Shown piece by piece: positions 1 to 44,389 of a DNA stretch of 44,389 bases. A model generated the notes under the pieces. The model saw only the letters and a program-made list of their open reading frames with translations, made no database searches and was not told the origin of the DNA. The stretch spans positions 1 to 44,389 of the forward strand of contig JAHJRD010000002.1 of the NCBI GenBank assembly GCA_018830945.1, written 5' to 3'. The stretch comes from Nanobdellota archaeon. GTDB taxonomy: Archaea > Nanobdellota > Nanobdellia > SCGC-AAA011-G17 > GW2011-AR17. Both the position numbers and the translations under genes were made by a program. Positions within the stretch are counted from its first letter, which is position 1. Every line of letters starts with the position of its first letter.

Positions 1-85
1 CCTCAAGGAACACTGAGGAGTCCACGAAATAAACAGGCAGGCTATCTTTTCTCTTCTCAAGCTTTTTTATTGTGCTTTTTTTCAT
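1..85 (-). CDS. Partial CDS (N-terminus only, continues beyond window edge), PIN-domain-like
   Basis: A minus-strand ATG at 83-85 opens MKKSTIKKLEKRKDSLPVYFVDSSVFLE and stays open to the window edge. The h-h-F-V-D-S-S-V pattern matches the first acidic motif of PIN/VapC nucleases. Only 28 codons are visible. Confidence 0.3.
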   Translation of the reverse strand, partial: MKKSTIKKLEKRKDSLPVYFVDSSVFLE

Positions 86-162
86 CAGCGTATCGTATGG
101 CTTCTGCATTTAAAAGAATTGGCATTTTGGATTTGGAAGACTTCCGGAAAAGGCGGAAAAAC

Positions 163-756
163 CTACTCAGCCTCTTCCCATAACTTATAAAACAAATTCT
201 TCAGGTTTTCTGCAAACCCTATATTATCAATAAATATAACCCCTCCGAACACCATAGGGTCCTCATGAACAAGCTTAAGCAAAACTTTCCTGCTGTCTAT
301 TATGTCACATCTTATGAAATCAGTGTCAAGCCTTTTAACATTAAACCCCTTTGGATTTTTTCTGTTCAGCTTTTCAAGAATCTTCGGAAGCTTGGCATTC
401 GCAGGGTAGATTGCTTTAAAACTAACCCCTCTTTCAGTTGCTTTCTCAATTTCCTTTTCCCAGATTGTCTTGCTTTTTCTGTTTGATTTTGGCTTGTGGT
501 GTATGTTAATTATCTGCAAGACTTCTTTTTCAGCTTCCTGGAAGGTTCTTAATTGTATTCTTCTGTTATCTTCCGGTATAGTTCCCAACTCAAAGAATGG
601 CGTTGCTCTTCCTTCCTGCCTGTCAAACAATGTCGCAGCTTCCTGAAGCGTGCTGATAATTTTCTGCTGCTTTTCCTCATGATTCTTGACAAGCCTTGAT
701 ATTGTTTCTGACGCATTCGGCACATAAAGCCTCTTCGGCCTTTCTGATGTCTGCAT
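163..756 (-). CDS. Hypothetical protein; C-terminal half resembles the effector domain of TrmB-family regulators, no N-terminal wHTH seen
   Basis: 197-aa ORF with an ATG start. The tail ...DIIDSRKVLLKLVHEDPMVFGGVIFIDNIGFAENLKNLFYKLWEEAE resembles TrmB-family C-terminal domains, judged from a remembered pattern only. The CDS is likely real; the function call is weak. Confidence 0.4.
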   Translation of the reverse strand: MQTSERPKRLYVPNASETISRLVKNHEEKQQKIISTLQEAATLFDRQEGRATPFFELGTIPEDNRRIQLRTFQEAEKEVLQIINIHHKPKSNRKSKTIWEKEIEKATERGVSFKAIYPANAKLPKILEKLNRKNPKGFNVKRLDTDFIRCDIIDSRKVLLKLVHEDPMVFGGVIFIDNIGFAENLKNLFYKLWEEAE

Positions 757-854
757 TGCAAGGCCTCTTTCCTTGTTTTGATTTTCCGCCTTTCCTGAAA
801 ATATTCCGCCATCCCAACCGCATTCTTTATAAGGATTAGATTTATCTAAATGCT

Positions 855-2708
855 ATGCATGAATTTTTCCCTCACGAGACAATAAGGCCTGTTCAAAATG
901 AATTCATGGACAAGGTGAAAGAGGCTTTGGAAAATAAGCATCACCTTATAGTGCACGCGCCAACCGGAATTGGAAAAACCGCGGCAGTTTTAACGCCAGC
1001 TATTGAGCACGCATTAAAAAACAAGACAACTGTGTTCTTCTTAACATCAAGGCACACCCAGCACATGATTGCTGTTGAAACCTTAATCAATATCAACAAT
1101 AAGAATAAGATAACAGCTGTTGACATTGTTGGAAAAAAGCACATGTGCGGCCATAAGGGGATTAATACGCTTACATCATCAGAGTTCTCAGAGTACTGCA
1201 AGGCAGTAAAGGAAAAGGATGAATGCGAATATTATTCAAACTTCAAGAAAAAAGGAAAGCTGACATTTGCAGCAGAATTATTAATAAATCAAATGAACAA
1301 GCCAGTCCATGTTGAGGACCTTGTGAGGAAATGCAAAAAAGAGAAAATCTGCCCTTTTGAGGTTGCCTGCAATATAGGAAAAACAGCAAATGTGATTATC
1401 GCTGACTACTACCATGTATTACACCCGGGCGTAAGGGAAACATTGTTCAAGAAAACAGGCAAGAACCTTGCAGACTCAATAATCATAATGGACGAAGCGC
1501 ATAACATCCCTGCGAGGGCAAGAAAGCTTTTGACATTCACATTAAGCACATACGCGATAGAGCAGGCGATTAAGGAGGCAAAATCAGTAGAGATGGAAGA
1601 GACAGCAAAGCACCTTATGGAATTGCAAAAAACAGTTGAAGCATTCGCGTCAAAAATAGATTTCCAAAAGCATGAAGCATTAATCTCAAAAAAAGAGCTT
1701 TTCGGAAAGATAGAAGATATCACAAACTATGAATTATTCGCAGGAACACTCCATACAATCGGCGATGAAATCATAGAGACAAAGAAGAGAAGCTTCTGCA
1801 CGTCAATAGCTAATTTTTTAGACGCATGGACAGGGCCTGACAACGGCTTTACAAGGATCGCATCAACAGGGTTTTTAAAATCAGGAAAAGCGTTTGCAGC
1901 AATCACATACAAGTGCCTGGACCCTTCAATACCCTTGAAAGAAATAGCGTCTTCAGCAAGAAGCATTATTGCAATGAGCGGAACTTTAACGCCAACAGAC
2001 ATGTATAAGGATTTATTAGGGTTTGAAAAGGCAGTATGCGCTGAATATGAAAGCCCTTTTCCAAAAGAAAACAGGCTAGGCCTTATTGTGCCGCAGACAT
2101 CAACAAAATACACAGCAAGGAGCCCTGCAATGTATTCATTGATTGCAAGGAAATGCGCTGAAATAGCAAACGCAATACCAGGCAATGCAGCAATCTTCTT
2201 CCCGAGCTACAGGATAATGGAGGATGTGTATGCAACGTTCCGGACATTATACAACAGGACAATATTCACTGAGCAGCCAGGCATGGGGAAGGAAGAAAAA
2301 GCAGGAATGCTTGACTCATTCAAGTCATACAAAGGCATAGGCGCTGTTTTATTAGGAGTCAGCGCAGGCAGCTTTGGAGAGGGAATTGACTTAATGGGGG
2401 ATTTTTTAAAAGGCGTCGTCATTGTCGGCCTGCCATTGACAAAGCCTGACCTGGAGACAGAGGAATTAATCAAGTATTTTGACTTAAAATACTCAAAAGG
2501 ATGGGACTATGGCTACATAATGCCTGCAATTATCACAACAATGCAGAATGCAGGAAGGTGTATCAGAAGCGAGACAGACAGGGGCATTATTGTATTTCTT
2601 GATGAGAGATACTTGTGGCCGAATTACAGGAAATGCTTTCCAAAAGAATGGAACCTTAAAGTGTCATTGAATGCAAGGGAAGAGATTGCTAATTTCTTCA
2701 AAAGCTAA
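855..2708 (+). CDS. xpd: XPD/Rad3-family (DinG-like) 5'-3' DNA helicase with FeS-cluster domain
   Basis: Walker A is VHAPTGIGKTAAVL and the DEAH box is IIMDEAHNI. Four Cys (HMCGH...EYCKAVKEKDECEYY...KICPF) sit between motifs I and II, as in XPD FeS domains. The C-terminal motif is AGRCIRSETDRG. A TATA-like ctttataagg lies about 25 nt upstream. Confidence 0.9.
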   Translation: MHEFFPHETIRPVQNEFMDKVKEALENKHHLIVHAPTGIGKTAAVLTPAIEHALKNKTTVFFLTSRHTQHMIAVETLININNKNKITAVDIVGKKHMCGHKGINTLTSSEFSEYCKAVKEKDECEYYSNFKKKGKLTFAAELLINQMNKPVHVEDLVRKCKKEKICPFEVACNIGKTANVIIADYYHVLHPGVRETLFKKTGKNLADSIIIMDEAHNIPARARKLLTFTLSTYAIEQAIKEAKSVEMEETAKHLMELQKTVEAFASKIDFQKHEALISKKELFGKIEDITNYELFAGTLHTIGDEIIETKKRSFCTSIANFLDAWTGPDNGFTRIASTGFLKSGKAFAAITYKCLDPSIPLKEIASSARSIIAMSGTLTPTDMYKDLLGFEKAVCAEYESPFPKENRLGLIVPQTSTKYTARSPAMYSLIARKCAEIANAIPGNAAIFFPSYRIMEDVYATFRTLYNRTIFTEQPGMGKEEKAGMLDSFKSYKGIGAVLLGVSAGSFGEGIDLMGDFLKGVVIVGLPLTKPDLETEELIKYFDLKYSKGWDYGYIMPAIITTMQNAGRCIRSETDRGIIVFLDERYLWPNYRKCFPKEWNLKVSLNAREEIANFFKS

Positions 2709-2896
2709 AAGGCCGCTGCCATACATTGCTTTATAGCATTATAAAACCATGTGAATCATTGAAGAGCTGCCTCCTTTTTTTGTGAATTATTTGCTTTATT
2801 TTCTGCTACAAAAATAGTGCGAAAAGCTTATAAACCCCTTATTTACACGTAAAGCTTATGGTTTCCAAACAAAGTAAACCTAAGAATGGAGAGAAC

Positions 2897-3169
2897 ATGA
2901 AAAGGGTCAGAATATTCATATGGGGAGATGTCCAGGGAAAATATTTCCGGGCTGCAATCCAGGAAAAAGCAGTAATGATGGACATTACCGGATATGTAAG
3001 AAACAAGGATGATGGAAGTGTTATGGCTGTTTTAGAAGGAGATGAGGCTGATATTGATGATGTTATAGATTTCTGCAAGGAAGGCCCGAGAGGCGCTGCT
3101 GTTGATGATGTTGATGTTGTTGATGAGAATTATGAAGGCGATTATGAGGATTTTGAGATAAGGCTGTAA
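2897..3169 (+). CDS. acyP: Acylphosphatase
   Basis: VRIFIWGDVQGKYFRAAIQEKAVMMDITGYVRNKDDGSVMAVLEG matches the acylphosphatase signatures V-x-G-x-V-Q-G-V-x-F-R and G-W-V-x-N. I chose the start at the ATG at 2897, preceded by ggaga, giving a typical length of about 90 aa. The ORF track starts at 2858. Confidence 0.85.
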   Translation: MKRVRIFIWGDVQGKYFRAAIQEKAVMMDITGYVRNKDDGSVMAVLEGDEADIDDVIDFCKEGPRGAAVDDVDVVDENYEGDYEDFEIRL

Positions 3170-3170
3170 G

Positions 3171-3626
3171 ATGGCTTTCAGCTTAAAAGACATTCTTGAA
3201 GGGATTCAGTCATTTCCTAATGTAACTCTTGCAGACATGCTGCATTTTGAGAATACTTTTGATGAAACCAGGGGCGCATTTTATGATTATCATTATGTTC
3301 TTGTTGCCCCTAATGTTCCTGTTTACACCACGCCCGGGCTGAACAGAATTTTGCTGCAACTCCAAAACGAGCTTGGCTCTGACCATATTGAGCCGTGCAG
3401 GATAGACAGGAAAGTAATGGCTTACGGCAGGATTTATTTCACAACACAGCCTGACAAGGAAGTTGAGCATTATCAGTGCGGCATTGTCACACTAATCCCT
3501 AATGCAAGCCTTGCAGTGGAAATAAAAGCAAGAGTCATGGATGACTGGTATATCGCGCTTAAGGAGCTTAATTTAAAGAAATTCAGAAGGATGAAGCTGA
3601 GGGACAGGACTCTCAGAAGGCATTAA
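3171..3626 (+). CDS. Hypothetical protein
   Basis: 151-aa ORF whose ATG is 1 nt after the acyP stop (taagATG), implying co-transcription. No motif recognised. Confidence 0.5.
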   Translation: MAFSLKDILEGIQSFPNVTLADMLHFENTFDETRGAFYDYHYVLVAPNVPVYTTPGLNRILLQLQNELGSDHIEPCRIDRKVMAYGRIYFTTQPDKEVEHYQCGIVTLIPNASLAVEIKARVMDDWYIALKELNLKKFRRMKLRDRTLRRH

Positions 3627-3733
3627 AGGCAAGCTTTGCTTTCAATGATTTTATTATTTTTTAATGTAAGAATTAAGTGAATTGCAGGGGCTTTTTCAGC
3701 AATACATTTATATAAAACAAGAACATTCTTTCT

Positions 3734-4036
3734 ATGAAGGGTGATGATATTATAAAATCAAATGATACACTATATAAAAGGCTTAATGATTATATAAACA
3801 AGCAATCTGCCAAGGCCGGCGGAGTATTAACCATGGCAGTCGGCACAGGAGGCGGGGCAGGTGTTGCAGCAGAGAATGAATCCTATGCACTTTGCGGCAT
3901 CCTAACCGCATTAAGCCTGTTCTTTATCGGAGCAGCTGTGACATATTTTCAGCAGGCAGCTCAGGCAAGCTTCAGGCGCGATGTTGAGATTAGCAAAAAG
4001 CCAGGCGGGCTTGAGAACAGCATAGAAGAAGACTGA
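3734..4036 (+). CDS. Hypothetical small membrane protein
   Basis: 100-aa ORF with a Gly/Ala-rich hydrophobic core (LTMAVGTGGGAGVAA...ALCGILTALSLFFIGAAVTYF). A TATA-like tttatataaa lies about 30 nt upstream. Confidence 0.45.
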   Translation: MKGDDIIKSNDTLYKRLNDYINKQSAKAGGVLTMAVGTGGGAGVAAENESYALCGILTALSLFFIGAAVTYFQQAAQASFRRDVEISKKPGGLENSIEED

Positions 4037-4068
4037 TTTTTTATTTCACGTACTTTACAATCCAGCAC

Positions 4069-4689
4069 TCACGCAGAATAAACAATTTTCTTTATCGCAT
4101 ACTCAATGCCTAAATTCCCAAATATCCTTTCAATGTCTTTTCTTTTCTGCCTGCTTACTAATATTCGCCCATTGCCCATATTAATAATGTCCTTCCCATC
4201 TATCAGTCCGGGATAGCTTTTCACAACCTTTTTTCCGCCATAATAATACCAGCTTTTCCTGCCATGAAGTATCTGGGAAAGCCTGACCTGCATAAGCCTC
4301 AGCCCAACATGGAATTCAAACAGGTAAAATGCCCTAAGCCCCAATGCCTCATTCCCAAGCGCAAGCAACCCTGATGAATAAACAAGCTTCCCTTCCTCCA
4401 TCATTTTCCGCATTAATGACTTATCCTGTTTTCCCATAACCAGCCCTTGATATTCCGGGTGCAGCCTTACTTTATATTCTGCATTGAGCCTTGATGTAAT
4501 CATCTCAATTTTCTGCTTAAGCAAAAAAGGCATTTTTTTCTTGGAAGCAAGCACAAGCAGGTCAATGTCAGAGTGCCTTTTGCTGTAATCTCCTCTTGCA
4601 AGGCTGCCGTAAAGGAAAACAGCAGAAATATCCTTAAAAGCAGGCATTTCATTTACAAATGCATCCACTGCCTTGTTTTCCCCATTCAT
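4069..4689 (-). CDS. Nucleotidyltransferase-domain protein (MNT/Pol-beta superfamily), partner of upstream HEPN-like gene
   Basis: The motif FLYGSLARGDYSKRHSDIDLLVL is the G-S-x(9-12)-D-x-D minimal NTase signature. Its start overlaps the stop of the upstream gene by 4 nt (ATGA at 4686-4689). See the finding on a possible frameshifted C-terminal tail. Confidence 0.75.
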   Translation of the reverse strand: MNGENKAVDAFVNEMPAFKDISAVFLYGSLARGDYSKRHSDIDLLVLASKKKMPFLLKQKIEMITSRLNAEYKVRLHPEYQGLVMGKQDKSLMRKMMEEGKLVYSSGLLALGNEALGLRAFYLFEFHVGLRLMQVRLSQILHGRKSWYYYGGKKVVKSYPGLIDGKDIINMGNGRILVSRQKRKDIERIFGNLGIEYAIKKIVYSA

Positions 4690-5060
4690 ATTATTTCCCC
4701 TGCAGCAAGGAGCGCGAATTTGCGCAGCATTTCATACTTCTTGCCATTTTGCGCGCGGTAGGCAACTGCATTTCTTAAATTTCTGTCAACAAGGTCGAAA
4801 AGCTCACGAAGCTCTTTTGAAAACATTCTGGCATTCTCAATAATCAGCCTTGCCCTGTTTTCATGGCTGTAAGAATGCATCTCCAATTCAGCAAGCTTTG
4901 CCTCTATCAAGCTTATGCCTGCATAAAAGTAATTTTGCGCAGCAACTGTCCTGTACGCAACCTTTGAGTCATTGCCGCTAGCCCGCTTAAACTTTTCATG
5001 CATGTCTTCTGCAATATCGAGATGCACCTTTGCGATTAGAATATGTATCTTTTTGTCCAT
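4686..5060 (-). CDS. HEPN-like helical protein, cognate of NTase 4069-4689
   Basis: All-helical protein of about 124 aa ending in ...LVDRNLRNAVAYRAQNG. It shares an R-N-x(3-5)-Y(G) motif with the two other NTase-linked partners in this window. The ORF-track start at 5078 is a TTG, so I used the ATG at 5058-5060. Confidence 0.5.
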   Translation of the reverse strand: MDKKIHILIAKVHLDIAEDMHEKFKRASGNDSKVAYRTVAAQNYFYAGISLIEAKLAELEMHSYSHENRARLIIENARMFSKELRELFDLVDRNLRNAVAYRAQNGKKYEMLRKFALLAAGEII

Positions 5061-5138
5061 TTTCTTTCTGTTTAACAATATAAACAGAAATAGTATATAA
5101 GCCTTCCTGTTTAAGATGTTAACCAGAAATGCCAGCCA

Positions 5139-6083
5139 TCAAGCCCAATGGAATCCTTTTGCAGCTTCCTGCCTGATTTCTGTGAATATTGAAGCATAAC
5201 CCGGAACCTTGGGCGCTTTCCTGTTGATGCCCATTCTTTTAATGTCATACAAGCTTCCTGGATAGCACCTGAGCGAGTCTGTATAAGTGCTTTTCAGCAT
5301 GCTCCTCAGCTTTTGCCAGTTAAAGAGCCCGTTATTTTTCCCTACTTCTATGAGAAGCCTATGCTCTGCAAGGGGCAGGTACTGGCAGATGTTGTCTGTT
5401 GCTATCGCCCTTTGCTTTTGCTTAAAGCCGTCAATCAGCGCCTCAACAAACAAGCCAACATCAAACTCCATTGAGCCCTTTTTCCTGAATGCGTCAATTG
5501 TCTTTGTCCTGCTGTAGAATGCCTCAAGGGTTTTTTCATCCGCATTCCTAAGGCTGAAATAGTCTTCAACGCATTTATTGACATTCTTTCTTTCATCAGG
5601 GTTTGTGTTAAGCCTGATATCCGCCATTTTAAGCGCGCCTGCCAGGATGTGGAGGTCTTTCAATAACAGTTTTTCAGGAAAAGTGAAAATCTTATAGACA
5701 TAGTCCTGGTAAAGCGCCCCTTTCCTGTGCGTCATGAGGTCTATGACAAAACATATAAATTCCCCGATTTCCCCTGCATTAGCAAATAAGTCGTTGAGGT
5801 AAACAACACCGCCCTCTTTTTTTGGCTCTTTTTCAAACGGGTTGAACACATCTATATTTTCTATGTCTTCGGCAGCATCGTGCAGCCATGCAGCAGCGAT
5901 TAAGGCATCCTGATACTTTGACTGAAGCGTAAGCTCGCCTGTCAGCAATGCAAGTTTTGCAAGGTGGTCATGGGTGTAAGGCAGGCCAGTGTCTCTTGTT
6001 ATGCCTTTGAAGAGCTGGTATGCAAGGCTGCTGGCGTACCCTTCAGCTGATTCGCCTTTCTCAATCTTCCTTATGGGCTGCAT
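5139..6083 (-). CDS. HD-domain protein, SpoT/RelA-hydrolase-like N-terminal domain plus uncharacterised C-terminal half
   Basis: H-x3-H...AAWLHDAAEDIE (the HD dyad) is followed by LKMADIRLNT, resembling the VKLADRLHNM helix of (p)ppGpp hydrolase HD domains. Confidence 0.55.
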   Translation of the reverse strand: MQPIRKIEKGESAEGYASSLAYQLFKGITRDTGLPYTHDHLAKLALLTGELTLQSKYQDALIAAAWLHDAAEDIENIDVFNPFEKEPKKEGGVVYLNDLFANAGEIGEFICFVIDLMTHRKGALYQDYVYKIFTFPEKLLLKDLHILAGALKMADIRLNTNPDERKNVNKCVEDYFSLRNADEKTLEAFYSRTKTIDAFRKKGSMEFDVGLFVEALIDGFKQKQRAIATDNICQYLPLAEHRLLIEVGKNNGLFNWQKLRSMLKSTYTDSLRCYPGSLYDIKRMGINRKAPKVPGYASIFTEIRQEAAKGFHWA

Positions 6084-6340
6084 AATGGCATATAATTAAA
6101 TGGTTATATAAAAGGCTTGTGATAAGGAAAAGCAGTAAAGGCGGATTTCTGCGGCTAAAAAAGGGCGGTAAAGGCGGCTTTGGTTTTATTGCTTTAATTG
6201 TTTTTCAATGAAGGAAATAAGTGAATTGGAGGGGCTTTCATAACATCTGCCTTTTTAGTGGCAACAAACAGAAAGGCTTAAATATGGGCTGTATATTACG
6301 CTATTATCCCAAGAAATAGCGCATAATGGGAGCAAATAAA

Positions 6341-7528
6341 ATGAAAACACCGGAAGCAGAGCTTGAAAGGCTGGTTGAGGAAGCGGGCAAGAAAGCGAAA
6401 GCCATGTCCAAATTAAGAGGCATGCACCCTGATTGTGAGAGAGGAATAGAAGTCTGTGAAGCCATAGAAGGGTATTATGCCGCCGCTAAATCAGCCCTGA
6501 AAAAAGGCGAACTCAATGCTGCTGTAACAGCCTTGCAGTTTCAGAGTTCTTGTGTTAAAGCATACATTAGCGAACTGGCGATGTTTCAGCCGCAACTTCG
6601 TTCATTTTTAGCAGAAAAGGGTATAGAAATGCCAGCACCAGCAACAAGAATGATAGATCTTGGAGAGTTGCAATTTTCCAGTCCTCAAGCAGATATTCGC
6701 AGCGGAAGAGGGCGGATAACAGAAGGAGGCATTCAATATAAAGGAATGGATGCTTTGCTCAAGCAGTATGAGGTGGCACTTGGAATTGAGAAATGGGGAG
6801 AGAAAAAGAGTTTTATAAATAATGTCAATAATATACTTGAGCCGGAGGAGATAAACAGGTTTTTGCAGGTGACAATAGCTTACAAAGCGCACGAAAAATA
6901 TGGTAACAATACAGGGCTTTTTGTAACACGGCTGATTCAGAACAGCTATGACGCCGGCTACGATAGTTTCCGCCTTGACACAAGGGCATTAAAAGAACTG
7001 CATTTTATAGGATGGGGAGCAAGAGGCAAAGATGGAAATCCGCTGGAGATTACTATAGAGGGGAATGCAGGGGAGCACTGCGGCGATCATGCAGAACGCT
7101 TAATAATCAGCATTGCAGGGAATGCAGGGCACTTCTGCGCCTATGAGGCAGAAGACTCAACAATCACTATTGGAGGGGATGCAGGGGCTTATTGCGGCCA
7201 TGATGCAAAAAGCTCAACAATCAGCATTGGAGGAAATGCAAGTAAAGACTGCGGCTGGAATGCAAAAAGCTCAACAATCAGCATTGCAGGGAATGCGAGA
7301 AATGCATGTGGCTTTGAGGCAGAAGACTCAAGAATCACTATTGGAGGGGATGCAGGGGACTGGTGCGGCTCCAATGCAAAACGCTCAATATTCAAGGCAA
7401 AGAAACCTGAGACGTTGGAAAATATGAAGAAGTATGTTGGAACAGGCAAGGGCAATAGGATATATTTTATACAAGCAGATGGGAATGAGGAAGAACTGCC
7501 TGAACAAGAATGGGGACGAATAAAATGA
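6341..7528 (+). CDS. Operon-A gene 1: uncharacterised protein with six C-terminal 19-aa Cys-containing beta-helix-like repeats (GXGXG-domain-like)
   Basis: The repeat is I-(T/S)-I-(G/A)-G-(D/N)-A-G-x-x-C-G-x-x-A-x-x-S-x, six copies. It resembles the G-x-A-G-x3-G-x2-M-x-G-G-x-I-x-V repeat of the FwdC / glutamate synthase C-terminal beta-helix. The central domain is paralogous to gene 5. The likely start is the ATG at 6341 (context gggagcaaataaaATG); the track start is 6326. Confidence 0.6.
   Translation: MKTPEAELERLVEEAGKKAKAMSKLRGMHPDCERGIEVCEAIEGYYAAAKSALKKGELNAAVTALQFQSSCVKAYISELAMFQPQLRSFLAEKGIEMPAPATRMIDLGELQFSSPQADIRSGRGRITEGGIQYKGMDALLKQYEVALGIEKWGEKKSFINNVNNILEPEEINRFLQVTIAYKAHEKYGNNTGLFVTRLIQNSYDAGYDSFRLDTRALKELHFIGWGARGKDGNPLEITIEGNAGEHCGDHAERLIISIAGNAGHFCAYEAEDSTITIGGDAGAYCGHDAKSSTISIGGNASKDCGWNAKSSTISIAGNARNACGFEAEDSRITIGGDAGDWCGSNAKRSIFKAKKPETLENMKKYVGTGKGNRIYFIQADGNEEELPEQEWGRIK
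7049..7390 (+). repeat. Six tandem 57-bp coding repeats (19 aa each), with 114-bp higher-order periodicity
   Basis: Unit boundaries read directly: 7049, 7106, 7163, 7220, 7277, 7334. Units 2 and 5 share ...gaggcagaagactcaa, and units 3 and 6 share atcactattggaggggatgcagggg. Confidence 0.9.
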
Positions 7529-8664
7529 GCAAAGGCAAGAATATTGAAGGATTGACAAAAACAGAGAATCCTGAGCAAAAGTTTGATGCAGAGCTCGGGT
7601 TTGCAAGCCTGGTGCACAGGTGCGTGTCCCGCAAACAGGTGATAGGGAAAAAGGATTTGCCAAGCCTAATAAAAGCAGTAGAAATCTTTGAAGCAAAGGA
7701 ACTTGCCTTTCCTGCTGCTGAAATTTCCGCATATGCGGCAGACATCACAAAAGACCCTGCATTATATGAGAAGGCAATCGCAAACTTTGAATGCGCGCCT
7801 GGCGGAGAAAGCGTGAATGCATGCATTATAGCCCGCTTAAAAAAGAAACAAGCCAAAGCAATAGAAAAGCTTAAGCCAAAGCCGAAATTTTCAGGAAAAG
7901 CACTTGCAGAAAGAATCCTTATTTCACTTGAAGAAAAGGTCAAGAAACAAAACATCAACAATATGCATGGTGTTTTGTTCATGGGGGAGGCTGATAAAGG
8001 GGGAGACAGAATCCATCCCTGTGTTCTGCTTGCGAAGAACGCTTCAGCAGCAATCGCATACGCTCTTATCGGAAACACTGAAAGGGCAAGTGAAATGCTG
8101 AAGGGGATAGAAGAGCACATAGGAAAAGTGAAATTTGGCAGACTCTACTATAACAACTCTGAGAGCAATGCATTGCTCACAAAAGACAGCGCGCTTGTTG
8201 CTGCATTATATTCAACCCTTGGGAATAAGGACGAAGCGCTTGCTATATTAAAAGACATAGACAAATGGATAGGCAAAAAGAATTCTCTTTACTGTTCCGG
8301 TACAAATACTGCCTATTGCCAAATAATATCTCCTGAAGCTATAACAACCGGTGCAAACGCAGCAATGGCGCTGGCATTCGCATCAGTCGGGAACAGGCAG
8401 AGAGCAGGGGAATTGCTTGAGGGGATAGAGCTTAAAATAGGCAGGCAGCGGGGCCTCTATAGGTATCGCGCTGAAAAAAGTAAATTCAATTCTGGAGGAG
8501 TAAGCGATACAAGCATGGTTGCGGCAGCGTATGCAGCAACAGGAAATAGCGATATGGCTGCAGGCATAGCAGAAACATTGCGCCTTAAGAAGCACAAGGA
8601 CACTTTTGTTGCGGTAACCTATGCGCTGCTTGACAAGACAAGAAGAAAATGGCAAGAGTATTAA
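7525..8664 (+). CDS. Operon-A gene 2: uncharacterised helical-repeat protein (alpha/alpha-toroid or TPR-like repeats)
   Basis: There are four copies of a motif of about 45 aa: A-A-(I/L/M)A(Y/F)A-x2-GN-x3-A-x2-(M/I/L)L-x-(G/D)I-x3-IG...(G)LY. Examples are AIAYALIGNTERASEMLKGIEEHIG and ALAFASVGNRQRAGELLEGIELKIG. The ATG at 7525 overlaps the gene-1 stop (ATGA). Confidence 0.55.
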   Translation: MSKGKNIEGLTKTENPEQKFDAELGFASLVHRCVSRKQVIGKKDLPSLIKAVEIFEAKELAFPAAEISAYAADITKDPALYEKAIANFECAPGGESVNACIIARLKKKQAKAIEKLKPKPKFSGKALAERILISLEEKVKKQNINNMHGVLFMGEADKGGDRIHPCVLLAKNASAAIAYALIGNTERASEMLKGIEEHIGKVKFGRLYYNNSESNALLTKDSALVAALYSTLGNKDEALAILKDIDKWIGKKNSLYCSGTNTAYCQIISPEAITTGANAAMALAFASVGNRQRAGELLEGIELKIGRQRGLYRYRAEKSKFNSGGVSDTSMVAAAYAATGNSDMAAGIAETLRLKKHKDTFVAVTYALLDKTRRKWQEY

Positions 8665-8689
8665 AAGAAATGAATAGGGAGAAATAAAA

Positions 8690-9478
8690 ATGAAAACACC
8701 AAAAGCAAAGCTTGAAGAACTGGAACATATGCTGGTTAACTCTATTAATCATGAACTTAGCACATTTTATAATCCCTGTTTTCATAATGAACCGGGATAT
8801 GACTACGATTTAGATGAAGACATTCCAATGGAAGTTATAAGAGAAGTTATCAAAAGGTATTTGGATGTGGGCTGGCAAGCGGGATATCATAAAAAATGGG
8901 GCATAAACAGGCACGGCGGAAAGATAGATGTTATCATATTCAGAAAAAGAGGGGTTTCCGAAGCAGGTGAAACAGAAAGCCTAGGGGAGGAATGCAGGGG
9001 GTGTAATTTAACAAAACAAGAAAAAGAAAAGCTTGGGCTTGACAAAAAAGTGCAGATAGTTTGGGATGATGAGATACAAGGGTTTAAGGCTGAAGGCAAG
9101 GCGGTGGATGTTATCCCCCTGGGAACGCCTATGCTCGCCAGAATCTACTGTGTCTCTTGCGATTACGGCGGGGATACTTCGTATAAGGCAACAAGAAATG
9201 CGGTGCCTTTTGACAGGATAAACGAAGCATTCAACGCTTACCTTAAGGAAAATCCATACAAGACATCAATGGAAGGGGTGCGGGCGAAGCTTGATGCAGC
9301 AAGGCTGGATGCAAACGCCTCTTTGCTGGAAAAAGCAAAATATTTCAGTGTAGGAAACCGATACTCAACCAAGATGTCCAGTTTAGGCTTGGGGATAGAT
9401 GAGAAGCCGCAGAAAACAATAATTGTGCCTGTTGCACTGTATCGTGATAAAGAAAAAACAAAAAAAGGAGGCAAGTAA
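8690..9478 (+). CDS. Operon-A gene 3: hypothetical protein
   Basis: 262-aa ORF. Its N-terminus MKTPKAKLEELE and upstream context gggagaaataaaaATG duplicate those of gene 1 (MKTPEAELERL). No known motif recognised. Confidence 0.55.
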   Translation: MKTPKAKLEELEHMLVNSINHELSTFYNPCFHNEPGYDYDLDEDIPMEVIREVIKRYLDVGWQAGYHKKWGINRHGGKIDVIIFRKRGVSEAGETESLGEECRGCNLTKQEKEKLGLDKKVQIVWDDEIQGFKAEGKAVDVIPLGTPMLARIYCVSCDYGGDTSYKATRNAVPFDRINEAFNAYLKENPYKTSMEGVRAKLDAARLDANASLLEKAKYFSVGNRYSTKMSSLGLGIDEKPQKTIIVPVALYRDKEKTKKGGK

Positions 9479-9479
9479 A

Positions 9480-10292
9480 ATGACAGCCAATCCATGCAAA
9501 TCAAGGATAATGAAAGAAAGCGGAGAAATCTTAGAAGCGCATTTCCACAACGGCTTCCATCCTGCGAAGGATATTATAGCCCTGAAAGCAGAGGGGCTTG
9601 AAGTGATAACCGCAATGGAGCTTGCAGAGGCAAGAATTGCAAGCAAAGATATTCCTCCTGTTGTCAGGGAGATTTGGTCCCCGCAATTTAACTGCGTCGC
9701 TGGCAAAATACGCGCGCCAGGCAGCCCGATTCTCACAGATATGTTCTTTTTAGCTGAGAATTTCAATTACATGCTCAACGGAGACATACTTGTTGCATCC
9801 CGCGAATACAGCCCTATCCTGAGGTTTCCGGAAAAAGCACAAGAAAGACACAAATATGGCAAGGAGTTTTATCTTGATGACGCCATTGTTAATGAGCTTA
9901 TGGCTCATGCGGAAACAGACCCTAAAAAAGCAATAAAAAGCGGGGTCCTGCGCATACAGGGCTGGAGAGGCGGATTGGCTGACCGCTATTTTATGGAACT
10001 GCCTACAATGTATCTTGCAGGATACCCGCTCGCGCAGTTCCTTTTCAGGAATTTTGCAGGACCATACGGCCGCTTTCTCAACAGCCTTGGGGAAACAAGC
10101 ATCCCCGTCGCTGCAGCGCACTCAAATTACGCAACGCGGCAGGAAAAGCCGTTCGCAAGGCCTTTAGTAATGGGGCATATTGACTATCCTGAACTTGACG
10201 GCGATAATGAAGATGTATATAATGGATATCATTCCATCCTTTACGGCAGTGTTTGCGGAATGCGCCGGATACACGGAGCTAATGCACAATGA
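9480..10292 (+). CDS. Operon-A gene 4: hypothetical protein
   Basis: The ATG at 9480 lies 1 nt after the gene-3 stop and is preceded by aaaggagg. The ORF-track start at 9423 is a TTG inside gene 3. No known motif recognised. Confidence 0.55.
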   Translation: MTANPCKSRIMKESGEILEAHFHNGFHPAKDIIALKAEGLEVITAMELAEARIASKDIPPVVREIWSPQFNCVAGKIRAPGSPILTDMFFLAENFNYMLNGDILVASREYSPILRFPEKAQERHKYGKEFYLDDAIVNELMAHAETDPKKAIKSGVLRIQGWRGGLADRYFMELPTMYLAGYPLAQFLFRNFAGPYGRFLNSLGETSIPVAAAHSNYATRQEKPFARPLVMGHIDYPELDGDNEDVYNGYHSILYGSVCGMRRIHGANAQ

Positions 10293-10990
10293 TAGGCGCT
10301 TTTTTTGAAGGGCTTGATGAAATAATGAAGAATTATGAAGCATATCTGCCATGCACACCAAAGCCATTTGAGCTTACGCCTGTAGCACATAGAGCATTCA
10401 GGGAAGCTTGTGGTCTGGAATTGCCAATCTTGACGCCTGAGCAGATTAATCTTTTTCTGCAGGCAACGACCGCATTTCAGGGCAGTAAAAACTACTCATT
10501 CAATACAGGATTGTTCCTTTCAAGGCTGATGCAGGACAGCCATAAAGCGGGGCATTCAAAGTTTGACCTTGATACCAGTGCTCTGGATAAGCAAGTGGAA
10601 TATATTGGATACGATCTTTCTGGAACAGAAAAGTGCCCAGTACAACTATTGATACGAAACAATGCAGGCTATGGATTATGTGAGCATGCAAGATATGTGA
10701 AGGTTTATGCAAGGCGCGTTGGCGACTGGTGCGGAATGAACGCCCAAGACCTTACAGTCATCGCTGAAAAAGTGGGATATGGCTGCGGCGACCATTCAAT
10801 GTGCATGACAGTCTATGCTGACGAAGTGGGGAACTACTGCGGCTTTGATTCATGCAGAATGACAGTGCATACCGGAAAAATAGGAGAGAATTATGGGTGC
10901 GGCGAAGAAGAGATATGGAAATTTACATTAAAAGAGCGCAGCCTAAGAATGATGGCAAAGCTGAAACGCGCGCTCGCAAACGGGCTGTAA
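10289..10990 (+). CDS. Operon-A gene 5: paralog of gene 1 (shared central domain plus degenerate Cys-containing 19-aa repeats)
   Basis: INLFLQATTAFQGSKNYSFNTGLFLSRLMQDSHKAGHSKFDLDTSAL aligns with INRFLQVTIAYKAHEKYGNNTGLFVTRLIQNSYDAGYDSFRLDTRAL of gene 1. The C-terminal repeats are VGDWCGMNAQDLTV / VGYGCGDHSMCMTV / VGNYCGFDSCRMTV. The start overlaps the gene-4 stop (ATGA). Confidence 0.6.
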   Translation: MIGAFFEGLDEIMKNYEAYLPCTPKPFELTPVAHRAFREACGLELPILTPEQINLFLQATTAFQGSKNYSFNTGLFLSRLMQDSHKAGHSKFDLDTSALDKQVEYIGYDLSGTEKCPVQLLIRNNAGYGLCEHARYVKVYARRVGDWCGMNAQDLTVIAEKVGYGCGDHSMCMTVYADEVGNYCGFDSCRMTVHTGKIGENYGCGEEEIWKFTLKERSLRMMAKLKRALANGL

Positions 10991-11017
10991 GCCAAAACAT
11001 ATGCAACACACGAAGAA

Positions 11018-13021
11018 TTATCTCACATACCTTACAATCCAGCACTCTTTCAATGACTTGATGTCAGCAAACCTTGATATGATTTCCTTTGCTTTCTCAA
11101 CATTGAATTTCGCGTCAAGCTTTTCAGCCTTCAGCCTTCCAAACTCAGGCTTTTCATACGATGCAAAATTTTTCAATGAAGAAAACAGCTTAAGGCTTTC
11201 TGAAACAGAGTAAGAATCGCCGTCTTTTTCAAAATACCCTTTCTTTACCAAGATAGTAATCAGGTCATACAAGTCAGAGAACTGAACCCCTGACTTTGCA
11301 AACAATTCAGCAGGCTTGAACCTTGCCATCTGCATTGCTGTCTTAAACACCCTGTCCTGCTGCGGCGACAGCTCCTCAAGCCCGAACTCAAGCAGCTTTG
11401 AGCCCTCGCCTGAATCAACATTAGTCATTGCTTTTCCAGAAAACAAGTCAATCAATAAATTAAACTCATCCTTGCCCTGCCTGCACAGCATGAACACAGC
11501 AGGAGACAATACTGTTGTTACTTTAATGCCTTCCATCAGCTCCAAGTCTCTTGCAGTAATCTTCGGCGTGATAAGCAAAAGCATGTCCTCAACAGCGTCG
11601 TCTGAAAGAGATGACTCATTCATTGAAAGAATGTTAACAGCCTCACCGCCGTGCTTTGTCCTTCTTGGCCTGATATTGACAAACAAAGGCAAATCAATAA
11701 CTCCGGTTACAAGCGCTGTGCCAACAGGAAGGTCCTTAATCTCTTTTTCAGTTTCAGCTGTAATCCCCTCAATTGAATTTGACAATGCCTTTATGTCATG
11801 GGGGTTAGTGACTTTCATTATTATCTGCGTTGATACTTGTGAAATTACGCTCTTATCCAAACGGCTCGGCCTTTGCGAAATAACGCACATGCCCATTCCG
11901 AACTTCCTGCCTTCTGCAGTAACCTGCCTGATGATAGAGCTTGACTTTGCCTCTCCAAAATTGCGTTCAGGGCAGAAGTTCTGCGCCTCCTCAATTACCA
12001 AAAAGAAAGGGGGGATGTTGCCTTTTTTTCTTGCAGTGAACAAGTCGTTTGTAATCTTATAGACAATCACTTCCTGCACCTCAGGCGGAATGCCGCGAAG
12101 ATTAATTATCGAACACTTGTCCTGCTGAACCAGCTCAGAAGAAAGCGTTGGATTCTCAGACAGCAGGTCAAGCTTTTTAATGTATTCAAGCATGTTAATC
12201 AATGTCCATTTTGAGCTGCTTTCCTCAGAAGCCTCTAATTCAAAAACAAGCTCATTAAAGTCAGCATTTCCGCCTAAATTCTTCAATGCAGAATACAATA
12301 TGCCTAACTGCGAGCTTGAAAGCTTTGCAGGAAGAAGATGTATGAGCTCAGCAGGCGTAAGCCCCTTGCTGTTTAACTTTAACGGCTTTGCATTCGGGTT
12401 TAATTCAATGTCAGGGGAAAACTCCCTTACCTGCCTTGCATAGGCTTTTGGCTTTAAGCCGAATTCAGAAAGCTTTTCAGAATCAGTATTTGCGTTTGCC
12501 AGGGAAGAATACTCGCCGTGAGGGTCAATTATTACCAATGGAACTTTCTTGTCCAAAAGCTCCTCAAGAATCACAGCAGATGTATAGCTTTTTCCAGAGC
12601 CTGACTTGCCTGTCACAAAAATGTGCTTTGTTATTAATTTGTTTAAATCCAAGCTTATTTTCAGGTTCTTTCTTCCGTCCAATACGCCGATATAAGCTGC
12701 GTTTTTCAATGCCTCAAGCCCTAAAGTTGCTTTCACAAAATCATCATCAGCCCTTACAACCTCTGTATTGTATTCAAAGGGAAATGAAAGTGTTTTTAAG
12801 ACATTGTTCTTATCCCTGAACCCTATGACATTGCAGTAGCCGATTGTGTTATTTGAAGTATGCTCAATCTCCATTATTTGTGCTAATACATTGCCAAGCT
12901 CCTTGTGAGCCACTTTCACATACCCGAACTTGTGCGCATTGCCCTCTACAGTGAAAGAGAAGGTGTTTGTTGAGACTTTTCCTGTAATTCTTCCTAAGGA
13001 CATATTGGTTTTAATGGGCAT
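11018..13021 (-). CDS. herA: HerA/DUF87-type P-loop ATPase with C-terminal extension of about 200 aa
   Basis: Walker A is FVTGKSGSGKSYT and Walker B is FFLVIEEAQNF. An N-terminal barrel-like segment reads GRITGKVSTNTFSFTVEG...GYVKV. The ORF-track start at 13096 is a TTG inside a repeat element, so I used the ATG at 13019-13021 (an alternative ATG lies at 13001-13003). No NurA-like partner is adjacent. Confidence 0.8.
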   Translation of the reverse strand: MPIKTNMSLGRITGKVSTNTFSFTVEGNAHKFGYVKVAHKELGNVLAQIMEIEHTSNNTIGYCNVIGFRDKNNVLKTLSFPFEYNTEVVRADDDFVKATLGLEALKNAAYIGVLDGRKNLKISLDLNKLITKHIFVTGKSGSGKSYTSAVILEELLDKKVPLVIIDPHGEYSSLANANTDSEKLSEFGLKPKAYARQVREFSPDIELNPNAKPLKLNSKGLTPAELIHLLPAKLSSSQLGILYSALKNLGGNADFNELVFELEASEESSSKWTLINMLEYIKKLDLLSENPTLSSELVQQDKCSIINLRGIPPEVQEVIVYKITNDLFTARKKGNIPPFFLVIEEAQNFCPERNFGEAKSSSIIRQVTAEGRKFGMGMCVISQRPSRLDKSVISQVSTQIIMKVTNPHDIKALSNSIEGITAETEKEIKDLPVGTALVTGVIDLPLFVNIRPRRTKHGGEAVNILSMNESSLSDDAVEDMLLLITPKITARDLELMEGIKVTTVLSPAVFMLCRQGKDEFNLLIDLFSGKAMTNVDSGEGSKLLEFGLEELSPQQDRVFKTAMQMARFKPAELFAKSGVQFSDLYDLITILVKKGYFEKDGDSYSVSESLKLFSSLKNFASYEKPEFGRLKAEKLDAKFNVEKAKEIISRFADIKSLKECWIVRYVR

Positions 13022-13040
13022 TGTGTTTATTAAGATTGCT

Positions 13041-13110
13041 GTAATGGAGGATAGTGATAGAAGGAGCAGCCTCCGGCGTGGTTTTATTGTTTTCAATGGT
13101 TATGCACGCT
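13041..13110. repeat. Direct repeat copy 1 (70 bp), left boundary of TA cassette
   Basis: gtaatggaggatagtg[ata]gaaggagcagcctccggcgtggttttattgttttcaatggttatgcacgct is identical to 14918-14984 apart from a 3-bp indel. Confidence 0.9.
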
Positions 13111-13272
13111 AAAAGTGAATTTCTTGTTAGGGGCTTTTTCACTTACAAACGAGTAGCCTTTTCCTCGACTTCTCCGTTCCTCGCCCTGCGGTGCTCGACC
13201 TGACCAGCCCTGAGCTCGCCAGAGGCACAGGGTGCCTAACAGCCATTAGGCAACATAAGGCTCGGAGATTTC

Positions 13273-13506
13273 CTAAACCGCCAGCCTAAATTTTTCATAA
13301 TCTTCTTTAGTTAATTTTACCTGATTTAAAATTTCCCGCAAAAGTCCCTTTCCAATTTCTTCATTGCCATGGACAGGAACAACGGTTATCCGGCCATCTG
13401 GATGCCTATACCTTATATGACTTCCTCTTTGATGAAGCTTTTCAAAACCCCTTTTTTCAAGAAGTTTACATAATTTTTTACCAGAAATTGTAACTAATTT
13501 AGTCAT
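13273..13506 (-). CDS. hicA: HicA-family toxin (mRNA interferase)
   Basis: The 77-aa product reads GKKLCKLLEKRGFEKLHQRGSHIRYRHPDGRITVVPVHGNEEIGKGLLREIL, the typical HicA dsRBD-like pattern with a G-S-H catalytic region. It overlaps hicB by 4 nt. Confidence 0.85.
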   Translation of the reverse strand: MTKLVTISGKKLCKLLEKRGFEKLHQRGSHIRYRHPDGRITVVPVHGNEEIGKGLLREILNQVKLTKEDYEKFRLAV

Positions 13507-13730
13507 GATGCAACAGGAACCTCAACTTGCTGGATTCCTATAAATTTCAAGGGTTCATACAAGAATTCTTCGGCTTCTATACAAACTTGGATAGCTTCTT
13601 TCACTCTTGTTACAGCTTCTTCCACACTCTTCCCTTGACTATAGCATCCAGGAATATCAGGTACTTTTGCTACATAAATCCCATCTTCATCCTGTTCAAT
13701 AATCACCGTATAATTTGAAAATTTTACCAT
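13503..13730 (-). CDS. hicB: HicB-family antitoxin (UPF0150)
   Basis: YTVIIEQDEDGIYVAKVPDIPGCYSQGKSVEEAVTRVKEAIQ is the classic HicB N-terminal fold pattern. It lies upstream of and overlaps hicA. Confidence 0.85.
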   Translation of the reverse strand: MVKFSNYTVIIEQDEDGIYVAKVPDIPGCYSQGKSVEEAVTRVKEAIQVCIEAEEFLYEPLKFIGIQQVEVPVAS

Positions 13731-13806
13731 AGAATAATTAGTGTACGAAGGAGTATATAAAAATATCGGAAATCTCCTCTGCCTTGCGCTCCACCCTCGC
13801 TCGCTA

Positions 13807-13876
13807 GGAACTTTTATTCCTAATTTTAGGAACTTTTATATCCAAAAACTTTATAAATAAATGGAACTTATATTCC
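13807..13876. promoter_or_regulatory. Three operator-like GGAACTT(T)TAT(A)TTCC sites bracketing a TATA box
   Basis: Sites lie at 13807-13820, 13829-13843 and 13863-13876, each with GGAA...TTCC dyad symmetry. The TATA-like ctttataaataa at about 13849-13860 is about 26 nt upstream of the ATG at 13880, a leaderless geometry. Confidence 0.45.
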
Positions 13877-13879
13877 TAT

Positions 13880-14311
13880 ATGACTGCAAAAGAAATCCAC
13901 AAAGAGCACATAAAGGAGCACATACAGGAAATTGAAGATGCAATAGCAATAGGCATAGAAAGAAGGCCCGCAACAATCGGGCTACATGTTTCCGCGTGCT
14001 CGATAGAGCTCTTGGAATTGTACCTGCATGCAATGGGCAAGATAACCGCCGGGACAATGATTAAGCATGGATGGTTCAAGGCTCCCAAGCCCGGGCAAAA
14101 GATTGAGCCCTTGGCTGACAGGAAGCTCGGAGTCAGCTTTCCTGCAAAAGACGATATTCTTTCCCTAATGTATACCATAGAGGATGAAAGAAACAAGACA
14201 ATATACGGCAAGCCAAGCAATGCCGGCGTAAGCGCGATTCTGGCGGCATTCCAAAAGCTGCACAAGATTATAAAAGAAAGGCTGCATGGCTTGGGTGAAG
14301 AAATTGAATAG
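13880..14311 (+). CDS. HEPN-like helical protein, cognate of NTase 14286-14921
   Basis: Helical 143-aa protein with EDERNKTIYGKPSNAG, the same R-N-x(3-5)-Y-G motif as the other two NTase partners. It overlaps the downstream NTase gene. Confidence 0.5.
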   Translation: MTAKEIHKEHIKEHIQEIEDAIAIGIERRPATIGLHVSACSIELLELYLHAMGKITAGTMIKHGWFKAPKPGQKIEPLADRKLGVSFPAKDDILSLMYTIEDERNKTIYGKPSNAGVSAILAAFQKLHKIIKERLHGLGEEIE

Positions 14312-14921
14312 GCAGACACCGCGCGCAATTGCCTATTGCTATGATGCATTGGGCTTTCTTTTTATGGAGCCTGATGCATATGCTCTTATAAACAGCATTT
14401 ACCTGCACGGCTCTGCAGCAAGAGGCTCGCTTACGGAAAAAAGCGATATGGACCTGTTTTTAGATACGGCAGATGAAAACGCAGGAGCAATAGAAAAAAT
14501 CGCTGTCAATGCGATAAAGCGGTTTTATAATTCAAATGATTATGAAAAATGGAAACGCCTTGGTTTTTTGCATACAATCTCAGTAATGGCAGGGGCATTG
14601 GAGAAATGGGAGCTTAAGCAAGGCATTATGGCTGACGGCATATTATTGTACTCAAAAAAAACCGCTTTAATGCCGGCTGAACGCAGGGTGATGTTCATAT
14701 TTAAAATTCCAAAAATAAAAAAGAAATACCTGAAGTTTACAAGGGCCTTTTTCGGTAGAAAAGAAGCAGGGTACAAAGATAAGGGAATTCTTGGAAAAGT
14801 AAAAGGCGATAAGATAAGCGCGAATGCCATAATTGTGCCTAAAGAGAGCCAGCAGGAAACAGAGAGGGCGCTGCAAAAAGAAGGCATAGATTATTCCATG
14901 AAGGAGATTTGCCTTCTGTAA
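14286..14921 (+). CDS. Nucleotidyltransferase-domain protein (MNT-like)
   Basis: IYLHGSAARGSLTEKSDMDLFLD is the G-S-x(n)-D-x-D NTase motif. Its stop codon is the first TAA of direct-repeat copy 2. Confidence 0.75.
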   Translation: MAWVKKLNRQTPRAIAYCYDALGFLFMEPDAYALINSIYLHGSAARGSLTEKSDMDLFLDTADENAGAIEKIAVNAIKRFYNSNDYEKWKRLGFLHTISVMAGALEKWELKQGIMADGILLYSKKTALMPAERRVMFIFKIPKIKKKYLKFTRAFFGRKEAGYKDKGILGKVKGDKISANAIIVPKESQQETERALQKEGIDYSMKEICLL

Positions 14922-14984
14922 TGGAGGATAGTGGAAGGAGCAGCCTCCGGCGTGGTTTTATTGTTTTCAATGGTTATGCACGCT
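14918..14984. repeat. Direct repeat copy 2 (67 bp), right boundary of TA cassette
   Basis: See 13041-13110. This copy contains the stop and last three codons of the minus-strand gene 14974-16773, and the stop of the plus-strand NTase gene. Confidence 0.9.
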
Positions 14985-16773
14985 TAAATGCCGAATATTT
15001 TTCGTATGGCAAAACTGATAATTTTAATAGATAGTTGGGATCTTTGCGTAATCTGCCAATAACCCCATAAGTATCTTTTAGCAGCCTTCCTATTTCTCCA
15101 ATCCGCGCTCTCGCAACCCGCAGGCTGGCGTCAGCAATATCCCCTCTAACTGTTTCAAGCAAATCAACCTCACGCTCAAGATGTCCCTTAATTTGGTATA
15201 AAGCAAAGCCTACTCTTGGAACCACTTCAGGATTAAATTTTGCAAATTCACGCGGACTGTTAATATGCTTACGCGCCAATTCAAGCAGCCTCTTATTCTC
15301 ATCAAGTCTTGCTTCACATCTTGGCTTTCCATCAAGCCTTTGTTTATATTCATTTTTTGCAAGTCCTAATAATTGCCCGTCTGGCAAATGATTAAATCTT
15401 CCTGCAAAAAAATTGCGGCATGCTTTTACATCCCCCTGGATAGCAGCAAATTGCGGTATATATTCATCTAAATCTGCAAGGCACTCTTCTGCCTGCCGGA
15501 CATCCTTTTCCCTATTTTTTAAGTAACGTTGCGCACGGTCCAGGACCACCCTGTCAATAGCACCAGGCAAAAGAATATCTTCAAACCCCCCAATCTCTTC
15601 AATTTGCCTAAAAACTTCCTGCCTGCTTCCATTACAGCCATTTCTTCTTATTTCAAAAGCACAGGGAGCTATGTATGATTTCCAAATCTCTTCAGCAAGA
15701 GCCTTTGGGCGCTTTAATTCAGTTCTCCATTTAATGCCTAATCCTTTTGATAATTCCCTGCAATAATCTTCAATATCTCTTTTTGTCCTATCCGGCACCT
15801 CATCAATATAGTCACGAAATGTGAGCCTTATAATCTCATGCGGGTCTGCTAATTCTGCAAGTGTTCTCATGTCCGAAAAATCAGTAAACTTATACCCATC
15901 GTTAGTCAAAACAAGATTTTCAGAATGGGCGCATGTATGTATCAGCATGGAATCCAGAGTCATCATCTCCACAAACTGCTGCGCCAACCCCATCGCCGTT
16001 GCATTTGGCTTATTTTTTATTTTGGGGAAGGCATCATTTCCATTAAAAGATGCCCTAACAGAAGAAGGAGATAACCGCAAGAGATAAGCCTGGTCTGTGC
16101 TGTCCCCGCAATACCTTAATTCCCCATCATACTCAACCAGCAATGCAGCCCTGGGGGAATTTGCATTTCGGAATGCAATACTCTTTTCATTTCTAAGTAT
16201 TTCCAGATTCCTGAATTCCCTTCTGCCTTGTGCTACCTCAAGCCCTCCCCATCGCGCGTGCCCTGAACCAAAATACGACATGCGCGTTTGCAAATCTGTG
16301 ATAGAATTGTTTCCATTAGGCACGCCAACGCCCTTAATCTCTACAACAAACTCCTTGCCTGCCTGCTTAACAACAACGGGCTTTCTCTTGTAAAGCAAAA
16401 CTCCTGTTCTTCCCTGGGGCTTGCTTTCATTGGTTGCATACATCAAAGCAGAGAACTCACTATCTTTATCTGAAGAGGTTCTAAGTATTGAGCCTGCATC
16501 AAACACTTCTCTTACTTGTTCTGGCAATGCCTCATAATCATTGCTTTTTTTAAAAGCCTTTATTTTTGGCTTTTCAACCCTCAGCGGAACAATCTGTGCT
16601 TTTCTGTGAGGATCCCATCCAAATACGCATCCTAAAAAACATTCTCCAAGATTCCTGTCTGTCCTGATTTGATGGCTGTCTGAAACTATTGCCTCTATTG
16701 TTTCGTCTTTCCCTCTGCAAAAACCAATAATGTTCCGTGTTTCTGTGCCAATATTTGGATATGGATTAGTCAT
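14974..16773 (-). CDS. Large uncharacterised protein, N-terminal protein-kinase-like fold (possibly atypical or inactive) plus helical C-terminal half
   Basis: EFVVEIKGVG is beta3-Lys-like. LIHTCAHSENLVL aligns to the I-H-x-D-x-H-x-x-N catalytic loop, with Cys where the Asp is expected. KFTDFSD is DFG-like. The ORF-track start at 16791 is a GTG; I used the ATG at 16771-16773, preceded by gaggg. Confidence 0.4.
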   Translation of the reverse strand: MTNPYPNIGTETRNIIGFCRGKDETIEAIVSDSHQIRTDRNLGECFLGCVFGWDPHRKAQIVPLRVEKPKIKAFKKSNDYEALPEQVREVFDAGSILRTSSDKDSEFSALMYATNESKPQGRTGVLLYKRKPVVVKQAGKEFVVEIKGVGVPNGNNSITDLQTRMSYFGSGHARWGGLEVAQGRREFRNLEILRNEKSIAFRNANSPRAALLVEYDGELRYCGDSTDQAYLLRLSPSSVRASFNGNDAFPKIKNKPNATAMGLAQQFVEMMTLDSMLIHTCAHSENLVLTNDGYKFTDFSDMRTLAELADPHEIIRLTFRDYIDEVPDRTKRDIEDYCRELSKGLGIKWRTELKRPKALAEEIWKSYIAPCAFEIRRNGCNGSRQEVFRQIEEIGGFEDILLPGAIDRVVLDRAQRYLKNREKDVRQAEECLADLDEYIPQFAAIQGDVKACRNFFAGRFNHLPDGQLLGLAKNEYKQRLDGKPRCEARLDENKRLLELARKHINSPREFAKFNPEVVPRVGFALYQIKGHLEREVDLLETVRGDIADASLRVARARIGEIGRLLKDTYGVIGRLRKDPNYLLKLSVLPYEKYSAFKRA

Positions 16774-16932
16774 CTTTTGGAAGGCCCTCACGAATTATCA
16801 ATTCAGTTGTCTTTCATGGCTCTTTTGGGATGTTTTTTCATATTTAAAGCTTCCTATTCTGTTGTCACTTATTAATAGCGAAACATTTATAAACAGGAAA
16901 AGCAGCTGAAATAACAAGATTCAGGGGGTAAA

Positions 16933-17295
16933 ATGAACGACTATGAAAAAACAGTCCTTAGAAGAGTTCTCGAAATAGGCGGAAAGCTGCTTGAGGGCGT
17001 TGCAGTTTATGGGCTATTCTATAATGCTATTAACCCGAATCAGGACAGCCTGCGCAACGCGTATATAGCGGCTGGAACAGGAGTTGCAGGAATATGCTTA
17101 GACAAGATTGGAAATAAGATTGTAAGCCATGTAAAGGAAATAAAGCATATACGCGAAAGAAAGCAAATACAAAAACAGCTTGAGGAAATCGTAAGTGAAA
17201 ACAATATCAGGATGGGGCTTCCTGCTGAGACAAGGCCCGAAGACAGGGTGAAGGCAAGAGCTGCAGAATATGCAAGAATGCAAGGGAGAAAATGA
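16933..17295 (+). CDS. Operon-B gene 1: small hydrophobic/charged protein (putative membrane protein)
   Basis: 120-aa ORF with an aggggg Shine-Dalgarno-like (SD) site 6 nt upstream. The N-terminal half is hydrophobic (GVAVYGLFY...AAGTGVAGICL) and the C-terminal half is charged. Its stop overlaps the next start (ATGA). Confidence 0.55.
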   Translation: MNDYEKTVLRRVLEIGGKLLEGVAVYGLFYNAINPNQDSLRNAYIAAGTGVAGICLDKIGNKIVSHVKEIKHIRERKQIQKQLEEIVSENNIRMGLPAETRPEDRVKARAAEYARMQGRK

Positions 17296-18131
17296 TGAGA
17301 AAAGCAATAATCCAGTTTACAAACAAATGCAATGCCCAGTGCAGGCACTGCGCGTATGAATGCGGGCCAAAAGGAGAAACAATGAATAAGAAAGACATTG
17401 AAAAGGTTCTGAAGCATTTGCCGGAAACAATCGAATATTTTGTTATATCAGGAGGAGAGCCCCTTGTGGCAATGGATGAGCTAAGGCATATGCTTTCATA
17501 CATTAGAGAGCAAAAACTAATTCCAAATGCAAGAATCCATGTGGAAACAAACGGCTTCTGGGCAAGGGATGCTGAATCAGCTTATAGGGTATTAAAAGAG
17601 CTGCACGAGTTTGGTGTTCATGGTGTTGCGCTTGCAAGCATGGATAAGTTCCACAGGGAAGCAGGAATAAACACAGAAAATCTTGAATGGAATCCTTCAA
17701 CTCCCATTTACCTTGCGCTGGAAAGGCTTTACAAGGAAACAGGAAGCACAAGGGATTATCCTATTGAAGTTGAGGCAAAGGGCGCAGTGCACGGAGTCCT
17801 GCCTGTCGGAAGGGCAAGGAATTTGCCTGAAGAGGAATTCGCAGTGCGCTCTGTGTGCGATATCAGCCTGGAGAATGAAGTTACAATAGACCCAAGAGGC
17901 ATTGCATATCTTTGCTGCTGGAGAACTATCCCCTCAATCGGCTCTGCAATTGACAGGCCTGTTGATGAATTGGTTAGAGAAGCAAGCAAAGACAAAATAA
18001 TGCAGGCGCTGCTTGAGCAAGGGCCTGAAGGAGCTGCAAAAGAATTGGGCGTTTACAAGGAAACTGATGAAGAAATATACAGGATAAATCCCTGCGTGAA
18101 GTGCGAGGAGATTTTTAGGGGTGTGAAATGA
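17292..18131 (+). CDS. Operon-B gene 2: radical SAM enzyme with SPASM/twitch-like C-terminal Cys motifs
   Basis: CNAQCRHC is the CxxxCxxC radical SAM cluster motif and SGGEPL is the SAM-binding motif. The C-terminal VC-x13-G-x4-C(C) and C-x2-C (CVKCEEIF) fit a partial SPASM signature. Confidence 0.8.
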   Translation: MMRKAIIQFTNKCNAQCRHCAYECGPKGETMNKKDIEKVLKHLPETIEYFVISGGEPLVAMDELRHMLSYIREQKLIPNARIHVETNGFWARDAESAYRVLKELHEFGVHGVALASMDKFHREAGINTENLEWNPSTPIYLALERLYKETGSTRDYPIEVEAKGAVHGVLPVGRARNLPEEEFAVRSVCDISLENEVTIDPRGIAYLCCWRTIPSIGSAIDRPVDELVREASKDKIMQALLEQGPEGAAKELGVYKETDEEIYRINPCVKCEEIFRGVK

Positions 18132-18940
18132 ATCTTCTACTGCAAATAACAAAAGCATGCAACCTGCAGTGCAGGCACTGCCATGACAGCTGCGGGCCTG
18201 ACAGGACAAGTATGGATGCGGAAACACTAGAAGTAGTTGTCGGCAATATTCCGCAAGGCGCAAAACAAATCATAATAAGCGGAGGCGAGCCCTTGGTTAA
18301 GCCAAAGCTTTTCTGGCACGCTATGGATTGTATTGCGGCTAACAGGCAGAATTTTCCTAAAGCTGTGCTTAGTCTCCAGACAAACGGCTTCTGGGCAAAG
18401 AATACAGATGCAGCATATGCCATACTAAAACAACTTTATGAAAAAGGGCTTGACAGGCTTGTCCTTACAGGGCTTGACAAATACCATGCAGAGCAGGGAA
18501 TTGACTTAAGTTCGCTGAGTGAAACTGAAAGCCCTTTTGCATATGCAATGCAAAGGCTAGGGACTCCTTTTACAGTTATAAGAGAGGTAGATAACCAGGG
18601 AATAATGCCGTTTGGCAGGGCAAAGGACTTGCCTGCGGAAGAACAGGCTAAAAAGTCCCAGTGCGAGGTGCCATGGGGTTTTGACAATCATCTTACTGTT
18701 GACACAAGCGGCCAGCTTTATCCTTGCTGCTGGAAAGCTACTCCTTCAATGGGCTCTGCAAAAGACAAGAGTATTGAAAATATTCTAAGGAATGCAAAGA
18801 AGAATAAAATATTTCATGCTCTTGAAAGAGGCGGGCCAAAAGAAGCTGCAATAAAACTTGACATTTACAGGGAGCAGGATGAGCAGCTTTACAGGCACGA
18901 ATGCAGGATGTGCGAGGAAATCTTCAGGGGGATGAAATGA
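18128..18940 (+). CDS. Operon-B gene 3: radical SAM/SPASM-like paralog of gene 2
   Basis: It carries CNLQCRHC, SGGEPL, C-x(n)-G-x4-CC (SGQLYPCCW) and CRMCEEIFRGMK. It is collinear with gene 2, and both end in CEEIFRG(V/M)K. ATGA overlaps occur at both ends. Confidence 0.8.
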   Translation: MNLLLQITKACNLQCRHCHDSCGPDRTSMDAETLEVVVGNIPQGAKQIIISGGEPLVKPKLFWHAMDCIAANRQNFPKAVLSLQTNGFWAKNTDAAYAILKQLYEKGLDRLVLTGLDKYHAEQGIDLSSLSETESPFAYAMQRLGTPFTVIREVDNQGIMPFGRAKDLPAEEQAKKSQCEVPWGFDNHLTVDTSGQLYPCCWKATPSMGSAKDKSIENILRNAKKNKIFHALERGGPKEAAIKLDIYREQDEQLYRHECRMCEEIFRGMK

Positions 18941-19839
18941 CAGCATTTGAACAAATCAAAGACAGCCTTGAGATGACTGCTTTGGTTAGAAGTGCTGTTA
19001 CTGATAATACAGAAGAGGTTTCATTAAAGCATGACCTGACAATGGAAGAATATACCCTTTTCAAGAAAATGTATGTAAATGACCCTTACAGCACCATAGG
19101 GCATATGAACGCTTTCATGGGAAGAATGAGAAATAATTATAATGTGATGGACCACCATGTTGATGCAGCGCTTGAGCTTGAGTGTTTGGTTGAGGAGGAG
19201 GATTTAAGAGAGAATATTGAGTTCAACAGCGAGATAAAGTGCGAGATTCCAGGGTTCGTAAGCCAGGGCTACAGAGCATTGTGGAATGATGGAAGAGACA
19301 CAGGCAGGAGTAGAGAAAAGGTTATTGTCGACAAAAGGACAATTAAGGGTACATTAAAAATTGCAAAGCTTTTCGCAATAGGGAACAAAGATGATGAAGA
19401 GAAGACTCTTAAAGATATTGCAAGGTACCTGCAGAGTATCTTGAAGTATGACCTTGAATTTATTGATGCTATAGCAGAAGAAAAACGTGATGTTAGCGTT
19501 ATGATCAATTTATATGAAACTGTTGGAAAAGCCATATGCAGGCATCATGCCCTCTTTTATCAGCTTGCAGTGCAGGAAGCAGGGATACCGGCAAAAATGA
19601 TACCAGGGCAATATGAAGGGCGCCAAAGAGGACATATGTGGGGAAAAGCCAAGCTAAACAGGAAAAGCGCGATTCTGGATTTAACTAATTATGAAAATCC
19701 GGTTATAATATCTGAAAGGTTAATAAACTGTTATGAGAAAGCTAAAGCAGGATATGCAAAGAAAGGAATCAATATAACATATATCCCGTGGAACCCGAGA
19801 ACCTGTTATTACAAATACAGCACAAGGGGTTTGCAATGA
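18937..19839 (+). CDS. Operon-B gene 4: transglutaminase-like cysteine peptidase-fold protein
   Basis: GKAICRHHALFYQLAVQEAGIPAKMIPG fits C-x2-(F/H)A-x(n)-GIPAR. GHMWGKA fits H-x-W and ILDLT supplies the Asp. Together they form the Cys-His-Asp triad pattern of the transglutaminase core. The start at 18937 overlaps the gene-3 stop; the track start at 18901 lies inside gene 3. Confidence 0.7.
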   Translation: MTAFEQIKDSLEMTALVRSAVTDNTEEVSLKHDLTMEEYTLFKKMYVNDPYSTIGHMNAFMGRMRNNYNVMDHHVDAALELECLVEEEDLRENIEFNSEIKCEIPGFVSQGYRALWNDGRDTGRSREKVIVDKRTIKGTLKIAKLFAIGNKDDEEKTLKDIARYLQSILKYDLEFIDAIAEEKRDVSVMINLYETVGKAICRHHALFYQLAVQEAGIPAKMIPGQYEGRQRGHMWGKAKLNRKSAILDLTNYENPVIISERLINCYEKAKAGYAKKGINITYIPWNPRTCYYKYSTRGLQ

Positions 19840-19946
19840 TTCGCGAGCAGAAGCAAAGTGAATATTCGAATGAGGGCAGCGAATGAGAATGCGAACAATA
19901 AGAATAGCTCTTCTTGAGCTTGTCACTGGATGCCTGGAGGAAAGAA

Positions 19947-20633
19947 ATGAGCCTCATTGAAATATTAAAAACTCCTGAAATGCTTGAAGCAGCAAAAAAT
20001 GTCCATGCAAGGCTTGAAGAAGAACATGAAACCATTAGGAGAATACAACCCTTATGGCTTCCTGCTGTTGAGGAAAGGCTTCTTGGAGAGCGCCTTGCTT
20101 GTGTTGCAGGCAAAATAAATGATTTGCTTGACATCCATCCTCAATTGCCAGGTATTGAATATAACCGCTCTTATAGAGAAACTACTTATGATAAAAACCG
20201 CAGATGTATATTACTTTGCTATCAAGACATACCTCTTTTAGAAGTTGACGCAGCAATAGCGCATGAGTATTGCCATTACCTTCAGCACCATGTTTCAGGC
20301 AGGGCAGAACAATGGGCTTTTCATGCTGAGCTTAAAGAAGGATTTGCAAGGGGCATTGAATTGATTATAGCAAGGCAAACTGCAAAAGAGAAGGGCAATA
20401 ACCACTTTTCAAAGAAGGCCATTGAGATTGCAGCTAGTGACATGGAGATATTTCTGAAGCAATACAATAACAGGCAGGCAATGCCGGCAGGACAAAAAGC
20501 ATACTCACTGGGCGTGACAGCGATGCTTGTTGCTGAAAGCATGCACGGAAATATGATTTACAGAAGGCTGATAAAGTCAACCAGGCCTTATCGGCTTTTA
20601 GAAGGGTTTTTGTTAGGAGCTGTAACTCCATGA
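19947..20633 (+). CDS. Operon-B gene 5: HExxH zinc metallopeptidase-like protein (gluzincin-type)
   Basis: AIAHEYCHYLQHH is followed 21 residues later by LKEGFARG, fitting HExxH...E(G)F(A) as in MA-clan gluzincins. The start at ATG 19947 is preceded by ctggagg. The ORF-track start at 19914 is a TTG. Confidence 0.55.
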   Translation: MSLIEILKTPEMLEAAKNVHARLEEEHETIRRIQPLWLPAVEERLLGERLACVAGKINDLLDIHPQLPGIEYNRSYRETTYDKNRRCILLCYQDIPLLEVDAAIAHEYCHYLQHHVSGRAEQWAFHAELKEGFARGIELIIARQTAKEKGNNHFSKKAIEIAASDMEIFLKQYNNRQAMPAGQKAYSLGVTAMLVAESMHGNMIYRRLIKSTRPYRLLEGFLLGAVTP

Positions 20634-20684
20634 GATGCAGATATAAAATCCGGATTATAAGAAAAATAAAAAGATAAAAAGAAA

Positions 20685-21404
20685 TTAATGCATTGAGAAG
20701 TTTTCTCTCAAGAATACCATCATCATCTCATTGCCTGATGTTGTATACACTCTGTATGCATCTGACAGGTATTCCTTCTTAAGAAACAAATCGCCTAATT
20801 TGTTAAGCCTGTCCTTGTCGCCTGCTGCTGCAAACGCTTTTTCTGCAAACGGCAAAGCCTCATTCCTCTCTGACTTAACGCACCTGTCTCCAACTTCTAT
20901 TAATTTCATCCTGTTGCCTAAAAGCTGGAACACTTCAATCGCAGAGTCAAACTTCTCTCTCTTTATGCATTCTTCTCCGACTTTCAAAAGCATGTCCTTG
21001 TCATTCAAAAGCTTGTACGCCCTTATTGCGTCAAGCATCTGGCCTTCCCTTAAGCAGGTCTCGCCTGTTTTCCTTAATCTGTCCATATTTTCAGCCATGT
21101 GGTAGCAGTCAATTGCATCAGAAAACATCTGCTTTGACCCAAAGTCATCGCCAATCTCAACAAGCTTTTGCTTGTTTCCTGTCTGCACAAATGCCTTTAT
21201 TGCTTCAGGCACCTTGCCTTTTTTCATGAGCTCTTCGCCGACTGCATTCAAAACACTTACCCTCATGTCATCGCTGAACATTGAAAGGTTAACGTTTTCA
21301 ACACCTTTCTTCAAAATAATGGGGACCATTTTTTCATAAGTTTCTAAGCCCCTGGCATTAAATTTCTCAACCAATCCTGGCACGGCTTTTTTTATGTGTT
21401 CCAT
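20685..21404 (-). CDS. Helical-repeat protein (about 36-aa repeats), function unknown
   Basis: Five repeats follow the pattern A-(I/F)-x2-(F/Y)-x5-(D/N)-x3-L-x2-(V/L/T)G(D/E), for example AIKAFVQTGNKQKLVEIGDDF, AIDCYHMAENMDRLRKTGETC and AIEVFQLLGNRMKLIEVGDRC. The ATG at 21404 fits the TATA spacing better than 21413. Confidence 0.5.
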   Translation of the reverse strand: MEHIKKAVPGLVEKFNARGLETYEKMVPIILKKGVENVNLSMFSDDMRVSVLNAVGEELMKKGKVPEAIKAFVQTGNKQKLVEIGDDFGSKQMFSDAIDCYHMAENMDRLRKTGETCLREGQMLDAIRAYKLLNDKDMLLKVGEECIKREKFDSAIEVFQLLGNRMKLIEVGDRCVKSERNEALPFAEKAFAAAGDKDRLNKLGDLFLKKEYLSDAYRVYTTSGNEMMMVFLRENFSMH

Positions 21405-21549
21405 GTAAATCATCCTCGCTTTTTATAAATATAATTCTGTTAGATGAGATGAATTGCTTATTTATATAGTTATTGCTTTTTGTCTGGAAATTGAGTACTA
21501 TTGTGTTATCACTGGAGAATATAACAAAAAGAGATTATTGTAAAGGATG

Positions 21550-21611
21550 ATGGGCGCATTGCGCCCATGCTGTGATGGCTTTGCTTGTGTTTCCATGCTT
21601 TGCATGGAAAC
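21550..21611. other. Two perfect hairpin-forming palindromes in a 360-bp intergenic region
   Basis: atgggcgca-t-tgcgcccat (21550-21568) has 9-bp arms. gtttccatgc-ttt-gcatggaaac (21589-21611) has 10-bp arms. The strand of any transcript is unknown. Confidence 0.5.
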
Positions 21612-21698
21612 TTGAGGCTAAATAATCAATGCGTTAAGATTGGCAGGCGTGTAGCCCTATTGCAGCGCAGACTGCATCTGCGTTCGCCCAAATTAAAA

Positions 21699-21732
21699 GC
21701 ACTAAAGTGCCGCAAAAGAAGCACTTAAGTGC
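21699..21732. promoter_or_regulatory. Two copies of palindrome GCACT(A/T)AAGTGC upstream of the TATA box of the HEPN/NTase-3 operon
   Basis: gcactaaagtgc lies at 21699-21710 and gcacttaagtgc at 21721-21732, 22 bp centre to centre. They are followed by atatttataaagg (about 21735-21747) and the ATG at 21778. Confidence 0.45.
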
Positions 21733-21777
21733 AAATATTTATAAAGGATTGCACATTATAATCACTAAGGTGATATA

Positions 21778-22278
21778 ATGGAAAATATCTGGACAGCGCT
21801 GCCTGCGGCAGAAAGAGACAACTATATCAGATTTCATGAAACAGCATACAAGGATGACCTAAAGCACGCAGAAGACAATGCAATAAAATACCCGAGATGG
21901 GCAATCATTTCAGGGTATTATGCAATGCACGATGCAACAAAGCTGTTCCTTGCTAAAAAATTTGCGATAAAAATTAGCAGCCCTGAAATACACGAAAAAG
22001 CAATAAAAGCGCTGAAGGATAAAATCCAAGATGAAAAAACAAAGAAAAGATTGCTTGAGATGCTGGAAAAAGCAAAAGAAGCATACTTTAATATCGAGCG
22101 CCTTAAAGAGAAAGTACTGCCTGAAATATTGCGCCAGGGCAGGCATGAAAGAGGAAAAACCCAGTATTACAGCGAGGATTATTCTGAAGAAAAAAAAGCA
22201 GGCAAGGAAAAGGCAGTTTATTTCCTGGACAAGATTGTAAACCCTTACATACAGCTAATCGAGGGGCTGATGCAATAA
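21778..22278 (+). CDS. HEPN-like helical protein, cognate of NTase 22278-22868
   Basis: 166-aa helical protein with GRHERGKTQYYSEDY, an R-x(4-5)-Y motif as in the other two partners. Its stop overlaps the next ATG (taATG). Confidence 0.5.
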   Translation: MENIWTALPAAERDNYIRFHETAYKDDLKHAEDNAIKYPRWAIISGYYAMHDATKLFLAKKFAIKISSPEIHEKAIKALKDKIQDEKTKKRLLEMLEKAKEAYFNIERLKEKVLPEILRQGRHERGKTQYYSEDYSEEKKAGKEKAVYFLDKIVNPYIQLIEGLMQ

Positions 22279-22868
22279 TGCTCATAGATATTTGCCTCGG
22301 GACAAGAACAGCATGGAAGATACTTCTGCTGATGTCTGAAACACCTGGAAAAGGGTTAACACGAAAACAGATAATGGAACAGACAAAAATAGGGAATAAG
22401 GTGCTTATTAAATCTATGCTCCTGCTGCAAAAGTCAGATATAATCAGCGGAATAAAGCAAGGGAGGCAGTTTATTTATAAAATGAATATGGCAAATCCAA
22501 TGACAAATGCAATAATAGGGGTAATTTTCACAGAGAGGCAGCAGCTTAACGCCCCTTACTTTTCAACCGCCATTGTAATACGGGAATTTGTTTATGAGCT
22601 TACGAACATAAATCTTGAAAACATGCAAAAAATATTCTTATTTGGCAGCGTGGCAAAGCATACCGCTAACATAAACTCTGATATAGATATTGCAATAATA
22701 TCAAAAGAAAAAAGCCTGAAAGACGAGCTGCAGATTACAGGAATCTGCGGGAAAATCAAAGAAAGGTTCAAGAGAGAAATACAGCCGCATTATTTTACAG
22801 AAGAAGAATTCAAAAAAAAGAATAAGCTTGCCGAAGAAATAATGAAAGACGGCATCAGGCTGTTATAA
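22278..22868 (+). CDS. wHTH plus nucleotidyltransferase-domain protein (MNT-like)
   Basis: The N-terminal LTRKQIMEQTKIGNKVLIKSMLLLQKSDII is wHTH-like. IFLFGSVAKHTANINSDIDIAII is the G-S-x(n)-D-x-D NTase motif. Confidence 0.75.
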   Translation: MLIDICLGTRTAWKILLLMSETPGKGLTRKQIMEQTKIGNKVLIKSMLLLQKSDIISGIKQGRQFIYKMNMANPMTNAIIGVIFTERQQLNAPYFSTAIVIREFVYELTNINLENMQKIFLFGSVAKHTANINSDIDIAIISKEKSLKDELQITGICGKIKERFKREIQPHYFTEEEFKKKNKLAEEIMKDGIRLL

Positions 22869-22896
22869 TACAAAATTCAGGCGGAGCCCGCTCCTT

Positions 22897-24000
22897 TCAA
22901 GACACATGCACCTCAACAACATCCTCATCAGCAACTTCATGCTCCAATTTCAATACCTTTTGCCCTGCAAACTTCACTGACTTGCCCCAAATACGGGCAA
23001 ACCTGAACCTTTTTACAAATCCCCTGTGCAACTTTTCACAAACAATCTTTAATGTTGCGCCTTTTTTCAAAACTATTGGCTCACTCATGTCAGCCGGTTT
23101 CCCAACCTCCTTGCAATATACTCTTACAAGCTCCAATCTTTGAAATATAAGCTCTTTCATCTCATCAATCCCTTCTGCTTTCTCAGCTGATATGAATATG
23201 TCAGGATTAACAATTACTTTTATCCTTTCTTTTGCAGATTCATCCAATAAATCCGCCTTGTTAACAACAATTATGCCGGGCACATACTTCCTGTTGCCTT
23301 CAACAGCATCTATCATTTCTTCAGCAGAAAGATCCTGCCTCATTATGACATCTGCATTGCTTATCTTCAGCTCCCTTAACAATGCGATTGCAGTATCCCT
23401 GTCCATTCTTGTGAAAGTGCCTGCCAGGCTGATGCCGCCTGTTGATTTTTTTACAATCTTTATTTCCGGCTTTCTGACATTCATCCTTATTCTTGCATTA
23501 TACAATTCTGCCCTCATCACATTGAGCTGCTCTGGATGAATAGCATCAACAAGAAGTATTATCAAATCAGCTGATGACGCAGCTGCAATAACTTCCCTCC
23601 CTCTTCCTTTTCCTCTTGAAGCCCCTTCAATCAATCCAGGCACATCAAGAACCTGTATCCTTGTTTTCTTGTACTGCAGAATCCCGGGGATTACGTTTAA
23701 AGTGGTAAATGCATAAGCTGCTACCTGTGATTTTGCGCTTGACAAGACATTCAATAAAGTGCTTTTGCCTGCTGAAGGAAACCCTATCAAGACAGCTGTT
23801 GCATCCCCTGTCTTCCTTACTGCAAATGTGTCAACTGCAAGCTTTGTAGAGGCTTTCTTGTGCTTCTCATCCCTCATTCTTGCAATCTTTGCCTTTAACA
23901 ATCCGACAGAGTTCTGTGTTCTTTTGTTGTATTTTGTTTTCTTAAGCTCTGCCTCAAGCTCCGCTATCCTGTCATTCAGTTTTAAGTCATTAATGCCCAT
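22897..24000 (-). CDS. DRG/Rbg-family (Obg-like) GTPase with C-terminal TGS domain
   Basis: G1 is GFPSAGKSTLLN, G2 is AFTTL, G3 is LDVPGLIEGAS and G4 is NKAD. The N-terminal helical IAELEAELKKT...LKAKIA and the C-terminal TGS-like tail are both present. Confidence 0.9.
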   Translation of the reverse strand: MGINDLKLNDRIAELEAELKKTKYNKRTQNSVGLLKAKIARMRDEKHKKASTKLAVDTFAVRKTGDATAVLIGFPSAGKSTLLNVLSSAKSQVAAYAFTTLNVIPGILQYKKTRIQVLDVPGLIEGASRGKGRGREVIAAASSADLIILLVDAIHPEQLNVMRAELYNARIRMNVRKPEIKIVKKSTGGISLAGTFTRMDRDTAIALLRELKISNADVIMRQDLSAEEMIDAVEGNRKYVPGIIVVNKADLLDESAKERIKVIVNPDIFISAEKAEGIDEMKELIFQRLELVRVYCKEVGKPADMSEPIVLKKGATLKIVCEKLHRGFVKRFRFARIWGKSVKFAGQKVLKLEHEVADEDVVEVHVS

Positions 24001-24039
24001 TGTTCTCTCCTTAGGAGATATTATAATCTGGCTAAATAA

Positions 24040-24335
24040 AGCTTCCGCTTCTACTGCTTCCTTAAATGGCCCAGCCTTGTCTCAGCGCCGAGATGCACCC
24101 TGAAGAAATTCTTAAGCCCCATGTTCCTTGGAATGCCATAATTGCCCTTTTTCCAGTTTTCTTCCCACCAGCAGATACCATTGCCATGCACATCCCTGTG
24201 GCTCCTCCTTTCCTGCGGGCATCTTGGGCAGACATGGCGCAAATGCCACTTTGCATTCCTGCTCTTGCCCATTAAAAGCCCGGGCATGGAGAGTAAATCA
24301 AGCAGAAGTATGCTTGGTATCTTTTTTGCCATTAC
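24040..24335. ncRNA. GC-rich, stop-codon-poor block: candidate structured RNA (class unassigned) or a leaderless 93-codon ORF on the minus strand
   Basis: Five overlapping ORFs in different frames on both strands (24051-24332, 24062-24256, 24066-24275, 24128-24361, 24142-) indicate stop-codon depletion. By hand count, G+C is about 51% over 24061-24300, against AT-richer flanks. On the minus strand, a TATA (aaatata, 24353-24359) lies about 24 nt upstream of 24332. A possible terminal helix pairs cuucugcuu (about 24297-24307) with aagc-agu-agaag (about 24049-24060). Confidence 0.3.
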
Positions 24336-24422
24336 ATTCCTTACGCACAGGTTATATTTAAATATTCAGGCAACCATGAAGCGAGCAGATTCGCAACCAA
24401 AAGGCTTATATATACAGACGTA

Positions 24423-24434
24423 TTACATTTGTAA
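24423..24434. promoter_or_regulatory. Palindrome TTACA-TT-TGTAA between TATA box and RHH gene start (candidate autoregulatory operator)
   Basis: ttacatttgtaa lies at 24423-24434. The TATA-like cttatatata is at about 24404-24413 and the ATG is at 24439. Confidence 0.35.
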
Positions 24435-24438
24435 CACA

Positions 24439-24693
24439 ATGGCAATGGAACAAATCCAGGTAAGAATAAGTAAAGGGATTATTGAAAGGGTGGACAGCCT
24501 GGTGGAAGCAGGCATTTACGAAACCCGCTCAGACGCAATAAGAGACGGAGTCAGGAAGCTTGTTGTGAGCGATCTTGTAGGAATAATCCCGAATAAAGGG
24601 GATACAATTAAGGATTTAAAGGCATTGAGAAAAAAGCTGTCCAAAGGCATGACAAAAGAAAAGCTATTGGCGCTCAACAAGCTCATGGATTAA
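24439..24693 (+). CDS. Ribbon-helix-helix (CopG/VapB-like) protein
   Basis: MAMEQIQVRISKGIIERVDSLVEAGIYETRSDAIRDGVRKLV shows a beta-strand followed by two helices, typical of RHH antitoxins and regulators. The true start is the ATG at 24439; the track ORF 24142-24693 reads through the GC-rich block. Confidence 0.7.
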   Translation: MAMEQIQVRISKGIIERVDSLVEAGIYETRSDAIRDGVRKLVVSDLVGIIPNKGDTIKDLKALRKKLSKGMTKEKLLALNKLMD

Positions 24694-25125
24694 GTCTTCT
24701 GGTTTCCCTGCAATTAAGTGTTTGCCAGCAATCTGAATCTGAAGATAATCTCTCGATACCAATGCTGCGCCCATTCTTTTGCTTATCGCAATATGCAGGC
24801 AGTCAAAAAAGCTAAGGGCATAATTTTCTGCATATTCCAGTTTACGTGCGAATTCGTAATCGACTTCTTTTGTTCTTACAAAAATTATTGATTTATTGCC
24901 ATTAAATGCTTTTTTTGATAATGCAAACAGTTTTTGGTCAAGATTATAAGTGAGTTCTTTCATAACAATAGGCGAGATAATTACCTTTACATTGCTAACA
25001 TTTGCAGCTGCATTAACAAAAGCTTCTGCCAATAGCCAAAATTTGATTTTACCGCTTTCTTCTTTCTTAAAGAGATTAATCCAAACAGATGTGTCCAGAT
25101 AATAAAACCTTAAATCATTTTGCAT
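24664..25125 (-). CDS. PIN-domain protein (VapC-like)
   Basis: The motifs are FYYLDTSVWINLF (first Asp), FFDCLHIAIS and ALVSRD. It is paralogous to 31136-31552, and both end in KPE(D/E)LI. It is convergent with the RHH gene, with a 30-bp 3' overlap. Confidence 0.7.
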   Translation of the reverse strand: MQNDLRFYYLDTSVWINLFKKEESGKIKFWLLAEAFVNAAANVSNVKVIISPIVMKELTYNLDQKLFALSKKAFNGNKSIIFVRTKEVDYEFARKLEYAENYALSFFDCLHIAISKRMGAALVSRDYLQIQIAGKHLIAGKPEDLIHELVERQ

Positions 25126-25279
25126 ATATTTTTTACAAGCAGGAGGTTAATAAGCTTTATTGCCTGTTTCGAAAATCCTCCAAAAATCCTGAAAGACTTC
25201 CGCCAATTCCGGAAATTGTTTATAAAAACCGGAAAAATGAAGCGAATTCTTTTTAAACTAATAAGCACTATACCTTATC

Positions 25280-25621
25280 ATGAAAAGCCACAAACTGCTG
25301 AAAAACCCTGAAGCGTGCAGGACATGCGCAAAGTGCTGCAGGATTTTCACGTTTTATGACCATAATGGCGATGGCTTTATAGACAGGATAAGGCTTTTGA
25401 AAACAAAGAAGATTAAAGTTGAGGAATCTGACTTTGCAACAAATGAAGGGAAAAGCCTCTTCAGAGTTATACTTAACATTCCCTGCTCTGCGCTTGTTAA
25501 AAAGAAAGGAAAGTATTTCTGCAAATTGTTTGGCAATAAAAAAAGACCGCAGATGTGCAATGAGTATCCCTATAATATGACTGACTGGGAAAAAAGGTTT
25601 TGCAAGGGTTTGAAGAAATGA
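25280..25621 (+). CDS. YkgJ/UPF0153-like Zn- or Fe-S-binding protein (CxxCxxCC)
   Basis: ACRTCAKCCRIF is the CxxCxxCC signature, and further Cys lie in IPCSAL...YFCKLF...PQMCNEYP. Its stop overlaps the start of the downstream radical SAM gene (ATGA at 25618-25621). Confidence 0.55.
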   Translation: MKSHKLLKNPEACRTCAKCCRIFTFYDHNGDGFIDRIRLLKTKKIKVEESDFATNEGKSLFRVILNIPCSALVKKKGKYFCKLFGNKKRPQMCNEYPYNMTDWEKRFCKGLKK

Positions 25622-26616
25622 AAGAGGCGCTTTATTACAAGAAGCTCAAAGATAATTCTGTCCAGTGCGTTCTATGCCCTCACTTCTGCACTATAAAGGA
25701 AAATGAAAGAGGAAAATGCAATGTCAGGGAAAACAACGAAGGAAAGCTTTACTCGCTTGTCTACGGAAAGCCGAATTCAATAGCAATTGACCCTGTTGAG
25801 AAAAAGCCATTGAACCATTTCTTTCCAGGCACAATGACATTTTCAATAGGAACAGCCGGCTGCAACTTAAAATGCCATTTCTGCCAGAACTTTGAATTAT
25901 CACAAAGCAAGCCAGAAGATCTTCCTTTCTATGACATGCCTGCTGAGAAGGTTGTTGAAGAGGCGTTGAAAGCGAAATGCCATTCAATCTCTTACACATA
26001 TTCAGAGCCGACAATATTCTATGAGTATATGATTGATACTGCTAAAATAGCCAGGAAAAAAGGATTGAAAAACATCTTTGTCACAAACGGCTTTATCAAC
26101 CCAGAGCCTTTGAAAGAGCTTTGCAAATACATTGATGCTGCGCATGTTGACCTGAAAGGGTTTGATGAAAAAGTATACTCAAAAACATGCGAGGCAAGAT
26201 TAAAGCCTGTATTGGAAACACTTCAAACATTAAAGAAAAACAATATGTGGTTTGAGGTGATTAACCTTGTGATTCCGGGCATTAATGATGACATGAAAAA
26301 GATTAAGGAAATGTGCGATTGGCTTAAGAAAAACATTGGAGAGGACTGCGTATTGCATTTCAGCAGGTTCTTTCCTTGTTATTTAATGAAAGATACCCAG
26401 CCAACGCCTGTTGAAACCTTAAACAAAGCAAAAGAAACAGCTGAAAAAGCAGGATTGCATTACATTTATCTGGGAAATATAGCAGAAGAGGAGAATACTT
26501 ACTGCAAAAAATGCAAAAAATTATTGATAAAAAGATACAGATATGATATTCTCGAGAATAATGTGAAAAATGGGAAGTGCGCTTATTGCAATGAGAAGAT
26601 TGCAGGCGTGTTCTAG
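25618..26616 (+). CDS. AmmeMemoRadiSam-system-type radical SAM enzyme (PFL-activase-like)
   Basis: The N-terminal auxiliary Cys cluster is VQCVLCPHFCTIKENERGKCNVR. It also has AIDPVEKKPLNHFFPGT and the radical SAM motif GTAGCNLKCHFCQN. The C-terminal CKKCKK...CAYC forms a Zn-ribbon. The ORF-track start at 25600 is a TTG. Confidence 0.75.
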   Translation: MKEALYYKKLKDNSVQCVLCPHFCTIKENERGKCNVRENNEGKLYSLVYGKPNSIAIDPVEKKPLNHFFPGTMTFSIGTAGCNLKCHFCQNFELSQSKPEDLPFYDMPAEKVVEEALKAKCHSISYTYSEPTIFYEYMIDTAKIARKKGLKNIFVTNGFINPEPLKELCKYIDAAHVDLKGFDEKVYSKTCEARLKPVLETLQTLKKNNMWFEVINLVIPGINDDMKKIKEMCDWLKKNIGEDCVLHFSRFFPCYLMKDTQPTPVETLNKAKETAEKAGLHYIYLGNIAEEENTYCKKCKKLLIKRYRYDILENNVKNGKCAYCNEKIAGVF

Positions 26617-27152
26617 CCTCTCACTTTAACCAAAAGATGGATTGCTGCAAGCCCAAAGCCGATTGCTGCCAATTCTCCTAAAAATAGAAACAATAACGGC
26701 GGAAAGAATAATGCAGCATGCGAAGCAGTAAGCTTCCAGCATCTTTTTTTGGAATTAAGGAATACTGAACTGCTGAAAGGCAGGCCGTAAAGAAACAGCA
26801 ACACAGAAAAAACAAGCAATTGCGCGCCTTTTAATGAAGCAAAGGCAGCAGCCATCAAAAGCCCTAAAAACAAATAATCATAATTAAAGCGCTGTTTTGC
26901 AGCATGCTTGAAGATGTTTAGGGCAACTGCCGTAACAATCCCAGAAGCCACCCCCACAACCCCAACCAACGGCGTGGAATGCTTAAACAAAAAATATACT
27001 GAAAGCAAAGAAAGAGAAAGCAGCAACAATCTCCTGAAAAGCTTTATCCATTTTCTGCCTGGCCTAAGCTCTTCTTTTGCCATCCATGCAAGCAATAACC
27101 CCAGGGGCATGCCTAAAAACACCACTATAGGCAATAAAAACAGGAAGTCCAT
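26613..27152 (-). CDS. Hypothetical polytopic membrane protein
   Basis: 179-aa ORF with about 5 hydrophobic segments. No motif recognised. Confidence 0.5.
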   Translation of the reverse strand: MDFLFLLPIVVFLGMPLGLLLAWMAKEELRPGRKWIKLFRRLLLLSLSLLSVYFLFKHSTPLVGVVGVASGIVTAVALNIFKHAAKQRFNYDYLFLGLLMAAAFASLKGAQLLVFSVLLFLYGLPFSSSVFLNSKKRCWKLTASHAALFFPPLLFLFLGELAAIGFGLAAIHLLVKVRG

Positions 27153-27205
27153 AATCTATTATACTCCCGCAATATATTTAAAGGTATCTTCAGGATTATT
27201 CTTCT

Positions 27206-27754
27206 ATGATTACAACACCATATGAAATATTCAGCATTTTAGTTGTAATAGCTGCAATCGCATACATCTTTTCAGGGTTTGTGCCAAGGAAAGACCCTTA
27301 CAGCTTCAAGCCTGGCTGGGATGAGATTAAGTTTGCCGCCATGGTTGCAGCCCCTGCTGTAATTGTCCATGAAATGTTTCATAAGTTTACTGCAATGGGT
27401 TTTGGCATACCTGCGTTTTTTCAGGCATGGTGGCCGGGCTTAGGCTTAGGTGTATTTTTAAAAGTAGTCGGCTCATCATTTTTAATCATCGCGCCTGGCT
27501 TTGTTACAATGCCTGCAATTGCAACGCCGGTGCAAAGCACATTAATAGCATTTGCAGGGCCTTTTGCCAACCTTATAATCTGGCTTGGCACTACGTGGTA
27601 TTTGAAAAGCAAGAAGACATTCAGGAGAAAAACATTCTTGTTTTTAATGCTTACAAAAAAGATAAACATGTATTTGTTTATTTTTAACATGCTGCCAATA
27701 CCCGGCTTTGACGGGTTTCATGTAGTGTCAGGATTATGGAAACTGTTTTTCTAG
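27206..27754 (+). CDS. Site-2-protease-like membrane metalloprotease (peptidase M50)
   Basis: HEMFH (HExxH) sits in a TM helix, and FNMLPIPGFDG fits the NxxPxxxLDG-type second motif. The protein is polytopic. Confidence 0.75.
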   Translation: MITTPYEIFSILVVIAAIAYIFSGFVPRKDPYSFKPGWDEIKFAAMVAAPAVIVHEMFHKFTAMGFGIPAFFQAWWPGLGLGVFLKVVGSSFLIIAPGFVTMPAIATPVQSTLIAFAGPFANLIIWLGTTWYLKSKKTFRRKTFLFLMLTKKINMYLFIFNMLPIPGFDGFHVVSGLWKLFF

Positions 27755-27756
27755 AA

Positions 27757-28908
27757 TTATCTCTTCTTCACAATCTTCTTTGCAACGCGCTTAAGCCCTG
27801 AGAAAAAGCCCTTCTTCACCACTTTCTTAACAATTTTCTTTGTCGCTGCCGCTCCAAGCCCCCCTTCCCTACGCTTGGGGGGCTTCACAACCTTCTTCTT
27901 AACTGCTTTTTTTGCAGGCGCCTTTTTAACAGCCTTCTTCACAGCTTTCTTAACTACTTTTTTAACAGCTTTCTTTACTGCTTTTTTCACAACATTCTTC
28001 TTAACAACCTTCTTCACAGCTTTCTTTACTGCTTTTTTCACAACATTCTTCTTAACAACCTTCTTCACAGCCTTCTTAACTGCTTTTTTCACAACATTCT
28101 TCTTAACAACCTTCTTCCTAACAACCCTCCTCTTTGCCATTAATTTGGTAAACTCAACAGCCAATCTTTCTTCCTCTGCCTTTATTTCAACAGAAAGCTC
28201 CTCTATCCTTCTTTTAATATTGTCAATTGTCTTCTTGTTGTCCTGCTCAACAAGCAGCTGGCCGCATTCAGGGCAGTGGAAATCCGCTTCCATTGCATCT
28301 TCCATTGTCAGCCTTTTGCATTTTTCAGGGCATACATAGAATTTTCCATATTCCTCTTTTGCAAGCTTCTCCATGAACTCTGCAAGCTGCCTTTTTTTCT
28401 GCTGGAACAAGGCATCCTCAAGCTTTTTTACGTCAAGTGTCCAGTAATAGATATACCATCCTTTTTTCTTGTCTTTCTTTCTTGTAAAGGTGACGAGATT
28501 TACCTTGTGCAGCCTGTAAAGCATGTTCCTTACCTGGTTGACTGTAATGTTCAGCCTGTCTGCAATAGCGAATTCAGAAACATTTTCTTTTCCTCTCAGA
28601 AGCGCGACAAGAGGCAGTATGTCTTCTCCTGCAAGGTTGACAACCAAGTCATCTATTTCCCTGTTTGACACTTTTGTGTCAGGAGCAGACTTTTGCATTA
28701 TCCTTGGAGCTTTTGCAGCGGGAACTTTTAGCACTGGCGTTTGCAGCTTCTTTTTTACCAGCTGCTTTTTAAAAATTGGCTTTTTCACTGGCTTTGCCTT
28801 CTTTATAGGAGCCTTAACCGCCTTCTTTGTCGCTGCCGCTCCAATCCTCCCTTCGCTGCGCTTGGGAGATTTAACAGATTTCTTAATAGATTTAGATTTC
28901 TTTGCCAT
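27757..28908 (-). CDS. tfe: Transcription factor E (TFE-alpha homolog) with lysine-rich N- and C-terminal repeat tails
   Basis: The core is a wHTH (SEFAIADRLNITVNQVRNMLYRLHKVNLVTFTRKKDKKKGWYIYYWTL) plus a Zn-ribbon (CPEKC...CPECG). The tails are built from KKAVKK-type repeats. I used the ATG at 28906-28908 (MAKKSKS); the ORF-track start is 28980. Confidence 0.75.
   Translation of the reverse strand: MAKKSKSIKKSVKSPKRSEGRIGAAATKKAVKAPIKKAKPVKKPIFKKQLVKKKLQTPVLKVPAAKAPRIMQKSAPDTKVSNREIDDLVVNLAGEDILPLVALLRGKENVSEFAIADRLNITVNQVRNMLYRLHKVNLVTFTRKKDKKKGWYIYYWTLDVKKLEDALFQQKKRQLAEFMEKLAKEEYGKFYVCPEKCKRLTMEDAMEADFHCPECGQLLVEQDNKKTIDNIKRRIEELSVEIKAEEERLAVEFTKLMAKRRVVRKKVVKKNVVKKAVKKAVKKVVKKNVVKKAVKKAVKKVVKKNVVKKAVKKAVKKVVKKAVKKAVKKAPAKKAVKKKVVKPPKRREGGLGAAATKKIVKKVVKKGFFSGLKRVAKKIVKKR
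27965..28117. repeat. Three tandem 51-bp coding repeats (17 aa, K-V-V-K-K-N-V-V-K-K-A-V-K-K-A-V-K) in the TFE C-terminal tail
   Basis: The units are 27965-28015, 28016-28066 and 28067-28117. The first two are identical, the third differs at three positions, and degenerate copies flank them. Confidence 0.9.
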
Positions 28909-29044
28909 GCTGCAGGTATTATTATTGTCAGAGGGGGTATTTAATCTTTTCGCAAAAAATCCAAAGCAGCATATCCGCAAAACAGCTGGTTTAGGGCAAA
29001 TGTGTGCAAAAACTTATTAAGCAATTAAGCACTAATATATTACA

Positions 29045-30829
29045 ATGGCCAAGAAAGAGGGGATGAGGTGGAATCTTGATGAGATTCTGCCTGCTAAAAA
29101 GTTTGATGAATTATGGAAAGAGATTGAGCAGGATATTAGCAAATATGATTTTTTCCTGCCAAAATTCAGCCCTGAGATGGACAGGGATGGCTTTGTTGCT
29201 TTTATGAAATTTGACGAGAAAATAATTGAGAAGCTTGCGAGGCTTGGGGGGATGCCTTGCCTATGGGAATCCACAGACCAAAAGTCGCAGGAAGCAAAGC
29301 TATTGAAAAGCAAAGCAGAGGACCTTGTATTGAGGTTTAGCAACAAGACAAGGAAAATCAGCCTCTGGCTGCAGGGCAAGGAGATTGATGGATTTGTAAG
29401 GCTTGATGACAAGAACGCAGAAAGACTGTTCAAAACACTGCCTGCATTACAGTACGGCATGATGTATTCAAGGAAGCTTGCAAGGCACACGCTTTTGGAA
29501 AATGAGGAAAAGATAATAACTGAAAAAGATATGACAGGCGCAGGCGTGCTTGTTGACTTAAGGGAGCTGATTGAGACAGAGTTCTGCTTTAAGTTCAAGC
29601 CAAAAGGGAAAAAAGAGAAAATATTCAACAATGCAGCAGAGCTTCTCAAGCATGTCTATTCAAAGAATGCAAATGAAAGAGAGGCTGCGTGCAATTCCTT
29701 GCTTGAGAAATACAAGGAAAACATTGACAAATTTTTCATGGTGTATCAGGCAATTGTAAAGGACTGGCGCTATGATTATGAAAGAAGGGGCTATGAAAGC
29801 GCAATACAGGTAAGGAACATAGGAAACCATGTGCCTGACAAGGCAATTGAAGTATTATTGGATGTATGCAGGACAAACAGGGATGTGTACCAGAGATATT
29901 TCAGGTTCAAAGCAAAAGAGCTTGGCATGAAAAGATTAAGAAGGCATGACATCTATGCGCCTTTAAAAATCGCAAAAGACGAGAAGATAAGCTATGAAGA
30001 GTCAAAAAAGCTTGTGCTTTCAACATTTGACGAATTTTCAAAAGGCTTTGGCGAAAAGGCAAGAAGGATAATCAATGACAGGCATATTGACTCGCATCCG
30101 CGGCAGAACAAGAGAGGAGGGGCATTCTGCCTTACATTAATGCCTTCAATCGCGCCTTACGTGCTTTTGAATTACACGCACACTGCAAGGGATGTGTCAA
30201 CAATGGCGCATGAGCTGGGGCATGGGATACATTCATTGTACGCAGCGCACCTGCCAATGGCTGCGCAGCACGCAAACCTCCCATTGTCTGAAACAGCTTC
30301 CACATTCGGTGAGATGGTTGTTTTTGAGAAAATGCTTGAAAAGGCAAAAAATGACAAAGTAAGAAAGGCAATGCTTTCAGACAAGATGGCTGACTCGTTT
30401 GCAACAATCCTGAGGCAGGCTTATTTTGTGATGTTTGAGAAAAAAGCGCATGAAGCTGTAAGGAAAGGGATTACTGCAGAGCAATTGTCTGGCTTGTATA
30501 TGGAGATGCTGAAAGAGCAGTTTGGGGATTCTGTTGATATATCTCCCATATATCGGTATGAGTGGGCAAGGATTCCGCATATTGTTGCAACGCCTTTTTA
30601 CTGCTATGCATACAACTTTGGGGAATTATTGTCAATGGCTTTGTTTGCAAGGTACAAGAAAGAAGGAGTGGGCTTTGTACCTAAGATTGAGAAGGTATTA
30701 TCCTATGGAGGCTCTGAAGACCCTGACAAGGTTTTAAAAGAGATTGGGGTGGACATGTGCTCAAGAGAGTTCTGGGAAGGCAGTTTTGAGATTGTAAGAG
30801 GATGGCAGGAAAAGCTGGAACAATATTGA
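29045..30829 (+). CDS. pepF: Oligoendopeptidase F (peptidase M3B)
   Basis: The 594-aa product carries HELGHGIH (HExxH) with a downstream E, and its overall length and layout are typical of PepF. Confidence 0.85.
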   Translation: MAKKEGMRWNLDEILPAKKFDELWKEIEQDISKYDFFLPKFSPEMDRDGFVAFMKFDEKIIEKLARLGGMPCLWESTDQKSQEAKLLKSKAEDLVLRFSNKTRKISLWLQGKEIDGFVRLDDKNAERLFKTLPALQYGMMYSRKLARHTLLENEEKIITEKDMTGAGVLVDLRELIETEFCFKFKPKGKKEKIFNNAAELLKHVYSKNANEREAACNSLLEKYKENIDKFFMVYQAIVKDWRYDYERRGYESAIQVRNIGNHVPDKAIEVLLDVCRTNRDVYQRYFRFKAKELGMKRLRRHDIYAPLKIAKDEKISYEESKKLVLSTFDEFSKGFGEKARRIINDRHIDSHPRQNKRGGAFCLTLMPSIAPYVLLNYTHTARDVSTMAHELGHGIHSLYAAHLPMAAQHANLPLSETASTFGEMVVFEKMLEKAKNDKVRKAMLSDKMADSFATILRQAYFVMFEKKAHEAVRKGITAEQLSGLYMEMLKEQFGDSVDISPIYRYEWARIPHIVATPFYCYAYNFGELLSMALFARYKKEGVGFVPKIEKVLSYGGSEDPDKVLKEIGVDMCSREFWEGSFEIVRGWQEKLEQY

Positions 30830-30877
30830 TTCTTTTGACAGAAAAGCTTAAATATACATTGTAATACATAGTATATC

Positions 30878-31144
30878 ATGGAAGCAATATGCGTAAAGCT
30901 GGACAAGGGCATAGTGAAAGAGATAAATACAATAGCCAAGGAATTCCATTATTCCACAAGGACTGACTTCATAAGGGAAGCAATAAGAAGCAAGATAGAG
31001 GAGCTGCAGAAGAAAAGGGCGCTAAAAAATCTGGAGAAATATTTTGGGGCTTCAAAGCTTAAGACAACAGATAATGAGCATGAAAGAATAAGGGACGAAG
31101 TCGCAAAGGAATATGCCAAAAAGTTCGGAGTAAAGCTAGATTAG
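30878..31144 (+). CDS. Ribbon-helix-helix (CopG/VapB-like) protein
   Basis: MEAICVKLDKGIVKEINTIAKEFHYSTRTDFIREAIRSKIEEL fits the RHH pattern. Confidence 0.7.
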   Translation: MEAICVKLDKGIVKEINTIAKEFHYSTRTDFIREAIRSKIEELQKKRALKNLEKYFGASKLKTTDNEHERIRDEVAKEYAKKFGVKLD

Positions 31145-31552
31145 TTCTTCAGGCTTTTTATGCGGCGCAATATCCTCCAAAAGAAGGAAATGCCTATCCC
31201 TTGATATGACTATTGCATTATTATCCCTAGCCACAACTGCATGAAATGCATCCCCCAACGGCACCTTCCTTTCCGCCTTAAGCCTTAACGCTTCATGGAA
31301 CTGCTCTGTTGTAGTGGCCAGCTTCTGCAATAATTTAGCTGGGATTATACGGAATATCTTTTTTATCTGCTCTATATCATATTGCTTCTTAAGCTCGTCT
31401 ATAACTATGCCAGAATAGAATATTATATCCCTTTGCTCCACAGATTGATTGAAGAATCGTAATGCCCATTCGCCCAAAGGTCTAAATCTATCTTTCCTAT
31501 TCTCATAATAATCTCTCCATATTTGAGTATCCACATAATACCTTTCATCCAT
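31136..31552 (-). CDS. PIN-domain protein (VapC-like), paralog of 24664-25125
   Basis: The motifs are YYVDTQIW, GDAFHAVVA and IVISRDRHF, with a C-terminal KKPEELI. It is convergent with the RHH gene, with a 9-bp 3' overlap. Confidence 0.7.
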   Translation of the reverse strand: MDERYYVDTQIWRDYYENRKDRFRPLGEWALRFFNQSVEQRDIIFYSGIVIDELKKQYDIEQIKKIFRIIPAKLLQKLATTTEQFHEALRLKAERKVPLGDAFHAVVARDNNAIVISRDRHFLLLEDIAPHKKPEELI

Positions 31553-31766
31553 TTTTTATGCCGCAGATGCTATGCAGAGCTTATATAAAAAGTTTTGTCC
31601 GGAAAGTTGTTAATTTTTCCGCCGTCTAATTAATTTTTGCGGTTAATGTGAAAATATTGCAAAAAATAAAGAAGATTTGCATATTTGCCGGAAAAATGAC
31701 GTATTCGCGCCCTGATAATGAAACCGCAGTTATCTTTTTAAATCCTATTATATTCTACAAATCAGC

Positions 31767-33539
31767 ATGAAACCAGTGAATACAAGGCAGGAGCTAGTAA
31801 AGCTTTACATTGATTTTTTCAAAAGCAAGAATCACAAAGAGATTCCAAACTCTGCTTTAATACCGCAGAATGACCCTACTGTATTGTTTACAACAGCAGG
31901 CATGCACCCATTGGTTCCTTTTTTATTAGGGCAGAAGCATCCTTTAGGAAAAAGATTGTGCAATGTGCAGAAATGCATAAGGACAACTGACATTGATGAA
32001 GTTGGCGATAATTTTCATCTGACATTCTTTGAAATGCTTGGCAACTGGAGCCTTGGCGATTATTTTAAGAATGAATCAATAGAATACTCATTTGAATTCC
32101 TTACAAAAACTTTAGGTGTTCCATTGGACATGATTGCAGTAACATGCTTTAAAGGAGACAGGGATGCGCCAGTTGACAGGGAAGCCTCTGAAAAATGGAA
32201 GAAATTAGGGGTAAAGGAAGAAAGAATAGCTTTTTTGCCGAAAGAAGACAACTGGTGGAGCCCTCCGGGAACAACAGGCCCCTGCGGCCCTGATACTGAA
32301 ATATTTTTCTGGGTTGGAAAAGGAAAGCCAAAAGGCAATCCTGAAGTAAACCCAAAAGAATGGGCAGAGATATGGAACAATGTGTTCATGCAATACGAGA
32401 AAAAGAAAGACGGAAGCTTTGCAGAGCTGAAGCAAAAGAATGTTGATACAGGAATGGGGGTTGAAAGGACAATTGCAACGCTGAACAGCAATGAGTCTGT
32501 ATATGACACTGATTCCTTATCACCTTTAATCAAAAAGATTGAAAAGCTTTCAGGCAAATCATATGCAAAAGAAACAAAAAGCATGAGAATCATAGCAGAC
32601 CACATAAGGGCTTCTGTCATGATTCTTGCAGAGAAAAAGGCGCCAAGCAATGTTGAGCAGGGGTATGTTTTAAGAAGATTGATAAGAAGGGCAATAAGGC
32701 ATGGAAGATTGATTGGGGTTGAAGGAAAGTTTGTAAAATTAATTGGAGAAGGAGTATTTCCTATATATCCAGATTATAAGCATTTGAAGGAGAATAAGCA
32801 GTTTATATTAACAGAGCTTGAAAAAGAAGAGGAAAGGTTCTCAGAAGTTTTGGAAAAGGGAATCAAGTATTTTGACAGGTTAAAGGAAACAATAAAAGGA
32901 AAAGTTATTGACGGAAAAACAGCTTTCCTTCTCTATCAGAGCTTTGGATTCCCGATTGAAATGACGCAGGAGCTTGCAAAAGAAAACAATCTTGAGGTTA
33001 ATGTGATTGAATATGAGGAAGAGCAGGCAAAGCACCGGGAAATAAGCAGGACAGCTACTGAAGGCAAGTTCAAGTCAGGGCTGGCAGACAATTCAGCTGA
33101 AACAACACGGCTGCACACTGCGACTCATTTGTTGTTAGCGGCATTAAGGCAGGTTATTGGAACTGATATTGAGCAAAGGGGAAGCAATATTACTGCTGAA
33201 CGGTTAAGGTTTGATTTTTCGCATGACCAAAAACTAACCCCTGAACAGCTTAAAGAGGTTGAAAAAATAGTAAATACCAACATCCAGAAAGGGCTTGAAG
33301 TGCAGAGGGATGAGATGACTGTTGACGAGGCAAAAAAGCAGGGCGCGATTGGCGTGTTTGACCACAAGTACGGCGAGAAGGTTTCTGTTTACAAGGTGTG
33401 CGACCCTCATGAAACAGTTTGCATGGAAATATGCACAGGCCCGCATGTCTCAAACACAAAAGAATTAGGCAAATTCAAAATCAAGAAAGAAGAGGCTTCT
33501 TCAAAAGGCGTGAGAAGGATTAAGGCTGTGCTGGAATAA
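31767..33539 (+). CDS. alaS: Alanyl-tRNA synthetase, short form (catalytic, tRNA-recognition and editing domains; no C-Ala domain)
   Basis: The N-terminal FF-x-S-K-x-H-x(n)-DPTVLFTTAGM is present, and the editing-domain metal ligands are HTATHLL (HxxxH) and CTGPHV (CxxxH). The protein ends after GVRRIKAVLE at 590 aa. Confidence 0.85.
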   Translation: MKPVNTRQELVKLYIDFFKSKNHKEIPNSALIPQNDPTVLFTTAGMHPLVPFLLGQKHPLGKRLCNVQKCIRTTDIDEVGDNFHLTFFEMLGNWSLGDYFKNESIEYSFEFLTKTLGVPLDMIAVTCFKGDRDAPVDREASEKWKKLGVKEERIAFLPKEDNWWSPPGTTGPCGPDTEIFFWVGKGKPKGNPEVNPKEWAEIWNNVFMQYEKKKDGSFAELKQKNVDTGMGVERTIATLNSNESVYDTDSLSPLIKKIEKLSGKSYAKETKSMRIIADHIRASVMILAEKKAPSNVEQGYVLRRLIRRAIRHGRLIGVEGKFVKLIGEGVFPIYPDYKHLKENKQFILTELEKEEERFSEVLEKGIKYFDRLKETIKGKVIDGKTAFLLYQSFGFPIEMTQELAKENNLEVNVIEYEEEQAKHREISRTATEGKFKSGLADNSAETTRLHTATHLLLAALRQVIGTDIEQRGSNITAERLRFDFSHDQKLTPEQLKEVEKIVNTNIQKGLEVQRDEMTVDEAKKQGAIGVFDHKYGEKVSVYKVCDPHETVCMEICTGPHVSNTKELGKFKIKKEEASSKGVRRIKAVLE

Positions 33540-33574
33540 ATTGCAGTTAAGAATGTGTCTTTTAAATAGCTTTC

Positions 33575-34246
33575 TCAAAAAACCGGCTTTATGCGGTAGC
33601 CGCCCGCAGATCCAACGTAACCTCTTCTTTTCCTTCGCCTATGAACTGGCTTTTCATTTACAGGAGGATGAAGAATTGAATTAACTCTTGCCTTGTTCTC
33701 CTGCAATACTTCATGGATTTCTGATACTTCTGCATCGCGAAGCCTGTCCCTTATCGGCGCCAATTCATCAGCTATTTTTTGCACTTCAGCAATAAACTTG
33801 TTTATGCGCCTCTCAGCAAGCCTTGCGCCAAAATAAATGCTGGTGCTTGCCATGCCAAAGCCGCCGGTCCACATTGAGAGAGGAGCTGTAATAATTAAAA
33901 TAGCCCCATAACTTGAAAAAGCTCTTAATTTCTTAGTCCGCTCAAAGAAAGTCTTATCCACAATCCCTTCAACCTCAATGTCATGGATATAGGCAAGGTG
34001 GTCTTGCACGCCGCGCAGATAAAAGCGGTTTGCATCAACAGAAACATCCTTTTCTGAATGCACATAATAATTGTCCAAAAGCTGTATATAATCATCTGCA
34101 ATGCTGTTATATTTTTCCTGCGCTTCATCAGTTGTCAGGCGCTTTGCCTGCTTTACCTGCTTTAGCAGAAAATCAGTGAGAAAAGACAGAGTTCTTGCGC
34201 CAATTGCGCTGTTTATCACTATATCTGTTAATTCTGTCTTATCCAT
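33575..34246 (-). CDS. Hypothetical membrane protein
   Basis: 223-aa ORF with a central hydrophobic pair (GAILIITAPLSMWTGGFGMASTSIYFG) and a basic C-terminus. No motif recognised. Confidence 0.5.
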   Translation of the reverse strand: MDKTELTDIVINSAIGARTLSFLTDFLLKQVKQAKRLTTDEAQEKYNSIADDYIQLLDNYYVHSEKDVSVDANRFYLRGVQDHLAYIHDIEVEGIVDKTFFERTKKLRAFSSYGAILIITAPLSMWTGGFGMASTSIYFGARLAERRINKFIAEVQKIADELAPIRDRLRDAEVSEIHEVLQENKARVNSILHPPVNEKPVHRRRKRRGYVGSAGGYRIKPVF

Positions 34247-34312
34247 ATTGCCCCCGTATAATGGCGGTTAGTAACAGAGACTATATAAATGTTCCTTATA
34301 AAAAGCGAAAAA

Positions 34313-34385
34313 TGGGGATGCAGGGATTTGAACCCTGATCAGCCGGTCTGGAGCCGGCCGCACTGCCGGGGTATGCTACATCCCC
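34313..34385 (-). tRNA. tRNA-Trp (anticodon CCA), no encoded 3' CCA
   Basis: The minus strand reads GGGGATG TA GCAT..GTGC G GCCGG CTCCAGA CCGGC TGATC AGGGTTCAAATCCCT GCATCCCC A, a good cloverleaf with anticodon loop CU-CCA-GA. A TATA (ttatata) lies about 30 nt upstream. Confidence 0.85.
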
Positions 34386-34454
34386 ATAGCAAAAAAAGGA
34401 GTTAAAAGAAGTATATAACCTTAACGTTTTGCAAACCAGCAGGTTTTCAACGTC

Positions 34455-34472
34455 AACTTTGCGCGCAAAGTT
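34455..34472. terminator. Perfect 18-bp palindrome overlapping the trpS stop codon (possible terminator or processing hairpin)
   Basis: aactttgcgcgcaaagtt lies at 34455-34472, followed on the minus strand by a U-rich run. Confidence 0.3.
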
Positions 34473-35595
34473 AACGCTTAATCAGGAACTTCTCAATTTT
34501 GGATTTTGCCTTCACTCTTTCAGCCTGGTGCTTCTTTAAGAATGCATTCACTTTCTCAATAAGAATTGCCTTAAGCTCGCCTGTAAGCATCTTGCCGGAC
34601 TTGTAATCATCATATATCTGCTGAAGCTTTTTATCGTCAGGCTCAAACAGCATGCGCAAATACTGGTATGAAACATCAACATCAGGGTTGCCGCCTTTTT
34701 TCCTGTGCTCCTCAATCGTACTCTGCCCGCCTGAAAATGCATATTTATTCACTTTCTTCTTAACCATCTCAGGAGTGTCTGTTGTAAATATAGCCTGCTC
34801 AGATGCTGACGAAGCTGACATCTTGCCTTCAACGCCGGACAATGGCGGCAAAAACACGCACTGGATTGATGCAGGCTTGTAATGCCCTAACTTAGGCAGT
34901 ATATCTCTAGTTAATCTAAAATGCGGGTCCTGGTCAACTGCGTGAGGAATCAAACAAGGAATTTCCTTCTTAGCAAGAACAGACGGCAAAAAAGCAGGAA
35001 CAGCCTGCATTGCAGTGTAAAAAATAGCGCCTGTATTACTATCATTGCCTAATCCAAACGTTGACTTAACCATTGAAAATGTAATTCTTTTTGAAACCTT
35101 GCAAGCCTCTTTGTACATCAAGCCAGCATCCCTTGTGTCAATAAGGAAATGAGTTTTCTTGGGATCAAATCCCAATGCAATCACATCAAGCATGTTCTCA
35201 TTAAGCCAGTGCTGGGTGTCCTCAAACTTCATGCCTTGCTTAAACAAAAACTTCTCCTCATCAGGAAACTGAAACCAGAGCTCAACATTAAAAGTGTCCT
35301 GCAGCCATTTTGTAAAAATCCAAGGCATCAAGTGCCCTAAATGCACAGACCCTGAAGGCGCCCTGCCTGTATACAAAAAGAACTTGTTCCCTTTCTCATA
35401 CTCATCAAGCAGGAATTTCATGTCGCGATGCGCAAAAAACACTCTCCTGCGAAGCATGAAATGTAAATCAGAAGTATGCTTCTTAATCCTTTCAAGCATT
35501 GCATCATTCAGCTTTTCAACGCCAAACTGCTGTACCAGCCTGTCATAATCAATATTGCCTGATACTTCCCAGGGCGTTACCTTGAATCCAGTCAT
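34471..35595 (-). CDS. trpS: Tryptophanyl-tRNA synthetase (archaeal/eukaryotic type)
   Basis: The N-terminal VTPWEVSGNIDYDRLVQQFG is present. The HIGH-like motif is GSVHLGH and the KMSKS-like motif is KMSAS. Confidence 0.85.
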   Translation of the reverse strand: MTGFKVTPWEVSGNIDYDRLVQQFGVEKLNDAMLERIKKHTSDLHFMLRRRVFFAHRDMKFLLDEYEKGNKFFLYTGRAPSGSVHLGHLMPWIFTKWLQDTFNVELWFQFPDEEKFLFKQGMKFEDTQHWLNENMLDVIALGFDPKKTHFLIDTRDAGLMYKEACKVSKRITFSMVKSTFGLGNDSNTGAIFYTAMQAVPAFLPSVLAKKEIPCLIPHAVDQDPHFRLTRDILPKLGHYKPASIQCVFLPPLSGVEGKMSASSASEQAIFTTDTPEMVKKKVNKYAFSGGQSTIEEHRKKGGNPDVDVSYQYLRMLFEPDDKKLQQIYDDYKSGKMLTGELKAILIEKVNAFLKKHQAERVKAKSKIEKFLIKR

Positions 35596-35705
35596 AGTAT
35601 GATAGCTTACTGCAGAATATATTAATCTTTCTACTCCTTAACTTTTGCCATTTTATTATCACAGATTGCACAAAAGTTGAGGGTGAAAACTTTTGCAGGA
35701 GTTTT

Positions 35706-36113
35706 CTACTCAACCTTAACTTCAACATCAAAGTACTTGGAAACAATTTCCTGTATTCTCTTCAAGTTTGTCTTCTCACGGCCAAACACTTTCCCTTTTT
35801 CAACAGTGCCAGAAGTCTTTATCACAACAATATTATCCTCACGCACAATATCTTTCGGCTTTAAAGGAAAGAGTAAATTCTGAACAAACTTAACAGGCTC
35901 TGGATTAAATTCAAAAACCTTGATATCCTTCTTGAAAACAGAAGATGCATTCTTAATATTAACACCGCCTTTTCCGATTGCAAGCCCCATCTGCCCCTGC
36001 TCAACAACAAAAACTAAAGAATCCCCCTCAGGAAAACAGTCTTTTACAGCAGCACGAGTCAGCTTTTCAAACATGTTGATAAAGCCGATTGTCTTCATAT
36101 CAAAGCTTACCAT
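35706..36113 (-). CDS. nusA: Archaeal NusA-like protein (two KH domains)
   Basis: The 135-aa product has the KH GxxG motif in GLAIGKGGVNIK, and it sits directly downstream of rpl30e in the conserved rpo operon. Confidence 0.85.
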   Translation of the reverse strand: MVSFDMKTIGFINMFEKLTRAAVKDCFPEGDSLVFVVEQGQMGLAIGKGGVNIKNASSVFKKDIKVFEFNPEPVKFVQNLLFPLKPKDIVREDNIVVIKTSGTVEKGKVFGREKTNLKRIQEIVSKYFDVEVKVE

Positions 36114-36117
36114 TTTT

Positions 36118-37525
<1,408 letters not shown>

Positions 37526-37572
37526 TCACTCCCTCTCGTTCCAAGGTCCACTTCGCTCTGCTCGCAGACCAT

Positions 37573-40188
37573 TTAATTCACTCCCTCGACTTCATTAATA
37601 ATCTTTTTGACATCTATTGTGCCGCCGTCGCTCTTTGAAACATCAACGCCGTCATCACCATAAGTAAACTGCACAATCGCATTATTTGCATCCCTAACTG
37701 TAAAATCATATTCAATCTTCAGGTCCTGCATTGCATTTGCCAGCCTCCTGTATAAATATCCTGATTTCGGAGTTCTTAAGGCAGTATCCATAAGAGAGTC
37801 CCTTCCTGTCATTGCGTGGAAAAAGAACTCAAACGGATTAAGCCCTTTCTTATAGCTGTGCCTTACAAAGCCATGCGCTGCAGGGCTCAGGTCAAACTGC
37901 TTGAACAATGTTAAAGTCCTGTTCTTATACCCTTTGGTAATCCTTTTGCCCCTTAATGCCTGCTGGCCCACTAATGCAGCTGTCTGCGCAAGGTTCAGGA
38001 TGTTTCCTTTTGCCCCGCACTGCGCCATTATCAGCGATGAATTGCCAGGAACAGCGCTCCTTGCTATAAGCTTTCCAATCTCATTCCTTGCCTCATTGAG
38101 CTTCTGCAGGATTGTCCTCTCAAGAGTCTCTTCAATGCTCATTGAAACCCCTGCCTTAAGCTTGTCTGTCTTGAAATCAGCAATCATCTTATCCACTTCT
38201 GTTTCTGCATTGTTAAGGTAATCCTTTACCTTGTTTTGGATCTCACCAGGAATGTCTGCATCAGATGTTTTTATTGTCATTCCGCGCTTAAGGAGATAAG
38301 CAATGCCAAGCCTGAATATCTTGCCGAATATTTCAACTGCAGTGCGCTCGTCATAAAGCCTGTGGATGTCGCGCAGAAGCGTACCATTTCCTTCACCAAC
38401 TGTATTGCTGTCGATTATTCCGCTGACAAGGTCGCCGTCCTTAATCACAATAAAGGAGTCTGTCTCACATTTCTTTCCTTCGCATACCTTGTGCTTCCTG
38501 CAGTTCTTTGAAAAGCCGATAAAGTTAAAGTCTTTCGGCAGTAATGCGCTGAAAATTTCTTTTCCTGTAACCATTTCCTTGAATTTCCTGAATTTCTCAG
38601 AATTGTCCACTCCAACACTCAAAAGCAGCATGACTGCCTCCTGCTTTGGCATTTTTGCGCCCCTTGTCAGGAGATAATTACCAGTAATAGCATCCTCTAT
38701 GCAGCCAATGACATTAAGCCCGTTCTTCGGGCTCATTATCTGTGTCTGCACTTCCATAAGTATCTCTGCTTCAGCCATTGCCTCGTGTGTCTGCGGAACA
38801 TGCAGGTTCATTTCATCACCGTCAAAGTCCGCATTGTAAGGATTGCATACAGCTGGGTTAAGCCTGAATGATTTTCCTGGCAAAACCCTCATCCGATGGC
38901 ACATGATTGACATCCTGTGCAGAGACGGCTGCCTGTTGAATACTGCAATATCCCCGTCAACAATATGCCTTTCAACAATCTGCCCCGGAGTAAGCTCCAA
39001 CAGAATCTGCTCCTGTGTTTCAGCAGTAATCTTCTTTCTCTTTCCGTCCTCACTGAGAGTATAATTTGCGCCTGGATATTCCTTAGGCCCTCTTTTCACA
39101 TATGCCTTGATCCATTCAAGGTTCCATTCATTTATTGTTTCCGGAATAGTCAGTTCCATTGCAATTTCTTTTGGTATGCCTACCTCATTCAATCCAATCT
39201 TCGGGTCAGGAGAAATAACTGTACGCGCTGCAAAATTAACCCTCTTGCCTGCAAGATTGTGCCTGAACCTTCCTTCCTTGCTCTTTACTCTTTCGCTTAA
39301 TGTCTTTAAAGGCTGGCCGCTCCTGTGCCTTGCCGGCGGAACCTGTGTTATCTCATTGTCAAAGTAAGTTGTTACATGGTACTGCAGCAAGTCCCATAAA
39401 TCCTCTATTATGATTTCCGGAGCCCCTGCATTAATATTTTCAAAAAGCCTCTGGTTAATCCTGACTATATCACTGAGCTTATGTGTTAAGTCGTCCTCAG
39501 CCCTTTCCCCTGTTTCAAGCGTAATGCTGGGCCTCATTGTTACAGGCGGAATTCCCAACACAGTAAGTATCATCCACTCAGGCCTTGCAAATTCCGGCCT
39601 TAAGCCCATAAGAAGGCAGTCCTCATCAGGAACCTTTTCCATCCTTGCCCTTATTTCTATCGGGTTAAGCCTCTTTGTATCCTCGAAGAATGTTGTTGGT
39701 TTTTCTATTTTTATTGTTAACTGCTTGGCCTTGCAGTGCGGACACTTCTTGATTGAACGGCACATTATCTTGACAAGCTTTGCCGCTTTTCTGAACGCGT
39801 CAACATTGTTTTTCTGCAGATATTTGTCTATCCTGGCAAGCAGCCTCTGCCTTTCTTCTTCAGCAATAAGGACTTTCCCGCATTCGCGGCAGGTGCACTG
39901 AAGAAAGTTCATGAGGATCTTTGCATAATTGATATGGATTATAGGCCTTGCAAGCTCGATATATCCGAAATGCCCGTGGCATTCCTTTAGCTTGCCAGCG
40001 CAGGTCTTGCATCTTAACCCAGGATCGATAACTCCAAGCCTTATATCCATAAGGCCGCCGTCAACCGGGTATCCTTCCCTGTCATAAAGCTCAGGGGTTA
40101 CCACCTTTGCTGTTGACATTTTCTTGATCATCTTTGGCGAAAGCATCCCAAAGGTAATCTTATCAATCCGTTTGTATGATACGTACAT
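37573..40188 (-). CDS. rpoA1: DNA-directed RNA polymerase subunit A'
   Basis: N-terminal Zn-binding Cys motifs are present, together with the catalytic NADFDGDEMN and 871 aa of collinear Rpb1 N-terminal motifs. Confidence 0.95.
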   Translation of the reverse strand: MYVSYKRIDKITFGMLSPKMIKKMSTAKVVTPELYDREGYPVDGGLMDIRLGVIDPGLRCKTCAGKLKECHGHFGYIELARPIIHINYAKILMNFLQCTCRECGKVLIAEEERQRLLARIDKYLQKNNVDAFRKAAKLVKIMCRSIKKCPHCKAKQLTIKIEKPTTFFEDTKRLNPIEIRARMEKVPDEDCLLMGLRPEFARPEWMILTVLGIPPVTMRPSITLETGERAEDDLTHKLSDIVRINQRLFENINAGAPEIIIEDLWDLLQYHVTTYFDNEITQVPPARHRSGQPLKTLSERVKSKEGRFRHNLAGKRVNFAARTVISPDPKIGLNEVGIPKEIAMELTIPETINEWNLEWIKAYVKRGPKEYPGANYTLSEDGKRKKITAETQEQILLELTPGQIVERHIVDGDIAVFNRQPSLHRMSIMCHRMRVLPGKSFRLNPAVCNPYNADFDGDEMNLHVPQTHEAMAEAEILMEVQTQIMSPKNGLNVIGCIEDAITGNYLLTRGAKMPKQEAVMLLLSVGVDNSEKFRKFKEMVTGKEIFSALLPKDFNFIGFSKNCRKHKVCEGKKCETDSFIVIKDGDLVSGIIDSNTVGEGNGTLLRDIHRLYDERTAVEIFGKIFRLGIAYLLKRGMTIKTSDADIPGEIQNKVKDYLNNAETEVDKMIADFKTDKLKAGVSMSIEETLERTILQKLNEARNEIGKLIARSAVPGNSSLIMAQCGAKGNILNLAQTAALVGQQALRGKRITKGYKNRTLTLFKQFDLSPAAHGFVRHSYKKGLNPFEFFFHAMTGRDSLMDTALRTPKSGYLYRRLANAMQDLKIEYDFTVRDANNAIVQFTYGDDGVDVSKSDGGTIDVKKIINEVEGVN

Positions 40189-40196
40189 TTTTTCTC

Positions 40197-41999
40197 CTAG
40201 TATTTGCTCTTTAAGTGTACTTTTGGATATATTCCAAGCGATTTTAATTCATCAAGCAGCAGCTTGAAAGCATAGCTTAATTCAACTGATGACACGTCGA
40301 CATTCGTGCCGCATTTTGTGCAGTAGGCCTTGCTTTTCATGTTGTCATAAACAGCCAGCATGCCGCAGCTTTCGCATATATACACAACCGCCCTGTCTGA
40401 ATCAAACCTTTCTTTGAGCAATAATGATGCGCCGTGGGCTACAAAACAGTCCTTCTCCATTTCACCAAGCCTTAGTCCGCCGCCCTTGCTTCTTCCCTCA
40501 ATAGGCTGCCTTGTAAGAAGCTGGATTCTTCCTGAGGCTCTTGCGTGCAATTTATTCGCAACCATATGCTTCAGCTTCATGTAATACATATTTCCGATAA
40601 AGATTACTGCATTGAATGCCTCTCCTGTTATGCCGTTGTACATTTTCTCAGTGCCGTTTTCCCTAAAGCCCATATCAAGCAGCATATTTCTCAGGTCGCT
40701 TTCGCTTTCTGCTGAGAACGTGCTTCCGTCAATGTACCTGCCTGCCAAAGCGCCTGCTTTGCCGCCTATGATTTCTATTAAGTGCGATATTGTCATCCTG
40801 GATGGAAGGCTGTGCGGAGAGAAAATAATGTCAGGAGTTACTCCGGATGTTGTAAACGGCATGTCTGTCTGCGGCACTATCCTTCCAATAACCCCTTTCT
40901 GGCCGTGCCTTGACGCAAACTTGTCTCCGATTTCCGGTATTCTCAAATCCCTAAGCCTTACCTGGATAAGCTTGTTGCCTTCCTCATTCTCTGTGACAGC
41001 AACAAAATCAACAATTCCATGCTCTCCCTGCTTGACAGTAAGGGAGCTTTCCCTTCTCATGTTAGCAGCAATACTGAACTCCTCGAGCTCGCCAAGGAAC
41101 CTCGGAGGAGATGTTTTTCCGATTACAACTTCATGTTCATGAAGCTTTGCTTCAGGATAAACAATGCCGTCATCTTCAAGGTACCTGTAATCCTCTTCTG
41201 TCTTATACCCTTTAACATCTTTGTCAGGCACGCCTATTTCATCAACAAGCCCGCCCTGGTACCTGAGTTCTTCAACAACATAAGGCCTGAAGTAGGATGA
41301 GCGGGCAACGCCCCTTTCAACAGAGCCCTTGTTAAGGATTATTGCGTCCTGCATGTTATAGCCGTCGTAGCTCATTACAGCAATTGTAAGATTATGCCCA
41401 GAAGGGTGTTTTTCATAATGGATAATATCGTGCATGAACGATCTTACGATGGGCCTCTGCGGATAATGCAGAATGCTTACATCAGTGTCTATCCTAAGCA
41501 GGAAGTTTGATGCATACATCCCAAGGCTTTGTTTCTGGGTTTTTGAACCCCTGTTAAGCCTGGATGACTGCCCGAAATTTGCATAAGGAACAAGCGATGT
41601 TATCATGCCCAGGATCACAATCGGGCTTATTTCCATATGCGTATGCTCTTTTGTGAGATATTTCTCATTAAGCGCAACATATGCCTCTTCTTCTTCTCCT
41701 GCGTCAAGATATTCGATAACCCCTTCCTTGACAAGCGCATCCCAGTTCATTTCATTGGCCTTTAGCTTTTTTATGTGCTCTTCAGTAAGCCTTAGGACGC
41801 CGTTATCCACTATGATTAGCGGGCGCCTTGCCCTGCCTGTGATTGTATTCAGGACAACCTCATTGAAATCCCTTTCATACGATACATTAAGCGCAGCAGG
41901 CAGCTTGCCTTTTCTTCTTTCTTCCCTTACTGCCCTTACAAATTCCCTGGCATTGTCCACCATGCCTACATACTTTTCGTCTATATATACATCAACCAT
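40197..41999 (-). CDS. rpoB1: DNA-directed RNA polymerase subunit B' (C-terminal part of split RpoB)
   Basis: It carries GDKFASRHGQKGV, the GEMEKDC-type motif and a C-terminal Zn-ribbon (CESCG...CTKCG). Confidence 0.95.
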   Translation of the reverse strand: MVDVYIDEKYVGMVDNAREFVRAVREERRKGKLPAALNVSYERDFNEVVLNTITGRARRPLIIVDNGVLRLTEEHIKKLKANEMNWDALVKEGVIEYLDAGEEEEAYVALNEKYLTKEHTHMEISPIVILGMITSLVPYANFGQSSRLNRGSKTQKQSLGMYASNFLLRIDTDVSILHYPQRPIVRSFMHDIIHYEKHPSGHNLTIAVMSYDGYNMQDAIILNKGSVERGVARSSYFRPYVVEELRYQGGLVDEIGVPDKDVKGYKTEEDYRYLEDDGIVYPEAKLHEHEVVIGKTSPPRFLGELEEFSIAANMRRESSLTVKQGEHGIVDFVAVTENEEGNKLIQVRLRDLRIPEIGDKFASRHGQKGVIGRIVPQTDMPFTTSGVTPDIIFSPHSLPSRMTISHLIEIIGGKAGALAGRYIDGSTFSAESESDLRNMLLDMGFRENGTEKMYNGITGEAFNAVIFIGNMYYMKLKHMVANKLHARASGRIQLLTRQPIEGRSKGGGLRLGEMEKDCFVAHGASLLLKERFDSDRAVVYICESCGMLAVYDNMKSKAYCTKCGTNVDVSSVELSYAFKLLLDELKSLGIYPKVHLKSKY

Positions 42000-42000
42000 T

Positions 42001-43488
42001 TTATGCTACCTTTTTCAGGCCAACAGCCTCCAGACTCTTCTTTAGCTTGTCTTCCTGAACATCTTCCTGTGTAATCTCGCAAAGCATTGCCATATTTTTC
42101 CTGAGACCAATAGGCGTTCCTTCAGGGGTTTCTATTGGGCACAGCCTGCCCCAGTGAGTGCAGTGCAGCTCCCTTGCCTCAAAGTTTTCCTGCGTTGCCG
42201 AGAGCAGTGAAACAACCCTTGTAAGATGGGAGTTTGTGGCAATGAAATTTATCCTGTCAAGGTTCTGGCTTATTCCTTTTCTTCCGCCAACCCATGTGCC
42301 TGTTGCCATCGCGCTCTTTATTCTTGAGGTAAGAAGCTTGTCCCTGATAATTGTCTTGACAGACTGGAACTTCCCTCTTTTTACCAGCCTCTGGAAATTA
42401 TAAAGTATGTCATTCACAAGGACTTTCATGTTTACCCTCATAAGCTCAGCCATCAAATCGCCTGAAAGCTTGAGTTTCTTGTTCTTGTAATGGTCCTTGT
42501 CAGCAGGAGCTGCTCCGTCTTTTGAAATCATGAGGAATTTTTTCACCAGCTTGCAAAGGTTGTAGGCTTTCAGGGCCCTGTCTTTTTGTGTTACGCCAAT
42601 ATGCGGAAGCAGGAACTGGTCAAGCTGTTCCAGGGCTTTGTCGCTCTTGCTTTCCTTTGGCTGGACATTGATGTTGCCTTTTGCAGCAAGCGCATTCAAT
42701 GCATCCTCAGACGTGCGCACCTCGCTAAGGTCATGCAGGTTGATGTAAACCTCATCATACATTTTTTCATCACAGATAAACTGCATTATGTCCTGGTCTT
42801 TCACAAGGCCCAGTGCCTTGATTACATACATGACTGGAACTCTCTTGAATCTTGTAAATGAAATGTATATAATGCCGTCCCTCATCTGCTCTATCACGTG
42901 CGGAATGTTATAAGATTCCTTATGCGAGAATATTTTTGCAGTAAACTTGCTCGGCCCTGTACTCTCCTGCACAAACATCTTGTTTGGCACAAGGTCTTCA
43001 ACTGTAATCAAGGCTCTTTCATTTCCGTTAAGCACAAAATATCCGCCAGGGTCGTCAGGGTCTTCCCCTCTTTTTATAAGCTCTTCCCTGCCAAGCCCTG
43101 CAAGATTGCAAAACTTTGACTTGAGCATGACAGGCAGCTTTCCAATCGGCGTCTGGAATGATTCCCTCTGCACGCCGTCAATGTGCACTGTAACATCAAG
43201 AAACATCGGCGCAGAATATGTAAGCTGCCTAAGCCTTGCTTCCATTGGATAAATATCTTTTCTTGAGCCGTCTGCCTCCACTATCTTCGGCTTCTCAATC
43301 CTTATGTTGTCAAACCTGATCCTGAAATCATTCACATCAGGCGGGATAACTGTAGGCACAATATCGCCAACTTCCTTAACAATCTTTGGTATTTCCTTTT
43401 CAATGAAGTTGTTGAAAGAGATTCTATTGTACTCAATAAGCGAATGGTCTTCAAAATACTTTTTTATCAATACATTTCCATCAAGCAT
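42001..43488 (-). CDS. rpoB2: DNA-directed RNA polymerase subunit B'' (N-terminal part of split RpoB)
   Basis: The 495-aa product ends 1 nt before the rpoB' start. Rpb2 N-terminal lobe/protrusion motifs are present (GYFVLNGNERALI; HWGRLCPIETPEG). Confidence 0.95.
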   Translation of the reverse strand: MLDGNVLIKKYFEDHSLIEYNRISFNNFIEKEIPKIVKEVGDIVPTVIPPDVNDFRIRFDNIRIEKPKIVEADGSRKDIYPMEARLRQLTYSAPMFLDVTVHIDGVQRESFQTPIGKLPVMLKSKFCNLAGLGREELIKRGEDPDDPGGYFVLNGNERALITVEDLVPNKMFVQESTGPSKFTAKIFSHKESYNIPHVIEQMRDGIIYISFTRFKRVPVMYVIKALGLVKDQDIMQFICDEKMYDEVYINLHDLSEVRTSEDALNALAAKGNINVQPKESKSDKALEQLDQFLLPHIGVTQKDRALKAYNLCKLVKKFLMISKDGAAPADKDHYKNKKLKLSGDLMAELMRVNMKVLVNDILYNFQRLVKRGKFQSVKTIIRDKLLTSRIKSAMATGTWVGGRKGISQNLDRINFIATNSHLTRVVSLLSATQENFEARELHCTHWGRLCPIETPEGTPIGLRKNMAMLCEITQEDVQEDKLKKSLEAVGLKKVA

Positions 43489-43723
43489 TTATGACCACCC
43501 TATAAAAATTTGTTTTCCCTACAATAGGGCTTATCCTTTCTATTTTTATTACGTCGCCCGGCTTTGCATCAAAATCTTTTATTGCCTGGTCTGATTTTGC
43601 GATTTTAGGAAGCTGGCGCAGGGCAATATTAAACTGCTCAAGAATTTTCTGCGCTTCCTCTTCACTAAGCTTTGTGTGCTTCGGCACAAGCTTGTGCATT
43701 TGAATCTCAAACTTTTCAGTCAT
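43481..43723 (-). CDS. rpoH: DNA-directed RNA polymerase subunit H (Rpb5 C-terminal domain homolog)
   Basis: HKLVPKHTKLSEEEAQKILEQFNIALRQLPKI...DAKPGDVIKIERISPIVGKTNFYRVV matches subunit H. The start is the ATG at 43721-43723; the track extension to 43795 runs into the tRNA trailer. Confidence 0.9.
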   Translation of the reverse strand: MTEKFEIQMHKLVPKHTKLSEEEAQKILEQFNIALRQLPKIAKSDQAIKDFDAKPGDVIKIERISPIVGKTNFYRVVINA

Positions 43724-43817
43724 TTTTATCTTTTTCCTTTGCCGCCTGTTCCATCTTACTTCGCTCAATGGACCGGACGGGAGTAGGGACTTCATCCCTT
43801 CCCATCCGCCAATTTCA

Positions 43818-43921
43818 TGGACCGGACGGGATTCGAACCCGCGACCACCTGATATCTTCCAAGCCTGGTAAAAGTTACACCGCGATTGCTCAGGTGCGCT
43901 ACCAGGCTGCGCTACCGGTCC
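43818..43921 (-). tRNA. Interrupted tRNA (104 nt); best reading is tRNA-Lys(UUU) with two 15-nt introns
   Basis: The acceptor (GGACCGG/CCGGTCC), D arm (GCGC AGCCTGGTA GCGC) and T arm (GCGGG TTCGAAT CCCGT) are perfect. Anticodon stem CCTGA/TCAGG encloses 37 nt instead of 7. Removing 43875-43889 and 43854-43868 leaves the loop CTTTTAA. The tRNA call is confident; the anticodon and intron model is inference. Confidence 0.6.
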
Positions 43922-44065
43922 ATAAGGGCTTCGCCCTTATCAACCCCAGTGGGTATCTCGCTTTGCTTGAACCCACATTGCGCACCCACATTCTGGTGCG
44001 CAGGGCTTTTTTACGCCCTGGCCGATGCAGGAACTTGCGTTCCTTATCGTCCACGACGCTTTCAG
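43922..44065 (-). other. Hairpin-dense 144-nt spacer between two tRNA genes (candidate ncRNA or processing module)
   Basis: Six consecutive stem-loops were read directly: 43922-43940 (8 bp), 43949-43976 (6 bp), 43979-44002 (8 bp), 44001-44020 (6 bp), 44029-44044 (6 bp, GCAA loop on the minus strand) and 44048-44058 (4 bp). Confidence 0.35.
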
Positions 44066-44140
44066 CGCCCTGGCCGAGATTTGAACTCGGGTCGCAACCG
44101 TGACAGGGTTGTATGATAGACCGGGCTACACTACCAGGGC
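44066..44140 (-). tRNA. tRNA-Asp (anticodon GTC), no encoded CCA
   Basis: The minus strand reads GCCCTGG TA GTGTAGCCCGGTCTATCAT A CAACC CTGTCAC GGTTG CGACC CGAGTTCAAATCTCG GCCAGGGC G, with anticodon loop CU-GUC-AC. Confidence 0.85.
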
Positions 44141-44314
44141 ATACATCCTACCAGAGGAGCTATTTTGTAGTGCATAGTACCTACTGATAGAAATATTCCC
44201 GTCATTTTCAATTTGAGAAGTCTCCTTATATATAAATCTTTCGGTTTTTCGTAATTATTCAGTTTTCTGAAGCGTTCTAAGGATATTGTAATTTAGATGC
44301 ATAAAGTTTATATA

Positions 44315-44341
44315 CTTAATATGTATATTATACATATTAAG
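44315..44341. promoter_or_regulatory. Perfect 27-bp palindrome between a TATA-like element and the next gene start (candidate operator)
   Basis: cttaatatgtata-t-tatacatattaag has 13-bp arms. TATA-like aaagtttatatac lies just upstream, and ggaga plus the ATG at 44359 lie just downstream. Confidence 0.45.
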
Positions 44342-44358
44342 AAAAGGAGAGTGATTAT

Positions 44359-44389
44359 ATGAGGAAAATACAAACAATCGCTACGAACG
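44359..44389 (+). CDS. Partial CDS (first 10 codons only), unknown product
   Basis: The ATG at 44359 is preceded by aaggaga 8 nt upstream. MRKIQTIATN... is open to the window end. Confidence 0.3.
   Translation, partial: MRKIQTIATN

Follow-up and report, generated by a model that had tools for sequence, protein, structure and literature searches.

A probable strain-variable cassette of lineage-restricted binding and scaffold proteins in a DPANN archaeon

In the known structures of Fwd, Fhc and glutamate synthase (GltS), the GXGXG domain is a non-catalytic scaffold. AvpA, the variable protein of diversity-generating retroelements (DGRs) of Nanoarchaeota, has a C-type-lectin fold that forms an archaeal subclass of its own (Handa et al. 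2016, PMC5006420). Among groundwater DPANN archaea, most AvpA-like proteins are associated with a DGR (PMC5006420), although some of those listed for Woesearchaeota come without a DGR (Handa et al., PMC5006420). MoxR-vWA ternary systems, finally, possess a diversifying third component and often use C-type-lectin sensors (Kaur et al. 2020, PMC7159879; Dore et al. 2024, PMC10907252).

We analysed a stretch of 44,389 nucleotides (the window), in which ORF calling yields five plus-strand genes, g1 to g5, spanning 6341-10990. The features of the cassette and its surroundings are as follows:

4069-5078: NTase/HEPN-type pair
6250-6340, plus strand: conserved upstream region, predicted promoter, 82% identical to the related locus L026
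6328-6374, plus strand: duplicated segment, copy 1, ribosome-binding site and first 11 codons at the head of g1
6341-7528, plus strand: g1, 395 aa
7061-7388, plus strand: 57-nt tandem repeat of g1 (TRF), encoding beta-helix rungs with one Cys per rung
7525-8664, plus strand: g2, 379 aa
8677-8723, plus strand: duplicated segment, copy 2, at the head of g3
8690-9478, plus strand: g3, 262 aa
9480-10292, plus strand: g4, 270 aa
10191-10265, plus strand: stretch of g4 (~aa 238-262) positionally equivalent to a variable region (VR)
10289-10990, plus strand: g5, 233 aa
11018-13096, minus strand: HerA-type ATPase, convergent neighbour of the cassette
13273-13730: HicA/HicB
13880-14921: NTase/HEPN-type pair

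The coordinates bear out the tight, operon-like packing described in the first-pass annotation: ATGA overlaps join g1 to g2 (7525-7528) and g4 to g5 (10289-10292), 25 nt separate g2 from g3 and a single nucleotide (position 9479) separates g3 from g4. Independent gene calling on another assembly of this genome, 68 kb in size, yielded the identical set of five. Inspection of the N-termini of g1-g5 by eye revealed neither signal peptides nor transmembrane segments. Family searches matched none of the five proteins to enzyme, defence or phage families, except for the FwdC/GXGXG beta-helix of g1, and PADLOC gave no match for any of them. The earlier statement that no pathway fits still stands; g2 or g3 could conceal an enzyme. 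We consider it somewhat more probable than its negation, at roughly 55%, that a single promoter serves the locus and that it is a strain-variable cassette of lineage-restricted binding and scaffold proteins, a function that we infer from folds and context.

Gene order in relatives speaks to this variability. In L022/L023, which represent a relative at ~70-80% amino acid identity, the order is XPD - acylphosphatase - g2 - g4 - g4' - NTase/HEPN - HerA; that is, g2 and g4 are followed by a second g4 paralog, and g1, g3 and g5 are missing. L026 carries g3-g2-g4-g5, without g1, behind the same promoter region. Adjacency of g2 and g4 is the sole constant among the gene orders of close relatives; no more than three of them show it (70-80% amino acid identity), and at such closeness the synteny may be simply inherited. 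Conservation of the five-gene set as a unit, which had been raised before, is not supported.

A 47-nt direct repeat stands at the heads of g1 and g3 (6328-6374 versus 8677-8723, 81% identity; repeat family D3), and 8 of the first 11 residues are identical between the two proteins, in agreement with the 5' end duplication recognized previously. The ribosome-binding context AATGGGAGCAAATAAAATGA occurs again before g2 (7509-7528, 85% identity), also as annotated, and before g4 (9464-9483, 80%), a copy absent from the first-pass annotation. Further upstream, positions 6250-6341 are 82% identical to positions 313-410 of L026, a region preceding g1 in the window and g3 in L026. It contains an A/T-rich TATA-like element, TTAAATAT, at ~6278-6285, as read from the sequence, and a GGGAG ribosome-binding site lies at 6328-6332; we infer that 6250-6340 is the promoter region of the cassette. 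Since the promoter region preceding g1 precedes g3 in L026, a rearrangement accounts for the duplication of the 5' end.

Paralogy of g1 and g5 was confirmed by BLASTP (E 8e-28, 32% identity over 220 aa), the alignment covering both the central domain and the repeats. In g1, TRF detected a period of 57 nt, corresponding to 19 aa, with 5.8 copies and 71% matches (7061-7388); a repeat-family search (D1) placed it at 7004-7394, and aa 241-336 hold six G..G..CG motifs at a spacing of exactly 19 residues, as expected from the proposed 19-aa repeat with one Cys. The repeats of g5 are degenerate (V-G-x-x-C-G), yet a Cys is present in each. The AF2 model of g1 (mean pLDDT 85.5; >95 for aa 140-390) is organized as follows:

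aa 1-97: N-terminal helical extension
aa 98-131: disordered linker
aa 136-204: four-helix central cap domain
aa 209-353: GXGXG-type beta-helix, also indicated by FwdC/GXGXG matches
aa 356-386: C-terminal alpha/beta cap

Foldseek searches with this model retrieved FhcC, FwdC and GltS, the best matches being FhcC (6s6y_C) and FwdC (5t5i_C) at probability 1.0, a value also reached by 8rja_C. Profile matches of g1 were to TIGR03122 (FwdC; E 2.7e-14, 53 bits versus a cut-off of 130.65) and to PF01493 of Pfam (E 6e-4, 19.8 versus a cut-off of 32.5). A profile of the g1/g5 family recovered FwdC chains from the PDB at E 4.5e-8, with the repeat Cys aligned to a core hydrophobic residue (I/V) of FwdC. 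The repeats of g1 and g5 are a GXGXG beta-helix of the FwdC/FhcC/GltS type; what had been called Cys-ladder beta-helix-like repeats are indeed beta-helical and of this known type. The Cys ladder could bind metal or form disulfides. Both proteins belong to a rare family without Pfam entry, in which a four-helix cap is followed by a beta-helix that varies in length and by a second cap at the C-terminus. According to the family alignment, g5 (E 7e-51 against the family HMM; 93% identical to its L026 ortholog) is a shorter paralog of g1 with the central cap and ~5 degenerate rungs, lacking the conserved C-terminal cap.

A word-indexed search of 5.8 billion proteins retrieved 8-11 relatives of this family, which maps to ten loci in species genomes (3 of 185,579 genomes) and three loci in metagenomes. 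Two Woesearchaeota MAGs and one "Methanosarcinales" MAG carry same-strand tandem arrays of ~10-20 genes per locus, amounting to >50 per genome; 89 family ORFs lie in such arrays, further copies occur in L017 and L018, and the proteins contain 0 to 8 rung motifs. Array loci L009 and L011 encode MoxR-like AAA+ proteins (AAA_5 + AAA_lid_2) and vWA proteins, with an 81%-identical MoxR homolog in L015 and a 39-49% identical vWA homolog in L012; MoxR/vWA proteins at array loci share 39-81% identity. The MoxR-like genes of L009, L011 and L015 adjoin the arrays, and the vWA genes of L009, L011 and L012, which represent three genomes, are adjacent to or embedded in them. This parallels the ternary systems with their frequent C-type-lectin sensors (PMC7159879, PMC10907252) and makes it possible, if rather doubtful, that g1 and g5 have strayed from an archaeal system centred on MoxR and vWA, and work with a pair of these encoded at another place in the genome. 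The capped beta-helix paralogs would then be an expandable third component (substrates, adaptors or sensors) remodelled by AAA+/vWA. However, the window and 9 kb of flank upstream of it hold neither a MoxR nor a vWA gene, for which reason the roles of g1 and g5 here may differ from those in the arrays. The family belongs neither to VMAP nor to iSTAND proteins, effector domains were not seen and PADLOC gave no hits. Moreover, the fetched sequence of arrays L001, L003, L008, L013 and L018 contains neither a MoxR nor a vWA gene, and all fetched g1/g5-family loci outside the lineage lack g2, g3, g4 and HerA.

For g4, which had been considered free of recognizable motifs, an exhaustive phmmer search collected 133 representatives; those with a named source are hypothetical proteins of DPANN archaea. 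The AF2 model of g4 (pLDDT 87, pTM 0.87) matched AvpA (5ioo_A; Foldseek E 3.2e-7, probability 1.0, TM 0.54/0.68, 254 columns), and no other PDB entry was found at E <= 0.001, the next match having an E above 1. On the basis of this model, g4 is a predicted AvpA-like protein with C-type-lectin fold. Conceivably, a DGR elsewhere in the genome targets g4, perhaps along with all other cassette genes, and rewrites its C-terminal loops by adenine-specific mutagenesis. The exclusive match to a DGR variable protein and the usual DGR linkage of its groundwater DPANN relatives would fit, as would the C-terminal stretch of the g4 family, in which N, D, Y, H, S and G abound and members differ strongly from one another. 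Nevertheless, we regard this as unlikely. No hypervariation of g4 was found: the gene is identical among independent assemblies, and the candidate VR is almost invariant in comparison to a 71% ortholog. An adenine-mismatch template repeat (TR) was absent from the 44-kb window, L022, L024, L025 and L026, blastn detected no second copy of the candidate VR in L021 (9 kb of upstream flank), and neither the window ORFs that were scanned nor the Pfam lists precomputed for related loci include a reverse transcriptase. The DGR-free AvpA-like proteins of Woesearchaeota likewise argue against this reading.

The partner of g4, g2, is a helical-repeat (TPR-like) protein with repeats of ~45 aa (pattern A..A.A..G....A...L..I....G...LY), which yielded only sub-threshold TPR matches in profile searches. 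Its orthologs in L022/L023 and L026 (71-77% identity) always lie directly upstream of the g4 ortholog; no homologs were found in the other fetched loci, and g2 is known from its own lineage only. g3 is a lineage-restricted orphan with no match in Pfam, NCBIfam, PADLOC, PHROG or PDB; its ortholog in L026 (411-1190, 79% identity) is the first cassette gene there, and L022 lacks it. A zinc ribbon in g3 is unsupported, because the first CxxC is not conserved in the L026 ortholog.

The HerA-type ATPase (PF01935, E 1.8e-33; PADLOC HerA models matched) is convergent with the cassette at a distance of 27 nt, as annotated, and the surrounding toxin-antitoxin modules were likewise located, namely two NTase/HEPN-type pairs and HicA/HicB. 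Such neighbours, the lack of a NurA partner, the position of g2-g4 within ~1.2 kb of HerA in both the window and L022, and HerA-derived sequence at both ends of the L026 cassette contig would be compatible with the cassette acting as effector or sensor arm of an anti-virus defence with HerA as motor. We deem this improbable as well: convergent orientation excludes co-transcription, g1-g5 have no PADLOC match, and the proximity to HerA may be inherited, because the three genomes are close relatives. Furthermore, in L022 an NTase/HEPN pair intervenes between g4' and HerA, and g1/g5-family and g4-family loci elsewhere are devoid of HerA. Since HerA is 78% identical and syntenic in L022/L023, though g1, g3 and g5 are absent there, it is part of the conserved chromosomal backbone, a neighbour whose linkage to the cassette, as suggested earlier, is not demonstrable.

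A role of g1 and g5 as subunits of a formyl-transfer or glutamate-synthesis complex, resembling FwdC/FhcC or domain 3 of GltS, is highly improbable and already contradicted: FwdC and GXGXG are the sole database similarity of g1, but this is restricted to the beta-helix and scores far under the cut-offs, no FwdA, FwdB, FwdD or GltS catalytic partner occurs in the window or any array locus, and an enzyme subunit of fixed stoichiometry would not be encoded by dozens of tandem paralogs per genome.

Taken together, the strain-variable cassette that we favour would be part of an island prone to recombination, in the chromosome of a tiny, symbiotic-type DPANN archaeon (Nanoarchaeota/Woesearchaeota-type), and the conserved backbone genes for XPD helicase and HerA would flank it. 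It would have been assembled from fast-evolving, lineage-restricted families rather than representing a conserved metabolic or structural operon. Its stable core would be the TPR-like g2 and the AvpA-like g4, whose predicted fold is the scaffold of ligand-binding variable proteins in Nanoarchaeota and Woesearchaeota. g3 may be a mobile orphan, and g1 may have reached the cassette head by a rearrangement copying the ribosome-binding site and first 11 codons of g3. The products are presumably cytoplasmic and non-enzymatic: the C-terminal loops of g4 may recognize a ligand, while g2 and the beta-helix proteins may serve as adaptors between proteins or as scaffolds whose length can be adjusted, probably in host-symbiont or anti-invader recognition.

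As compared to FwdC, FhcC and the C-terminal domain of GltS, the g1/g5 family shares the fold and the rung logic (G-[ND]-x-G-x-x-hydrophobic-G, ~19-20 aa), but replaces the core hydrophobic residue by Cys and Met by Ala. Its helix bears an unrelated, conserved four-helix domain as one cap and an alpha/beta cap at the C-terminus, rung number differs between paralogs, scores fall under every curated cut-off, and the genes occur in tandem arrays without catalytic partners. With AvpA, g4 shares a similar size (~250-270 aa), the absence of a signal peptide as judged by eye and the origin of its named relatives from DPANN archaea; a conserved G-x-V-x-G-V-R strand following the variable C-terminal stretch of the g4 family is reminiscent of the RFxGV beta5 motif. 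However, identity is 12% with no link by sequence profiles, the searched loci hold neither TR/VR pair, reverse transcriptase nor hypervariation, and g4 has a disordered insertion (aa 62-79) common only to its close ortholog. With the MoxR-vWA ternary systems, g1/g5-family arrays in other genomes share the proximity of a MoxR-like AAA+ ATPase and a vWA protein, whereas the window does not encode these. The family is neither VMAP nor iSTAND, and effector domains such as peptidase or TIR were not seen with it. Finally, the gene order is MoxR-vWA-array instead of VMAP-MoxR-vWA, and the hosts are archaea, whereas the described ternary systems are mainly found in multicellular bacteria.

Taken as a whole, the five packed genes at 6341-10990 (g1 to g5, hereafter the cassette) are best read as encoding non-enzymatic, lineage-variable binding and scaffold proteins, an explanation to which we assign a probability of roughly 0.55 in its entirety, with most of the weight resting on its structural and evolutionary part. 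The window is an archaeal chromosomal contig, with a split RpoB, RpoA, aminoacyl-tRNA synthetases and an intron-containing tRNA aboard, and a second, independent assembly of this genome (68 kb) gave identical calls for g1 to g5.

Genes of the cassette
6341-7528, plus strand: g1, 395 aa
7525-8664, plus strand: g2, 379 aa
8690-9478, plus strand: g3, 262 aa
9480-10292, plus strand: g4, 270 aa
10289-10990, plus strand: g5, 233 aa

The tight packing reported by the first-pass annotation was reproduced: g1/g2 and g4/g5 overlap by ATGA at 7525-7528 and 10289-10292, respectively, g2 and g3 are 25 nt apart, g3 and g4 only 1 nt, and 27 nt lie between g5 and the convergent gene for a HerA-type ATPase (11018-13096, minus strand). 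Likewise, the proposed paralogy of g1 and g5 holds (E 8e-28), and TRF recovers the 19-aa Cys repeat as a period of 57 nt in 5.8 copies at 7061-7388, which in g1 yields six G..G..CG motifs, each exactly 19 residues apart. Also borne out is the sharing of 5' ends by g1 and g3, which extends over a 47-nt segment comprising the RBS and the first 11 codons (81% identity); the RBS context of both genes precedes g2, as had been stated, and was found before g4 too.

The repeats had been described as a beta-helix-like Cys ladder. The beta-helix stands, albeit as a known type: the repeat region of g1 and g5 is a GXGXG right-handed beta-helix as in FwdC, FhcC and the C-terminal domain of glutamate synthase (GltS). 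Protein g1 matches TIGR03122 with E 2.7e-14 and 53.0 bits, which is below the curated NCBIfam cut-off of 130.65, and NF042910 with 32.1 bits, below the cut-off of 340; neither of these FwdC models matches g5. PF01493 is matched by g1 with E 6e-4 and 19.8 bits, under the Pfam gathering score of 32.5, and is reached at E < 0.01 by only 5 of 85 members of the family that g1 and g5 represent. A profile of this family matches FwdC chains in the PDB with E 4.5e-8. The AlphaFold2 (AF2) model of g1, built from 12 family sequences, reaches a pLDDT of about 97-98 for aa 140-390, including the beta-helix, in which a strand recurs every 19 aa and the G-x-x-G-x-x-x-G rungs are about 19 aa long. Its best Foldseek matches are FhcC and FwdC (probability 1.0) and GltS (0.92), and a BFVD fold search with g1 gave no match.

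Domains of g1 in the AF2 model
aa 1-97: N-terminal helical bundle, specific to g1
aa 98-131: disordered linker
aa 136-204: four-helix domain with the most conserved family motifs, PEQINxFLQ and NTGxFITRLIQNS
aa 209-353: beta-helix
aa 356-386: small alpha/beta cap

According to the family alignment, g5 retains the cap domain, its helix is degenerate and has about five rungs, and the C-terminal cap is missing. In the family profile alignment the Cys of each rung lies opposite Ile or Val of FwdC, so it probably packs in the core instead of acting as a ligand on the surface.

The capped beta-helix family is rare and has no Pfam entry. When one genome per species was considered (185,579 species), it was found in three genomes only, two of them Woesearchaeota MAGs and the third a MAG with the label 'Methanosarcinales', and three further loci were found among 241 million metagenome records. 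A word-indexed protein search with an 85-sequence profile returned 11 family members as compared to ~100 present in the fetched loci, and thus underestimates the size of the family. Wherever a locus extends beyond a couple of kilobases, its family genes form same-strand, overlapping tandem arrays, with 10 copies in locus L009, 20 in L012 and 18 in L013, and more than 50 copies reside on two contigs of the 'Methanosarcinales' MAG. A total of 89 family ORFs was counted before the addition of L017 and L018, which hold further copies. Members differ in their rungs, having 0 to 8 canonical motifs at a spacing of 19-20 aa. A MoxR-like AAA+ ATPase is encoded at three family loci (L009 and L011, both with AAA_5 and AAA_lid_2 matches; L015, an 81%-identical homolog) and a vWA-type protein of 650-816 aa at three loci of three genomes (L009, L011 and L012, the L012 homolog itself being without a Pfam VWA match). 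Among themselves, these neighbours share 39-81% identity. Homologs of g2, g3, g4 and HerA are absent from the fetched family loci.

These arrays raise the possibility that g1 and g5 are stray parts of a MoxR-vWA system, since arrays elsewhere adjoin both of its genes. We regard this as unlikely because the window and 9 kb of its upstream flank contain neither a MoxR nor a vWA gene.

Some features of the array loci are recorded here in their own right. Directly 3' of the MoxR-like ATPase, L011 (4676-6904) and L015 (3800-6049) contain family ORFs of 742 and 749 aa, respectively, which appear to be in-frame fusions of two or three family units. L012, L013, L017 and L018 belong to CAZWBB010000017/33 ('uncultured Methanosarcinales'), contigs of 46 and 33 kb that consist almost entirely of family paralogs and also carry a vWA protein, toxin-antitoxin pairs and a Bro-N gene. 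At 42%, these contigs equal the Woesearchaeota loci and the window in GC content. Two explanations are offered, erroneous binning of DPANN sequence or transfer of the family between host and symbiont. A divergent NTase/HEPN-type pair lies just upstream of family genes at 4069-5078 in the window, at 5187-6201 in L001, at 5852-6842 in L018 and at 82-1072 in L019, occurrences that represent three unrelated genomes. As the NTases are only weakly similar among themselves (E 7e-13 at best), a link to the arrays was rejected, and the proximity is probably a coincidence in genomes rich in toxin-antitoxin modules.

Protein g4 had been considered devoid of any recognisable motif, an assessment that its predicted structure overturns. 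When 1.84 billion representative proteins were searched exhaustively with phmmer, 133 relatives came up; all those whose source is named come from Nanoarchaeota or Woesearchaeota and are annotated as hypothetical. On account of this result, an earlier empty search with g3 and g4 is treated as an artefact; in the word-indexed search an empty result is no sign of absence, and the concatenated g3+g4 query missed even its own proteins. The g4 relatives gave no Pfam or PDB sequence matches. The AF2 model of g4, built from 60 relatives (pLDDT 87, pTM 0.87), has a sole PDB match at E <= 0.001 by Foldseek, namely AvpA (5ioo_A; E 3.2e-7, probability 1.0, TM score 0.54 by query and 0.68 by target). In Nanoarchaeota, AvpA serves a diversity-generating retroelement (DGR) as its variable protein, and the C-terminal loops of AvpA make the ligand-binding site (PMC5006420). 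Thus, g4 might be the target of a remote DGR, which we consider very improbable, as every testable hallmark was negative in the sequence examined. An adenine-mismatch scan for template repeats gave zero candidates in the window, in the related loci L022, L024 and L025 and in the Logan contig L026 of another relative; blastn detected no second copy of the candidate variable repeat (VR) of g4 in the upstream flank (L021); and no reverse transcriptase (RVT) was present among the scanned ORFs of the window, all of at least 300 aa included, or in the Pfam lists of L021-L025. Moreover, the NCBI, ENA, Logan and JGI assemblies show no difference in g4, and its VR-equivalent stretch is nearly invariant, with 5 changes in the last 35 aligned residues relative to a 71%-identical ortholog. 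AvpA-like proteins without a DGR are already known from Woesearchaeota (PMC5006420). Judged by its model, g4 is predicted to be an AvpA-type binding scaffold in fold, with the hallmarks of a DGR target all negative in the sequence examined. Members of the g4 family elsewhere stand alone amid housekeeping genes.

The remaining two proteins are less conspicuous. A helical repeat of ~45 aa is visible in the sequence of g2, which matches TPR_7 (E 0.014) and TPR_19 (E 0.11), both under the Pfam/NCBIfam cut-offs. A zinc ribbon in g3 was considered and rejected, because the first CxxC is not kept in its ortholog. PADLOC, PHROGs, NCBIfam and Pfam gave no match at threshold for g2, g3, g4 or g5, and g2, g3, g4 and the g4 profile had no match among PDB sequences. 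Orthologs of g2 and g3 were found solely in close relatives, i.e. in L022/L023 and L026 for g2 and in L026 for g3.

Comparison with these relatives shows that the five genes as such are not a conserved system. L022/L023 derive from a groundwater Nanoarchaeota MAG whose backbone proteins are 70-82% identical to those of the window. The order in this MAG is XPD helicase, acylphosphatase, a 149-aa ORF, g2 (71%), g4 (71%), a g4 paralog (39%), the NTase/HEPN pair (minus strand), HerA (minus strand, 78%), HIT and radical-SAM genes. Relative to this common backbone, in the window the NTase/HEPN pair is shifted upstream, an HD-domain gene is added and the cassette has grown to g1-g2-g3-g4-g5. The 3.96-kb contig L026, from another sample, has g3 (79%), g2 (77%), g4 (77%) and g5 (93%) and lacks g1; the sequence 5' of its g3 is 82% identical to that 5' of g1 in the window. 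Gene content thus differs between the relatives, and the adjacency of g2 and g4 is the only constant. From these comparisons, the duplicated 5' end is read as the scar of a rearrangement, by which g1 was put behind the cassette promoter and g3 moved between g2 and g4.

The same gene orders assign HerA to the backbone, contrary to the notion that it is conserved together with the five genes, as it is kept in L022, which is devoid of g1, g3 and g5. A HerA-linked defence system, which the short distance between HerA and g5 might suggest, is therefore highly improbable: the convergent orientation rules out co-transcription, PADLOC matches HerA alone with no partner nuclease or effector, the genes do not co-vary, and the synteny may simply be inherited.

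The NTase/HEPN pair (79-82% aa identity) is located 5' of the cassette in the window (4069-5078, minus strand) and between cassette and HerA in L022 (11588-12579, minus strand), and the extra HD-domain gene lies beside it at 5139-6083 of the window. This swap of cassette and toxin-antitoxin module marks the interval as a recombination hot spot. In L026 (SRR29054613, 3957 bp), HerA 3'-end sequence is found on the minus strand at both ends, at 1-213 and 3879-3957. In HerA coordinates the two adjoin each other, with the piece at the start of the contig covering aa 607-676 and that at its end ~aa 679-692, and the fragment at the start is preceded by stop codons. The g3-g2-g4-g5 set thus looks flanked by HerA 3' repeats, which could reflect a tandem duplication, a circular molecule or an assembly loop.

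How might a cassette of binding and scaffold proteins operate? Beyond the FwdC/GXGXG beta-helix matches, no enzymatic, defence or phage family signature was found in g1 to g5. The genes would be co-transcribed from a conserved promoter region, for which the TATA-like TTAAATAT at ~6278-6285 is a candidate, and their products are presumed to be cytoplasmic. In this scheme g4 would bind ligands through its lectin fold, g2 would act as a helical-repeat adaptor, and g1 and g5 would be scaffolds whose beta-helix can vary in length and whose conserved cap domain may dock to a common partner. Some ternary conflict systems of the MoxR-vWA type employ lectin-fold sensors (PMC7159879, PMC10907252). By analogy with these, and in view of the amplification of the family and its association with MoxR/vWA genes elsewhere, we would weakly suggest that the cassette serves recognition in host-symbiont or anti-invader conflict. 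Nothing was found in favour of a viral origin, the viral contigs scanned giving no match to the family or to g2, g3 or g4. Finally, Fwd- or GltS-like metabolism, as the fold matches might imply, can be practically dismissed, because FwdA/B/D or FhcA/B/D catalytic subunits are encoded neither in the window nor in the array loci, scores remain below threshold and there are dozens of paralogs. FwdC-like matches in DPANN genomes should hence not be taken as C1 metabolism.

Apart from the cassette, the window contains the following features:

Further features of the window
14974-16791, minus strand: 605-aa ORF without matches in Pfam or PHROGs, flanked by a toxin-antitoxin pair and the radical-SAM cluster
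16933-19839, plus strand: 120-aa ORF, two radical-SAM proteins (one with a SPASM domain) and a transglutaminase-like protein; kept in L022/L023
31767-33539, plus strand: alanyl-tRNA synthetase ORF of 590 aa, as compared to 841 aa in the Woesearchaeota locus L024
43818-43921, minus strand: 104-nt tRNA detected by Rfam and missed by ARAGORN, beside tRNA-Asp (44065-44140)

The cluster at 16933-19839 resembles a peptide-maturation (RiPP-like) set, and the 104-nt tRNA is presumably an intron-containing archaeal tRNA. The length of the alanyl-tRNA synthetase ORF suggests a truncated or split enzyme, as has been reported from some nanoarchaea.

DPANN genomes are tiny and yet spend space on unexplained, fast-evolving gene families, two of which are connected by this locus, namely the capped beta-helix proteins and a non-DGR relative of the lectin-fold binder AvpA; in a few Woesearchaeota and 'Methanosarcinales' MAGs, arrays of capped beta-helix genes fill tens of kilobases. 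Should the two families serve as repertoires for recognition or scaffolding, they would open a way to understanding the dealings of ultra-small archaea with hosts or viruses and would place the GXGXG beta-helix in a new setting, beyond formylmethanofuran dehydrogenase and glutamate synthase. A bolder and quite doubtful proposal is that the g1/g5 family is the germline-diversified third component of an undescribed archaeal MoxR-vWA system. The ~10-20 paralogs per locus (>50 per genome) with their varied rungs and surface would then form a recognition or decoy repertoire that is loaded or remodelled by the AAA+/vWA proteins, two members having been recruited beside an AvpA-like binder here. If true, two independent diversification strategies, paralog arrays and a DGR-type scaffold, would be joined in the way DPANN archaea recognise hosts or viruses. 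Both folds, the GXGXG beta-helix and the AvpA-like lectin fold, were known before, whereas, in the libraries and literature searched, the capped, Cys-cored beta-helix family of variable length, its giant tandem arrays with MoxR/vWA neighbours at several loci, and its position beside a non-DGR AvpA-like protein in a shuffling cassette are new. Compared by description with the VMAP-C/iSTAND third component, the family combines a helical cap with a beta-helix, unlike the alpha+beta fold published for the former.

Follow-up and report, generated by a model that had tools for sequence, protein, structure and literature searches.

Gene organization and chromosomal context

The window analysed here, a chromosomal stretch of 44,389 nucleotides from a tiny symbiont of the DPANN archaea (Nanoarchaeia; Nanobdellota archaeon, GCA_018830945.1 JAHJRD010000002.1:1-44389), contains five open reading frames on the plus strand that we call g1 (120 aa, 16933-17295), g2 (279 aa, 17292-18131), g3 (270 aa, 18128-18940), g4 (300 aa, 18937-19839) and g5 (228 aa, 19947-20633). 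ATGA stop/start overlaps are found at 17292 (g1/g2), 18128 (g2/g3) and 18937 (g3/g4), and the Shine-Dalgarno sites of g2 to g4, as read from the sequence, sit within the final codons of the preceding gene. g5 follows g4 after 107 bp and has GGAGG just upstream of its ATG. The N-termini of homologues placed the start of g4 at 18937, not at 18901 where a longer ORF begins, and that of g5 at 19947, not at TTG 19914. Identical 4-nt overlaps occur between the homologous genes in four related loci (L001, L003, L004 and L018; such numbers designate loci of relatives throughout), and because they recur the coupling goes beyond chance. These features identify the region as a single operon, predicted to be co-transcribed and translationally coupled, as claimed in the initial annotation, whose gene layout, overlaps, gap and quoted motifs were all recovered by the ORF calls and in the sequence. 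Searches of NCBIfam, PADLOC and the literature found no named pathway with this gene combination, in agreement with the same annotation.

Upstream of g1, at 16877-16893 on the plus strand, a BRE-like AGCGAAA (16877-16883) is followed by a TATA-like CATTTATAAA (16884-16893), from whose agreement with the archaeal BRE/TATA consensus we infer a promoter role. In seven loci the first cassette gene, whichever it is, is preceded by the conserved block AGCGAAACATTTATAAAC. Alignment of the seven loci also revealed a conserved 5' leader (16894-16932, plus strand) with a GGGGG Shine-Dalgarno site (16924-16928) shortly before the ATG of g1; its consensus reads ...AAAAGCAG..AAAATAGCA.GATT..GGGGGT AAAATG.

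The slot that holds the cassette is bounded by genes that lie outside it. On the left, a Pol-beta-type nucleotidyltransferase (Pfam Polbeta; 14286-14921, plus strand) is paired with a 143-aa ORF (13880-14311) and has counterparts of 82-87% identity in L001 and L020 that stand directly 5' of the cassette promoter. On the right, a convergent TPR-like gene of 242 aa (20685-21413, minus strand) has homologues in six loci (L001, L003, L004, L018, L020 and L026), 83-95% identical and always directly 3' of the cassette. Nucleotidyltransferase pairs of toxin-antitoxin-like type flank the operon on both sides, which supports the earlier placement in an accessory region; the downstream pair strongly matches PADLOC candidate-defence models and the upstream nucleotidyltransferase does so weakly. 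The same region of L001 carries a reverse transcriptase and an AAA ATPase.

The radical SAM proteins g2 and g3

g2 and g3 are collinear paralogues, as first described, with 39% identity over 277 columns (E 7e-74), and both match Pfam Radical_SAM (4e-14 for g2). In our tree g3 belongs to subfamily gamma; g2 is assigned to subfamily alpha. The cysteines of g2 are C13/17/20 (+C24), C189, C208-C209 and C268/C271, those of g3 C11/15/18 (+C22), C179, C200-C201 and C259/C262. In g2 they make up the CxxxCxxC cluster, accompanied by a GGE SAM motif, and a twitch domain (C189, C208, C268, C271), and g3 exceeds the Pfam SPASM cut-off (25.3 bits vs 21.5). Each protein is thus predicted to have an N-terminal radical-SAM [4Fe-4S] site and one auxiliary-cluster set of cysteines (twitch, 'T-SPASM'-like), and the partial SPASM/twitch signature reported before is upheld. 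The family is very small, about 17 close relatives having been found among 5.8 billion proteins, each from a metagenome-derived Nanoarchaeia genome or from an unassigned contig of a metagenome. One bacterial protein, a distant relative with 29% identity, is encoded within a cluster of Agr quorum-sensing genes, multiple radical SAM genes, an S8 peptidase and an ABC transporter, a context typical of RiPPs.

Profile and predicted structure show g2 and g3 to be homologous over their full length to EpeE/YydG, the RiPP epimerase of Bacillus subtilis (operon epeXEPAB/yydFGHIJ; PDB 8ai1-8ai6), which inverts the configuration of amino acids in a toxin peptide and is also the closest structure. The family profile matched 8ai1 with E 3.7e-35 and 125 bits (query 3-287, chain 30-323), the second-best family reaching 8e-12, and the AlphaFold2 model of g2 (pLDDT 89) gave EpeE as best Foldseek match (TM 0.67, E 4e-11), with the twitch enzyme BtrN as runner-up. 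Neither protein falls into a cofactor or tRNA-modification family, an outcome that would have refuted the initial annotation. Motifs common to the family and EpeE are NGFW, D.(F/Y)H, G(R/A)AK, DG..YPCC and a C-terminal CxxC; the single auxiliary-cluster set (C-x15-18-CC...CxxC) is shared as well. The CC pair is invariant in 18 of 18 family members and aligns with Cys222-Cys223 of EpeE. EpeE has one auxiliary cluster and an extended twitch domain, and experiments support its Cys223 as the hydrogen-atom donor (PMC13012085; PMC8326336). C209 of g2 and C201 of g3, aligned with this residue, are candidate hydrogen-atom donors. Several observations count against an epipeptide-like interpretation: identity to EpeE in the structural alignment is only about 16%, YydG is the top NCBIfam match of both proteins but at 57-61 bits lies far below the curated cut-off of 300, and at the position of EpeE D210 g2 has Glu and g3 His. 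A conserved cysteine beside a cluster ligand is suggestive and not proof of epimerase chemistry.

anSME, QhpD and BtrN share with g2 and g3 the partial-TIM-barrel radical SAM core and the C-terminal auxiliary Fe-S domain, and are secondary structural matches. Their sequence and profile matches are, however, much weaker than that of EpeE, and their targets (sulfatases, QhpC and 2-deoxy-scyllo-inosamine) have no counterpart in the cassette. The N-terminal halves of the radical SAM proteins also match the PADLOC pVip models (1e-6 to 1e-8), and viperins appear among the structure and profile matches. Together with the variable hot spot beside nucleotidyltransferase modules that match PADLOC candidate-defence families, and the reverse transcriptase and AAA ATPase of the L001 region, these matches could indicate a viperin-like or BtrN-like defence system that modifies a small molecule or nucleotide, its antiviral or toxic metabolite being tailored or activated by amidohydrolases. 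We consider this quite unlikely, given that the viperin matches cover the shared radical SAM core only (residues 5-90) and are far weaker than that to EpeE, that the auxiliary-cluster domain, invariant here, is absent from viperins, and that the cassette encodes no nucleotide kinase or other viperin partner.

Hydrolases and the scar of a replaced gene

g4 is predicted to be a transglutaminase-fold hydrolase or transamidase with a Cys-His-Asp triad (C201, H233, D248), which agrees with the pattern noted initially: it scores 27.3 bits with Pfam Transglut_core (cut-off 23) and the triad is invariant across seven homologues. Its N-terminal domain of about 95 aa is all-helical in the AlphaFold2 model (pLDDT 69), and Foldseek returned weak matches to TglA, a TGase, the CPR-C4 protease and vasohibins. 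Lasso-peptide B proteins (McjB-type) combine an RRE with a transglutaminase-fold Cys-His-Asp leader peptidase within a peptide-maturation cluster, and g4 would similarly act as a leader or processing peptidase. In contrast to these proteins, its N-terminal domain is not predicted to be a PqqD-like winged helix; the cassette has no lasso cyclase, and Foldseek with g4 retrieved no lasso B proteins.

g5 carries HEYCH at residue 106 and EGFA at residue 131 (HExxH-x20-E), by which, together with the family alignment, it resembles gluzincin metallohydrolases. The previously noted motif is well founded, H106, E107, H110 and E131 being invariant in 36 sequences. The protein has no match in Pfam or NCBIfam and belongs to a tiny unnamed family (of 1.84 billion cluster representatives, only 53 matched at E<=1e-3); its zinc site has weak matches to M1 aminopeptidases and ColH. 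A relative of g5 is encoded directly 3' of a radical SAM gene in L009/L013. We read both g4 and g5 as probably active hydrolases, because their catalytic residues are invariant in homologues.

The interval before g5 (19836-19946, plus strand) proved not to be the plain spacer it appeared to be, since it matches the starts of carbon-nitrogen hydrolase genes. One stretch, ATGATTCGCGAGCAGAAGCAAAGTGAA (MIREQKQSE...), corresponds to the hydrolase start ATGATTCGCGAGCAACAGCGAAGCGAA (MIREQQRSE...) of L020, and a second stretch, ATGCGAACAATAAGA, to the hydrolase start ATGCGAACAATAAAA of L018. The comparison identifies the 107-bp spacer as the leftover stub of such a gene's 5' end and g5 as its recent replacement, not an original fifth member of the operon.

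The small protein g1 as a candidate substrate

g1 contains two segments rich in Gly and Ala that are weakly hydrophobic, has a charged helix at its C-terminus, and matches nothing in Pfam, NCBIfam or PADLOC. It had been described as a small membrane protein, which is unconvincing as its best 19-residue Kyte-Doolittle window is 1.15 and the usual threshold about 1.6. By its position and its homologue in L018 (73% identical and likewise just 5' of the first radical SAM gene), g1 qualifies as a possible substrate of the radical SAM enzymes or as their partner; no homologue was found in the remaining cassettes. A hairpin-like small protein adjoins the radical SAM genes in four of nine cassettes; in the window and L018 it is of g1 type, and L009/L013 and L027 have an unrelated one of 91 aa. 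The small ORF is missing from four others (L001, L003, L004, L026), and the intergenic gaps of the cassettes revealed no conserved small ORF. Being hairpin-like and coupled to g2, g1 is the best substrate candidate, although a weak one. Against an epipeptide-like interpretation count its length, which is long for an epipeptide precursor, its even conservation (73%) without a variable core, and L004, which has orthologues of g3 and g4 and lacks g1.

Proteusin precursors are similar in size (about 100-145 aa) with hydrophobic cores, and their radical SAM enzymes (PoyD, OspD, PlpD) convert L- to D-residues with an enzyme cysteine as hydrogen donor; multiple epimerisations can give membrane-channel peptides (PMC8326336). 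The enzymes of the present operon instead resemble EpeE, have an auxiliary cluster and lack an RRE, and g1 has no nitrile-hydratase-like leader detectable with Pfam or NCBIfam.

The enzymes might also act on the same peptide or protein target by another radical chemistry, such as crosslinking (thioether, C-C or C-O), dehydrogenation or backbone scission, the hydrolases still processing the product. The structures next nearest to EpeE are the twitch dehydrogenase BtrN, the sactisynthase CteB, anSME and SuiB; sactisynthases and epimerases are described as divergent relatives that both abstract the Cα hydrogen (PMC8326336), and the 91-aa protein of L009/L027 has a conserved cysteine. g1, however, has no conserved cysteine, its single Cys being Leu in L018, which makes thioether chemistry unlikely if g1 is the substrate. 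The donor-cysteine equivalent is invariant, and the family profile matches EpeE, along the full length, more than 20 orders of magnitude better than any other radical SAM structure. Other chemistry appears unlikely on this evidence.

Reshuffled cassettes in related genomes

The cassettes of relatives contain one to three radical SAM genes, transglutaminase-like genes, carbon-nitrogen hydrolases and sometimes an HExxH or small hairpin protein, and the tree resolves at least six radical SAM subfamilies that are combined differently between genomes. The exact five-gene set was found in the window only, so the linkage first proposed does not stand as a whole; its radical SAM plus transglutaminase-like core recurs in four other genomes, g1 has a counterpart in one, and an HExxH gene lies beside a radical SAM gene in one. 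Carbon-nitrogen hydrolases are present in most relatives and lost from the window. The recent arrival of g5 as a replacement, and a gene content that is different in each genome, might suggest chance adjacency of unrelated accessory genes in a variable region. We regard this as extremely improbable, as the overlap coupling has been retained from genome to genome, the nine cassettes, which occupy two chromosomal sites, draw on the same four enzyme families, and seven loci have a single conserved promoter in front of the cassette.

Gamma-type radical SAM genes (g3 has orthologues with 76% identity in L018 and 69% identity in L004) are directly followed by a g4-type gene in three of the three genomes that have them. 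Dedicated maturases are known among radical SAM enzymes, anSME acting on sulfatases and QhpD on QhpC, and this pairing, the anSME structural matches, the absence of an exporter and the lack of a precursor in many cassettes would fit enzymes that install an activity-enabling modification in the co-encoded hydrolases or another cellular protein, with no secreted peptide. The distribution of the genes argues otherwise: L020 has only transglutaminase-like (g4-type) and carbon-nitrogen hydrolase genes, without any radical SAM gene, and L026, L027 and L009/L013 have radical SAM genes without a transglutaminase-like gene. The hydrolase triads are moreover ordinary and complete, and we find the maturase explanation quite improbable. 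L020 also implies that the hydrolases do not depend strictly on the radical SAM enzymes, which counts against an epipeptide-like interpretation.

Cassette proteins diverge far faster than flanking proteins (27-76% identity to relatives against 70-95%), within a conserved slot and behind a fixed promoter. This divergence, the shuffling of subfamilies, the gene-replacement scar and the adjoining nucleotidyltransferase modules that match PADLOC candidate-defence models point to conflict-type evolution. A catabolic module that converts and degrades D-residue- or isopeptide-containing host peptides (e.g. of the cell wall) to feed an auxotrophic symbiont would account for the amide-bond hydrolases that make up every partner enzyme (transglutaminase-fold, nitrilase-superfamily, gluzincin), for the predicted cytoplasmic location of all cassette enzymes and for a minimal cassette of hydrolases only. 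A nutritional pathway is expected to be conserved, whereas here we see combinatorial shuffling and evolution far faster than in the flanks, and no importer is linked. We know of no radical SAM epimerase with a catabolic role, and scavenging seems highly improbable.

Proposed function

The interpretation that we favour, with about an even chance of being correct, is that the operon encodes an epipeptide-like cassette for Cα modification and processing of a peptide or protein. It sharpens the cautious initial proposal of a peptide- or protein-modification system, which remains the best-supported reading, through the full-length EpeE/YydG homology and the kept catalytic cysteine. Each radical SAM enzyme would cleave SAM and take the Cα hydrogen of a residue in the peptide or protein it binds, possibly g1, and the enzyme cysteine (C209 in g2, C201 in g3) would return hydrogen to the opposite face, giving D-residues. 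Different paralogues may act on different sites or sequences. g4 and g5, or carbon-nitrogen hydrolases in relatives, would then cut or deamidate the modified product, as EpeP does in Bacillus, and the product may serve in conflict, e.g. as an effector or a toxin active on membranes. What counts against this reading is the absence of an exporter, an immunity gene and an RRE from the cassette.

The Bacillus epeXEPAB operon encodes a precursor, an epimerase and a peptidase (PMC12871923), and the present operon likewise has a small ORF just 5' of the radical SAM genes and peptidase genes 3' of them. It differs in its archaeal (DPANN) host, in having two to three paralogous radical SAM enzymes instead of one, in the unrelated peptidases (transglutaminase-fold, novel gluzincin, nitrilase-superfamily) in place of the membrane-anchored EpeP, in the absence of an ABC transporter, and in the upstream ORF, which has no relationship to EpeX and is missing from most cassettes. 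The reshuffled gene sets behind one promoter suggest a fast-evolving and so far undescribed peptide- or protein-modification system.

Organization of the operon

The ORF listing of the window returned five forward-strand genes at the positions that the initial annotation had claimed, namely g1 (16933-17295, 120 aa), g2 (17292-18131, 279 aa), g3 (18128-18940, 270 aa), g4 (18937-19839, 300 aa) and g5 (19947-20633, 228 aa). An ATGA overlap is present at all three junctions between g1 and g4, the spacing between g4 and g5 is 107 bp, and a GGAGG precedes the ATG of g5, again as first described. Every downstream start has a G-rich Shine-Dalgarno site within the final codons of the preceding gene (...QGRK, ...FRGVK, ...FRGMK and ...TRGLQ, each followed by the stop), and the N-termini of homologues favour the starts at 18937 and 19947 over longer ORFs. 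These data show that the five genes form a coupled operon, here called the cassette. Pfam matches above the cut-off were Radical_SAM for g2 and g3, SPASM for g3 and Transglut_core for g4, while the same scan gave no match for g1 and g5.

The radical SAM enzymes

The two radical SAM (rSAM) proteins are paralogues, as had been proposed, with 39% identity across their full length (E 7e-74), and both are members of the superfamily (PF04055; 53.6 bits for g2 and 38.1 bits for g3, cut-off 29.5). The motifs CN(A/L)QCRHC and SGGEPL were found in each of them. Within the rSAM family the GGE motif is invariant (18/18 members) and the cluster-motif Cys are kept in every member with a complete N-terminus, two sequences being N-terminally truncated. 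The family is very small, since a search of 5.8 billion proteins gave 22 matches, of which about 17 are close. Only a few are named, all from Nanoarchaeia metagenome genomes, and the rest are unnamed metagenome sequences.

The NCBIfam scan placed neither g2 nor g3 in any curated family. The best match of both was a partial one to TIGR04078, the model for YydG (also EpeE), the epipeptide epimerase of Bacillus subtilis, with 60.8 and 56.9 bits and an alignment confined to the N-terminal ~120 residues. Membership of the curated YydG equivalog was rejected on these scores (57-61 bits vs a cut-off of 300), though the proteins are homologues. A profile built from the 18 family members aligned end to end with the EpeE structure 8ai1 (E 3.7e-35, 125 bits; query 3-287, chain 30-323), and the next rSAM structure followed at 8e-12. 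The AlphaFold (AF2) model of g2 (pLDDT 89, pTM 0.88) likewise had EpeE as the first Foldseek match in the PDB (TM 0.67, E 4e-11), ahead of the twitch enzyme BtrN, the sactisynthase CteB, anSME and SuiB. Outside the rSAM core, the family and EpeE have in common the motifs NGFW, D.(F/Y)H, G(R/A)AK, DG..YPCC and a C-terminal CxxC.

A twitch domain was defined as a C-x9-15-G-x4-C segment with extra Cys ligands for one auxiliary [4Fe-4S] cluster and without the second SPASM half. The auxiliary-cluster Cys of g2 are arranged as C189-x13-G203-x4-C208 followed by C268-x2-C271, and the second half (CxxCx5CxxxC), which we sought in g2, is absent. The missing second half in g2 and g3 implies that a single auxiliary cluster should be expected. 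Pfam SPASM matched g3 (25.3 bits vs a cut-off of 21.5) and not g2. The earlier reading of a partial SPASM/twitch signature is thus supported by the Cys layout, by the SPASM match of g3 and by a fold like those of EpeE and BtrN; the Cys set of g2 and g3 and the modelled fold of g2 agree with a twitch (half-SPASM) domain holding a predicted cluster. The C-terminal Cys set, C-x18-20-CC-x57-58-CxxC in g2 and g3, parallels the C-x15-CC...CxxC of EpeE.

In EpeE, the extended twitch ('T-SPASM') domain houses a single auxiliary [4Fe-4S] cluster, and Cα epimerisation is completed by an H atom donated from Cys223, which lies on the peptide face opposite SAM (PMC13012085; PMC8326336). With the EpeE numbering fixed by the PDB mutant sequences 8ai6 (D210A) and 8ai3 (C223A), C222-C223 (...YPCC...) aligns with a CC pair that is invariant in 18/18 family members and corresponds to C208-C209 in g2 and C200-C201 in g3. 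Judged from this alignment, g2 and g3 keep the equivalent of the H-atom-donor Cys, and we regard them as distant, full-length EpeE homologues with the catalytic Cys retained.

A small-molecule defence product was considered as a rival to peptide modification, and the corresponding viperin/pVip assignment was rejected: the rSAM core alone matches, and g2 and g3 have an auxiliary-cluster domain. The PADLOC pVip matches of both proteins reach 24-33 bits over residues 5-90 only, and with the family profile the PDB viperins appear at about 1e-7 vs 4e-35 for EpeE. A viral or mobile origin was also discarded, as the rSAM alignment, run against viral contigs, returned two remote matches only (25-29% identity).

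Several other radical SAM genes were observed. A divergent relative (37% identity) lies inside a coupled operon of ~12 nearly all uncharacterised genes in L005/L006 (2364-9769), together with a CxxCxxCC-like protein, a HEETH-motif protein and a Hydrolase_2 (SleB-like) protein; CheD-like deamidases suspected there by eye had no Pfam support. This operon may represent a second, unrelated use of the rSAM type. The nearest bacterial relative (29% identity) is in a Eubacteriales MAG (L023, 1-11242), in a cluster that encodes AgrB, an AgrD-like 59-aa ORF, a LytTR regulator, a histidine kinase, two more rSAMs (three in total), an ACP-like protein, an S8 peptidase, an ABC transporter and a phosphopantetheinyl transferase, and that looks like an uncharacterised quorum-sensing-controlled RiPP-like cluster. 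In the window, a third radical SAM gene (25600-26616, forward strand, 338 aa, Pfam 3e-23), unrelated to g2 and g3, is probably a housekeeping enzyme outside the cassette. A 332-aa radical SAM gene is found in L004 a few kb past the DRG gene.

The hydrolase partners

The transglutaminase core with a Cys-His-Asp pattern that had been read in g4 was recovered by Pfam above the cut-off (Transglut_core PF01841, 27.3 bits, cut-off 23), and the triad C201, H233 and D248 is invariant in 7 homologues from six genomes. In the AF2 model (pLDDT 69), the core comes after a ~95-residue N-terminal domain built of helices alone, and Foldseek gave weak matches to Streptococcus pyogenes TglA, a TGase, the CPR-C4 protease and vasohibins. 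Residues 1-96 are predicted to form five helices and zero strands at a local pLDDT of about 85-90. An RRE of the lasso-peptide B style, a PqqD-like winged helix with a three-stranded sheet, was therefore rejected for this domain.

For g5, Pfam and NCBIfam gave no match. Among 1.84 billion cluster representatives, exhaustive searching with HMMER recovered just 53 relatives at E<=1e-3, and H106, E107, H110 and E131 (EGxA) are invariant in the 36 aligned members, which backs the original 'HExxH gluzincin' call at the motif level (HExxH and the downstream Glu). Sub-threshold DUF6782 or Peptidase_M1 matches occur in 3/36 relatives, and the zinc site of the family profile aligns weakly with M1 aminopeptidases and the collagenase ColH. 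A named metallopeptidase family was rejected, as the Pfam and PDB profile searches gave motif-level, sub-threshold matches only; the motifs support a family without a name, assigned to the gluzincins (clan MA(E)) at motif level. The active-site motifs of g4 and g5 are thus intact in sequence.

Cassettes of relatives encode, in addition, carbon-nitrogen hydrolases of the nitrilase superfamily (CNh). The L018 protein matches CN_hydrolase PF00795 with 29.6 bits (cut-off 23.2), and the Glu-Lys-Cys triad is invariant in 7 CNh sequences of the relatives.

Cassette variation at a promoter-anchored slot

Eight further genomes or metagenome contigs yielded cassettes in addition to that of the window. 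In a neighbour-joining tree the rSAMs fall into at least six subfamilies, whose combinations differ between genomes. With TG for transglutaminase-like genes and TG1 for the g4 type, the window cassette reads g1-rSAMα-rSAMγ-TG1-CNh stub-HExxH, where g2 is rSAMα and g3 is rSAMγ. L018 has CNh-g1'-rSAMδ-rSAMβ-rSAMγ-TG1-CNh, without an orthologue of g2, and L004/L010 have rSAMγ-TG1-rSAMβ-TG2-CNh. The order is CNh-rSAMε-rSAMζ-TG2 in L001, CNh-CNh-rSAMε-rSAMζ-TG2 in L003 and a protein-kinase-like ORF followed by CNh-CNh-rSAMε in L026; L020 has TG1-CNh and no rSAM. At a second chromosomal site, L013/L009 have rSAMδ-rSAMε-HExxH followed by a gene for a 91-aa protein, and L027 has rSAMε and the 91-aa protein. 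One rival explanation is that the five genes are neighbours by chance. Judged by the absence from related genomes that was to refute it, the linkage first proposed gives a mixed result: it is not conserved as an exact set, but a coupled set of the same enzyme families clearly recurs.

Seven cassettes, including that of the window, occupy the same chromosomal slot, and in all seven a convergent TPR-like gene then follows (20685-21413, reverse strand, in the window), with a DRG GTPase after it where the contig extends (window, L001, L003, L004 and L020). The left flank is variable: a HerA-type ATPase lies upstream wherever the flank was recovered, and the pair of a 143-aa gene and a nucleotidyltransferase is present in the window, L001 and L020. 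Identity to the proteins of the window is 68-95% in the flanks (95% for the TPR-like protein of L018) and only 27-76% in the cassette. In front of their first cassette gene, the seven slot loci all share the block ...CACTTAT.AGTAGCGAAACATTTATAAAC...AAAATAGCA.GATT.GGGGGT AAAATG, which is kept whichever gene leads the cassette (g1, CNh, rSAMγ, TG1 or the kinase-like ORF). By its sequence, this block is a BRE/TATA-like promoter with a short leader and a Shine-Dalgarno site.

In L020 and L018, TG1 is followed by a CNh gene whose opening codons survive in the 107-bp spacer of the window (MIREQKQSE in the window vs MIREQQRSE in L020; ATGCGAACAATAAGA in the window vs ATGCGAACAATAAAA in L018), CNh being reduced in the window to this 5' stub. 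This indicates that g5 replaced a CNh gene in the window lineage. Taken together, the comparisons show that the cassette lies in an accessory region, is anchored to a promoter and is rapidly reshuffled.

The surroundings of the slot presented further features. Two small-ORF/nucleotidyltransferase pairs, described as toxin-antitoxin-like, flank the window cassette at 13880-14921 (143 aa and 211 aa) and 21778-22868 (166 aa and 196 aa). In relatives the first pair is conserved at 82-90%, and the second was not found in any of their fetched loci. The downstream nucleotidyltransferase (196 aa) has strong PADLOC candidate-defence matches (PDC-M05A 2.7e-21, PDC-S09 9e-14), and the upstream one (211 aa) a weak match to PDC-S09 (8e-5). 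An orphan 605-aa ORF (14974-16791, reverse strand) separates the nucleotidyltransferase gene from the cassette promoter; it had no match in Pfam, NCBIfam or PADLOC and shows, by eye, a possible kinase-like H..N...DF stretch. It is missing at this position in L001 and L020, in which the nucleotidyltransferase directly precedes the promoter, indicating an insertion specific to the window lineage. In L003 (5359-5796) and L026 (4864-5310), a Cys-rich protein of 145-148 aa with an N-terminal hydrophobic anchor is encoded just upstream of the cassette, where the 143-aa/nucleotidyltransferase pair otherwise sits; the two copies are 52% identical and the adjoining CN-hydrolases 91%. Between the TPR-like and DRG genes of L001 (GCA_028706745, 11533-15379) we found a reverse transcriptase (RVT_1, 362 aa), a 245-aa ORF and an AAA_14/DUF4143 ATPase. 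The cassette-adjacent region is thus itself a hot spot for accessory elements, here possibly one of retroelement or DGR type.

Elsewhere in the window, the intergenic segment 21530-21740 (forward strand) contains several perfect GC-rich hairpins (GGGCGCATTGCGCCC, GTTTCCATGCTTTGCATGGAAAC and, twice, GCACTnAAGTGC), with a folding energy z-score of -3.6 vs shuffles and no Rfam match, and may represent a repeat element or an ncRNA that has escaped annotation. The Rfam scan of the window returned tRNAs only; the third (43818-43921, reverse strand), missed by ARAGORN, spans 104 nt and probably contains an intron. Five consecutive uncharacterised genes (6326-10990, forward strand; 400, 384, 262, 289 and 233 aa) upstream of the HerA-type ATPase gave one Pfam match, a sub-threshold GXGXG on the first.

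Small proteins and the search for a precursor

The description of g1 as a small membrane protein did not hold up, as its best 19-residue hydropathy window (1.15) is not convincingly transmembrane. The protein has no detectable family in Pfam or NCBIfam and one homologue, at the same position in L018 (73% identity). Small hairpin-like proteins adjoin the rSAMs in 4/9 cassettes and are of two types, the g1 type and the 91-aa type, which have the architecture alone in common (BLASTP E 3.4, hhalign probability 0.2%); against Pfam, the 91-aa type gave a sub-threshold hint of SLATT_1 (E 0.012). No conserved precursor ORF of 15-110 aa was detected in the intergenic gaps of the window, L001, L003, L004 and L009 or in the short contig L013 as a whole, and relaxed tblastn with g1 and the 91-aa protein over the remaining cassettes found nothing. 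Another radical chemistry on a peptide would be an alternative to epimerisation; since g1 has no conserved Cys, epimerisation fits better than thioether formation.

Proposed function of the cassette

The function that we infer for the cassette is Cα modification and processing of a peptide or protein, a model to which we give even chances. Each rSAM would abstract a Cα hydrogen from the substrate and the enzyme Cys would re-donate hydrogen to the other face, giving L-to-D epimerisation, with the paralogues covering different sites. The transglutaminase-fold enzyme and the gluzincin (CN-hydrolases in relatives) would then cleave or deamidate the product, in a manner like that of EpeP, which processes EpeX in Bacillus (PMC12871923). 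That g1 is the substrate within this model seems doubtful.

The RiPP-typical layout of the L023 cluster and the small hairpin-like proteins beside the rSAMs count in favour of Cα modification and processing. Against it, four cassettes have no small ORF, g3 and g4 orthologues occur in L004 without g1, and the hydrolases of L020 occur without any rSAM. Less likely rivals are that the rSAMs serve the maturation of the co-encoded enzymes and that the cassette serves peptide scavenging. No exporter, immunity gene or RRE was found.

Among known systems, the epipeptide operon of Bacillus comes closest, and its core enzyme has the same fold, cluster set and catalytic Cys as g2 and g3. The cassette differs from epeXEPAB in the domain of life, in the number of paralogues and in every accessory gene, and it lacks a transporter and an EpeX-like precursor; no ABC transporter was present among the larger window ORFs scanned. 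An epipeptide cluster of the epeXEPAB type, defined by a short precursor like EpeX/YydF beside the epimerase, the membrane-anchored peptidase EpeP and the ABC transporter EpeAB, was therefore rejected: g1, of 120 aa and without a family, is absent from most cassettes, and the peptidases belong to other families. Proteusin epimerases of the PoyD type work similarly, but the enzymes are unrelated to g2 and g3. A full-text literature search found no paper in which radical SAM genes occur together with transglutaminase-like and carbon-nitrogen hydrolase genes, and nothing on epipeptide-type systems in archaea or DPANN. The kind of cassette, rSAM-dependent peptide modification, is known, and its partner enzymes and promoter-anchored shuffling are unusual.

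A bolder and improbable reading would make the cassette a DPANN 'expression slot', in which promoter-anchored, combinatorially reshuffled sets of EpeE-like paralogues and assorted amidohydrolases would produce a multiply D-configured, membrane-active effector. Its substrate would be a small hairpin protein such as g1 or another ribosomal product, and its targets hosts, competitors or viruses. If true, this reading would add a D-amino-acid RiPP class, the first in archaea, and a novel way of diversifying enzyme cassettes.

The compact (270-300 aa) twitch rSAM enzymes are of possible biocatalytic interest, and new processing chemistry could emerge from their partnership with enzymes of the transglutaminase fold, of the nitrilase superfamily and of a novel gluzincin type, which the literature searched does not describe. 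One conserved promoter, gene sets swapped among near-identical genomes and a replacement scar represent an unusual cassette-level diversification in a reduced genome. In the literature found, EpeE-type epimerases are described solely in bacterial systems. The archaeal branch, with its catalytic Cys apparently intact, would extend ribosomal D-amino-acid chemistry to the DPANN archaea, whose host biology is poorly understood.
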